NCBI RefSeq assembly: GCF_964030745.1
Contig: NZ_OZ034918.1
Span: 60,001 to 92,000, forward strand
Origin: Candidatus Saccharimonadota bacterium
GTDB taxonomy: Bacteria > Bacteroidota > Bacteroidia > Cytophagales > Amoebophilaceae
Direction of reading: 5' to 3'
Length of the DNA: 32,000 bases
A program made the position numbers and the translations under genes. Positions within the stretch are counted from its first letter, which is position 1. Each line of letters begins with the position of its first letter. This document shows, one piece after another, positions 1 to 32,000 of the stretch. The notes beneath the pieces were generated by a model. That model saw only the letters and a list, made by a program, of their open reading frames with translations. It had not been told where the DNA came from and searched no databases.

Positions 1-1
1 A

Positions 2-1732
2 GATAAAATACATGTACGTCAACGTCTCATTACAAATTTTACCCATACGCAGCTTATGTTATTGGTTCAGCACCACAGTGAGGCTGGAAAATCATTAGCA
101 AGCTGTATACAGGGAAGCTATCAATTGTGGTGTGCCACACAAGGCTCATTGAGTCAATTCAATACCGCCAAACAGCTATTTTGGAATAGTGTACTCAAAA
201 CCTTACCGCAGACATCTATGGATCAAGATCATTGGCTTGCACAATTCATCACCGAATTGAGTAATATGGTAGAAATCACACCCACCACACTACTTGAAAC
301 CTTCCAACTTGTGGAGACCAAACCAAAAGAGATATCCACCTCATTACATAAGTTACAAGACAAATACCGACAAGAGATCCAGCGGCAAGCCATACAACGT
401 GGCTACAAAGCGGCTACGTTAGCCAAGCTTTATCTACTGCTCAATAGTAATCTATCACTTTTTACCCAGGAGTATCATCTATCCATGGCTACATTAGGCA
501 ACGAATTGGTGCAGTTTATGGCGGATCAACCATCTGCTGTATCAAAGCTTCTAGAAGAACAAGACAATCCTCAATTGGTAGCCAGACGGCTGGTACACTA
601 CTTTAGCCAAGAAGTTGCCAGAAAAATTATAGCCTGCTTGGCAAAAGAACAATCTCAGTTTGTTATGCATTATCTAGACCTACTGACCGATCCATTGGCA
701 CATATAGCTATACAACCAGATCCCTCTTCAACCTGGAACAAAGAACTATACATTGCTACGATAGATTATTTTATTACCCAACAGCCATTTGAAGCAACAA
801 AATTTATACATAGCACCCTAGTGACCACCCGCTATCCCAAAGAAGCGATGTATAAAATCCTGTCTTCAATTGTAGCTACAAAAGCCACTAACCAGGACAG
901 AGACAAGATAATCACTTTGCTTAAGCCCCTGGTACAGCACATCAATCAACCTACTATGCCTCAGCAGGTTTCAGTCAATCATCCATTAGCATCGCCATTG
1001 GCAACCAAGCAACAAGCCCCACTCCCAAAAGTTAGTCCACTAGAGAAAGAAGTGCGAGTCTATACCAAAAATAGTGGGTTGGTTTTTTTATGGCCCTTTT
1101 TGTATGATTTTTTTAAGGGACACCACCTTATGGTTGGCAACCAATTCTTCTGTGACCAAGCAGCCCATAATGCCGTTTATCTCTTACAATACTTAGTTAC
1201 GGGCAAACTAAAAAGCCCAGAATGGCAACTTACCCTGCCCAAACTACTGTGCGGATTATCCTACGATGAAGTATTGCTACCCTATACACCCATAGATGCA
1301 GATTGCGATACATATGATCAAGAAGCGCTAGAAACAACAGGACGAGCGTCAGCAAAACAGCCTAAACAGCCACCCACAGAACAAACAGCAGCAGATGCAT
1401 CCATATCTAGCAGTGCCATAGAAGCTATAGCCCTAAATAACCAACTGTTTATGGAAAAAGTAATCAAACGTTGGAAAAGCTTAACAAAACTCAAAGAAAT
1501 AGCTCTATACCAAAATTGTACCACTCAAGATATATTGCAAAGTTATTTTTTGAACCGGCTAGGTATTTTAACTAGACAGGAAGCCAATGATGCTACCGAA
1601 AGCAAATTTTGGCATCTAACGATTATGTATCAGGACGACGATACAGACAATGTACTCCCCCCTTGGTCTATGACCAATATTAAACTACCTTGGATGCAAG
1701 AAGCAATGATTGTATTTTGGATGCCCGGGTAG
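2..1732 (+). CDS. large hypothetical protein, 5'-truncated by the window edge; C-terminal region resembles contractile injection system (Afp14/eCIS-type) tape-measure proteins
   Basis: Frame 2 is open from position 2, with no stop before the first ATG at 56, so the gene very likely begins upstream of the window. The stop is at 1730-1732. The segment NSGLVFLWPFLYDFF ... AVYLLQYLVTGKLKSPEWQLTLPKLLCGL matches my memory of the conserved hydrophobic signature of eCIS tape-measure proteins (xGLVLLxPFLxxxF ... LLQYLVTG ... LCGL). No search was possible. Confidence 0.5.
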   Translation, partial: DKIHVRQRLITNFTHTQLMLLVQHHSEAGKSLASCIQGSYQLWCATQGSLSQFNTAKQLFWNSVLKTLPQTSMDQDHWLAQFITELSNMVEITPTTLLETFQLVETKPKEISTSLHKLQDKYRQEIQRQAIQRGYKAATLAKLYLLLNSNLSLFTQEYHLSMATLGNELVQFMADQPSAVSKLLEEQDNPQLVARRLVHYFSQEVARKIIACLAKEQSQFVMHYLDLLTDPLAHIAIQPDPSSTWNKELYIATIDYFITQQPFEATKFIHSTLVTTRYPKEAMYKILSSIVATKATNQDRDKIITLLKPLVQHINQPTMPQQVSVNHPLASPLATKQQAPLPKVSPLEKEVRVYTKNSGLVFLWPFLYDFFKGHHLMVGNQFFCDQAAHNAVYLLQYLVTGKLKSPEWQLTLPKLLCGLSYDEVLLPYTPIDADCDTYDQEALETTGRASAKQPKQPPTEQTAADASISSSAIEAIALNNQLFMEKVIKRWKSLTKLKEIALYQNCTTQDILQSYFLNRLGILTRQEANDATESKFWHLTIMYQDDDTDNVLPPWSMTNIKLPWMQEAMIVFWMPG

Positions 1733-1839
1733 GATCAAACCCCATGTAGTGATTTTATATACAATATATACTTTTATTAAGCATTAAAAATGCGTCTTAT
1801 ACTTGTAATTATTAAAATCGTTTTGTAATATCACATTGT

Positions 1840-1872
1840 ATAGCCTGGTGTAGGCCAGTAGGCTATTTTTAT
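1840..1872 (+). terminator. putative intrinsic terminator downstream of the 2..1732 gene
   Basis: Hairpin atagcctgg-tgtagg-ccagtaggctat is followed directly by a T-run (tttttat), about 110 nt after the stop codon. Confidence 0.45.
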
Positions 1873-1926
1873 AAAAATATTATCTTTATTGTAGATATTA
1901 ACTCATTAAATTAATTCATTTTTGTC

Positions 1927-3801
1927 ATGTTGTATAAAAAAATAACCTTGCCGCTTTTGCCATTTGCCGGGTTGCTCATAGTCTCGAGTTGTGACAATGG
2001 TAATCAGGCTTCTGTTTCGGTCATTCCAGATAATCATAAAGATAGTAATAGCCGTAAGGAGCTACAGGGATCGCTTGATGCTTATAAAGCATTAGGAAGT
2101 CTCAGTTATGAAGAGGGTAAGCAATCATCTTTTCTACTTCAAGTTAAGGGCCGCATATCTAGTAAAAATCATCAATTAACAGGCCAAGTGGGTTTTGTAT
2201 TGCTTCCAAGCAGTGGTGCGTTGAAGGATGATTCGCCCATAATGAAAAATGCCATAAAGGTCAAAGATCAGAATAAAAAGTTAATACCTCAAGGGGAGGG
2301 CGTTTTTGTTTATTGGGATAAGATAGGTAAAATTACCGCTGGTACAGTAAACCACATTATTCGACTAGAAGAAGCGGCATATAAAAAACTAACTTCAAAA
2401 AAATATCAGTTATGTATGGTATATGCACCAAGCGGTGCAGCTGGCATAAATGAGGTAGTTGCTACTATCCCAATGGATCTTACAGGAAGGGATTCATCGC
2501 TACCAGTATATCGAGGTATTGGTCTGAAAGCTCTAGATCCTACTGAAAAGCAATTAAACGATGATCAAGGTTGGGCCTTAAAAGGTGCAATAGGTGAGTC
2601 CTTCAAAGCTGGTGCGCAAGTAGGGTTTATCTTAGTCAAAGATGGGGTTAACCCTTATGGTTTGGTTCAGCAAGTAATAGCCTCTGAAAATAAGTGGCCT
2701 ACTGGCATTACATCGTTTAGTGGTGATATGATTATGATTCCAGTCGATAAATTGAGAGATCTGGATCCTCCTATAATAATGGATTTTCCACAAAACGAAG
2801 CGCCTATTCAAGGTGGAAAATTTAATCTACATTGTTATTGGACTCGAAATGGACATTATTATTTGAGTCAAGTTGAAGACACTTCCCCTCCTTCAATTAC
2901 ATTTACGGGCAGTAAACATAGTTTAAAAGTATCAGCTCTAAAGCTTGTCCGTGAGCAACTATCGGGTCAGGTTCAAAATGTTAAACTATCTGGTGGTGCA
3001 GTTGAATATTCCGTTAATGGTCAAGCAGCAGAAATTCCTGCTGGTCAACAACCTGCTTTAGTCGTTGTTAAAGACGATGCTGTTTGGAGAAGTTCTACAC
3101 TTGTAGATCTGCGTAAAAAATCGCTTGAATCCAATAGCAATGTCAGTATAACAGATGATAGAACCATTTGCCTTATTGCAGATGTGAATAAGCCGTTAGA
3201 TCAATCTTGTATCGATTTCTTTAGCAAAGGAACAGATTATCAATATTTTGCCTGCTTATTTTCTACAGACGATTATAAGCTTAAGTTCTATACACAAAAA
3301 CAGCAAGTTGATATAGAAACAACTGAAGTAGGTAAAACGGCTCAACCAAAGGAAGAGTCCAAAGTTGATAAGTTAAAGATAACGTTAGATAATACAGGGG
3401 CGAATATTACTGTGAAGTATAAAACCTTAGTTATATTCGGATCAAGTGGGGCTACCTATACACTGCCTAAGGTTAATCTAGAACCTAGTGACTTTGATAC
3501 AAATAACATTCCACAACGTGGCTTTTTAATAACTAAAAACTTGGAAGGAGGAGCTGCACCAACAATAGCTAACTTTAGTGATAAGATTCAAAAATTTATT
3601 GATGATAGCAAAGGGGTAGACCATGATAAGTCTAACCAAACTGTGATCTTTAGAGAAGATAATCAAAATGATCTAAAGGAAATTTTGTATGATGCATACA
3701 ATAGTGAGAAGAAAGGTAAATATACTTTGGTGATTGGTTATTGGGCGCAATACAAAGATCAGATTATATGGAGCGAGCCAGTAAGTATAGAGCTTAAGTA
3801 G
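1927..3801 (+). CDS. hypothetical lipoprotein built from four tandem divergent modules of about 145 aa
   Basis: ATG start. N-terminus MLYKKITLPLLPFAGLLIVSSC carries a signal peptide and a lipobox Cys. Four-fold internal periodicity: strand-like motifs QVGFVLLP / QVGFILVK / PALVVVKD / RGFLITKN are each followed 62-72 residues later by KKYQLCMVYAPSG / GKFNLHCYWTRNG / TDYQYFACLFSTD / GKYTLVIGYWAQY. Confidence 0.8.
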   Translation: MLYKKITLPLLPFAGLLIVSSCDNGNQASVSVIPDNHKDSNSRKELQGSLDAYKALGSLSYEEGKQSSFLLQVKGRISSKNHQLTGQVGFVLLPSSGALKDDSPIMKNAIKVKDQNKKLIPQGEGVFVYWDKIGKITAGTVNHIIRLEEAAYKKLTSKKYQLCMVYAPSGAAGINEVVATIPMDLTGRDSSLPVYRGIGLKALDPTEKQLNDDQGWALKGAIGESFKAGAQVGFILVKDGVNPYGLVQQVIASENKWPTGITSFSGDMIMIPVDKLRDLDPPIIMDFPQNEAPIQGGKFNLHCYWTRNGHYYLSQVEDTSPPSITFTGSKHSLKVSALKLVREQLSGQVQNVKLSGGAVEYSVNGQAAEIPAGQQPALVVVKDDAVWRSSTLVDLRKKSLESNSNVSITDDRTICLIADVNKPLDQSCIDFFSKGTDYQYFACLFSTDDYKLKFYTQKQQVDIETTEVGKTAQPKEESKVDKLKITLDNTGANITVKYKTLVIFGSSGATYTLPKVNLEPSDFDTNNIPQRGFLITKNLEGGAAPTIANFSDKIQKFIDDSKGVDHDKSNQTVIFREDNQNDLKEILYDAYNSEKKGKYTLVIGYWAQYKDQIIWSEPVSIELK

Positions 3802-3841
3802 AAATAACACTGAATGCAATGCTCCATTAATATAAAATATG

Positions 3842-3878
3842 TGGATTGAGTGGGAAACTGAGTTTTCCACTCAATCCA
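3842..3878. terminator. bidirectional hairpin between convergent genes
   Basis: tggattgagtgggaaa-ctgag-ttttccactcaatcca forms a stem of about 15 bp with one mismatch. It sits between the stop of 1927..3801 (+) and the stop of 3905..5170 (-). Confidence 0.6.
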
Positions 3879-3904
3879 TTACCACTGCTAAGATTGGATT
3901 ATAG

Positions 3905-5170
3905 CTAAAACTTCAAATTATTTTTGAAGTCTTCCAGTAGTCTGGTATATTCTCGAAGCACAGTATCCTTTTCTATACCTATATTAATCAATGCTGTATA
4001 CAGATCAATTCTATGTATTGCCATATCTGCATAAGCTTTTATATCCTTTAAGTTGCTTGTTGACCTAATGATCTTGCTGTTGTGCGGGAGCATCATGCTG
4101 ATGTAACTTCTTAATTTGCCTTTTAGCCTAGATACTTTGATATCTGTTTTAGGAAGCGTGATGCCCTTGTAACATAAGTCAAAGTAAAAAAGTAGTCTAC
4201 AGCCATTGTAAATGTACATAGTATGAATCAACTTATTGATATTCTTTTTTATTGGATTAATATCTTTTTCAACAGATTGAACAGCTAGATCATTTTTTTT
4301 TTGTATAGGATCCTTTTTTCTCAAGGATGCAAGCTTATTTTGAATAAACGTAAGACCTCTATTACATTTTTTTTGAGCCGGGCCTTTTTCTATAAGCGAT
4401 CTAATTTCTTGTTCCATACAAGTAAGCAACTCATCACCTTTTATTTGAATAGAATCATAATATTTAGATTTTAATCTATAAAAACCTTGCAGGCATTCAC
4501 CTATAGAAGTTTCACCAGCCCTTATATTGTTTTTTTTTAGATATTTTTTATTGTATTTGAACCTTAAAGCTATAAATTTCTCTATAGCTTTTTTACTTTT
4601 CTTCATAACATAGGGGCTTTGATCTATAATCTGCTCCTTAATGCTGTTAAGCACCACCTTACCCAATTCCTTTATTAACTCATTATGATTATTAGGTGGC
4701 TCAGCATCATAAGGATGCTGGTAAGTAGCTTCCCAATATTGCTTAGGTACAACATGTTTAGCCTCCAAGTTAGGGTTAACTTTATCACAGAGCTTATCGC
4801 GTAATGAATTATATGTCTCCTGATTATCGTCCCGACCCGAAGATTGGATAGTTTTATCCTGTTTAAAAATATAGTTTAAATAATTACTAGAAAACAGATG
4901 GTATAGTTGACGGACCAAATGATTATCATTACTGGCTTGTTCCTTATTAAGTCGAATCAGCTCCTTAAAATGTTTCCCTATATTTTCCGTAAAATCATTT
5001 ATGAACTTAGCAATAGGTTGATTGGAGGTATCATCAGAAGAACAACCTGTGTTTTTTCCATGAGCATTACCATCCATATTGCGTTGACCCAAATTGAAAC
5101 GATTGCATGATATAAAGGATAACAAACTGGTAAGGCCAGATAGACAGACAAATCGCATATTAATTTTCAT
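3905..5170 (-). CDS. hypothetical lipoprotein, Lys-rich and helical
   Basis: 421-codon ORF with an ATG at 5168-5170. N-terminus MKINMRFVCLSGLTSLLSFISC carries a signal peptide and a lipobox Cys. I recognise no family. Confidence 0.7.
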   Translation of the reverse strand: MKINMRFVCLSGLTSLLSFISCNRFNLGQRNMDGNAHGKNTGCSSDDTSNQPIAKFINDFTENIGKHFKELIRLNKEQASNDNHLVRQLYHLFSSNYLNYIFKQDKTIQSSGRDDNQETYNSLRDKLCDKVNPNLEAKHVVPKQYWEATYQHPYDAEPPNNHNELIKELGKVVLNSIKEQIIDQSPYVMKKSKKAIEKFIALRFKYNKKYLKKNNIRAGETSIGECLQGFYRLKSKYYDSIQIKGDELLTCMEQEIRSLIEKGPAQKKCNRGLTFIQNKLASLRKKDPIQKKNDLAVQSVEKDINPIKKNINKLIHTMYIYNGCRLLFYFDLCYKGITLPKTDIKVSRLKGKLRSYISMMLPHNSKIIRSTSNLKDIKAYADMAIHRIDLYTALINIGIEKDTVLREYTRLLEDFKNNLKF

Positions 5171-5268
5171 GACACTTAAGTTTAATAAATCAATTTTTTA
5201 AATAAGCAAGGATAGGGGGCTACAGTCTCTACTATTGAATCACCTTTACTTAAGTATAAAAATTTTAA

Positions 5269-5347
5269 ATATACTGGACTGAAGCAATGGGAAAAAATAG
5301 AAAATAAAATGAAGGAAAAGTTGTCCTAAGCAACCAGTCCAGTATAT
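5269..5347. repeat. 79-bp element bounded by perfect 13-bp inverted repeats; also the first copy of a direct repeat of about 60 bp
   Basis: atatactggactg (5269-5281) is the exact reverse complement of cagtccagtatat (5335-5347). The interior gcaatgggaaaaaatagaaaataaaatgaaggaaaagttgtcctaagcaaccagtccagtata (5284-5346) recurs at 5410-5469. Confidence 0.75.
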
Positions 5348-5409
5348 TCTAGCATTAACTATCAAAAACCTATGAACGTATATCTTAACCATTTAAAAAT
5401 GGTAGGCTA

Positions 5410-5469
5410 GCAAATGGGAAAAAATAGAAAATAAAATGAAGAAAAAGGTGTCCTAAAAAACCAGTCCAG
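5410..5469. repeat. second copy of the direct repeat of about 60 bp, interrupted at its 3' end by the IS256-family element
   Basis: gcaaatgggaaaaaatagaaaataaaatgaagaaaaaggtgtcctaaaaaaccagtccag closely matches 5284-5343. The missing tail (ccagtccag)tataaag resumes at 6815-6830, after the IS. Confidence 0.75.
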
Positions 5470-6814
5470 GAGTCTGTCTTTTAAAGTGTGTAAATAATTT
5501 TTAGGTTGTATATTCTTGAGCGTATATTTTACCCATTAAATTTATTTACACCGATGAAAAGAAAAGAGACACCCAAAGACGGCATAAGCAAGGCTATAGA
5601 TGTACTTGTAGACTCAGGCGTAGACCTCTCGACCCTATTTGATCAAGACGGTTTACTCAAACAATTAAGTAAGCGTCTTGTAGAAAAAGCATTAGAGTCA
5701 GAAATGGATAGCCATTTAGGCTATAACAAGCATGCTCGTAGTGATTCAGAGAATGCACGTAATGGATTATCCAGCAAGCAAGTTGTCACTGATAATGGGG
5801 TTATATCGGTTGAAGTTCCAAGAGATAGATCCTCTACTTTTGAACCTGTTTTATTACCTAAACGTCAAACAAGAATTCCTGGTCTAGATGACAAGATCTT
5901 ATCTCTGTATGCTAAAGGTATGAGCCTATCAGATATTCAGATTCAAATACAGGAATTATATGGTGCAGAAGTTAGTGAAAGCCTCATAAGTAACATCACA
6001 GATTCTGTTATTGAAGATGTTAAGATATGGCAAAATCGCCCATTAGAATCAGTCTATCCTATTGTTTTTTTTGATTGTTTTGTAGTTAAAGTTAGACAAG
6101 ATAAACGTATCATCAACAAGGCAGTCTATGTTGCTTTAGGTATAGATAGATCTGGCATAAAGGATGTTTTAGGTCTGTGGATGAGTGAAAATGAAGGAGC
6201 TAAATTTTGGTTAGGCAATTTAACAGAACTCAAAAATCGGGGTATGAACGATATGCTCATTGCATGTACAGATAACCTGCCAGGTATGTCTGAGGCAATC
6301 GCTGCTGTATACCCTAAAACAGATCACCAACTCTGTATTGTTCATGCCATTAGGAATAGTTTACAATATGTTTCTTATAAACATAGAAAGACATTAGCTG
6401 CTGATTTAAAGCCAATTTATACGGCAGTTACGGAAGAAGAAGCCCTGATGGCATTAGAAACTTTTGCTACTAAGTGGGACAAACAATACCCACAAATAGC
6501 CAAGTCTTGGTATGCTAATTGGAATAATCTGATCGTGTTTTTACAATATCCTAGTGCCATACGTAGGGTCATTTACACAACCAATGCCGTCGAATCTGTA
6601 AATAGCCAATTTCGTAGAGTTACCAAAAATAAAAGGGTCTTTCCTAACGATATAGCTGTGTTTAAAACATTATATTTAACTATTAACTACATGACTAGAA
6701 AATGGACCAGCTCGGTTCAAAATTGGAGTGAGGCTATGGCTCATTTTTTAATTAAATTCGAAAACAGAATCTAAAAACACTAAAAAATTATTTACACACT
6801 TAACTGGACAGAGC
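5470..6814 (+). mobile_element. IS256-family insertion sequence (about 1345 bp) with imperfect terminal inverted repeats and a 9-bp target duplication
   Basis: The left end gagtctgtcttttaaagtgtgtaaataatttttag and the reverse complement of the right end gctctgtccagttaagtgtgtaaataattttttag are imperfect inverted repeats. Direct repeat ccagtccag lies at 5461-5469 and 6815-6823. The element carries a single Mutator-type transposase ORF. Confidence 0.85.
5554..6774 (+). CDS. IS256-family (Mutator-type) transposase
   Basis: The protein has the typical IS256 layout: ALESEMDSHLGY...NGxxxKxVxTxxGxIxVxVPRDRxSTFEPxLLPKRQTR, then LSLYAKGMSLSDIQ, then the DDE region (VFFDCFVVKV ... ACTDNLPGMSEAI ... TTNAVESVN). 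The ATG at 5554 (MKRKETPKDG) is preferred over the TTG at 5506 listed in the ORF track. Confidence 0.9.
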   Translation: MKRKETPKDGISKAIDVLVDSGVDLSTLFDQDGLLKQLSKRLVEKALESEMDSHLGYNKHARSDSENARNGLSSKQVVTDNGVISVEVPRDRSSTFEPVLLPKRQTRIPGLDDKILSLYAKGMSLSDIQIQIQELYGAEVSESLISNITDSVIEDVKIWQNRPLESVYPIVFFDCFVVKVRQDKRIINKAVYVALGIDRSGIKDVLGLWMSENEGAKFWLGNLTELKNRGMNDMLIACTDNLPGMSEAIAAVYPKTDHQLCIVHAIRNSLQYVSYKHRKTLAADLKPIYTAVTEEEALMALETFATKWDKQYPQIAKSWYANWNNLIVFLQYPSAIRRVIYTTNAVESVNSQFRRVTKNKRVFPNDIAVFKTLYLTINYMTRKWTSSVQNWSEAMAHFLIKFENRI

Positions 6815-6938
6815 CCAGTCCAGTATAAAGATAATTATAGCCAATCAAAAAAAGTTTAGCAAAAACCATCCTCTATTGTTAAATAAACTCTGCCTTCGAC
6901 AGTTCTTTATCAGATTTATAAACACGATGGTAATGAGT

Positions 6939-8128
6939 TGTAGTAGTTGATATTTAATCTGACATTTATTAATTTGTGTTGATATAAATACCGACTACTA
7001 TTATGAATTTACATCAAAAAATCATCAAGCCGAAAGTAGGCTTATTGGAGCTAGCAAAAACGTTGGGGAACATTTCATCGGCGTGTAAAACTATGGGTTA
7101 TAGTAGAGATAGCTATTATCGCTTCAAAGCCTTGTATGAAACAGGCGGTCAAGAGGCTTTACAAGAGATAAGCCGTAGGAAGCCGATTATGGCTAATAGA
7201 GTAGATCCTAGTATAGAAAAAGCAGTAGTAGATATGGCGATAGATTATCCAGCCTATGGCCAGCTTAGAGTATCTAATGAACTAAAGCAACAAGGTATCC
7301 TGGTCTCTCCTGGCGGTGTCAGGTCTATCTGGTTACGTAATGACTTAAATAATATAAAAAAACGTCTTAAAGCCTTAGAAGCTAAAATGGCTCAAGATGG
7401 CCTTGTTTTAACGGAATCTCAGCTATCCGCATTAGAAAAACGTAAGCATGAACAAGAAGCATGTGGAGAAATAGATACAGAACACCCTGGTTATTTAGGC
7501 TGTCAAGATACTTATTACGTTGGTAACTTTAAAGGGATAGGTAAGGTTTATACGCAAGTATTTATAGATAGTTATTCTCGGGTAGCTCATGCAAAACTCT
7601 ATACTGATAAGACAGCCTTGACAGCTGCTGATATGTTAAATGATAGAGTATTGCCTTGGTATCAAGAACAAAGCATACCCCTCTTGCGCATTCTAACAGA
7701 TCGTGGTACTGAGTATAAAGGTAAAATAGAGCATCATGCCTTTGAGTTGTTTTTAAGCATAGAAGGCATAGAACATACTGTTACTAAAGCCTATTCACCG
7801 CAAACCAACGGGTTCTGTGAGCGGTTTAATAAAACGATGAAACAGGAATTCTTTGATACAGCTATGCGTAAGAAGATCTATACAGACCTGGATGTCTTGA
7901 AACAAGATTTAGATAGCTGGTTACATTATTATAATCATGAGCGACCACATTCTGGAAAGTACTGTTACGGTAAAACGCCTATACAAACTTGGGAAGATAG
8001 TAAAAAACTAGCCTTTGAAAAAAATAATCAAATCGCGTATCTTAAGAGCATACCTGACAAACTAAACTTAACTGACATCTATACAGTCTAATTTTTACTG
8101 CCTGTCAGATTAAATATCAACTACTACA
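6939..8128 (+). mobile_element. IS481-family insertion sequence, copy 1, intact (1190 bp)
   Basis: Perfect 26-bp terminal inverted repeats: tgtagtagttgatatttaatctgaca (6939-6964) and tgtcagattaaatatcaactactaca (8103-8128). A 7-bp direct repeat aatgagt flanks the element at 6932-6938 and 8129-8135. Confidence 0.9.
7003..8091 (+). CDS. IS481-family transposase (HTH plus rve/DDE integrase core)
   Basis: 362-aa single ORF. N-terminal HTH ([36 protein letters not shown]). Integrase-core motifs follow: DTYYVG...[44 protein letters not shown]. Confidence 0.9.
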
Positions 8129-8542
8129 AATGAGTATTTTTTGTATTTCACATATCTATTCTAAATTCCCGATTTGTTATATAAGTTATATTATGTTAAA
8201 TAGAAAAAAGTGGCCGTTAGAGGCAGTGGTGTTAAACAATCATGTATGATCTGCCTGTTTCTTTATATTTAGTGATGTGTAGTACGGCATACTGTATGGG
8301 TTGTATCGTATATTGCTGCATATTAATCATGGGAAATTTCTTTCCCCTGTGCTTGTTGATTTGATCTTAACGCAATTGTAGCATATGAAATATGCGTAGA
8401 TACACTTTACGTAGTAAAGTATAGTGTGCTATACTTTTAAAAAAGTACCGACGTTTTTAATATAAACTGTAAGGGAAAAAATAGTTGTATGCTCCGAAGT
8501 AGTGTTGCGTTGTTTTAATAAAATTCTATACAGTGGATGAGC

Positions 8543-10210
8543 TTATTTTTTTAGATCTTTTACTTGTATTTCATACGCCCAGTCGTCTATCATTCTGGTT
8601 TCCTCATTGAAGTTAATGCCTAGTAGTATAATGGCTTTTTGTCTAAGTAAGTAAGGCTTATAATACCCGTTTGCTTTGATTTGGTCTAAGGCTATTTTGC
8701 CGCTGGATTTGTACTTTATTTCTATAATGTAAATGGCTGTTTCTAATTCTAAAACGATATCTGATCTGCCTTGACTGGAAGCAGATTCACTATACATTTG
8801 CATTCTCCTACCTCCTAGAAATCCCAACCCTTGCAGTAGCATATGTAAATTGCTGTGGTACTGCTTTTCTTGTTTCGTATCTAAGTAATAAGGAAGGGTT
8901 GAAAATACCGTATTGATGTGATCTATAAAGGTTTCAACTTTTTTATCAGATAATGCTTGTCTGATGGTATCGCGCTCGTGTATAAAGTAATCTTTTACGC
9001 TTTTTTCCAGACTAGACTGTATACTTTTCTGAAAAGACGCTTCTATTTCTTTATTGGGAAATTTTAATCTATATAGACCACTAGGTTCATCATAATGGTC
9101 AATGGTGAGATAGCCGGTTTGAAACATTAGAGACTTTAAACTAATCTCATTTCTACTTTCTGTATACATTAAGTCTTCTCTGACGGCCTCTATTTGGAGG
9201 TTGCCCATGTTAATATCAAACCTATCAGGATCTGCTAGCATTTGGTTAATGAGTAAGCTTGGACTACCTGACTCGTACCAGTAGTTGGCTAGTTCGCCAG
9301 AGTCTAAAAATCGTAGTGTAGACCATGGATTATACACACTTAGGCCATTCTGATGGAATCTATATCCATTGTAATAAGCCGCAATACGCTGCATTACTTC
9401 TGATTCAGTTATTTTTTTATTTTCTTTTTTGCTCCATTGCTCAGCAATATCTTCTAATTTTTTTGAGAATATAGTTAGGATTTCTTGTTGCGTATAACCA
9501 AACATGGCATCAGCAGATGCATCAATGGTAATATCTTTCAAATGATTAGCGCCTGAAAACACATCAGATAAACTAAATTTGCTTACCCCAGTGATAAAAG
9601 TAAATTGAAAATGTTTGTTGAGGGATTTCAAAGTCATAAAGAAATCTTTCATGACCTTGATGTTAGCTTTCTCTAGATCTGAGCCTTTTGTTAGATGAAC
9701 AATAGGTGCATCGTATTCATCTATAAGGACTACTATTCTAGGTTCATAAACAGATTGTATATTTTCCTTGTTGTCTATAGTATCTTCTAGATGTATCAGT
9801 TGTAACACTAGACTACGCAGTGCATCTTTAACAGTAACATCTTCTATTTTTACTTTATACGAAAAGGCTATTTCTTTTAATACCATTTTAATAGATGCGC
9901 TTAGCTCTTCGGGTGTGTTATTCGATACCCCTGAAAAGTCCAAATTAATCACCGGATATTTCTTCCAGTCATATCCATTTTCCGGTTTACCTATATGGTA
10001 ATCTTTAAAAACTTCTTGCTCGTCATTGCATATGGTAGCCAGTGTATCGATAAATAGAGACTTTCCAAATCGCCTAGGTCTAGCTATAAAGATAGGATTT
10101 CTTTTTTCAATCAATTCTTGTGCATATCTTGTTTTATCTACATAATAGCCTGTTTCAATGACTGATTTAACATCTGAATAGCCAATAGGCAGTGCATTTA
10201 TTTTACGCAT
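8543..10210 (-). CDS. AAA-ATPase_like (DUF1703-type) protein with a C-terminal PD-(D/E)XK (PDDEXK_9-type) nuclease domain
   Basis: The N-terminus LPIGYSDVKSVIETGYYVDKTRY...IFIARPRRFGKSLFIDTL is the characteristic start of the Bacteroidota predicted AAA-ATPase family. The C-terminus GRSDIVLELETAIYIIEIKY shows a D...E-x-K nuclease motif. The ATG lies 4 nt after the stop of the upstream gene. Confidence 0.8.
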   Translation of the reverse strand: MRKINALPIGYSDVKSVIETGYYVDKTRYAQELIEKRNPIFIARPRRFGKSLFIDTLATICNDEQEVFKDYHIGKPENGYDWKKYPVINLDFSGVSNNTPEELSASIKMVLKEIAFSYKVKIEDVTVKDALRSLVLQLIHLEDTIDNKENIQSVYEPRIVVLIDEYDAPIVHLTKGSDLEKANIKVMKDFFMTLKSLNKHFQFTFITGVSKFSLSDVFSGANHLKDITIDASADAMFGYTQQEILTIFSKKLEDIAEQWSKKENKKITESEVMQRIAAYYNGYRFHQNGLSVYNPWSTLRFLDSGELANYWYESGSPSLLINQMLADPDRFDINMGNLQIEAVREDLMYTESRNEISLKSLMFQTGYLTIDHYDEPSGLYRLKFPNKEIEASFQKSIQSSLEKSVKDYFIHERDTIRQALSDKKVETFIDHINTVFSTLPYYLDTKQEKQYHSNLHMLLQGLGFLGGRRMQMYSESASSQGRSDIVLELETAIYIIEIKYKSSGKIALDQIKANGYYKPYLLRQKAIILLGINFNEETRMIDDWAYEIQVKDLKK

Positions 10211-10214
10211 GATT

Positions 10215-11156
10215 TTATTTTTTTAAAGATCTTTTTCTTTCCCTTTCGTTGATTTCGTATGCTATGATACTTTTCCAAGCAAGCCTGTCTTGCTCAGCTG
10301 CGATAGAGAGCTGGCTGGTTTTAGTTAAAGTAGAGGCCTTGTGTCGTAATTTAACAGCTTTTTCTTTAAGTTTTGTAGATACAATGATATTGTTTTGTAA
10401 CAAGTTGTAAGCTGCTAGCCGCTCATTGACCTTAAGCCCCGCTGCATCATCATCTAATAGCTGTTGAATCTCTTTATTACTAGCTAGCAATTCATCGGCT
10501 TCTCTTTGGTAAGCGTCGGCTAGGAGTAACTGTTTGGTATGACTGTATTCCCCGACCGTACGATCATATTGAATCGACTTTTCAATGTCCTTATTGAGTT
10601 TTCGCAAATCAGTATATTTTCCATTTGCTGCTTTGATACCCACTAATTTACCCGTATTTTTCAGAAATCTATTCACTGAATGAATGGTTTGTTTTTCCCT
10701 TGCAGAACTATATTTCATGTTTTTTTTAAGCTTACTGGTATATTTGGTTTCCGGTATATACCTAGATGGGTTTAAGCTGATACCGAGTACATCTTCTGTT
10801 TGGCCTAAGATCATTTTTTTAAAGCTCATATTTTTGAGTTTTTTACCTAGGTTAATGGCATCTCTGACCGTCCTATTCGCTTTTTCTATGGCTCGTTTGG
10901 TTTCCATAGCTGTCCTGGCACTATCTCTGATTTTATCAAAAGTACTTTTTTCTGTTTGGGCAATCGTTTTTAGAAGATCTACCTGTTTGTCTTGCTTACC
11001 AAATAGTTTTTTGACCGTACTACCAAATGGTATATAATCTAACGCACTGTTAACCACATCTTTGAGGGTTTCTCCAGCCTTATCCCACTTATCTCCTGCA
11101 TAAGCTACAGTAGCGGTTGATAGAAACAGTAGCCATAAATATCTTTTATAACTCAT
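10215..11156 (-). CDS. hypothetical secreted coiled-coil protein in the tra-remnant operon
   Basis: 313-aa ORF with signal peptide MSYKRYLWLLFLSTATVAYAG. The rest is Lys/Glu-rich and helical. It is tightly packed between a small upstream ORF (stop abuts its ATG) and the AAA-ATPase_like gene. Confidence 0.65.
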   Translation of the reverse strand: MSYKRYLWLLFLSTATVAYAGDKWDKAGETLKDVVNSALDYIPFGSTVKKLFGKQDKQVDLLKTIAQTEKSTFDKIRDSARTAMETKRAIEKANRTVRDAINLGKKLKNMSFKKMILGQTEDVLGISLNPSRYIPETKYTSKLKKNMKYSSAREKQTIHSVNRFLKNTGKLVGIKAANGKYTDLRKLNKDIEKSIQYDRTVGEYSHTKQLLLADAYQREADELLASNKEIQQLLDDDAAGLKVNERLAAYNLLQNNIIVSTKLKEKAVKLRHKASTLTKTSQLSIAAEQDRLAWKSIIAYEINERERKRSLKK

Positions 11157-11306
11157 CTATTTTTTGATTGTTTTTCCTGCACAGACATATACCTCTCTAC
11201 CTTTATGCAGTTTAAAGGACTTAGTTTTGGTTATGTCTTTCATAAACTGGGTGGCCATTTTACTTATCTCACTGGCTAAGCCCGAGTCGGCTTGATCGGT
11301 GATCAT
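11157..11306 (-). CDS. possible small ORF (49 aa from the first ATG) between the TraN-like gene and the 313-aa gene
   Basis: The minus-strand frame reads MITDQADSGLASEISKMATQFMKDITKTKSFKLHKGREVYVCAGKTIKK. Its TAG (11157-11159) directly abuts the ATG of the next gene (11154-11156). It falls below the ORF-track size cutoff and I recognise no family. Confidence 0.2.
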   Translation of the reverse strand: MITDQADSGLASEISKMATQFMKDITKTKSFKLHKGREVYVCAGKTIKK

Positions 11307-11344
11307 ATCCAATACTTTATGACTGCTGTTTTCAATAATGGGGT

Positions 11345-12020
11345 TTACGCCTTCACAAAAGAGACCAGGTAAGAAAGACGCGCAGGTATAGATAAGTTTA
11401 CCAAGCGACTACCAGATTGTTCAATAAAACCTACTAAGAGTTTTCCATTAATAGATGTGGTATAGCGTGGTAAGACGTATACAAACATTTTACTGCTATA
11501 AGCGGGTATCACTCGATCTTCTAAGCCATATATAGGAAAGACGAGTTTTCTACTTTTTTTACTGTTGTAGTGCTGGAAGTTTGTTTCAAAGAGTTCAAAG
11601 GTTAGACCTGTTTTATTTTCCAAGTATATTTTTAGGTAGGTATGCTCCTCATCATGAAATAGATTGGTAAGGATAAGGTCATAATACCTAGTATGCTTCC
11701 CTACATTAAAATAGACCTGATCCATTGATCGAATGTGTTGTATTTTTTGTACTACCTGATGGTCTAATGTAGGTTTTAAGCTAGCCTCCTCTCCTCCTTT
11801 GGTTGTAAAATCATAGACTTCTTGTGGTTTATGGGTAGATCGCAATAGACCGTTAAAGACCTTATGCCCCTTTTTAAAAGTAACCACTATAGAGGTAGGG
11901 GCTGTACATCGATGAAAATCGATGCGCAACTTGTATCTGCTCTAAAGGGCTATAATGGGTTATTTTTTCTGCTGCTTGAACTGTACAATAAAAAAAACAA
12001 CAGATCATTAGGCTACGCAT
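11345..12020 (-). pseudogene. conjugative-transposon TraN-like (DUF4138-type) gene, apparently frameshifted near its 5' end
   Basis: The C-terminal two thirds (VGKHTRYYDLILTNLFHDEEHTYLKIYLENKTGLTFELFETNF ... FVYVLPRYTTSINGKLLVGFIEQSGSRLVNLSI) follow the Bacteroides TraN pattern as I recall it (LxGIYxHxGxLYF...IxNxSxxxFDVD...FxLxKFT...LxVxLxExxGGRxLxLxI). The signal peptide (MRSLMICCFFYCTVQAAEK...QIQVAHR, ATG at 12020) sits in a different frame from the body. The frame switch lies around 11925-11935, in a short T/A run. Confidence 0.5.
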
Positions 12021-12310
12021 TATTTTGGACATAGGCATCTTTATTTTTAGGGTCAACAAAAGTAAAATCAGTAATCAGCAAGCCGTAAGGGTTTTCTTTG
12101 CTTCTGTGCGTTGTTTTTAGTTTAAAATAGACCCCTCCGGGTAGTTCTTTATGATCTAGTCCACTAAGCTTTTTGCCTTCTAACCCCAAGAACCGCAAAG
12201 TAGTCGTGTAAAAGGCTACTACTTCATAAGGGTAGTCCATTAGATTGGTCTCTATCTGTTCAACAGACAAGATGGATACACCGTTATAGGTTTTATATAC
12301 CTGAAATACT
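12013..12310 (-). pseudogene. 3' fragment of an unknown gene, 5'-truncated by IS481 copy 2
   Basis: The minus-strand frame is open from the IS boundary (12310) without a stop: VFQVYKTYNGVSILSVEQIETNL...VQNNA. Its TAG overlaps the TraN-like ATG (ATGCGTAG), which implies former translational coupling. I recognise no family. Confidence 0.5.
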
Positions 12311-12374
12311 TGTAGTAGTTGATATTTAATCTGACATTTATTAATTTGTGTTGATATAAATACCGACTACTATT

Positions 12375-13421
12375 ATGAATTTACATCAAAAAATCATCAA
12401 GCCGAAAGTAGGCTTATTGGAGCTAGCAAAAACGTTGGGGAACATTTCATCGGCGTGTAAAACTATGGGTTATAGTAGAGATAGCTATTATCGCTTCAAA
12501 GCCTTGTATGAAACAGGCGGTCAAGAGGCTTTACAAGAGATAAGCCGTAGGAAGCCGATTATGGCTAATAGAGTAGATCCTAGTATAGAAAAAGCAGTAG
12601 TAGATATGGCGATAGATTATCCAGCCTATGGCCAGCTTAGAGTATCTAATGAACTAAAGCAACAAGGTATCCTGGTCTCTCCTGGCGGTGTCAGGTCTAT
12701 CTGGTTACGTAATGACTTAAATAATATAAAAAAACGTCTTAAAGCCTTAGAAGCTAAAATGGCTCAAGATGGCCTTGTTTTAACGGAATCTCAGCTATCC
12801 GCATTAGAAAAACGTAAGCATGAACAAGAAGCATGTGGAGAAATAGATACAGAACACCCTGGTTATTTAGGCTGTCAAGATACTTATTACGTTGGTAACT
12901 TTAAAGGGATAGGTAAGGTTTATACGCAAGTATTTATAGATAGTTATTCTCGGGTAGCTCATGCAAAACTCTATACTGATAAGACAGCCTTGACAGCTGC
13001 TGATATGTTAAATGATAGAGTATTGCCTTGGTATCAAGAACAAAGCATACCCCTCTTGCGCATTCTAACAGATCGTGGTACTGAGTATAAAGGTAAAATA
13101 GAGCATCATGCCTTTGAGTTGTTTTTAAGCATAGAAGGCATAGAACATACTGTTACTAAAGCCTATTCACCGCAAACCAACGGGTTCTGTGAGCGGTTTA
13201 ATAAAACGATGAAACAGGAATTCTTTGATACAGCTATGCGTAAGAAGATCTATACAGACCTGGATGTCTTGAAACAAGATTTAGATAGCTGGTTACATTA
13301 TTATAATCATGAGCGACCACATTCTGGAAAGTACTGTTACGGTAAAACGCCTATACAAACTTGGGAAGATAGTAAAAAACTAGCCGAGGCCGTTGCAATA
13401 GACCTTTACGATTTGCCATAA
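12375..13421 (+). pseudogene. IS481-family transposase truncated by the IS5 insertion
   Basis: The protein is identical to the copy 1 transposase through ...[10 protein letters not shown], then reads into IS5 sequence ([11 protein letters not shown], stop). The remaining codons ([25 protein letters not shown]) lie at 14696-14773. Confidence 0.9.
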
Positions 13422-14690
13422 AAAGTATCTTTTTATTTTTTAGAAGAAGGTAAAAAAAGGTTAAATTCTATTGATTTTTTTAGGTATTGATGCTTAAAAC
13501 TTTTAATAATATTGTGTATGTCGCTCAAGCAAACTAAGCAATTAAGTTTTTCAGATATTTCCGCCAATAAGCGTAAGTGCAAACACACTTTCTTTGATCA
13601 AATCAACAAGCTAGTTAATTGGTCAGTAGTAGAAAAAGCACTCCGATTACATTATCCTAAAGGTTTACGTTTATCAGGCAAACCGGCCTATAGTCCTCTG
13701 CTTCTATTCAAAATGCTATTGCTACAGACGTGGTATGGCTTGAGCGACTATGCAGTCGAAGAAGAAGTGAATGATCGTATCACTTTTAGCAGATTTTGTG
13801 GTATTTCGATGGATAGTTCTGTTCCAGATCATAGTGTACTAAGTAGATTTAGAACTACCCTTACAGAGAAGAATGCTTTAGAAAAGTTATTGCATATCAT
13901 TAATAATCAGCTATCTGATCATGGTGTATTGGTTCAAAACGGTTCAGCAGCTGTAGATGCTTCTATTACCCCTACCCCTAGACGCCCTAAAGGTAAAAAA
14001 AGCTACGATCTGCATGAAGATGGAACCATAACCACAGCTGAAAGTTATCAAAAAGGAGTAGATCCAGAAGCAAGTTGGATAAAAAAAGGCCATCATCTCT
14101 ACTATGGCTATAAGCGGCATGTTCTTGTGGAAAGCAAAGAGGGGTTGGTGCTAGCCGTAGGTACCACAAAAGCATCTAGTCATGATAGTGGGCATTTACA
14201 GGTATTATTGGATAAAGTAAGGCTAAAATCAGGCAGCAGACTCTATGCAGATAAAGGCTATAGCGGGTCGCCCAACGAAAATTTACTAAAGAAAAAGAAG
14301 TTAAAATCAGCTATTCAGAAAAAAGGGGCTAGAAACAATCCTTTATCACCCACTGCTAAACGGTTTAATAAATTAGTATCTAAAACGCGCTATAAAGTAG
14401 AACGGGTATTTGGAAGTATTAAAAGTTGGTTCCGTAGCTCAGGAGCCAGATATATAGGCCTTGCTAAAACCCATACGCAACATGTTATGGAGGCAATAGC
14501 CTATAACTTATATAGGTCCCCAAACATCATATTAAGAGGTATCTAGGGGAATGGTGTGTCCAAAATAGATTGAAAATGACTAAAAAATCAGTAAATAAAT
14601 AGTTTTATACCACTATAACATCAAATATGGCAAGGAAATAACCCTGGAAGATTAATCAAAATTATACCTTCAACCTATCACAACGGCCTC
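13386..14690 (+). mobile_element. IS5-family insertion sequence (about 1305 bp) nested inside IS481 copy 2
   Basis: Termini gaggccgttgcaatag (13386-) and ctatcacaacggcctc (-14690) are imperfect inverted repeats. tagcc is duplicated at 13381-13385 and 14691-14695. Comparison with the uninterrupted copy 1 (tagcc at 8009-8013) defines the insertion exactly: 1310 bp including the duplication. Confidence 0.9.
13518..14546 (+). CDS. IS5-family DDE transposase
   Basis: The N-terminal DUF772-like region (GKPAYSPLLLFKMLLLQTWYGLSDYAVEEEVNDRITFSRFCGI...VPDHSVLSRFR) is followed by a DDE_Tnp_1-like region (VDASIT ... YADKGYSG ... RYKVERVFGSIKSWF...ARYIGLAK...AIAYNL). The ATG at 13518 is preferred over the TTG at 13512. 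Confidence 0.9.
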   Translation: MSLKQTKQLSFSDISANKRKCKHTFFDQINKLVNWSVVEKALRLHYPKGLRLSGKPAYSPLLLFKMLLLQTWYGLSDYAVEEEVNDRITFSRFCGISMDSSVPDHSVLSRFRTTLTEKNALEKLLHIINNQLSDHGVLVQNGSAAVDASITPTPRRPKGKKSYDLHEDGTITTAESYQKGVDPEASWIKKGHHLYYGYKRHVLVESKEGLVLAVGTTKASSHDSGHLQVLLDKVRLKSGSRLYADKGYSGSPNENLLKKKKLKSAIQKKGARNNPLSPTAKRFNKLVSKTRYKVERVFGSIKSWFRSSGARYIGLAKTHTQHVMEAIAYNLYRSPNIILRGI

Positions 14691-14798
14691 TAGCCTTTGA
14701 AAAAAATAATCAAATCGCGTATCTTAAGAGCATACCTGACAAACTAAACTTAACTGACATCTATACAGTCTAATTTTTACTGCCTGTCAGATTAAATA

Positions 14799-15179
14799 TC
14801 AACTACTACACATAATATCTTCCAAAGGGTAGCCCTTGAGAAGCATAGCCTTAGCTATCTCTAGCTTCCCTTTCTCTTCCCCTATACGGATACCCTCTTG
14901 TCTTCCTATTTTTTCACCCTCTAGCTTGCCCTCTAGCTTTCCTGCTAGTCGCGCTTTCTTTTCAGCTTTCTCTATTGTATTGGCTTCTATTCTTAGCCAT
15001 TTCAAGTGATCTTCATAAGCCATTCTTTCTTCATCGGTAAAGTTCATCGTCTCTAAAACATGCAATGCCTTTTTTAGGCTGTCGTTATCCAAGGGTTGAG
15101 GTAAGTTATCTTTGTTGAGGAGATCGTTGCGGGTAAGAAAAGCAGTCCAAATGTCTAGTGCGTTTTTTATCTTTGTCAA
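14799..15179 (-). pseudogene. C-terminal fragment of an Rpn-family / PD-(D/E)XK_2 putative transposase-nuclease
   Basis: The ORF contains only the C-terminal helical part typical of this family (DIWTAFL..., FTDEERMAYEDHLKWLRIEANTIE, then the EGxKxGxxEGxxxG repeat and IAKAMLLKGYPLEDI). The N-terminal nuclease domain is absent. The last residues and the stop (MCSS, stop) are read from the IS481 terminal repeat, so the 3' end is cut by the IS. It has a TTG start only, and stops lie immediately upstream. Confidence 0.6.
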
Positions 15180-15252
15180 TATAGAAATGCAACCATTTAA
15201 GTGCCTTATTCATAATAGTTGTTGTTATTTATAGCCAAGACAATTTAACAAT

Positions 15253-15278
15253 TGTCAGATTAAATATCAACTACTACA
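15253..15278. repeat. solo IS481 right terminal inverted repeat
   Basis: tgtcagattaaatatcaactactaca is identical to the 26-bp right ends at 8103-8128 and 14785-14810. The preceding bases (caatttaacaat) differ from IS481 interior sequence, so only the terminal repeat survives. Confidence 0.85.
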
Positions 15279-15287
15279 CTAAATAGC

Positions 15288-17363
15288 TTAACAGATCCCC
15301 TCACAAACCTGTAGTGCCTGGTTTGCTGCCTGCACCAATTCTTCTACGATTTTAGCATTCAAATATTTTTTCCCAAGTTCAACATCTATCGTAAGGGTTT
15401 CTTGGGCCATATATTTCACCTCTTCCAGGTAGATATAATCTTTGGCATGACGTAAATCATAAAGCCTTTCAGCAAATTTAATGCAAAGTATAAAAAGCTG
15501 TTCTCGGTTGATGATGCGTTTAAGGCGATTACCAACATAAAGCCCACATGGCTCCATCTCTTCACGTTTATTCACTGCGACAATGCTTTCTACAAAAGAA
15601 TAAACATCCACGCTATAATTGGCTTTCACATAAGCAAGCGGTAAACCTGCATAACGCACCAAACCATACAACACACTGAAATAAACTGGCCTTGGTTGGT
15701 AAGGTACCCATTCTGCTACCAGCTGGGCAATACCTAACGCACGGATATAAAACAATTGTCCTGATGCATGCCGCCTAAAACCATAACAACGCCTGATCAG
15801 CAAGAAAAGCTCATCCAATACAATCGTGCGCATATCAGCCGTTGTACAAAGATTGTGATAGGCCTGCGTTAATGTTACCATAGACTCCTTAAACTCCCTA
15901 TAGGCAATAGCAGGATCTGAGGGTAGTATCCTGGAAATCATTTCATCCCGTACAGCCGCTACATTACAAGGCACCACAATAAGCATAGGCCTCTTATGAG
16001 AGGTTGGGAATTGTACATAACCATAGTGGATACGGACAATTCGTTCTATATTTCGTTTTTCTACATTTGTCCACTCTGATGCTTGCTGCGACATATTGTG
16101 CCAATTCAACGCACTACCTACTGTAACATCTTGATAAACAGACTTAACCGTAGGTAATAACGATTCAGACATAGCAGCATGGCTAATCAGCAGTGCTATA
16201 GCAGGAAAACAGACATCTGTAGTAGTGCTTCCTTTAGCAGAGGCCCGTGCACTATACCTTAGAGAGGTAATATGTAATCGAATACGTACAAAGCCATCTT
16301 TTGAACCATCTAGGCTGGCCATACTTAAAATAATAGGAGTCAGCAAGGCAATCATCTGATTCACATCACATATAATCTTCTCGGGAAACTGATCGCCCTT
16401 AGGCTCTATAAACAACTTGGGAACAGAACGCCCCTTATTTTCCAAGTCTAATGCAGCTTCTACCTTTCGAATCAGCTCATCAAGGTGCACTTCAGTTGGT
16501 ATTAAAATAATATGGTTCCTAGACCTAGCCCGTTGCTTTAGAAAAATGTCCCAAATCACAAAATTTTTAGTAATAAGATCTAAATCTTCCTTATAAAGCG
16601 GTCTAGTATCTACATAGGAGATAAATTTTGTAACCTCTTTCATGATTTGATCTATAAAAGCATGTGCTTCCTGCGGATTATTGCGAATCGTTCCCAGATC
16701 CGAGTATAGTCCAGCCCCTGCTTGCCTTTGCTCCTGCTCTTTTGTTTGTTGTTCTTGTATTTTATTGCTTAAATAATGGCCATAATATTTATAACCAGCT
16801 AGTTTACGCTTGTTATAAACAATAATAAAAAAAATCATTAGGCCTAATCCCAGCAGAGAGATTAACAAGCCAGCTGATGCCAACAGTTCTGCTGTATCGA
16901 TGTTATAGATTGCGTAAGAAATTGCTAATAATGTCAAGGCTACCAACTTTATGCTTATGTATAAGGGTAATACGGATAAGGTTACAGATAAATGGGCTAC
17001 AGATAAAGCCAATGTAAAAGCAGATGGAAGATGCACTACACCTGACCAATTCCAAAGTAGATGGATAGGCAGACAAAAAACCACACTTATCAACCAACGT
17101 CGACCAATCTTCCAAGATGGAGTTGCCTTCTTAGAATCTATTGCATAACCTATGAGCGAAATAGCCGTAATAAATTGCAGTAAGTACCAATAGACAAAAC
17201 CTTCGCTTGCATAATCTAATATAGTAGTGGATATAACGTAACACCCTACAAATCCCATAATAGCATCGCTTGACTTAAGCTTAGCCAATCTTTCTTTTGT
17301 AGAGGAAGACTTTAGCAGCAACAATATTAATATTATTGCAAAAGGTAGCATACTAAACGACAT
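15288..17363 (-). CDS. multi-pass membrane protein with a degenerate histidine-kinase-like module and a degenerate RelA/SpoT-type HD module (paralog 1)
   Basis: 691-aa ORF with an ATG at 17361-17363. The N-terminal roughly 190 aa are hydrophobic, with several predicted TM helices. The middle has an H-box-like FISYVDTRPL and a HATPase-like layout (EVHLDELIRKVEAAL ... IICDVNQMIALLTPIILSMA ... IERIVRIHYGYVQFP ... LIVVPC). The C-terminus aligns with the SpoT hydrolase domain (RRHASGQLFYIRALGIAQLVAEW / VLYGLVRY / ILCIKFAERLYDLRHAK / MAQETLTIDVELGKKY). Confidence 0.85.
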   Translation of the reverse strand: MSFSMLPFAIILILLLLKSSSTKERLAKLKSSDAIMGFVGCYVISTTILDYASEGFVYWYLLQFITAISLIGYAIDSKKATPSWKIGRRWLISVVFCLPIHLLWNWSGVVHLPSAFTLALSVAHLSVTLSVLPLYISIKLVALTLLAISYAIYNIDTAELLASAGLLISLLGLGLMIFFIIVYNKRKLAGYKYYGHYLSNKIQEQQTKEQEQRQAGAGLYSDLGTIRNNPQEAHAFIDQIMKEVTKFISYVDTRPLYKEDLDLITKNFVIWDIFLKQRARSRNHIILIPTEVHLDELIRKVEAALDLENKGRSVPKLFIEPKGDQFPEKIICDVNQMIALLTPIILSMASLDGSKDGFVRIRLHITSLRYSARASAKGSTTTDVCFPAIALLISHAAMSESLLPTVKSVYQDVTVGSALNWHNMSQQASEWTNVEKRNIERIVRIHYGYVQFPTSHKRPMLIVVPCNVAAVRDEMISRILPSDPAIAYREFKESMVTLTQAYHNLCTTADMRTIVLDELFLLIRRCYGFRRHASGQLFYIRALGIAQLVAEWVPYQPRPVYFSVLYGLVRYAGLPLAYVKANYSVDVYSFVESIVAVNKREEMEPCGLYVGNRLKRIINREQLFILCIKFAERLYDLRHAKDYIYLEEVKYMAQETLTIDVELGKKYLNAKIVEELVQAANQALQVCEGIC

Positions 17364-17594
17364 TATAACACTTTAAGTTAAAACATAATCAGTAACTAAA
17401 AAATGATCAGAAGAACAAACAGAAGCTTAAATGGTCAATAAGCCACTCCAAGTTACAACACCAAGCCCCAAGTATAGGATATTATATGCTCCAACTCAAC
17501 TTTTTTGAATAAAATCCCATCTACTCCAATATAATAAAATAAAAGTTGAGCCATAAAAAACAGGAGGTTACTTACTTTTTTCCAATTAAATTAT

Positions 17595-17602
17595 TAGATT
17601 TG
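17595..17602 (+). promoter_or_regulatory. candidate Bacteroidota -7 promoter box (TAnnTTTG) upstream of tRNA-Gln
   Basis: tagatttg matches TAnnTTTG exactly and ends 22 nt before the tRNA 5' end. No clean TTG -33 element was found upstream. Confidence 0.3.
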
Positions 17603-17623
17603 TAATTACATACAGTTAATTAC

Positions 17624-17695
17624 TGTCCGGTAGTGTAATGGCAACACGTCTGGTTTTGGTCCAGAAGACTCTAGGTTCGACCCCTAGCCGGACAA
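17624..17695 (+). tRNA. tRNA-Gln (anticodon UUG)
   Basis: Cloverleaf by eye. The acceptor stem tgtccgg (17624-17630) pairs with ccggaca (17688-17694), with discriminator A. The anticodon arm is tctgg-ttTTGgt-ccaga, with TTG in the anticodon position. The T arm is ctagg-ttcgacc-cctag. U1:A72 is typical of bacterial tRNA-Gln. CCA is not encoded. Confidence 0.9.
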
Positions 17696-17733
17696 CTTTT
17701 AAGCAACCCCTTAAAGCATAATAAATCATCAAG

Positions 17734-19074
17734 ATGTTAGGTTTGTACCATATACGCAGGGCAATAAGAGTAGGCTTTCCTTGTTTTACGTTACTAACGG
17801 CTGCTCATGTAGGATTGGCAAAACAGGAAAAAAATAAGCAAACGGCTGTTGTAGCGCCTACAATACAAAAAGTAGTACCTGATGTCGACAAAGCTAACAT
17901 TGCTAATAAAAACAAGCTGCAAAGTGATCTAGAAGCTGAAAATGCACTCAATCGAGCACGTTTGGAAAAACAACTCTCCACCATCATTGCTCAAATTGAG
18001 CAGCTTCGCCTTGAAAAAGAACGTCAACGCCTAGACAAGGAGATAGAGGATGAAAATGTACGCAGGGAGCATGACAAAGAGATGCGTTTGCTCAACATGA
18101 AAAGGGAAAAACTGGCCATCAAACTAGAACTAGCAAAAGTTAAGTTAATGATGCAAATGGAACAGTATGACAGTCAATTGCTTAAAATTGGGAAAAAAAT
18201 AGAATTAGAAAAAGGAGAAACACAACTACTACAAGAAGCTGCCCATCGATTACAAGCAGAAATGGAAACCTTACAGGCCCAAGCAGCGCGAGACAAGCAT
18301 ATTCAAAAAAAGCCTATTTACCTAAAAGACCCATTGATCAAGAAAAGCAATACCTTAGTCCTTTCGGATCGATGCATTGACTTAAATGGGGCGATTACAC
18401 CTTGGAAGGCAAATTACATTGTAGATCAAATTCACTATTTTAATAATAAAAGTAATGAATACCCTATATTTTTGGTCATTGGTGATTCCCCAGGCGGGTA
18501 TATAAGTGCAGGGTGGAATATTTTACAAGCAATAGAACATAGCAAAGCACCTGTTTACGTGGTTGTAAAAACATGCGCCGCTTCTATGGCAGCTATGATT
18601 ACCACATTGGCCACTAAATCTTATGCTTATCCAAATGCTAAAATCCTACATCATCAGCCCTTTTCCTGCGTTTGGGGTAATCTCAGAGAAACCAAAGAGC
18701 ATTATGAGCAGCTTAATGAAATCTGGAAACGTTTAGGAAGTAGGGTAGCTAAAAAAATGGGTATATCGCTTGCAGCATTTGATAAAAAGCTCTACGAGAA
18801 GTCTATGTATGGGGACTGGATGGAGTATGGTAACAAAGCTAAAAAGCTTAAATGGGTCGATTACGTAATTGATGGTATTCAAAATAGTGCGGTAAGCAGC
18901 CTACCAGAAGCAGTCAACTATACTTTCGAACAATTTATAAAGCACCATTATGGCTTTGATGCTGGAAAAGGAAAGGAACAATCTTCAGAAGAGGAATATT
19001 ACCAAGCGCTAGCGCCTCACGATTTTGACTATAGGCACAGACCTGGTCGAAAAGATCAGATAGTGACTAAGTAA
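17734..19074 (+). CDS. secreted or membrane-anchored ClpP-like (S14/ClpP-crotonase fold) serine protease with a long N-terminal coiled coil
   Basis: 446 aa. The N-terminus carries a hydrophobic signal-like segment (FPCFTLLTAAHVGLA). Residues from about 60 to 190 are heptad-rich and charged (LEAENALNRARLEKQLSTIIAQIEQLRLEKERQRLDKE...). The C-terminal half follows the ClpP pattern: IDLNGAI...IFLVIGDSPGGYISAGWNILQAI...VKTCAASMAAMI...AKILHHQP...GDWMEYGNKAKKLKWVDYVI. Confidence 0.8.
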   Translation: MLGLYHIRRAIRVGFPCFTLLTAAHVGLAKQEKNKQTAVVAPTIQKVVPDVDKANIANKNKLQSDLEAENALNRARLEKQLSTIIAQIEQLRLEKERQRLDKEIEDENVRREHDKEMRLLNMKREKLAIKLELAKVKLMMQMEQYDSQLLKIGKKIELEKGETQLLQEAAHRLQAEMETLQAQAARDKHIQKKPIYLKDPLIKKSNTLVLSDRCIDLNGAITPWKANYIVDQIHYFNNKSNEYPIFLVIGDSPGGYISAGWNILQAIEHSKAPVYVVVKTCAASMAAMITTLATKSYAYPNAKILHHQPFSCVWGNLRETKEHYEQLNEIWKRLGSRVAKKMGISLAAFDKKLYEKSMYGDWMEYGNKAKKLKWVDYVIDGIQNSAVSSLPEAVNYTFEQFIKHHYGFDAGKGKEQSSEEEYYQALAPHDFDYRHRPGRKDQIVTK

Positions 19075-19343
19075 CAAGTTGTTACAAGTCGATGTGGTTG
19101 CTCAATATCTAATTGACGCTAATTTTACGCACGCTGTCTCATCCAACCTCCTCAGAAAAAACGAACCTTGGAAGAATTGCCAATCATTCAATATTGAAAA
19201 TCCCTCCCCCAGTAGTAAATTATCCAATACAGATACTAAATTTTTGAAACAATCCAACTAAAATACTTGAATTTATTCTTATAATTTTATTATGTTGCAT
19301 CATATTTTATAATGCGTTTAAGTAACTCGTAATTTGTTTGACG

Positions 19344-21533
19344 ATGTCATCCCATATACCTTTCCTCATGGCATTACCCTTTTTGCTATTGGTCCTGATA
19401 GTGGCTTATTACCTTAAGCAAAGTGCGGCTCCATCTGGAGAGCATAGTCTAAACCACAAACAATTTGCTTATGAAATCAAAGCCATTCAACACGCCATTA
19501 GGCGTACAAAACGTCGCATCAAACAATCGTTGCAAGCCACTTCTATACAAGAAAGATTGGCTAAACTACGGCCCAGTGATGCGATAATTGGATGTACAGG
19601 ATGTTACGTTCTGCTTACCACAATATTGGACTATATAAGTGGAGGACTGACCATTTACTGGTATATATTCCAATTTTTTATAGGCATTTGGCTAATAGGT
19701 TATGGAATTGCAGCAAAAAAAAATGTCCCATCTTGGAAAATTGGTCGGTCTTGGCTCATATGCACCATTCTTTGCCTTCCTGTAAATATATTTTGGCACT
19801 GGTTTCATCTCCATGATCCTCAATTTGCCCTAACTTTATCTGTGGGGCATTTATCTGCCACTTTATTTGTTTTACCACTGTATATTAGCATAAAACTGGT
19901 TGTGACTACACTAGTAGTAATTTTGTATGCGATCTACAACATAGGTGTAGATCAGCTATTGGCTTCAAGTGATTCTTTACTCTCTCTACTAGGATTTGGC
20001 TTAATCGTTTTTGCCATTATTATTTACAATAAACGCAAAATAACTGCCTATACGCTGTACAATCGCTACTTAAAAAATCAAGTAAACCTAACAGAAAACA
20101 AAAACCATAAACCTATACAAACGCATGCCAACGCCCATTTGGACAATGCAAGTCAAAACCCATCAGACAGTGGGCCTTCTGTAGAAAAAACGATGCAGGG
20201 CGTTACTGACTTTATGTCATATTTAGATAATAAACCGCTTTACCAGCAAGACATTGAAAGTATTATCAACAACTTTATCACTTTTACTACTTTTTTAAAG
20301 CAGCGCGCCAGATCGATAGACCATATACCATTAGCACCAAATGAGATTACTATAGCTGAATTGATCTCCAAGCTAGAGACCACACTAGAAGGTAGGGCCT
20401 CATCAACTCCAAAACTGGTGGTAGAAATAAAAAACAATGCTATTCCTAAAAAAATCACATGTGATATCAATCATATGATCCAAGCATTGGTGCCTATTGT
20501 TTTACGTACCGCTAATCCAGCTATTTCAAAAGGTGATTCTGTAAACATTCAATTACATCCCACTCACTTAAAGTATACCCAAAAGCATAGTCCAAAAGTC
20601 CACCCAGAAATGCGCTTTCCAGCTATAGCACTGGTAATCAGCAACACTACTACCCCTGCCACGATACTACCACAAATTAAAAATGATTATGAGGATATTA
20701 CAGAGGGTAGGGCGCTTAAATGGCATAGCAGTCAGACAAACTTAGAGCGGATACAAGCTGAAAAGCATATCATAGAACGAGCAGTTCGTGCCCACTATGG
20801 TTACCTACGCTTTCCTATTTCTCAAAAAAGGGCTATGTTAATGGTATTGCCTTGTGATGTAGTGCAAATTCGAGATGCAATGATCGCCCAAATACCCTCT
20901 TTACATGTTCCTATTACCCAAAAAGAAATTGATCAATCGATGGAAGTATTTGTGAGATCTTATAATCACCTTTTAGAAATATCCGAAGCACGTAAAGCTG
21001 TATTAGATGAAATATTGCTATTGACCAGAAGATGCTATGGTTTTAGACGTCACCCATCAGGGCAACTCTTGTACATTCGCGCAATAGGTATTGCACAATT
21101 GGTTGCAGAATGGATACGATTTTATCCAGAGCCCATTTACGTTGTTTTACTTTATGACTTAGTCCATTATGCAGATTTACCACTTGCTTATATTAAGGCC
21201 AATTATGATCTGAGTATCTACTCTTTTATAGAGAGCATTTTAGCAGTACATGACCGTCAAAGCATGGAGCCATGTGGGCTGTATATTGGAAATGCGCTTA
21301 AACAGGTAATCAACCGGGAGCAACTTTTTGTGCTTTGCATTAAACTAGCTGAACGGCTTTATGACCTACGGCATGCGAAAAGCTATACCCAGCTAGATGA
21401 GCTAAGGTATATGGCCCAAGAAACCCTTACGATAGATATTGAACTGGCCAAAAAATATTTAAATGCTAAAATTGTAGAAGCATTGGAAAATGCAGTGGAA
21501 CAGGCACTACAAGTTTGTGAAAACAATAGCTGA
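19344..21533 (+). CDS. multi-pass membrane protein with a degenerate histidine-kinase-like module and a degenerate RelA/SpoT-type HD module (paralog 2)
   Basis: 729 aa from the ATG at 19344; the ORF track starts at a TTG two codons upstream. It is collinear with paralog 1 throughout. Manual alignment gives about 70 percent identity over the last 160 or so residues, and less in the membrane and central parts. It has an extra N-terminal insert of about 40 aa. Confidence 0.85.
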   Translation: MSSHIPFLMALPFLLLVLIVAYYLKQSAAPSGEHSLNHKQFAYEIKAIQHAIRRTKRRIKQSLQATSIQERLAKLRPSDAIIGCTGCYVLLTTILDYISGGLTIYWYIFQFFIGIWLIGYGIAAKKNVPSWKIGRSWLICTILCLPVNIFWHWFHLHDPQFALTLSVGHLSATLFVLPLYISIKLVVTTLVVILYAIYNIGVDQLLASSDSLLSLLGFGLIVFAIIIYNKRKITAYTLYNRYLKNQVNLTENKNHKPIQTHANAHLDNASQNPSDSGPSVEKTMQGVTDFMSYLDNKPLYQQDIESIINNFITFTTFLKQRARSIDHIPLAPNEITIAELISKLETTLEGRASSTPKLVVEIKNNAIPKKITCDINHMIQALVPIVLRTANPAISKGDSVNIQLHPTHLKYTQKHSPKVHPEMRFPAIALVISNTTTPATILPQIKNDYEDITEGRALKWHSSQTNLERIQAEKHIIERAVRAHYGYLRFPISQKRAMLMVLPCDVVQIRDAMIAQIPSLHVPITQKEIDQSMEVFVRSYNHLLEISEARKAVLDEILLLTRRCYGFRRHPSGQLLYIRAIGIAQLVAEWIRFYPEPIYVVLLYDLVHYADLPLAYIKANYDLSIYSFIESILAVHDRQSMEPCGLYIGNALKQVINREQLFVLCIKLAERLYDLRHAKSYTQLDELRYMAQETLTIDIELAKKYLNAKIVEALENAVEQALQVCENNS

Positions 21534-21534
21534 A

Positions 21535-22533
21535 TTAATCGCTGAATAGTTGACTACGTACAAGCGCCTCTATGCCCTCTTGCAGCCTAATAGATGGTAC
21601 CCATCCCAGTGTTGCTTTAATTTTTGTGCAGTCAAGCGCATATCGTCTATCTTGGCCAGCTCTTTGGGCAGTGAACCCAATCAAGGAAGTATAAGATTTT
21701 CCACTTAGTGGCTTTACACGATCCAGTATTTGGCAAATCATCAATGCGATTTCAAGATTGGTCCGTTCTTCATTGGCACCAATATTATAAGATTGGCCAC
21801 TTTGTCCTTTATGAAAAACACAATCAATAGCTCTAGAATGGTCTTCCACATGCAACCAGTCTCGAATACTACTTCCATCTCCATGTAATGCAATAGACTG
21901 TTCCTGTAATGCATTTTTTACCACCATAGGAATCAGCTTTTCTGGATATTGATAACGTCCATAATTATTGGTTGAGCGGGTAGTAACCGTATGGAGTCCA
22001 TAAGTATGGGCATAACCCTTGACTAGACATTCTCCTGCGGCTTTGCTAGCACTGTAGGGATTAGTTGGTGCAAGGGGAGCGGTTTCTGTAAATGGTTTAC
22101 TGCGCCCATCCAATGCACCATAGACCTCATCGGTAGAAACATACAAAAACCTATGGTGCGCATGGCGTGGCTGACCTGGTGCTTTAAACCAATGGTTATA
22201 AGCTGCATGCAACAACACACCCGTTCCTTCTACATTGGTCTTGATAAAAAGCAGGGGATCAACAATTGACCTATCTACGTGCGATTCAGCAGCCAAATGA
22301 ATGACGCCATCAAAGTTAAATGTTTGAAACAATTCCCCGACCAATACAAAGTTGGCAACATCTCCTTCTACAAAATAATAATTGGGCCGCTCCTGAAGCG
22401 CAAAAGATAGACGAGCAGCATAGGTGAGCTTATCTAAGTTAACAATATAATAATCAGGATACTTCTTCAACAACAACTCAATACAGTGGGAGCCTATAAA
22501 ACCAGCTCCACCCGTTACCAATAACTTTTGCAT
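21535..22533 (-). CDS. rfbB: dTDP-glucose 4,6-dehydratase
   Basis: MQKLLVTGGAGFIGSH Rossmann start, STDEVYG, and the YSASKAAGE catalytic Y-x3-K. The 332-aa length and overall pattern are typical of RmlB/RfbB. Confidence 0.9.
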   Translation of the reverse strand: MQKLLVTGGAGFIGSHCIELLLKKYPDYYIVNLDKLTYAARLSFALQERPNYYFVEGDVANFVLVGELFQTFNFDGVIHLAAESHVDRSIVDPLLFIKTNVEGTGVLLHAAYNHWFKAPGQPRHAHHRFLYVSTDEVYGALDGRSKPFTETAPLAPTNPYSASKAAGECLVKGYAHTYGLHTVTTRSTNNYGRYQYPEKLIPMVVKNALQEQSIALHGDGSSIRDWLHVEDHSRAIDCVFHKGQSGQSYNIGANEERTNLEIALMICQILDRVKPLSGKSYTSLIGFTAQRAGQDRRYALDCTKIKATLGWVPSIRLQEGIEALVRSQLFSD

Positions 22534-22598
22534 AACAGCAAGTTATTGAAAAAATGAATAACATCATTAGTATACCCATCTGCTTGTGGCCTAAAGGG

Positions 22599-23702
22599 CT
22601 ATTCAAATACTGTGCAATCGTTCAACTTTTTTAAAAAATTTTGAATCAATATAGGTTTGGGTAAAGTTTCAATCTCTGCGCGATTAAATGATACCAAAGA
22701 AAATTGATTGAATAGATGGTTTGCTTCTTGCAAGAAAGCTGACGTAACCTCTATTTTATGAAATTTTACCAACAACTTCTGATGGGTCAACAAATGGCGC
22801 TCCTCTTTTTCAAAAGTAACAACAGGTAAGTGATGTTTTTGGGCCAGACAAAACAAAGGATCATTCATCTGATTTACAACCAAACGCTGCTCATTTTCTA
22901 ATAAATAGAAATCATACATCCCTTTCCAAATATCACTTTTTATACGTTTTTTCATATATATAACATCCCCATATGTCAAAATGAAATAGTCAAAATAACG
23001 GATCCTTTTATGTAGCTTATTACTTTTAACAGGCAATACTTTCTGCCTATCAGTATAAAAAGCAATACAATAGTTTTTAAAAATACAGGTAGCACAACAA
23101 GGAGATGCTGGTGTACATTGGAGCGCACCAAAATCCATAATAGCTTGACTATAGGTATCAGGTTGCAAATGATCTACCAATAGAGTAGCAAATTGATGCA
23201 TTTGTTTCCTTCCTTGCGATGTACCCACATCATAGGTTAGGCCAAAAATACGTGCCAATACACGGTAAACATTTCCATCTACCGCAGCAACTACTTCTTT
23301 AAAAGCAACCGCAGCAATGGCTGCAGCTGTATAAGGTCCAATGCCCTTAAGCATTCGTAATGCTTGATAACTAGTGGGAAAAAAGCCATTATGTTGCGCA
23401 ACAATGGTTTGCGCACAATGGTGTAGGTTCCGTGCTCTACTATAGTACCCCAATCCCTGCCACAAACGTAGCACCTCCTGCTCTGTAGCACTGGCTAGAG
23501 CGGTTACGGAAGGATATTTAGCTATAAACCGCTCATAATAAGGCAACCCCTGAGCTACTCTTGTTTGTTGTAAAATAATTTCTGATAACCATATCTTATA
23601 TGGATCCTTAGTAAAACGCCAGGGTAAAGAACGCTGATGTGAGGCATACCAAGCAAGCAACAATTTACGAAAGGTAACATGGGTAAGCGTACTAATGACC
23701 AT
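22599..23702 (-). CDS. mutY: A/G-specific adenine DNA glycosylase
   Basis: LLAWYASHQRSLPWR...DPYKIWLSEIILQQTRV, the HhH motif (LKGIGPYTAAAI), and the Cx6Cx2Cx5C iron-sulfur cluster loop (CTPASPCCATCIFKNYC), followed by a C-terminal NUDIX-like domain. The start is set at the internal ATG (23700-23702, MVISTLTHVTFRK). The 87-codon upstream extension in the ORF track has no MutY counterpart and runs across the divergent promoter region. Confidence 0.85.
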   Translation of the reverse strand: MVISTLTHVTFRKLLLAWYASHQRSLPWRFTKDPYKIWLSEIILQQTRVAQGLPYYERFIAKYPSVTALASATEQEVLRLWQGLGYYSRARNLHHCAQTIVAQHNGFFPTSYQALRMLKGIGPYTAAAIAAVAFKEVVAAVDGNVYRVLARIFGLTYDVGTSQGRKQMHQFATLLVDHLQPDTYSQAIMDFGALQCTPASPCCATCIFKNYCIAFYTDRQKVLPVKSNKLHKRIRYFDYFILTYGDVIYMKKRIKSDIWKGMYDFYLLENEQRLVVNQMNDPLFCLAQKHHLPVVTFEKEERHLLTHQKLLVKFHKIEVTSAFLQEANHLFNQFSLVSFNRAEIETLPKPILIQNFLKKLNDCTVFE

Positions 23703-23886
23703 AGGCAATAGAATAACTAACAGCGTAATACATATTTTATTATATTTGGAAAACCTATTGCTACATACCTCAGTAGATAGTAGGATAGGTATTATGTATA
23801 AATGGCTGAAAATACAAAAATTTAAGTATAGCAGCCATTTTTTCGCTATAGATAAACATCCAAGCATCAGAAGGGCAAAAGATACT

Positions 23887-24684
23887 ATGAGCTTAAAATT
23901 AACCAACCCACTTATTTTTTTAGACTTAGAGACTACGGGTACCAACGTAGTACATGATCGCATCGTAGAAATTGCAATGATTAAGTTGATGCCAGATGGG
24001 AAGCGCTTAACCTTTTATAAAAGAGTCGATCCAGAACAAACCATTCCTATTGAAGCCAGTTTAATTCATGGTATTTATGCAGAGGATCTAAAAGGCAAAC
24101 CAACTTTTAAACAAATCGGTAAAGAATTGATTGCTTTTCTAAAGGGCGCTGATCTAGCTGGTTTTAATCTACTTCGTTTTGATATACCCATATTAGCAGA
24201 AAGCTTTTTGCGTGCAGATTTAGACTTTAAAGTAGAAAATCGCAAGATTGTAGATGTGCAAAAACTGTTTCACCTAATGGAAAAAAGAACATTAAAAGCA
24301 GCCTATCTATTCTATTGTCAAAAGGAGCTAGAAGGGGCCCATAATGCCATGGTAGATATAGAAGCCACACTAGAGATATTGGTAGAGCAAGTAAAAAGAT
24401 ATGAAAATCAGTCTGTAGTAGATGCTTTAGGCAATACATTAGGGATTATAAAAAATGATGTAGCTACCTTACATGATTTAACCAATACCAATATGGTTGA
24501 TTTTGCAGGCAGAATTGTTTACAACGAGCAACATATCCCTACCTTTAACTTTGGCAAACACAAAGGAAAAACAGTAGCCGAAGTGCTCAAACTAGAACCC
24601 TCTTACTATAATTGGATGATTCAAGGAGATTTTCCTTTGGATACCAAACGTAAACTAACACAAATTAAAATGGGGATCATGTAA
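23887..24684 (+). CDS. DnaQ-like (DEDDh) 3'-5' exonuclease
   Basis: The Exo I motif FLDLETTG comes right after the ATG at 23887 (MSLKLTNPLIFLDLETTG). FNLLRFDIPIL (Exo II) and HNAMVDIEAT (Exo III, H-x4-D) follow. The upstream part of the tracked ORF (from 23695) is judged non-coding. Confidence 0.85.
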   Translation: MSLKLTNPLIFLDLETTGTNVVHDRIVEIAMIKLMPDGKRLTFYKRVDPEQTIPIEASLIHGIYAEDLKGKPTFKQIGKELIAFLKGADLAGFNLLRFDIPILAESFLRADLDFKVENRKIVDVQKLFHLMEKRTLKAAYLFYCQKELEGAHNAMVDIEATLEILVEQVKRYENQSVVDALGNTLGIIKNDVATLHDLTNTNMVDFAGRIVYNEQHIPTFNFGKHKGKTVAEVLKLEPSYYNWMIQGDFPLDTKRKLTQIKMGIM

Positions 24685-24730
24685 TATACTGCTTTGTATC
24701 TGTCCAACACTATGGCCATAGTGATAAAAT

Positions 24731-24868
24731 GCCCCTGTAAAAAGTTTCGAAATAGAACCCACCCCTTGCAGATGATTGGGAAAAACAGCTTCCTTTGAAG
24801 CCCGCGCAGCGGTCGACTTCTGTTTTTCCATCTGTAAGGGATGGGTTCCGGAACTTTTTGCCGAGGGC
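24731..24868. repeat. 138-nt GC-enriched long imperfect palindrome (element A); candidate structured RNA or REP/MITE-like element
   Basis: Nested pairings run along the whole length. These are gccc/gggc, taaaaag/ctttttg, gtttcg/cggaac, gaaccca/tgggttc, ccccttgcagatg/catctgtaagggatggg, and ggaaaaacag (24779-24788)/ctgtttttcc (24820-24829). Small apical hairpins are cttc-cttt-gaag and ccgc-gca-gcgg. The core is homologous, in inverted orientation, to 28618-28676. Confidence 0.6.
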
Positions 24869-24880
24869 TTGATTTTTTAC

Positions 24881-24967
24881 CCACTTTTTTATCAAGAAAA
24901 AAGTGGAATACAATTCATTATTAACCAGTGACGTGAATAGATACGCTGCTTTTTTCAAGAAAAAAGC
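24881..24967. other. two look-alike A/T-stem hairpins upstream of priA
   Basis: ccactttttt-atcaag-aaaaaagtgg (24881-24906) and gctttttt-caag-aaaaaagc (24948-24967). Both are perfect stems built on tttttt...caag...aaaaaa. Confidence 0.4.
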
Positions 24968-25000
24968 ATATCATTTCCTTTTTAAAAACTTGCATTCCAC

Positions 25001-27490
25001 TTGAAAAAATTTGCAGATGTTATACTACCGCTTCCCATTAAGCCTTTAACCTACCATATTCCCCTACTATACCAAAGTATGGTAGCTATAGGCAGCAGTG
25101 TACTCGTACCATTACGTAACGGTAAGCTATTGTTGGCTGTTGTTTTGAAATGCCATTGCACAGCCCCCACCTACCCCACCAAGGATGTATTAGGAGTAAT
25201 CTACTCAACACCCCTATTTACACACAAACAATTGGCATTCCTAGAATGGATGGCGGATTATTACCTATCCACCCTAGGGGAAACCTTATCCATGGCATGG
25301 CCCAAATTCCTCAACCTCCCTAACCATGTAGTCTTTCAAGTCAATAGGCCTACTAACCAAAATGAAACATCAACCAACGAACAAGCCATTAGCCCTTTTT
25401 CGAAAGCTTCAACAACAAAATTGCCCTTAGAAATGGAATTTGGAGAGCGGGCTATTATCAATGCGCTACAATACCAACCCTTATCTTATAAATCCATTAT
25501 TCAACTCATGGTGCCAAAAGAAGCCAATAAGGCGCTTATCTCCTTACTATCTAAAAACTGGATCCGGGCAACTGCCACAGTCGCCATCGATCCGACCGAT
25601 GAGGACAATCCCTATTTTACCCTCTCTCCTACCCTCGATCTAAAGCGCCTTACCATCACTCAGCTAGCACCACGATCTGCCCAACAACAAGCCCTTCTAG
25701 CTTATTTATTATCCAACAAAGGTAAGTTCATCCAATATGCTTCTAAACAAGAGCTTGTAGCTTATTCCAAGTCTGCCTTTCACACGCTGTTAAAGAAAGG
25801 TATTTTAATAAAAGCCAATCTAAACCAGTTACCCGTATCAACTTTTACAGAACCCTTAGCACCATTAGCTACCTTAACCACATTTCAAAACAAAGCATTC
25901 ATAGATATACAAACAGCGTTTGCTAAAAAAGCAGTTGTACTCCTACACGGTGCAATAGGCAGCGGCAAAACAGAGTTGTATATGCATTTGATTGCATCCA
26001 CCTTGCGCCAGCAAAAACAAGTATTGCTTTTAGTGCCAGAAATAGGTTTGGTAACACATATAGTAGAACGCATCAGACCTTTCTTAGGAGACTGGTTGGT
26101 GGTGCACCATTCGAAACAATCACATAAAGAACGTTTAAAGACATGGTCACGTGTGTTACACCACCCCCCTTTATTGGTAATAGGCACACGCTCTGCCGTT
26201 TTACTACCTTTTAAGGCGCTACAACTCATTATTGTCGATGAAGAGCACGACCCTGCCTATAAACAACAGGATGCAATGCCTACCTATCATGCACGAGAGA
26301 GCAGCATTCTATTGGCCCAACAGCATCAAGCAAACGTTTTACTAGGTTCGGGCACACCTTCGGTAGAAAGCTATTATAATGCCCAATCTGGAAAGTATGG
26401 TCTAGTAACACTAGGCCATAGATTTGGCTCCGCAAGCCCTCCTAAATTATTTTTTATTGACTTAAATATAGAAAAAAAGCGTAAAGCGATGCGCGAGAAT
26501 TTCTCGCTTACGCTGCTATCTAAGCTCCAAACTAATAATATAGAAGGTGGCCAAGCGATGATTTTTCAAAACAGAAGAGGGTATGCCCGCTATTTTTTAT
26601 GTGCCGCTTGTGGATGGATTCCCCGCTGTCTTACTTGCGCAGTAAGCCTTACCTACCACCAAGAAGTGCATCAACTACGCTGTCATTATTGCGACTATGC
26701 TACGCCTCCTTTTGGGTCATGTAACCATTGTGGATCACACCAACTACATAGCATAGGGTTTGGTACAGAAAAACTAGAAGAGAGCTTACAACTTATTTTT
26801 CCGGAACAAAAGATTGGTCGTATGGATTTAGATAGCACAAAAGGGAAAAGCAGCTACCAATCCATTTTAAAAGCAGTCACCTCAGGGTCAATAGATATTT
26901 TAGTAGGCACGCAGATGATGGCGAAAGGGTTGGATTTGGCCAATATACGCCTAATAGGCATACTAGACATAGATGGGCTGCTTTACTTTCCTGATTTTCG
27001 ATCCAACGAAAAATGTTTTCAACTGATTACACAGTTAGCAGGAAGAGCAGGTAGACGCAACCAACAAGGCAGTGTGTTTATTCAAACCAGTCAGACCCAT
27101 CATCCTTTGTTTGCATACCTAGCCAATGGTGACTACGAAGGAATGTATAAATCTGAATTAGCAGAAAGAAAGCGATTTCTATACCCCCCCTATATTAGGC
27201 TGATTAAACTAAGCCTAAGTTGTACCAACGCCTCCACGCTGCAATCAGGAGCCATTGCACTAAAAACCATATTAGAACAACAGTTTGGGAGCATGGTACT
27301 AGGCCCTCAAAAACCATTGGTTGATAAGGTTAGAAATCATTTTTTACTAGATCTATTTTTAAAAATAACCAGTAAAAATGCAAATAGTTTACAAAACACC
27401 AAAGCAGCCTTAAAGAGCGCTTGTAAACATACACTGGGTAAAGGACCACATAGAAATATAAAAATAGTATTAGATATTGATCCGATTTAA
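25001..27490 (+). CDS. priA: primosomal protein N' (replication restart helicase PriA)
   Basis: The N-terminus FADVILPLPIKPLTYHIP is the typical PriA start. Walker A is GAIGSGKTELY, and the DEEHD box is present. The Cys-rich zinc region reads CAACGWIPRCLTCAVSLTYHQEVHQLRCHYCDY...CNHCGS. The helicase C-terminal motifs are VGTQMMAKGLD and AGRAGR. The only in-frame start after the upstream stop (24983-24985) is the TTG at 25001. Confidence 0.9.
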   Translation: MKKFADVILPLPIKPLTYHIPLLYQSMVAIGSSVLVPLRNGKLLLAVVLKCHCTAPTYPTKDVLGVIYSTPLFTHKQLAFLEWMADYYLSTLGETLSMAWPKFLNLPNHVVFQVNRPTNQNETSTNEQAISPFSKASTTKLPLEMEFGERAIINALQYQPLSYKSIIQLMVPKEANKALISLLSKNWIRATATVAIDPTDEDNPYFTLSPTLDLKRLTITQLAPRSAQQQALLAYLLSNKGKFIQYASKQELVAYSKSAFHTLLKKGILIKANLNQLPVSTFTEPLAPLATLTTFQNKAFIDIQTAFAKKAVVLLHGAIGSGKTELYMHLIASTLRQQKQVLLLVPEIGLVTHIVERIRPFLGDWLVVHHSKQSHKERLKTWSRVLHHPPLLVIGTRSAVLLPFKALQLIIVDEEHDPAYKQQDAMPTYHARESSILLAQQHQANVLLGSGTPSVESYYNAQSGKYGLVTLGHRFGSASPPKLFFIDLNIEKKRKAMRENFSLTLLSKLQTNNIEGGQAMIFQNRRGYARYFLCAACGWIPRCLTCAVSLTYHQEVHQLRCHYCDYATPPFGSCNHCGSHQLHSIGFGTEKLEESLQLIFPEQKIGRMDLDSTKGKSSYQSILKAVTSGSIDILVGTQMMAKGLDLANIRLIGILDIDGLLYFPDFRSNEKCFQLITQLAGRAGRRNQQGSVFIQTSQTHHPLFAYLANGDYEGMYKSELAERKRFLYPPYIRLIKLSLSCTNASTLQSGAIALKTILEQQFGSMVLGPQKPLVDKVRNHFLLDLFLKITSKNANSLQNTKAALKSACKHTLGKGPHRNIKIVLDIDPI

Positions 27491-27673
27491 TAAATCGCTT
27501 GCAAAATTTTAGAAATTTTAATAAAATAATTATTTTTAAATGGATATTAAGCTGTACGCGGTGGTATGCAAAATTTTACACAATACCTGCAAAGTGTTCA
27601 TACTCAATAAAAAATATAAATATAATCATCAACCAACTATCCCCTAAAGGGATCTCTTAACTTCTTAATTAAT

Positions 27674-28603
27674 ATGCTTATAGGAATTATTTTAGCTACT
27701 TTAATTACCTCCTGCAGTACGCCTTATTTCTCCTACCCTAATAATAAGAGACTCTATTCCGATGTTGTCTCTAGCAAAGTTAACCGAAACGACACTCCAC
27801 CAGCTCTAACTACTATCAAGGACGAACAGTGGCTAGATAGAGTCACCAATACCTACCTGCAAAATAATTACCAAAACTGCCTGAAACCAACGAGCAGACT
27901 AACACGATGGCGTCCAAGAAATATCAAGGATAGCGATACAATAAGAAAATTTAAAGACAAAGGTGAAATGCCCTACAAAGACTTACAAGATGATACGTTA
28001 TGGCACCTCCAAGCAACCCATGATATGGAGGGTGTAATTGATTTTCTAAAATATGTAGTAAAAACAGGAGATCAGGATAAGTATTTCACCAACTTAAAAA
28101 ACGGCCGAGGCATACAGGCTAATGCTAGCCTAGTATTGGTATTGAAAAATACCGACAAACAAGAAGGATTATCCCCTCAAGAAAAGTTATACCTTCCAAG
28201 AGAGCTACACCCTAATGGAAGGCTGAAAATCATAATGAACACCAATACCAATAATCCTAACAAAATCACCATCTACCATATGATGTTTCATGAAAATACA
28301 AAAAGGCCTAAACAAAGGTTTAATGGACAACATCCCAAGAGCAACAAAAACAAAAACAAAAATAAGGAAATGACTCTTATTAAGGACAAAGATAACGGTT
28401 ATCGTATTTTAGAAAAAAAACGTTTAGAAAAGAAAGAAAATGATTACGTTATTGAGTATATACCTCCAAAAGACTCCCCATATAAATCAAAAAGACTTTA
28501 TATTCACCCGATATGCCGATCTAAAAATTCGTATCTATTCACGCCTGTGGCTGGGCCCCTTATCTCCTTCGATAAAAAGCCTGGCCCGATAGTAAATAGA
28601 TGA
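27674..28603 (+). CDS. hypothetical basic lipoprotein
   Basis: The N-terminus MLIGIILATLITSC carries a signal peptide and a lipobox Cys. The 309-aa protein is Lys/Asn-rich, with a KNKNKNK tract encoded by an (aacaaa)n microsatellite near 28334-28355. The last 13 codons lie inside palindromic element B. Confidence 0.65.
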   Translation: MLIGIILATLITSCSTPYFSYPNNKRLYSDVVSSKVNRNDTPPALTTIKDEQWLDRVTNTYLQNNYQNCLKPTSRLTRWRPRNIKDSDTIRKFKDKGEMPYKDLQDDTLWHLQATHDMEGVIDFLKYVVKTGDQDKYFTNLKNGRGIQANASLVLVLKNTDKQEGLSPQEKLYLPRELHPNGRLKIIMNTNTNNPNKITIYHMMFHENTKRPKQRFNGQHPKSNKNKNKNKEMTLIKDKDNGYRILEKKRLEKKENDYVIEYIPPKDSPYKSKRLYIHPICRSKNSYLFTPVAGPLISFDKKPGPIVNR

Positions 28604-28740
28604 ATCGATATGTTTTTCAGTGGGAAAATCGTAAACTCAGCCCGCAAGCGGGCTTCAAACAGACGATTTTCTAATCCGCTAAAAAAGATATCGCTCAGCT
28701 GTTAGTGTTTTACTAGAGCGCCATTTTTTATCGAAGGAGA
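28563..28740. repeat. 178-bp long imperfect palindrome (element B), with a core homologous to element A
   Basis: The outer arms are tctccttcgataaaaa (28563-28579) and ttttttatcgaaggaga (28724-28740). The middle arms are cgatatgtttttcagtgg and ccgctaaaaaagatatcg. The inner stem is gaaaatcgt (28624-28632) with acgattttc (28663-28671). The apical hairpin is agcccg-caag-cgggct (28639-28654). Confidence 0.65.
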
Positions 28741-28921
28741 CGCGGGACGGGTACTTGGTCAGCTATTTTCTTTTTCAGAAAAACGTAATCACAGTGATGA
28801 ATGGATATTCACGAAAAGCTAGAAAAAACGTATTTTCTGCCACAGTGGTGAATAAATACTAAATAAAAACAACTAGACCTTATGGGTATAGGCCCTCTGA
28901 ATGGATACCGATACTTCCTTA

Positions 28922-29542
28922 TTAACCGAGTAAATCATAACCAACCCTTAGCGTAAGTTGCTTGGGTCTATAGGCTTTATTGCCATCCATTAGATCAGCA
29001 CTTATAGAACTTCTATCTATAGATAACCGCGCAAACTCCCAACAGATATCCATTACAATATTTCCCAGATCTATACCCAAACCTAATATATAACCATTGA
29101 TTTTTTCTTTATAGCTTGCTATAAGTTTGTTCCCTGTAAAACTTGAATCATCTAGTCCACTCAAGGGTACGCGAAAGATAAGACCAACATGAGGACGAAA
29201 CAGACTAAAAAGCGGAACGCCAAGCGTCAAAGGTAGGGTAATGTATTGAAAATGGTCACGGTTTAGTTTATGAGGCAATTTACGCCAATCTAATACAAAG
29301 AAGGCATCTAACTTAGCATATACAAGCCAAACATCCAGCTTGGCAAAGCCTCCGATTTGCAGTGCCAAATTGTTAATAGAAGTTTTTTGGAGTTGCTGTT
29401 TTGAGTTAAAACTAGTATGGAACCCTGCTATCCCCAAAGATGGACCTGTGGCTAGCCCAATGGCATGTGATGCATCTAGAACCAGGAAATAGCCTAAAAA
29501 TGGCAGCATGCATTTTTTTATATTGATTACTTTCATATACAT
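28922..29542 (-). CDS. putative outer-membrane beta-barrel protein (small porin/OmpW-like class)
   Basis: 206 aa, with a signal-like N-terminus (MLPFLGYFLVLDASHA). Amphipathic strands alternate with Gly/aromatic turns (LGIAGFHTSF, LQIGGFAKLDVWLVYAKLDAFFVLDW, GYILGLGIDLG, LTLRVGYDLLG). The family assignment is tentative. Confidence 0.55.
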   Translation of the reverse strand: MYMKVINIKKCMLPFLGYFLVLDASHAIGLATGPSLGIAGFHTSFNSKQQLQKTSINNLALQIGGFAKLDVWLVYAKLDAFFVLDWRKLPHKLNRDHFQYITLPLTLGVPLFSLFRPHVGLIFRVPLSGLDDSSFTGNKLIASYKEKINGYILGLGIDLGNIVMDICWEFARLSIDRSSISADLMDGNKAYRPKQLTLRVGYDLLG

Positions 29543-29577
29543 AATCTTTTATATGTAGCAAAAATTACCACCTGATT

Positions 29578-29970
29578 TTATCTTGCAAGTTGATTTTTAG
29601 CAACACTATTTGTTGCATGAGATGGAGCGTGCTGATCCTCTTTAGGTGCATCATCCGTAGTATTTGAAGGGGCTATGGGGTTTAATGCTTGGTCTTGCTG
29701 TGCTTTAGCCAAATTGGGACTCCTATGCGATTGTGGTGCATCTTTAAGAAAGAGAGCGGACAAAAGGGTTAAAAAAAGCAATAAACCTACCAGTACCCAG
29801 GTGGCTTTTTCTAAAAAATCTGCTTTTTGATTAATACCAATACGCTGCACAGAAGCGGCGCCTCCACCTGAAGGAGCGATCCGTTCCTTGGGCTCTTGTA
29901 GTAAAATAGCGCCAATCAATAAAATGGCTACGATAATAATAAGTATAGTAAGCAGGTTGAATATAGACAT
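29578..29970 (-). CDS. secG: preprotein translocase subunit SecG
   Basis: Two TM helices in the SecG pattern (LLTILIIIVAILLIGAILLQ, then GGGAAS..., then TWVLVGLLLFLTLLSALF) are followed by a Pro/Gln/Ala-rich tail. It occupies the conserved Bacteroidota neighbourhood with LptE and a sigma-54 activator. Confidence 0.8.
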   Translation of the reverse strand: MSIFNLLTILIIIVAILLIGAILLQEPKERIAPSGGGAASVQRIGINQKADFLEKATWVLVGLLLFLTLLSALFLKDAPQSHRSPNLAKAQQDQALNPIAPSNTTDDAPKEDQHAPSHATNSVAKNQLAR

Positions 29971-29972
29971 AA

Positions 29973-30608
29973 CTAAAGATCACTATTTAAGCTAGAGATG
30001 ATGCCCTCAATATACGATTTTTTTTCAGGATGCTTGGACATTAAGTGGTTATAAATTTCAATGGCACGTTTATATTTTTTTTGTTGAACCATTAACTTAG
30101 CTAATGTTTCCGTTGCAAAACGATTGTCTAAAGTAGTGGCCTGTTCAGAAAGATCTACAGATGATTCCTCAGTTAAGGGCATGGCTGCCATGCAGGGATC
30201 AAACTGTAAATTTTTATTTAAAATGGTGTCTATAATAGAAAACTGCTTGATGCTGTTTTCATTAGTACTCTTTTTAAGAGACTTTTTAGTAATATTTTCT
30301 AAATAATTATTAACGGTAGTAGATGTATTTTGCGTAGATTGAATGTTGGCGTTTCTAGCAATGGGTGGTAGGGAAAGCTTGTTTTCCAACCATGCGCGCA
30401 AATGTTTGCGGTCAATGGCATAAGTAGCAGCCCGTTGAACGGTATATTTTTCCACATCTTTTTCCTGTATATAGGTTGCTTTAGCAAGCAGTGCATGGGC
30501 TAAGTAGAAATAGGGATATCTTTGTATAAGTGCTTCTAAATCGGGCACATCTGCTGGTGAGAGCGTTGCAGGCTGCTCCAATAGCTTTAATAGTTTCTGA
30601 ACTTGCAT
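29973..30608 (-). CDS. hypothetical TPR-like helical protein
   Basis: 211-aa ORF. Its stop lies 2 nt before the secG ATG. The N- and C-terminal helical-hairpin segments (YPYFYLAHALLAKATY; KKYKRAIEIYNHLMSKHPEK) resemble TPR units. It sits in the position of the conserved hypothetical gene between lptE and secG in Bacteroidota. Confidence 0.6.
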   Translation of the reverse strand: MQVQKLLKLLEQPATLSPADVPDLEALIQRYPYFYLAHALLAKATYIQEKDVEKYTVQRAATYAIDRKHLRAWLENKLSLPPIARNANIQSTQNTSTTVNNYLENITKKSLKKSTNENSIKQFSIIDTILNKNLQFDPCMAAMPLTEESSVDLSEQATTLDNRFATETLAKLMVQQKKYKRAIEIYNHLMSKHPEKKSYIEGIISSLNSDL

Positions 30609-30627
30609 GGTAAAAATAATTTGAATC

Positions 30628-31245
30628 TTACCAATTATCTATAGATTTGTTATACACATCATCTACTAGTTGACGAAAAATTTCTTTAATCAACTCAGGT
30701 TCTTTGTCTAATTGATTTTCAGTAGACAACATATCCGCGCTAGCCGAAAATAATTTTTTCTTAAAGGAAGCTTCCTCATCAGCAGGATTCGAATAAGAAA
30801 CTTCTATGGTGATGGTTAAACGTTGTACTTCTTTAGGATTGTCGTCTTCATCTTTTGTACTGAAGGTTGTACGGTAGGAAAAGGACTTAATGACACCTTC
30901 ATACTGGATGTCACCATCTTTTTCTGCTTGGGCTAAAGAGCTGGTTGAGCGCATTATTCTTGTTGCAAGCTCGTCCATAAGCTTGTTCTGCATATCTGGC
31001 GGCCCATCTGAAACTTCTGTATAGAACTGAATAGAAAAGTCCTTCATATCGGGAGAGACTGAAACACCTGAGAAGGTAAAAATACCACAACCATGCAGCC
31101 ATAGTACCAAAAAAAGAAAGTATCGATTAGCAGACCTCTTTCGAAACGTGTTTGCTGCTGGCAGCTTTGGGATGTGTCTATACTCCTCCTCACATACAGT
31201 TGTGTATGTTGCGGTGCATGACCTTGATGCTCCTAAAAATTGCAT
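30628..31245 (-). CDS. lptE: LptE-family lipoprotein (LPS assembly); start codon uncertain
   Basis: The mature part begins with the Bacteroidota LptE hallmark C-G-x-F-T-F-S-G (LWLHGCGIFTFSGVS). It continues with DIQYEGVIKSFSY ... RLTITIEVSY and ends in ...VYNKSIDNW. ATGs in frame are at 31302 (overlapping the upstream gene) and 31245, and both are far upstream of the lipobox Cys. Confidence 0.65.
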   Translation of the reverse strand: MQFLGASRSCTATYTTVCEEEYRHIPKLPAANTFRKRSANRYFLFLVLWLHGCGIFTFSGVSVSPDMKDFSIQFYTEVSDGPPDMQNKLMDELATRIMRSTSSLAQAEKDGDIQYEGVIKSFSYRTTFSTKDEDDNPKEVQRLTITIEVSYSNPADEEASFKKKLFSASADMLSTENQLDKEPELIKEIFRQLVDDVYNKSIDNW

Positions 31246-31270
31246 GCCACCAATAGGTTTTGGAAGAGGT

Positions 31271-32000
31271 CTATTGCTTGAAACCGGACTCTTCAATCTC
31301 ATATTGTTTAATTTTTCGATAAAGCGTTCTTTCAGAGATCCCTAAATCATCAGCTGCACTTTTACGATTTCCATGGTTTTTTTGTAAAGACCTACGAATC
31401 AATGCTTGTTCTTGGGCTTCCATAGAAAGGTTTTCGGCTGTATAGGGCGTGTTGATGCAATTTAAATCATCTTCTTTAAAGGATTGTGCTGTGTCCAAAA
31501 AATGGATCTTTTTGGATGTATTTACTTGATCACTGTAGGCTCCAAGGCGTGTATGCTCTTTTATAATGGGGCTTTTCATGGAACCAGACTCCATAAAATT
31601 AAGCATTAATGCTTTTAATTCTGTAACCTCTCTTTTCAAGTCAAAGAGGATAGGGTAAATGTATTCTTTCTCAATCAGCTCATTATCTTGCCATTTCTTA
31701 TAAAGTACTGGTAACGTATGGCTTTGCACTTTCGGTAAATATTTTTCTATTACTTTTGGAGTAGCCATCGCTACCCCTTCGAGTAATGACATTTGCTCCA
31801 CAATATTTTTCAGTTGACGGATATTACCTGGAAATGAATAGCCACACAAAATATCTTTTGCATCTGAGCTGATTTCTAACGGTTTAACACGGTATTTAGT
31901 GGCAAAATCACTAGAAAACTTATGAAATAATTGTATAATATCTGCACCCCGTTCGCGCAGAGGGGGTATATGAATCGGAACAGTATTGAGTCTATAATAC
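31271..32000 (-). CDS. sigma-54-dependent transcriptional activator (AAA+ domain C-terminal part plus Fis-type HTH), 5'-truncated by the window edge
   Basis: The minus-strand frame is open to position 32000: YYRLNTVPIHIPPLRERGADIIQLF...ILCGYSFPGNIRQLKNIVEQ (equivalent to the WPGNVRELxN motif). The C-terminal HTH is GNRKSAADDLGISERTLYRKIKQY. The M listed at 31849 in the ORF track is an internal TTG. Confidence 0.85.
   Translation of the reverse strand, partial: YYRLNTVPIHIPPLRERGADIIQLFHKFSSDFATKYRVKPLEISSDAKDILCGYSFPGNIRQLKNIVEQMSLLEGVAMATPKVIEKYLPKVQSHTLPVLYKKWQDNELIEKEYIYPILFDLKREVTELKALMLNFMESGSMKSPIIKEHTRLGAYSDQVNTSKKIHFLDTAQSFKEDDLNCINTPYTAENLSMEAQEQALIRRSLQKNHGNRKSAADDLGISERTLYRKIKQYEIEESGFKQ

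Follow-up and report, generated by a model that had tools for sequence, protein, structure and literature searches.

We lean towards reading parA and parB, two paralogous membrane protein genes that flank a tRNA-Gln and a ClpP-like protease gene, as conserved, non-catalytic pseudoenzyme derivatives of the Amoebophilaceae family that combines a Na+/solute symporter (SSF), a histidine kinase-like (HK-like) module and an HD domain, and as membrane regulators or ligand sensors. In the window, that is, the whole stretch of 32,000 nucleotides analysed, parA is a short, doubly degenerate paralog of 691 aa on the minus strand (15288..17363, whole ORF including the stop), and parB is located on the plus strand (19338..21533; 731 aa from a TTG, the likely start being ATG 19344, which gives 729 aa) and is 100% identical to the database protein P0001 (729 aa). 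As an earlier note on this DNA had claimed, the two frames are intact and collinear (BLASTP 54% identity over 674 aa, E = 0), with a tRNA-Gln gene (UUG; 17624..17696, plus strand, ARAGORN) and a gene for a ClpP-like serine protease of 446 aa (17734..19074, plus strand; Pfam CLP_protease 85 bits, 7.6e-24, aa 207-353) between them. The order parA(-), tRNA-Gln, ClpP-like, parB(+), rfbB(-) is common to the window and six other Cardinium genomes, in which parA orthologs are 65-77% identical; those of parB are 65-80% identical. The doubt that the three-gene arrangement might be an accident driven by insertion sequences (IS) can be set aside, because each of the six further arthropod-Cardinium loci compared has kept it. 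Database names for the two proteins go no further than "hypothetical", "membrane protein of unknown function" and "HD domain-containing".

The fusion of domains had been taken as undescribed, but it corresponds to the C-terminal two thirds of a known Amoebophilaceae SSF-HD family. Its parent forms of ~1,150 aa consist of an SSF domain, six transmembrane (TM) helices, an HK-like part and an intact HD domain; they are specific to Amoebophilaceae, with 12-19 copies per genome, no fewer than 14 paralogs on the chromosome of cHgTN10 and 246 representatives at E <= 1e-3. In the long forms, aa 451-1180 are collinear with both proteins of the window, which align there end to end (P0029, 36% identity) and have the 6-TM block, the HK-like module and the HD fold in common with them; unlike these parents, they have the SSF reduced to its first TM helix and all metal and catalytic residues of the HD domain replaced. 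In the literature the family appears as an expanded "spoT/sodium glucose cotransporter", "RickSpo" or "putative sodium-solute symporter", with the HD domain assigned to the small alarmone hydrolase subgroup RickSpo of the RSH superfamily, and neither the HK-like module nor a dead short subfamily is described in these papers (PMC6232779, PMC3153485, PMC8831229, PMC5698495).

Hydropathy and the AF2 model both confirm the N-terminal TM blocks noted earlier, with about seven TM helices per paralog in a 1+6 layout. In parA the membrane part (16806..17363, minus strand) comprises an SSF-TM1 remnant (aa 1-15) and a 6-TM block (aa 33-186), as defined by hydropathy and alignment to the long forms; in parB (19356..20036, plus strand) the remnant (aa 7-27) is followed by a basic cytoplasmic helix (aa 40-75) and the 6-TM block (aa 81-233). 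Residues 6-44 of parB match TM1 of the P0029 SSF domain (E = 0.004), and deletion of the symporter left this first helix behind. From the distribution of K and R (positive-inside rule), the topology is predicted as N-out and C-in, with periplasmic loops of only 3-10 residues.

The HK-like module is located at 20178..20888 (plus strand) in parB, with a DHp-like hairpin (aa 281-323) and a CA-like domain (aa 335-517), and at 15933..16658 (minus strand) in parA, where a DHp-like hairpin (aa 236-278) and a CA-like alpha/beta domain (aa 290-477) were mapped from parB by alignment. The AF2 models are of moderate confidence (mean pLDDT 64, low in the DHp region and linkers), and the core of the module in parB reaches pLDDT 75-90. 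The best 50 Foldseek matches of the module in the PDB are all DHp-CA regions of histidine kinases, topped by RetS (2.7e-7, probability 1.0) and plant phytochrome HK-related domains, and the family profile matches ThkA (5.2e-8), ZraS (5.1e-6) and HK853 (about 0.003-0.008), which together bear out the kinase-like layout read from the sequence earlier. Entry 7n0e is also among the Foldseek matches of the parB module. Profile searches expected to find HisKA and HATPase_c gave matches at the level of the family profile, but those two Pfam models have no match in the module of either protein. No family member has the H-box His, the N-box Asn or the G1 box in its kinase module, which is therefore an old dimerisation or transmission scaffold and no kinase. 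With a semi-conserved H234, present in 6/7 orthologs of the parA clade just upstream of the DHp-like helix, parA might conceivably be phosphorylated in trans.

The C-terminal domain has the RelA/SpoT-type HD layout that had been proposed for it, and structure comparison recovered this fold as well as the DHp-CA one. For parB (20994..21527, plus strand; aa 553-730), Foldseek matches RelSeq 1vj7_B (1.8e-4, rmsd 4.9 A over 205 columns), SpoT 7qpr and SAH 7p1y, the profile of the domain matches Rel 9s6k_B (0.0057), and Pfam HD_4 is found at 3e-5 with 24.3 bits, under its cut-off of 27.2; in parA (15294..15827, minus strand; aa 513-690) HD_4 has no match. Canonical residues are missing here as they are in the kinase module, and the earlier view that both catalytic centres are dead holds. 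The substitutions are H→R, HD→Y[D/G], ED→[H/R]Y and D→E, that is, R541, Y566-G567, R570-Y571 and E632 in parA and R581, Y606-D607, H610-Y611 and E672 in parB. Intact relatives carry SGEPY..HP / LLHD.VEDT / KLADRLHNMRT, and the dead clade SGQLLY.R / LLY[DGE]LV[HR]Y / KLAERLYDLRHA. R581, Y606 and E672 are invariant in 20/20 sequences, and G575, Y579, K669, R673, R678, E695 and T696, which are scaffold residues and probable substrate contacts, are shared with active relatives. Degeneracy of the kinase is family-wide, and only the death of the HD domain is specific to this one Cardinium clade.

In the tree, the dead clade (bootstrap 100) has long forms at its base, the short forms group at 96 and parA with parB at 100; the order of events was HD inactivation, then symporter deletion, then the duplication into parA and parB. 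The duplication is older in the tree than the divergence of the sampled strains. The genome that the window belongs to has kept one or more long paralogs in which the HD motif is intact (P0218), and strain cEina3 has a third short paralog at an unlinked locus. The selection on the paralogs that the earlier note had argued for is purifying, with omega (dN/dS) values of 0.16-0.28 for parA and 0.13-0.29 for parB, compared with 0.12-0.21 for rfbB. The dead HD is the most constrained domain of both proteins, at omega 0.088 in parA and 0.085 in parB compared with 0.22-0.27 in the TM and HK-like parts, and it is 71% identical between the two, compared with 47-56% elsewhere. That the inactivated domain is the best preserved one suggests that parA and parB are regulators and hardly junk.

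This bears on the view that they are functionless remnants, not yet disrupted, in a decaying IS-ridden genome, to which we give almost no credence. The transporter and both catalytic centres are indeed lost, and the parA ortholog of cBtQ1 (L006) is frameshifted near codon 77; the neighbourhood described as decaying is so upstream, where IS elements and gene fragments abound over 5.5-15.2 kb, but not downstream of parB, where rfbB, mutY, an exonuclease gene and priA are intact. Against it, the window and 5-6 other strains, at dS 0.5-1.1, have unbroken frames of ~690-730 codons, omega is as low as given above, the residues that took over at the former active site do not vary, and the duplication predates the strains. 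The same constraint (omega ~0.09), the invariant R581, Y606 and E672 and the kept contact and scaffold residues could instead mean that the HD-like domains are still enzymes, with R, Y and E, joined in parB by D607, serving a hydrolytic or transfer reaction that is metal-independent or otherwise different, on a new substrate. We think this improbable: 4/4 canonical metal ligands are altered together with the ED diad, the D78 position varies as a catalytic residue seldom does (D in parB, G in parA, E in the long dead forms), and no active member of the HD superfamily is known to lack both His ligands.

The ClpP-like protein carries a signal or anchor segment (17734-17820; aa 1-29, hydrophobic at aa 10-29), a coiled-coil-like stretch (17914-18318; aa 61-195, with heptads, 70% E/K/Q/L/R/A and 2% P+G) and the ClpP domain (18352-18873; aa 207-380) with a C-terminal extension (aa 381-446), all on the plus strand, in agreement with the signal peptide and coiled coil described earlier. 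Of its triad, S284 and H307 do not vary, and at least 90% of homologs have D361. It shares the common ClpP fold and the Ser-His-Asp triad with ClpP (peptidase S14), exported SppA and NfeD; unlike ClpP, it has a 200-aa N-terminal extension instead of axial loops and a C-terminal extension of ~65 aa, and it scores 69 bits with the NCBIfam ClpP equivalog, far under the cut-off of 249. Its family, of ~440 aa, is a separate and uncharacterised one with a wide distribution in Bacteroidota; a protein from the Cardinium of Philonthus spinipes, the endosymbiont from which the window derives, is 100% identical. In nine other loci, Amoebophilus among them, the tRNA-Gln gene immediately precedes the ClpP-like gene, and the pair is an older unit than its flanking by paralogs, which is confined to arthropod Cardinium: it stands without adjacent paralogs in Amoebophilus, nematode Cardinium and one Amoebophilaceae MAG.

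A module of signal-sensing pseudoenzymes that regulate, anchor or feed substrates to the exported protease is unlikely in our judgement. The gene order shared by the window and six Cardinium genomes could reflect a functional link, the ClpP-like gene and parB are read in the same direction and in most strains lie only ~260-340 bp apart, and in one Amoebophilaceae MAG a long SSF-HD gene is one gene away from the tRNA-Gln-ClpP-like pair, which is unsurprising with 12-19 family copies per 1-2 Mb genome. However, no family member accompanies the unit in Amoebophilus 5a2 or Cardinium cHgTN10, the ClpP-like family occurs widely among free-living Bacteroidota and Verrucomicrobiota without the SSF-HD family, two transposase genes separate the ClpP-like gene from an intact parB in strain L001, the third short paralog of cEina3 is unlinked, and the HK-like and HD-like domains are predicted to be cytoplasmic and the protease exported. 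Given the older unit, the free-living homologs and the harmless insertion, what speaks for the protease regulation suggested earlier is therefore the clade-limited synteny. The position beside tRNA-Gln and the ClpP-like gene is a lineage-specific synteny, and any functional link to the protease would be conjectural.

Of the systems that resemble the family most, CbrA and CrbS are sensor kinases with an SSF (SLC5) domain at the N-terminus, joined to a DHp/CA module as in the SSF-HD family. In P0238, an example of such a fusion, the SSF domain is 28% identical to that of the long form P0098 over 439 aa (E = 5e-36), with no detectable similarity outside it; unlike the SSF-HD family, P0238-type proteins are active kinases (HATPase_c 75.6 bits) that lack an HD domain. 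The DHp and CA fold with a phosphorylation centre that does not work is found in RetS (6dk7/6dk8), in the plant phytochrome HK-related domains and in DivL-type proteins, which signal by dimerisation or partner binding, as in RetS-GacS; parA and parB differ from them in having no Pfam HisKA/HATPase_c signal and no receiver domains, and in having a C-terminal HD domain. The N-terminal pseudo-hydrolase of RelA and further inactive HD domains in long RSH enzymes have the same HD_4 fold, with the hydrolysis residues lost and selection as a regulator, and for RelA the inactive fold is described as kept as a regulatory switch (PMC8012599). That domain is joined to a (p)ppGpp synthetase acting at the ribosome, whereas in parA and parB, which have no synthetase domain, the HD fold follows a membrane anchor and HK-like module in one chain, and its substitutions (R / Y[DG] / [HR]Y / E) differ from those of RelA.

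By analogy with RetS-type pseudokinases and the RelA pseudo-hydrolase domain, parA and parB may form membrane dimers through their DHp-like helices, possibly as parA/parB heterodimers, in which the remodelled HD pocket would bind either a protein partner or, leaving it unhydrolysed, a phosphorylated nucleotide such as (p)ppGpp. As regulators derived from the SSF-HD family, the two proteins might then act as sensors themselves or, as we can only surmise, modulate the catalytically active symporter-HD paralogs.

The sequenced stretch is from a Cardinium endosymbiont. The close relatives of both paralogous ORFs in a database protein search are all from Cardinium, and the ClpP-like protein encoded between them is 100% identical to an annotated protein of the Cardinium endosymbiont of Philonthus spinipes. 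The locus features described in the earlier note are all borne out: the minus-strand paralog parA (15288-17363, 691 aa), tRNA-Gln(UUG) on the plus strand (17624-17696), the plus-strand ClpP-like ORF (17734-19074, 446 aa) and the plus-strand paralog parB (19338-21533). The parB ORF has 731 aa when read from TTG 19338 and 729 aa from ATG 19344, two codons downstream, where the identical database protein (P0001, 729 aa) begins; the length of 729 aa given earlier agrees with this start. The two paralogs are collinear, with 54% identity across 674 residues, and their orthologs are named 'hypothetical protein', 'membrane protein of unknown function' or 'HD domain-containing protein' in the databases. 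Their proposed three-part architecture of a transmembrane (TM) part, a histidine kinase (HK)-like module and a SpoT-type HD domain is correct according to hydropathy, models, Foldseek and profiles. The anatomy and the selection argued for in the earlier note thus stand, and its account of the origin is incomplete, as parA and parB are a doubly inactivated, transporter-less offshoot of a known, uncharacterised lineage-specific family whose symporter-fused members and literature record had been missed.

The C-terminal 180 residues of parB match HD_4 (PF13328) with 24.3 bits (cut-off 27.2, E = 3e-5), and Pfam gives no HD_4 match in parA, so that the HD_4-like match expected for both is confirmed as a fold, sub-threshold in Pfam for parB and negative for parA. 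The scores are 32-37 bits in the clade relatives P0029-31 and 82-105 bits in distant relatives aligning over the full length, and the distant long members match Pfam HD in addition to HD_4. The family profile finds the Rel hydrolase domain 9s6k_B in the PDB (E = 0.0057). With the full-length model, Foldseek gives RelSeq 1vj7_B (1.8e-4, rmsd of 4.9 Å, 205 columns, probability 1.0) and, also at probability 1.0, B. subtilis Rel (8acu), T. thermophilus Rel (6s2v), SpoT (7qpr) and SAH (7p1y); the overall rmsd to Rel/SpoT/SAH hydrolase domains is 4-7 Å over about 205 columns.

A closer inspection of the HD motifs revealed extensive substitution. Intact relatives carry the canonical SpoT motifs SGEPY..HP, LLHD.VEDT and KLADRLHNMRT, which are replaced by SGQLLY.R, LLY[D/G/E]LV[H/R]Y and KLAERLYDLRHA in parA, parB and their closest relatives. 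In this dead clade the first metal-ligand His is changed to Arg, HD to Y[D/G/E], the ED diad to [H/R][Y/H] and the last metal-ligand Asp to Glu. The metal H...HD...D tetrad is absent in both proteins (R581, Y606-D607 and E672 in parB; R541, Y566-G567 and E632 in parA), as is the catalytic ED diad of HDxxED (H610-Y611 in parB; R570-Y571 in parA). R581, Y606 and E672 (parB numbering) are invariant in 20/20 sequences, and the pocket scaffold residues G575, Y579, K669, R673, R678 and E695-T696 are common to active relatives. As judged from its sequence, the HD domain of parA and parB is not a metal-dependent HD hydrolase of the canonical kind.

The central module is homologous to the DHp-CA region of solved histidine kinases by both sequence profile and fold. 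A model of parB residues 255-548 (mean pLDDT of 64, with 75-90 in the alpha/beta core) was searched against the PDB with Foldseek, and the best 50 matches are all HK DHp-CA regions (~240 columns, probability 1.0), including RetS (2.7e-7), HK853, ZraS, CusS, CckA and plant phytochrome kinase-related domains. Profile A4, for which the central domain was aligned over a more diverse set of sequences, matches ThkA 3a0r_A (5.2e-8), ZraS 9jfj_A (5.1e-6), HK853 (about 0.003-0.008) and AdeS (0.02), and its matches to solved kinases span DHp helix 2, the N-box region and the 'HGG' region. HisKA and HATPase_c have no Pfam match at E <= 1 in parA or parB and none in distant relatives, the NCBIfam scan of the two proteins returns no HK match, and a Pfam search with 17 central domains finds no HK family at E <= 10 and nothing relevant. 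The kinase-like matches predicted earlier are therefore missing from Pfam and present in Foldseek and in the comparison of the family profile with solved HKs.

The residues needed for a working kinase are gone. The family alignment holds no family-wide conserved His in or before DHp helix 1, with the caveat that H234, just upstream of the DHp-like helix, is present in 6/7 parA orthologs; the helix 1/H-box region is also the least conserved part, with 24% parA/parB identity and an omega of up to 0.57. The N-box columns of parB read Q-A-L-V-P-I-V-L-R-T-A, without the N-box Asn, and its G1 columns V-I-S-N-T-T-T-P, without DxGxG. The G2-adjacent HGG motif survives only as an 'AH[Y/G]G' remnant, in which H486 and G488 are invariant and which, together with 'CD', makes up the family-wide motifs of the module. 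The H-box His, N-box Asn and G1 box are missing throughout the family, even where the HD domain is intact. The ORFs scanned in the window yielded no receiver domain.

The membrane part consists of one N-terminal TM helix and a later six-TM block, on which hydropathy, the positive-inside rule and the AlphaFold model are concordant; a basic cytoplasmic helix between the two is found in parB only. The predicted topology is N-out and C-in, with very short external loops. SSF (PF00474), which scores 44-70 bits in the long relatives, has no Pfam match in parA or parB, and the 13-TM transporter core is absent. The short forms align with residues ~451-1180 of the long form P0029 at 36% identity, and parB residues 6-44 align with its SSF TM1 (E = 0.004), which is the remnant expected from an internal deletion of SSF helices 2-13. 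The topology is preserved because the number of deleted helices is even.

An exhaustive HMMER search identified 246 cluster representatives at E <= 1e-3, many of them ~1,150 aa in length, aligning end to end and carrying an N-terminal SSF. With an intact-HD Cardinium member as the query, at least 14 paralogs are found on the 1.19-Mb chromosome of C. hertigii cHgTN10, and further copies turn up in Amoebophilaceae MAGs and across many other Cardinium strains; next in rank are genuine RelA/SpoT proteins (HD domain only) and P0238, an SSF-fused true histidine kinase. The similarity of the long form P0098 to P0238 in BLASTP is limited to the SSF domain, and hhalign of the family profile against P0238 recovers only SSF TM1 (E = 0.063); descent of the family from an SSF sensor kinase is plausible on this similarity. 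The cHgTN10 paralogs (CP029619.1; P0098, P0182, P0185-P0193, P0197, P0203) are full-length proteins with SSF, HK-like module and intact HD domain. Their UniRef automatic name is 'Bifunctional (p)ppGpp synthase/hydrolase SpoT', although those scanned with Pfam have no synthetase match. Many are 79-87% identical to one another, and by these identities the set is a recent, massive expansion in the nematode symbiont.

In a neighbour-joining tree built on the cytoplasmic part that the proteins have in common (420 columns, 100 bootstraps), the dead-HD clade has 100% support with long SSF-bearing members basal, the short forms are nested within it (96%), and parA and parB form sister clades (100%), each with one ortholog per Cardinium strain. 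The nesting gives the order of events as HD inactivation, then SSF deletion, then the parA/parB duplication. Since the kinase is degenerate in all members and the HD domain is dead in one clade, kinase decay is old and the dead HD is derived. The genome of parA and parB also holds at least one intact-HD long paralog (P0218, with LLHDVVED and KLADRLHN). Partial and independent decay of the HD motifs is seen in other branches, among the metagenomic ~1,150-aa relatives P0110, P0115, P0123, P0165 and P0105 (for example R-YG-DE-S, N-HN-DV-E and D-NG-ED-E at the motif positions), and loss of the hydrolase seems from these sequences to be a recurrent fate within the parent family. In Cardinium hertigii cEina3 (contig JBOZWW010000051; 9001-12604 of the fetched locus), an unlinked locus encodes a third short dead paralog (P0027, 652 aa), directly after which comes a 471-aa ORF with a weak SSF match; the pair could be a split or rearranged long form, or the ORF a stand-alone transporter remnant. 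We hold the identity and evolutionary history of parA and parB, as reconstructed here, with high confidence.

The parent family is on record under three names. Atkinson et al. list Amoebophilus as 'Rel + rickSpo expansion, 15 RSHs' and are the source of the RickSpo assignment of this expansion (PMC3153485). Brown et al. count homologs described as 'spoT ... sodium glucose cotransporter', with 18 in Amoebophilus, 7 in Cardinium cPpe, 3 in cEper1 and 2 in cBtQ1 (PMC6232779). Transcriptome papers report 'putative sodium/solute symporters', 19 in Amoebophilus and 12 in cEper1 (PMC8831229, PMC5698495). The three records are mutually unconnected, and the kinase-like module and the dead symporter-less subfamily are unmentioned in Atkinson et al., Brown et al. 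and the transcriptome papers. The earlier suggestion that the domain fusion is unlike any described system had overlooked this SSF-fused family.

The possibility that the paralogs are pseudogenes is rejected by their intact frames and by pairwise Nei-Gojobori omega values across the window and six related loci (dS of 0.3-1.4), which are 0.16-0.28 for parA and 0.13-0.29 for parB, next to 0.14-0.27 for the ClpP-like gene and 0.12-0.21 for the adjacent housekeeping gene rfbB. The selection proposed for both paralogs is borne out by these low values. Among the domains, the HD-like one has by far the lowest omega (0.088 in parA, 0.085 in parB), compared with 0.22-0.27 in the TM and HK-like parts and 0.28-0.57 in the linker, and its parA/parB identity is 71% vs 47-56% in the other parts. 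Both genes are functional, with the former hydrolase domain at the core of that function. In Cardinium cBtQ1 of Bemisia tabaci (5797-7870 of the fetched locus), the parA ortholog lies in two frames with a break near codon 77 (tblastn pieces of residues 1-79 and 76-691), which reflects either pseudogenisation by a frameshift or a fault in the assembly; the same strain has an intact parB. An insertion sequence (IS)-driven accident as the cause of the adjacency is likewise rejected, as the order parA(-), tRNA-Gln, ClpP-like, parB(+), rfbB(-) is conserved in 6/6 other Cardinium loci fetched, where the neighbourhood check confirms that the two paralogs and the ClpP-like gene co-occur.

The ClpP-like protein matches CLP_protease with 85 bits (cut-off 20.2) and has an intact Ser284-His307-Asp361 triad, S284 and H307 being invariant and D361 present in at least 90% of 15 homologs; D361 is presumably the counterpart of E. 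coli ClpP D171. It is not a canonical ClpP ortholog by NCBIfam (best score of 69 bits vs the equivalog cut-off of 249). Ahead of the match, which begins at ClpP residue ~24, lies a 200-aa extension with a signal or anchor sequence and a coiled-coil-like stretch of ~135 aa, from which the protein appears to be exported and to lack the ClpX-docking N-terminus. The family of ~440-aa proteins has 618 matches, including free-living Bacteroidota (Roseivirga) and Verrucomicrobiota (Roseibacillus), and this distribution rejects a gene specific to the parA/parB locus. The family looks uncharacterised, its members all bearing the annotation 'ATP-dependent Clp protease proteolytic subunit'. In P0268, the ortholog from the Cardinium endosymbiont of Tipula unca, the triad Asp at D361 is Ala ('MYGAWHEY'), and the protease of this strain may be inactivated.

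The tRNA-Gln(UUG) lies immediately upstream of the ClpP-like gene at 17624-19074 in the window and at 7882-9368, 7813-9368 and 7834-9329 in the loci L007, L009 and L010, respectively, and conservation of the pair extends across the Amoebophilaceae, with Cardinium, Amoebophilus 5a2 and a MAG all having it. Neither Amoebophilus asiaticus 5a2 nor the nematode symbiont cHgTN10 has a family member adjoining it, and a single gene separates it from a long SSF-HD gene in one Amoebophilaceae MAG; the pair is older than its flanking by parA and parB. In the Cardinium of Oedothorax gibbosus (7567-9839 of the fetched locus), two transposase genes (293-aa IS982-like and 406-aa Mutator/IS256-like) separate the ClpP-like gene from an intact parB, a gap of only about 260-340 bp in other strains. 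Given this separation, the age of the pair without the paralogs, and the opposite predicted compartments (the conserved domains of parA and parB cytoplasmic, the protease outside), a functional link to the protease is a possibility resting on synteny in one subclade, beyond which the proposed regulation of the protease by the paralogs finds no support. Counts in a sigma-70 promoter and terminator scan of 15.0-21.8 kb equal the shuffled expectation and are uninformative, Bacteroidota promoters being different anyway, and the cEper1 transcriptome supplements contain no entry for the ClpP-like gene.

Several other features of the window were noticed. The ORF at 56-1732 encodes a contractile-injection-system tape measure protein (Pfam CIS_TMP, 1.8e-39) and presumably belongs to the AFP-like/T6SS-iv apparatus described for Cardinium and Amoebophilus. 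Upstream of parA, positions 5506-15179 are a mobile-element graveyard. Its transposases belong to the Mutator family (5506-6774) and the IS5 family (13512-14546), and it also holds two IS481-like integrases (7003-8091 and 12375-13421) and an AAA-ATPase_like/PDDEXK_9 gene (8543-10210). Fragments are left of a DUF4138 (TraN-like) gene (11345-11929) and of an Rpn/PD-(D/E)XK transposase-like protein, the latter C-terminal and 126 aa long (14799-15179). On the other side, a minus-strand mutY-like ORF (22599-23963) runs ~87 codons upstream of the first MutY-like residues ('MVISTLTHVTFRKLLLAWY...') and overlaps a divergent plus-strand exonuclease ORF (23695-24684) by 269 nt, so the true mutY start is probably an internal Met.

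By the residues and domains they have lost, parA and parB cannot be transporters, kinases or canonical metal-dependent HD hydrolases, and they are maintained by selection centred on the remodelled HD domain. They are probably anchored in the membrane and dimerise by way of the DHp-like helices, perhaps pairing parA with parB, given that the two copies are kept next to each other. A phosphorylated nucleotide or a partner protein would occupy the HD pocket without being turned over, with the Arg side chain taking the place of the metal, and the proteins may serve as sensors or modulate the active symporter-HD paralogs. Comparable cases for such a role are the RetS-type pseudokinases, the best structural match to the HK-like module, and, for the dead HD domain, the pseudo-hydrolase switch of RelA (PMC8012599). 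This specific mechanism, a dimeric non-catalytic sensor or modulator with a ligand-binding HD pocket, is tentative and may well prove wrong; combined with the identity and history, the explanation as a whole is slightly favoured. A more far-reaching version, which we consider speculative and rather unlikely, is that Amoebophilaceae possess a private nutrient-signalling 'transceptor' of symporter, pseudokinase and alarmone-hydrolase in 12-19 copies per genome, for which Cardinium evolved non-catalytic subunits (parA, parB and the dead long forms) with a metal-free HD pocket as alarmone or nucleotide receptor. These would form heterodimers with active paralogs and tune turnover of (p)ppGpp, or of another host-derived nucleotide signal, in insect cells, to which coupling to the exported ClpP-like protease might add.

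Cardinium and Amoebophilus are obligate intracellular bacteria with few classical regulators, yet they devote 1-2% of a tiny genome to the parent family. The symbiosis literature treats its members as plain nutrient symporters of unspecified substrate, and the stringent-response literature considers only the HD domain. The present analysis shows the family to be a fusion of transporter, kinase-like transmitter and alarmone-hydrolase, as read from its sequences, and a Cardinium subfamily to be stripped of every catalytic function with the former hydrolase pocket most strongly conserved. Given this combination, parA and parB stand out as candidate receptors of alarmones or nucleotides, or as candidate regulatory partners, and are of interest mainly to the (p)ppGpp signalling, pseudoenzyme and symbiont physiology fields. 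The two proteins offer a concrete handle on host-cell sensing by unculturable reproductive manipulators, and if they are receptors, a membrane-bound pseudo-hydrolase class would be added to the RSH superfamily.

Follow-up and report, generated by a model that had tools for sequence, protein, structure and literature searches.

The two paralogous genes analysed here, par1 and par2, encode members of a protein family that has expanded in the Amoebophilaceae (Cardinium). In both proteins a histidine kinase (HK)-like and a SpoT-type HD-like module are probably catalytically dead, and the pair has probably been kept as non-catalytic regulators or scaffolds in the membrane. The two proteins are 53% identical across 673 aa, and a first-pass annotation of this DNA had proposed that every recognisable catalytic residue of both modules is replaced, that the replacements are shared by the paralogs, and that the loss predates their duplication and marks pseudoenzymes rather than a recent pseudogene. 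The sequence strings and coordinates on which that proposal was built are correct, including FMSYLDNKPL with the codon of Tyr295 (20220-20222) and the translation YDLVHY in par2, and FISYVDTRPL, YIRALG, YG, RY and AERLYD, all of which were found in par1.

The window, by which we mean the whole 32,000-nucleotide stretch of DNA analysed, comes from Cardinium, an endosymbiont of insects and mites; its features are collected in Table 1. Database homologs of par2 begin at Met3 or Met11, and its orthologs in Cardinium spp. are 63-100% identical. In L007, another species, par1 occupies the same relative position. The ClpP-like gene that separates the paralogs (Pfam CLP_protease, E 7.6e-24; dN/dS 0.21) has also kept its place in L007, yet two IS elements intervene there before par2, which argues against an operon of the ClpP-like gene and par2; we treat it as a candidate whose link to the paralogs is positional only. 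No receiver domain was detected in the ClpP-like ORF or in 20 further window ORFs of at least 100 aa, a set that excludes a PriA-like ORF (25001..27490) and two antisense ORFs, and no nearby cognate response regulator for the HK-like module was found among these scanned ORFs.

Table 1. Coordinates of the features discussed, in window positions; residue numbers are those of the respective protein.
Feature	Residues	Position	Strand	Description
par1	691 aa	15288..17363	-	ORF; architecture as par2; divergent to ClpP-like gene and par2
par1 HD-like module	500-685	15309..15866	-	H532/R541/Y566/G567/R570/Y571/E632/Y635/D636
par1 HK-like module	227-482	15918..16685	-	DHp-CA-like; profile match
ClpP-like gene		17734..19074	+	between par1 and par2; signal/anchor, coiled coil, S14 protease fold
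par2	731 aa	19338..21533	+	ORF with TTG start; membrane region, HK-like, HD-like
par2 N-terminal segment	6-44	19353..19469	+	possibly what remains of transmembrane helix 1 of the long paralogs' sodium:solute symporter domain
par2 membrane region	66-256	19533..20105	+	about six membrane helices; homologous to post-symporter membrane region of long paralogs
DNASQNPS	269-276	20142..20165	+	profile-aligned to kinase H-box SHELRTPL; eroded, without His
par2 DHp-like hairpin	281-325	20178..20312	+	helical hairpin in AF2 model, low confidence
FMSYLDNKPL		20211..20240	+	end of DHp helix 1 and hairpin turn; formerly read as H-box-like
par2 CA-like domain	335-522	20340..20903	+	alpha/beta domain with Bergerat/GHKL fold; N, G1 and G2 boxes absent
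N-box equivalent, CDINHMIQALVPIVLRTANP	375-394	20460..20519	+	Asn positions are P386 and R390
par2 HD-like module	540-725	20955..21512	+	RelA/SpoT-type HD (HD_4) hydrolase-like domain; metal-binding/catalytic set replaced
R581		21078..21080	+	replaces first metal-binding His (SpoT H48, His of 'HP')
Y606-D607 and H610-Y611		21153..21170	+	replace HD dyad and ED pair
E672-R-L-Y675-D676		21351..21365	+	replaces D-R-x-H-N

The C-terminal module has, as predicted from structural model and alignment alike, the fold of an RSH hydrolase. Pfam HD_4 (PF13328) matches par2 with E 3e-5 and 24.3 bits, under its gathering score of 27.2, and does not match par1, and it scores above the gathering score (28-37 bits) in family members P0025, P0027, P0029-31, P0049, P0053 and P0056. 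The B. subtilis Rel structures are reached by phmmer (8acu, E 0.0055; 6yxa, E 0.013), E. coli SpoT scores 27 bits against the family profile, and the HD region of the full-length model retrieves RelSeq (1vj7, E 3.5e-4), T. thermophilus and B. subtilis Rel and SpoT in Foldseek, with Rel/SpoT matches overall at E 3.5e-4 to 1e-2 and TMt of about 0.45. Alignment to B. subtilis Rel by phmmer and to E. coli SpoT through the family profile gives the same register as that assumed in the first-pass annotation: SpoT R39/H48/H72/D73/E76/D77/D139/H142/N143 correspond to par2 H572/R581/Y606/D607/H610/Y611/E672/Y675/D676 and to H/R/Y/G/R/Y/E/Y/D in par1. In these aligned positions HP has become RA, HD has become YD or YG, ED has become HY (par2) or RY (par1) and ADRxHN has become AERLYD, just as had been claimed, and the Arg of RxSGEP is replaced by His and the Asn of DRxHN by Asp. 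Par1 has thus lost all four canonical Mn2+ ligands, and par2 three of the four. The statement that every catalytic residue is replaced is mostly right but goes too far for D607 of par2, for R673 and for the Ser-Gly of RxSGEP, which are retained; D607 and E672 of par2 could in principle still bind metal.

The middle module of both paralogs is predicted, from the AF2 model and from profile comparison, to have the DHp-CA fold of histidine kinases. Block-mean pLDDT is 63-91 for module residues 61-170 and 31-55 across the lid (171-230), and it falls below 50 in the DHp-like part. When the model of the module was compared with the PDB by Foldseek, the best 50 matches were all DHp-CA histidine kinases, with RetS at E 4.5e-6, and 58 matches had E<=1e-3, their TM-scores being modest (0.33-0.45); the HK region of the full model likewise returned RetS (E 3e-4), CckA, HK853 and the CA domain of ThkA. 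Aligned by hhalign to HK853, PhoR, EnvZ, CpxA, BaeS and PhoQ, the family module scores 28.8, compared with 12.3±1.5 (maximum 16.6) for 40 column shuffles, and the alignment is collinear over 218-237 columns, running through the hairpin, the N-box helix, the G1 strand and the F-box to the 'HGG' strand. The DHp domains of HK853, EnvZ and PhoR are collinear with the par2 hairpin; the DHp aligned by itself is not significant against kinases (E 0.08). Conserved landmarks of the CA-like domain in par2 are C375-D376, Y451 and H486-Y-G-Y489.

Within this fold, the ATP-binding motifs have disappeared. The N-box Asn positions are occupied by P and S in par1 (for par2 see Table 1), and in the family motif table the Asn is kept only in the distant relatives P0070, P0073, P0080 and P0083. 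The G1 motif 'DNGIGI' aligns with 'SNTTTP' of par2, the G2 equivalent is glycine-free, and both boxes are missing from 25 of 25 tabulated family members, so that the profile-profile alignment agrees with the earlier claim that the N-box Asn and the G1 and G2 glycine boxes are gone. Judged by these motifs, neither ATP binding nor autophosphorylation is to be expected of the kinase-like module. As to a phospho-acceptor His, any one column in the range aa 236-328 has this residue in at most 7 of 23 members. The segment 'SSHDQVYKTL' of P0070 is a candidate surviving H-box at canonical spacing; it has no Pfam HisKA match, and MAFFT places it differently.

The ancestral architecture of the family is a sodium:solute symporter (SSF) domain followed by an extra membrane region, the HK-like DHp-CA module and the SpoT-type HD module. 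SSF (PF00474, with a core of about 13 transmembrane helices) matches the long paralogs and finds no match in par1 or par2, whose symporter core, we infer, was deleted from an ancestral long form; P0049 carries a clean internal SSF deletion. In the membrane region left to par2, the AF2 model has helices at 81-256 (pLDDT 70-86), the last of which extends into the cytoplasm. Residues 6-44 of par2 align with residues 5-43 of P0029 (BLASTP, 31% identity, pairwise E 1e-4), a placement with which MAFFT agrees, and may possibly be what is left of the first symporter helix. Annotations of the long paralogs read sodium:solute symporter, PutP or HD-domain protein, and 5-15 copies of the family were found per Cardinium genome of about 1.1 Mb. 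When the symporter and membrane portion of P0029 served as query, the best 120 matches listed were all Cardinium family members or metagenome sequences, with no outgroup SSF-kinase among them that could point to the origin of the family. In tblastn against plasmids, which was to probe a rickSpo affinity, an intact-HD relative matched Rickettsiales plasmid proteins at 39-40% and Azospirillum and E. coli SpoT at 37-38%, the Rickettsiales matches being only marginally better than those to long RSH proteins. The canonical HD residues are complete in P0074, P0080 and a copy on plasmid p_B, a type represented by NMK33_06420 of CP101108.1 (P0083 is also listed with the intact-HD relatives), and the HD module must therefore have died inside the family. 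Since P0074, P0080 and the plasmid copy already lack G1 and G2, the kinase-like module lost these boxes much earlier than the HD module lost its catalytic residues.

The replacements in the HD module form a fixed set. The set H/R/Y/E/Y/D is common to par1, par2, a third short group and the symporter-fused paralogs of about 1,180 aa, in line with the earlier claim that it is shared by both paralogs. Among the 66 copies that a genomic scan with the HD alignment retrieved from seven Cardinium species (dead-HD copies only, because the scan patterns include 'AERL', which makes counts at E139 and R140 circular), the position of SpoT H48 is Arg in 58 of the 59 that cover it, that of H72 is Tyr in 61 of 61, that of H142 is Tyr in 65 of 66 and that of N143 is Asp in all 66, while at the position of D73 E, G and D all occur. 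Compared with its ortholog in the Cardinium of Oedothorax gibbosus, par2 has a dN/dS of 0.159 overall and 0.066 in the HD module; the values for par1 are 0.219 and 0.144, and dS in the ortholog comparisons is 0.47-0.88. The HD module is thus the part of either protein with the lowest dN/dS.

Two alternative readings concern the kinase-like module. It might not be kinase-derived at all, being instead an unrelated alpha/beta sandwich that matches CA domains by convergence. This would fit the modest TM-scores and the yield of the sequence searches: Pfam HisKA and HATPase_c match none of 13 family members even at E<=10, Pfam and NCBIfam leave the middle module of par1 and par2 unmatched (the sole match is the sub-threshold HD_4), HMMER with the module profile against all PDB sequences finds only ThkA (E 0.19), and an exhaustive HMMER search with that profile gives 45 matches from which canonical kinases are absent. 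We nevertheless consider convergence very unlikely in view of the uniformly DHp-CA structural matches, of a collinear profile-profile alignment that scores far above its shuffles and of the N-box Asn found at the aligned position in distant relatives. Accepting kinase descent, the first-pass annotation had further read SY(L/V)D as a degenerate H-box in which Tyr295 sits at the phospho-acceptor site in place of His. Locally, S-Y-L-D-x-K-P-L does resemble S-H-E-L-R-T-P-L, with S and P-L in agreement, and the DHp alignment is weak enough that no H-box register is statistically secure and that the site can be fixed only to a few residues. Three independent placements, however, locate SYLD in the hairpin turn that connects the DHp helices (HMMER against ThkA; hhalign against the six kinases, both full-length and DHp-only; and the AF2 model, whose hairpin spans H10-25/H29-54 in module numbering, with helix 1 stopping at residue 296). 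Tyr295 is moreover 42 residues from the first CA strand, whereas the phospho-acceptor His of HK853 is 67 residues away (checked on the sequence), and both the third short group and the SSF-fused paralogs have Phe in the column of Tyr295. A His-to-Tyr exchange at residue 295 is thus improbable. Profile alignment, which leaves the HD register unchanged, moves the H-box equivalent some 22 residues upstream to about S272-Q273 (±3), into a poorly conserved linker with pLDDT below 50, where hhalign pairs the H-box His with Q273 of par2 (N270 if the register shifts by 3) and N228 of par1. Still no His is met there, so the part of the claim that survives is the loss of a conserved phospho-acceptor.

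Two others concern the proteins as a whole. That par1 and par2 are decaying pseudogene remnants of symporter-fused genes could be argued from the missing symporter core, from the truncated or fragmented state of about 18 of the 66 genomic copies, and from the 81 SSF/HD fragments of one Cardinium strain that a passage of PMC12039267 lists as MITE candidates. This reading is scarcely tenable and already largely refuted: both ORFs are full-length and stop-free here and in orthologs, they are syntenic in the Cardinium of Oedothorax gibbosus, the par2 type occurs in all seven species genomes scanned, and dN/dS is 0.16-0.22 at dS of up to 0.88. Strong purifying selection of this kind points to conserved pseudoenzymes and not to dying genes, and together with the distribution of the replacement set across paralog groups it bears out the earlier proposals that the catalytic residues were lost before the duplication and the loss has been kept since, and that, with the dead HD module the most constrained part of ORFs intact in other Cardinium species, we are probably dealing with pseudoenzymes. 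The same constraint may be turned into an argument that enzymatic function persists: another reaction, perhaps one that needs no metal, would be catalysed in the HD-like pocket, or nucleotide would be bound by the CA-like domain in a non-canonical manner. In favour of this, H572/R581/Y606/E672/Y675/D676 show the strict conservation expected of a catalytic site, and dN/dS is lowest in the HD module. The altered metal ligands and the unstructured, glycine-free lid of the CA-like domain speak against this, and we know of no HD-superfamily chemistry that uses such a residue set; retained activity is accordingly an unlikely explanation.

Under the preferred reading of par1 and par2 as non-catalytic membrane proteins, they would be dimeric, membrane-anchored regulators or scaffolds. 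The DHp-like hairpin would probably dimerise, possibly with the SSF-fused paralogs, in a manner resembling the heterodimerisation of RetS, which acts through a heterodimer with GacS; dimerisation via this hairpin is an assumption, given its pLDDT below 50 and a similarity to kinases that is not significant when it is taken alone. The HD-like domain would probably serve as a conserved binding surface or closed pocket, in which the guanidinium group of Arg581 would take the place of the metal, making a putative salt bridge to E672 and D676. A more specific and rather unlikely scheme is that the dead HD module is a receptor that binds, and does not cleave, an alarmone-like nucleotide or phosphorylated metabolite and signals via the pseudo-kinase dimer to the membrane part. 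The expanded family would then be a 'transceptor' system peculiar to the symbiont that couples the supply of host-derived solutes to bacterial growth control, with par1 and par2 as transporter-less subunits heterodimerising with symporter-fused paralogs.

Cardinium, which is widespread and manipulates the reproduction of arthropods, cannot be cultured, and its signalling is known only from genomes. The family occupies several percent of a 1.1-Mb genome under 'spoT' or 'proline/glucose transporter' annotation, and most copies are predicted from their residues to be unable to hydrolyse (p)ppGpp and to contain a cryptic dead kinase module. The stringent-response capacity that annotation assigns to these symbionts thus needs to be reread. 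Within one lineage, the family offers a series: at one end an intact HD is combined with a dead kinase, intermediate members have a partly dead HD, and at the other end the HD is fully dead and carries the fixed replacement set. A second series leads from symporter-bearing to symporter-less forms. The family is well suited to the study of how pseudoenzymes originate and why they are retained.

Among known systems, the closest parallel to the HD-like module is the N-terminal pseudo-hydrolase domain of RelA, termed RelA[hS] in the RSH classification (PMC3153485), which likewise has the RSH-type HD fold, has lost the hydrolytic residues and, although non-catalytic, is preserved by constraint. RelA's dead HD, however, is fused to an active synthetase and to TGS/ACT and works on the ribosome, whereas par1 and par2 are embedded in the membrane, have no synthetase domain and carry a fixed set of exchanges (H48R, H72Y, D139E, H142Y and N143D in SpoT numbering). 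With Mesh1, rickSpo[H] and the SpoT/Rel hydrolase domains (HD_4) they share fold and motif order, but unlike the Mesh1, SpoT and Rel hydrolases they have lost the metal ligands, with D607 of par2 as the only one kept. An expansion of rickSpo[H] has been reported for Amoebophilus (PMC3153485), and a 'spoT / sodium-glucose cotransporter' family, to which par1 and par2 belong, is described in PMC6232779 as expanded in Amoebophilus and Cardinium. In the passages concerned, PMC6232779 and PMC12039267 treat the genes as spoT homologs or MITE-like fragments and mention neither the loss of catalytic residues nor the kinase-like module nor symporter-less short forms. RetS and the HK-related domains of plant phytochromes, the best structural matches of the middle module, have the DHp-CA fold and signal without canonical autophosphorylation; PDB entry 7n0e, by its title, concerns RetS heterodimerising with GacS. 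The HisKA and HATPase_c motifs of RetS are recognisable, whereas the module of par1 and par2 escapes Pfam and lacks the N, G1 and G2 boxes. In sensor kinases of the CbrA/CrbS type, too, an N-terminal SSF domain is joined to a cytoplasmic HK-type module; these proteins contain a PAS domain, their H, N and G boxes are intact, and they work with a cognate response regulator. Compared with them, the family of par1 and par2 is distinguished by its extra membrane region, its dead kinase module and its C-terminal HD domain.

Alignment with E. coli SpoT and with histidine kinases shows the paralogs par1 and par2, each a membrane protein with a kinase-like and a SpoT-type HD-like module, to have lost both catalytic centres and to have been maintained as proteins. 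The first-pass annotation had read replaced catalytic residues in the HD-like module, and aligning a family profile to E. coli SpoT gives the same register and substitutions; its strings and coordinates (FMSYLDNKPL at 20211-20240, YDLVHY at 21153-21170) are correct as well. The Ser-Gly of RxSGEP and R140 are retained. A pattern scan of one genome from each of seven Cardinium species, able to find dead-HD copies only, returned 66 HD-like copies, 5-15 per genome, in which H48 is replaced by R (58/59), H72 by Y (61/61), H142 by Y (65/66) and N143 by D (66/66); the count for E139 is circular, AERL being contained in one search pattern. Such near-invariance of R/Y/Y/D argues for a fixed alternative set and against random decay.

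Catalytic positions of E. coli SpoT and their counterparts in the family profile-SpoT alignment
SpoT	par2	par1
R39	H572	H
H48	R581	R
H72	Y606	Y
D73	D607	G
E76	H610	R
D77	Y611	Y
D139	E672	E
H142	Y675	Y
N143	D676	D

That the pair are pseudoenzymes and not pseudogenes, as had been proposed, is borne out by their arrangement in the Cardinium of Oedothorax gibbosus, where the order par1 (-), ClpP-like (+), par2 (+), sugar dehydratase, MutY, exonuclease is kept, with two IS elements inserted ahead of par2, and by dN/dS against that genome (Nei-Gojobori; dS 0.47-0.88), which is 0.159 for par2 and 0.219 for par1 as whole genes. Within par2 the ratio is 0.165 in the membrane part, 0.30 in the linker/DHp, 0.25 in the CA-like part and 0.066 in the HD-like part; the HD-like part of par1 gives 0.144. 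In both proteins constraint is strongest in the catalytically dead HD domain.

The two enzyme-like modules of par2 are real. Its AlphaFold2 model (mean pLDDT 64.5) comprises a helical membrane region that extends to residue 256, an ill-defined segment (253-333), an alpha/beta portion (335-520) and a helical one (528-730), and Foldseek matches it in the PDB to two classes, histidine-kinase DHp-CA regions (RetS, E 3e-4; CckA, the ThkA CA domain, HK853, phytochrome kinase-related domains) and Rel/SpoT hydrolase domains (RelSeq 1vj7, 3.5e-4; Rel of T. thermophilus and B. subtilis; SpoT). In a model of the middle module (par2 aa 272-522), block-mean pLDDT is 63-91 at module residues 61-170, drops to 31-55 over the ATP-lid region (171-230) and returns to 81 in the last strand; it has 58 Foldseek matches with E at or below 1e-3, and its top 50 are histidine kinases exclusively (RetS 4.5e-6, ZraS, CckA, HK853, WalK, BceS). 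Pfam gave no match to this module in 13 members, and a PDB profile search returned ThkA as sole match (E 0.19). Profile-profile alignment of 23 family modules with HK853 (reference sequence verified against 2c2a) and E. coli PhoR, EnvZ, CpxA, BaeS and PhoQ was collinear over 218-237 columns, scoring 28.8 versus 12.3±1.5 (maximum 16.6) for 40 column-shuffled controls. The HD module of par2 scores 24.3 bits against Pfam HD_4, just under the threshold of 27.2, which is exceeded in paralogs; it aligns with Rel of B. subtilis (8acu, E 0.0055; 6yxa, E 0.013), and E. coli SpoT scores 27 bits against the family profile.

The same profile-profile alignment upholds the proposed loss of the N-box Asn and of G1 and G2 from the ATP lid. 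The invariant C375-D376 pairs with the Asp opening the N-box helix, the two N-box Asn are matched by P386 and R390 in par2, G1 'DNGIGI' faces 'SNTTTP', G2 is without glycine, and the invariant Y451 stands opposite the F-box Phe and H486-Y-G-Y489 opposite 'HGG'. The H-box had been read by setting SYLD against SHEL, and this register has to be given up: four independent placements put SYLD at the hairpin turn that joins the DHp helices, namely HMMER against ThkA, hhalign with the full module and with DHp alone, and the AF2 model, whose helix 1 stops at residue 296. The first CA strand is 42 residues away from Tyr295, versus 67 from His260 of HK853, and the Tyr295 position is Phe in other paralog groups. 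In par2 the counterpart of the H-box comes to lie near S272-Q273, within a variable, disordered linker, or at N270 if DNASQNP is set against SHELRTP, the Pro at +5 then matching; this register may be off by a few residues because DHp similarity alone is not significant (hhalign E 0.08), and the DHp region is poorly modelled. The conclusion that a phospho-acceptor His is missing nevertheless survives, since no alignment column at residues 236-328 has His in more than 7 of the 23 members; the sole conserved His, H329 (21/23), sits at the DHp-CA junction. P0070, a distant relative of 471 aa, carries 'SSHDQVYKTL' at about residues 200-215, which puts it 61-63 residues ahead of the first CA strand and so at roughly canonical H-box spacing; Pfam does not detect HisKA in P0070 and its alignment is ambiguous, and the string may be a surviving H-box.

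Word-index and exhaustive searches confine the middle module to Cardinium and Amoebophilaceae-like sequences. The Cardinium members fall into four groups: those like par2, those like par1, a further short type, and numerous proteins of ~1,180 aa, in which a sodium:solute symporter (PF00474) precedes the same membrane, kinase-like and HD part. Three more distant relatives found with the middle-module profile (P0074, P0080, P0083) have strong canonical HD domains (HD_4 E 1e-26 to 1e-30), P0074 and P0080 being identical to SpoT at all 16 tabulated positions bar Leu at P44 in P0080; P0073 and P0082 have intermediate HD motifs. A plasmid p_B copy from the Dermatophagoides farinae Cardinium is also canonical (YTHP, LLHDVVED, ADRLHN), so the genus harbours both intact-HD and dead-HD copies. 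That copy (CP101108.1; positions 2207-4513 of the retrieved locus) has an 'AHGGY' variant of the kinase-like module, and the symporter part upstream of it has been annotated as a CDS of its own, in a different frame. The intact-HD and distant relatives are already without G1 and G2, the N-box Asn being kept in four, and the dead-HD set is common to all four Cardinium groups, which bears out the earlier view that catalytic loss predates the duplication. It follows that the ATP-lid boxes were lost early and that the HD domain died later, once, before the Cardinium groups split, with par1 and par2 later still. Short forms have arisen repeatedly by deletion of the symporter core; the metagenome-derived P0049 (736 aa), whose residues 1-37 and 42-93 match long-form residues 1-40 and 469-518 (E 3e-7 and 1e-10), is a clean internal deletion, and the par2 N-terminus aligns weakly with symporter helix 1 (E 1e-4). 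Against a genome size of ~1.1 Mb the family is very large: among the 66 scanned copies, ~30 are symporter-fused and full length (~1,190 aa) and ~18 truncated. A search with the symporter part gave 269 cluster representatives, and the named ones among the best 120 of these are all Cardinium.

Coordinates of features in the window
Feature	Position	Strand	Remarks
Tape-measure gene	56..1732	+	contractile injection system; PF19268, E 1.8e-39
Transposase/integrase ORF	5506..6774		
Transposase/integrase ORF	7003..8091		
AAA-ATPase_like + PDDEXK_9 gene	8543..10210	-	DUF1703 type
Transposase/integrase ORF	12375..13421		
Transposase/integrase ORF	13512..14546		
Transposase/integrase ORF	14799..15179		
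par1	15288..17363	-	691 aa; paralog of par2
ClpP-like gene	17734..19074	+	446 aa; between par1 and par2
par2	19338..21533	+	731 aa; first-pass feature lies in its 3' two-thirds
Sigma-54-type activator gene	31271..31849	-	C-terminal part (AAA lid + Fis-type HTH_8)

The paralogs are 53% identical across 673 aa, and the nearest proteins in the databases all come from endosymbionts of the genus Candidatus Cardinium (Bacteroidota, Amoebophilaceae). The ClpP-like neighbour is tied to them by position only, a position kept in another Cardinium species; its product, an unusual ClpP-like protein (dN/dS 0.21), runs from an N-terminal hydrophobic anchor or signal through ~140 aa of coiled coil to an S14 protease fold that has both its Ser motif ('CAASMAAM') and its His motif ('ILHHQP'). 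No response regulator was found among the scanned window ORFs of at least 100 aa. The window is dense in IS elements, including one Mutator-family and one DDE_Tnp_1 transposase and two rve/HTH_29 integrase ORFs with almost identical Pfam domain profiles, and a PDDEXK_2 transposase fragment lies immediately upstream of par1. The tape-measure gene is presumably part of the secretion system of phage origin that has been described in Cardinium and Amoebophilus, and the sigma-54-type activator gene probably extends past its listed ORF start.

The gene family is already known, annotated as spoT or transporter, being covered in portions of three papers: Atkinson et al. describe a rickSpo[H] expansion in Amoebophilus (15 RSH genes) and an inactive HD domain in RelA (PMC3153485), Brown et al. 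an expanded 'spoT ... sodium glucose cotransporter' family that has 18 members in Amoebophilus and 2-7 in Cardinium (PMC6232779), and a 2025 paper considers 81 SSF/HD-domain fragments of a single Cardinium strain to be candidate MITEs, AAA-ATPase_like/PDDEXK_9 being its other family of proliferating fragments (PMC12039267). Those portions mention neither loss of the catalytic set or its fixed replacements nor the cryptic kinase-like module and the conserved symporter-less pair.

We infer that par1 and par2 act as non-catalytic, membrane-anchored regulators or scaffolds, probably as dimers. Since relatives are symporter-fused with an intact HD domain, we suggest that the ancestral role was solute transport or sensing coupled to alarmone hydrolysis, the HD domain having presumably been repurposed in Cardinium. 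With an Arg where a metal ligand used to be, and Glu, Asp and two Tyr close by, the pocket may be free of metal and held by salt bridges. RetS, the best structural match, works through heterodimerisation with another kinase, and by plausible analogy par1 and par2, which are without a symporter, could act as modulators of the long paralogs.

Dead HD domains, as in RelA, and pseudo-kinases, as in RetS and phytochrome, are established concepts. Whereas RelA has the one and RetS and phytochrome the other, what is new in par1 and par2 is that a dead HD domain and a pseudo-kinase are united in one protein.

Follow-up and report, generated by a model that had tools for sequence, protein, structure and literature searches.

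The 32,000-nt stretch analysed here (the window, positions 60001-92000 of the source genome G000, which belongs to a Cardinium insect symbiont of the Amoebophilaceae, Cytophagales, and consists of one contig of 1,093,165 bp with 39% G+C) carries a long hairpin between an exonuclease gene and priA, and the core of this hairpin recurs, inverted, in a second element further downstream. What kind of elements are these, and is the fold itself maintained? The initial annotation, which named the two elements A and B, had offered three options (a small structured RNA family, a REP/BIME-like element or a MITE) without choosing a strand. We conclude that A and B very probably are MITEs with IS66-type ends that are mobilised by an IS66-type transposase and carry a fold-back hairpin as cargo, the pairing of which has been kept. 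It is based on direct observations: conserved ends with target duplications, a high copy number, sites that are empty in relatives, an element with matching ends and a transposase gene, and covariation in the stem.

A stable hairpin with a core shared by two elements

The hairpin had been described accurately. As RNA, positions 24725-24875 fold into a single long interrupted hairpin whose paired part is exactly 24731-24868, with a free energy of -70.2 kcal/mol compared to -37.7 +/- 4.1 for shuffled sequences (z = -8.0; reached by 0 of 200 shuffles). The RNA fold of the minus strand is weaker (-63.6), and the DNA fold of the whole element A has -51.5 kcal/mol (z = -8.6). The higher G/C content reported for the hairpin is also evident: it is 50.7% within 24731-24868, compared to 37% across the window and 35% for the 700 nt that precede the hairpin. 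The core shared between the two elements was recovered by local alignment: the reverse complement of 24769-24834 matches 28618-28676 with a score of 38 (shuffles: 15 +/- 3, with 0 of 2000 reaching 38), and the identical 12-mer, GCGGGCTTCAAA, is found at 28648-28659 of the plus strand and at 24794-24805 of the minus strand. The inner stems (GAAAAACAG/CTGTTTTTC in A and GAAAATCGT/ACGATTTTC in B) differ at three positions in each arm and all three pairs have remained Watson-Crick, exactly as the annotation had it. B likewise forms a long hairpin, of about 178 nt, and its outer arms are, as had been said, unrelated to those of A (Table 1).

Downstream of the long hairpin, A contains a small second one (CCACTTTTTTATCAAGAAAAAAGTGG), and the stretch that reaches from GGGCTTGATTTTTT, just upstream, through this small hairpin at 24881-24906 is among the best-conserved A-family stretches across species. 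A further perfect small hairpin, GCTTTTTTCAAGAAAAAAGC, is located just beyond the right end of A (24949-24968) and is similar to the A-internal CCACTTTTTTATCAAGAAAAAAGTGG; it occurs a single time in the genome and is absent from the empty sites of the relatives.

Table 1. Coordinates of the features discussed in the text (window positions, except where G000 is given)
Feature	Position	Strand	Basis
Upstream neighbour, RNase T/ExoX-like exonuclease gene	23695..24684	+	Pfam RNase_T, ExoX-like_C; stop 11 nt before A
Left target duplication, 8 bp (ACTGCTTT)	24688..24695	.	7/8 match to GCTGCTTT
MITE family A, complete copy, 249 bp	24696..24944	+	97% identity to consensus of 25 full-length copies
Left TIR of A (GTATCTGTCCAACACTATGG)	24696..24715	+	Left boundary in all copies; fits IS66-type GTATC..TTCA....TGG
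Long interrupted hairpin (element A of the initial annotation)	24731..24868	+	RNA and DNA folds; covariation, 30 copies from 8 species
Apical core common to B, with GCCCGC..GCGGGC and the 12-mer	24769..24834	-	Local alignment; alignment of reverse-complemented A and B consensus
Small second hairpin within A (CCACTTTTTTATCAAGAAAAAAGTGG)	24881..24906	+	DNA fold; stretch well conserved across species
Right TIR of A (GTATCTATTCACGTCACTGG, read on minus strand)	24925..24944	-	Conserved right boundary
Right target duplication (GCTGCTTT)	24945..24952	.	Pairs with ACTGCTTT
Downstream neighbour, priA	25001..27490	+	Pfam PriA domains; start 56 nt after A
ORF of 309 aa, fast-evolving	27674..28603	+	Last 24 codons and stop within B (28531-28603)
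MITE family B, canonical 278-bp unit	28531..28808	+	96% identity to B consensus over 277 nt
Long hairpin of B, ~178 nt	28563..28740	+	Two folds, z = -7.1 and -7.9
Core of B, homologous to core of A; 12-mer at 28648-28659	28618..28676	+	Local and consensus alignments
51-nt extension with further IS66-type end (..GGTGAATAAATAC); solo-end fragment joined to B	28809..28859	+	Recurs at other B copies
IS66-family IS copies	G000 261007-262567, 35289-36849, 845043-846603		99.6-99.9% identical; 481-aa transposase open in 3/3

The hairpin is the interior of a 249-bp MITE

When 44 near-complete copies of A were aligned together with their flanks, all had the same sharp ends, and similarity stopped only well outside the hairpin. 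In the window, A extends from GTATCTGTTCAAC... to ...CGTGAATAGATAC (249 bp, 24696-24944) and is bordered by imperfect terminal inverted repeats of about 20 nt, GTATCTGTTCAACACTATGG / GTATCTATTCACGTCACTGG. If one mismatch is allowed, 16 of the 25 full-length A copies are flanked by 8-bp target duplications (for example GAAAAGTG, GATTAATG and GATTACAT). Matching duplications are absent at 9 of the 25 and also at the B copy of the window; as flanks are common to different copies, these absences would be best explained by recombination between copies.

BLAST searches of the whole genome identified about 45 near-complete copies of A; pieces of B are roughly twice as numerous and include 46 near-complete copies. 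Both families are present on both strands, and there are thus far more than two copies. The 12-mer alone occurs 95 times genome-wide. Fragments included, A and B account for at least 2.3% of the genome, the probes being shorter than the full elements. The consensus sequences (249 bp for A, 278 bp for B) consist of the long hairpin and the ends and have no similarity to a transposase. The hairpin in the window is therefore the interior of a 249-bp MITE and not a two-copy element. One A copy, at G000 3365-3613 (duplication GAAAAGTG), splits an ORF for eukaryote-like C2H2 zinc fingers (..HTGKKSFKCEQCGREFARKD..).

The insertion of A can be placed in time by comparison with other Cardinium species. 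The exonuclease-priA spacer has 316 nt in the source genome and 8, 37, 37 and 32 nt in four related species (G012, G006, G007 and G003). In these four relatives, conservation can still be recognised in the ~20 nt immediately preceding priA, and there is no trace of A in any of the four spacers, indicating that A was inserted in the source lineage.

Element B belongs to a sister family

When A is reverse-complemented, it can be aligned with B across both ends and the central core: A and B are sister families, present in opposite orientations in the window, and it is because of these opposite orientations that their cores look inverted relative to each other. The terminal inverted repeats of B are GTATCTATTCACGCCTGTGG / GTATCCATTCATCACTGTGA, with the canonical ends GTATCTATTCACGCC... 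and ...GTGATGAATGGATAC, and other B copies are flanked by 8-bp duplications (TGAAAATA, TTTTTATA, GGACTTAT and TTTATTTT). With its 51-nt extension, the B copy of the window spans 28531-28859 and is larger than had been described. B with this extension is also found at three other B copies, one of them with a duplication (TAATGTGA) flanking the whole 329-bp unit, and the extension fragment is also found alone elsewhere in the genome.

The two families are also found joined to each other. At G000 123328-124541, there is an A-B-A-B-A array, arranged head-to-tail with a period of 482 bp. Elsewhere, A2 and B form composites of about 500 bp that are repeated as single units, each flanked by an 8-bp duplication (e.g. 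241046-241813, TGATAAAG). The ORF of 309 aa that ends within B (27674-28603) has no Pfam match and 32-38% identity to its counterparts in other Cardinium; these homologues align only as far as residues 280-291. Three B copies (G000 141184-143542, 415900-418100 and 694594-696745) contain an IS110-family element with an open frame of 450 aa, which suggests that this element targets MITE sequence specifically.

An IS66-family element with related ends

The search for a parent element first covered multi-copy repeats of at least 600 bp. IS5-, IS481-, IS3- and IS1182/IS5-like elements as well as several paralogous gene families were rejected as parents, their ends being unrelated to those of the MITEs, and the IS110-family element (DEDD_Tnp_IS110) was rejected as partner, being an insertion into B. 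The partner was found via pairs of MITE ends flanked by matching 8-bp octamers: it is an insertion sequence of 1561 bp with one ORF of 481 aa that matches zf-IS66 (PF13005; 28.6 bits, cut-off 27.3) and DDE_Tnp_IS66 (PF03050; 109.7 bits, three open genes). This single-ORF form of IS66 corresponds to the ISBst12 group. Each of the three intact copies has its own 8-bp duplication (CATTTTTC, TCGATAAA and ATTTTTTG), and two of the three sit inside MITE copies, with 8-bp duplications. A fourth copy, near 1,001,946, is truncated.

The ends of the resident IS66-family element (GTAACGATTCAGCGGTGTGG and GTATCCTTTCAGGGGTGTGG, also GTAACGATTCAGCGGTGTGGTTTTT and GTATCCTTTCAGGGGTGTGGTTTTT) have the pattern GTATC..TTCA....TGTGG in common with the ends of A and B, at about 15 of 20 positions. 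Closer matches are found in other species: one IS66 end of G012, GTATCTATTCACCGCAGTGG, is identical to A-right and B-left in its first 12 nt and matches at 17 of 20 positions overall, and a second IS66 end of G012 agrees at 25 of 25 nt with the left terminus of one A-family copy in G006. As the resident ends match at only about 15 of 20 positions and the best-matching ends were seen in a different species, it is not certain that the resident transposase mobilises the MITEs; the cognate IS element may have been lost from the source genome. Between the interiors of A or B and the 1561-bp IS, there is no similarity beyond chance words of 8-10 nt, indicating that the hairpin is acquired cargo rather than the remnant of an IS deletion.

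Presence of the MITEs and presence of the transposase coincide: all seven Cardinium genomes in which 22 or more A matches were found (the source genome and six relatives) carry the 481-aa transposase or fragments of it, whereas of ten genomes with no more than four A matches, seven have none of it and three have weak remnants. These genomes are related to each other, and the co-occurrence is therefore supportive rather than independent evidence.

Distribution and insertion sites

A search of 16 other Cardinium genomes found A-family sequences, with 72-91% identity, in 13, cOegib (G010) among them. The family is abundant in six relatives (22-34 matches listed per genome), and outside of Cardinium there is one weak A-family match only. 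B-like sequences are found in 6 of the 16 genomes. A search for an exact 33-mer of the A core across 185,579 species genomes returned no match in other genomes. Divergence within the family is too high for a search by exact words; BLAST searches in the relatives were successful.

Most copies are inserted between convergent ORFs: this holds for 27 of 42 copies in family A and for 29 of 46 in family B (~64%, counting ORFs of 120 aa or more). Insertions that are tolerated at gene 3' ends usually show this pattern. Where the neighbouring genes are co-directional, the orientation of the elements relative to them is unbiased (4 versus 7 for A and 4 versus 5 for B). With the replication origin placed near 555 kb from the minimum of the cumulative GC skew, the A top strand is the leading strand in 29 of 42 copies (29:13, uncorrected p = 0.02; copies are non-independent), a bias too weak to build on. 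Other repeats are present in the window too: the region 5470-14690 contains multi-copy segments that include an IS481-family element at ~6930-8130 and two paralogues of ~1.65-1.75 kb of a 555-aa AAA-ATPase-like family with about six copies genome-wide.

Pairing in the hairpin is kept

The initial annotation had read the compensatory changes between A and B as a sign that the hairpin itself is maintained, and the A family provides stronger data for this than the comparison of A with B alone. The hairpin regions of 30 distinct copies from 8 species were aligned to a consensus structure of 48 pairs: standard pairs occupy 95.4% of the cells, compared to 88.7% when partners are shuffled and 42-55% when partners are slid by 1-3 columns. 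Changes on both sides are seen at 16 pairs (89 cells, compared to 30 in shuffles), and 0 of 500 shuffles reached any of the five measures. The middle helix (helix 3) is richest in such changes, with 10 of its 18 pairs changed on both sides in several combinations across species (arm pairs GAAGCCACCCCTT / AAGGGGTGGCTTC, AAAGTGCAGCTT / AAGCTGCACTTT and AAAACGCTCCTT / AAGGAGCGTTTT), and in two species the apical GCCCGC/GCGGGC has become GCCCCC/GGGGGC. Pairing in the A hairpin is clearly kept. The annotation had also envisaged an ordinary MITE with inverted repeats, target duplications and no covariation; this applies to A and B only by half, because they are MITEs of the ordinary type with a covariation that holds across 8 species.

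Whether one strand is preferred depends on the age of the mismatches. Recent mismatches in the source genome, counted as departures from consensus Watson-Crick pairs, are symmetric in both families (60 G.T and 54 A.C for A; 52 and 55 for B). Propagated mismatches, counted by energy-free alignment of one arm to the complement of the other arm, favour G.T on the A top strand (82 versus 25 A.C in total; 48 versus 24 in other species), and the top strand folds better in 24 of the 30 copies, by a mean of 7 kcal/mol. Of the earlier claim that wobble positions favour the plus strand in both elements, only a weak form thus remains: among the propagated variants of A, mismatches that are compatible with wobble pairing are moderately in excess on one strand, which is not decisive because the copies are non-independent.

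How can the paired changes be explained?

The observation that arms change in concert has two readings, and both leave the element a MITE. Quasi-palindrome correction is known from E. coli genetics: by a template switch during replication, one arm is copied from the other, and a change in one arm becomes matched in the other. The paired changes in the A hairpin could be a by-product of such intramolecular template switching rather than the result of selection on the fold. Consistent with this, recent mismatches are without strand preference in both families, as is expected for a process acting on double-stranded DNA, the orientation relative to co-directional genes is unbiased, and some copies, including the one in the window, combine arms of different variants. 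The propagated mismatches, which lean towards G.T on one strand in the relatives as well as in total, speak against it, as do the many double-sided changes in helix 3, with different combinations across species; a purely double-stranded process also does not predict that the same strand folds better in most copies. We regard the by-product explanation as possible, but somewhat doubtful.

Alternatively, the hairpin could primarily be a structured RNA, either a small RNA or a terminator or stabiliser acting in cis, with the repeats being copies of an RNA gene. The strong fold, the covariation and the mild G.U excess on one strand would all fit, and so would the placement of most copies between convergent ORFs, that is, at gene 3' ends. 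On the A top strand, the hairpin is followed by GGGCTTGATTTTTT, which is among the best-conserved blocks of the family, resembles a terminator tail and, judged by its sequence, would be compatible with a terminator. However, what is copied is a unit with transposon ends and target duplications, its copies are found in both orientations (including 4 versus 7 relative to co-directional genes) and also within genes and other mobile elements, and a simple promoter/terminator scan called nothing on the plus strand of A. Rfam 15 has no known family that matches: at gathering thresholds the only match in the window is a tRNA elsewhere, and at E <= 10 the region 24500-29000 has only a chance match to MAT2A within priA. 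A free-standing RNA family, as had been proposed, is therefore very improbable. Even less can be said for a REP/BIME-like element that is spread by a RAYT (IS200/IS605-type Y1) transposase, also among the original proposals: like REPs, A and B are palindromic, richer in G+C than their surroundings, intergenic and targeted by an IS110-family element, but REPs are palindromes of 20-40 nt with neither inverted-repeat ends nor target duplications, while A and B have 249-278 bp and possess both. Moreover, no Y1_Tnp gene (PF01797) was found in the 99.7%-complete single-contig genome, while positive-control genomes scored. We consider it next to impossible that A and B are REPs. The MITE option, by comparison, is borne out by the terminal inverted repeats, the 8-bp duplications at 16 of 25 full-length A copies, the tens of copies on both strands, the empty orthologous site in four species and a transposase-bearing IS66-family element with matching ends.

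A model for mobilisation and maintenance

How would such MITEs move, and why would they keep a hairpin? Each element is built of IS66-family ends of about 20-25 nt that enclose a non-coding fold-back cargo, with nothing encoded by the element itself. These ends would be recognised by an IS66-family DDE transposase, provided in trans from full-length elements, and insertion would occur at AT-rich sites with an 8-bp staggered cut, resulting in the 8-bp duplication. The A copy of the window was inserted between the exonuclease gene and priA after the split from the sequenced relatives, while B inserted the other way round where the next gene ends. The element passes its hairpin on, and in the lineages that spread the arms stay complementary. 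Most likely, we think, the element profits from a fold-back in one strand, either because transposition is aided or because transcription is ended or insulated at gene 3' ends, so that insertions there can be tolerated.

A more specific version would be that the hairpin cargo is a strand-specific module, selected in one strand for the benefit of the MITE and exchanged between MITE families. Exchange between families is suggested by the fact that A and B share the apical core and not the arms. Such a module could act as a built-in terminator or insulator, with the long stem and the invariant GGGCTTGATTTTTT rendering insertions at gene 3' ends harmless, or its single-strand fold-back could bring the two IS66 ends together. 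We think that this version is unlikely to be correct.

Relation to known elements

In the literature searched, the only MITEs described from Cardinium are two of cOegib, a spider symbiont: MITECca01 and MITECca02 are derived from an IS982-family element and were reported to be absent from other strains (PMC9769881). MITECca01 resembles A and B in that it belongs to the same genus, has about 240 bp, has many copies that are mostly intergenic or within mobile elements, and has a resident IS as its presumed partner. Its published description nevertheless sets A and B apart by ends, duplication length and distribution: MITECca01 has the ends of ISCca4 (IS982 family) and was reported as restricted to cOegib, while A and B have IS66-type ends with 8-bp duplications, and the A family extends to most other Cardinium genomes searched. 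The cOegib genome itself has at least 25 A-family matches (e.g. C1:26682-26893), which the text of PMC9769881 does not mention.

Known members of the IS66 family include ISPpa5a and ISPpa7 of Paracoccus (PMC3281130) and ISCca16 of Cardinium cOegib (PMC9769881), and experimentally captured IS66-family elements produce 8-bp duplications (PMC3281130, Table 2). The resident partner and the MITEs share with this family the 8-bp duplications and ends that begin with GTA, and the partner also shares the transposase with zf-IS66 and DDE_Tnp_IS66 domains, which A and B lack. Classic IS66 elements have 2.7-2.8 kb and accessory ORFs (PMC3281130); the resident partner is shorter, with 1561 bp and one ORF.

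Two MITE-like repeats of other bacteria are comparable in structure. As summarised in PMC3184786, bcr1 of the Bacillus cereus group is mobile and MITE-like, has a length of about 155 bp and target duplications, and maintains its fold by compensatory base-pair changes, as A and B do; upkeep of a hairpin by paired changes has thus already been described. It differs by duplications of 5 bp and by being transcribed, and the summary names no transposase partner, whereas the partner family of A and B is identified. QMITE2 of Coxiella burnetii (PMC5896051, as shown in PMC10969869) is likewise a MITE of an obligate intracellular bacterium with a very stable stem-loop core, with duplications of 7-9 bp and inverted ends of 23-29 bp; its sequence and host phylum are unrelated. 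Our literature search found no description of A or B and no paper that links IS66 and MITEs in Cardinium. A and B are new MITE families of an already known type, not a new kind of system.

Consequences for Cardinium genomes

For genome annotation, A and B matter as sequences that create false ORF ends, as in the last 24 codons of the ORF at 27674-28603, split genes and seed rearrangements. The published picture of Cardinium MITEs as strain-specific and IS982-derived is incomplete, because the A family with its IS66-type ends is present in most of the Cardinium genomes searched, cOegib among them. A and B are also a convenient test case for distinguishing selected hairpins from self-correcting palindromes, because their partner is clear, its transposase is present in intact copies and their cargo covaries strongly.
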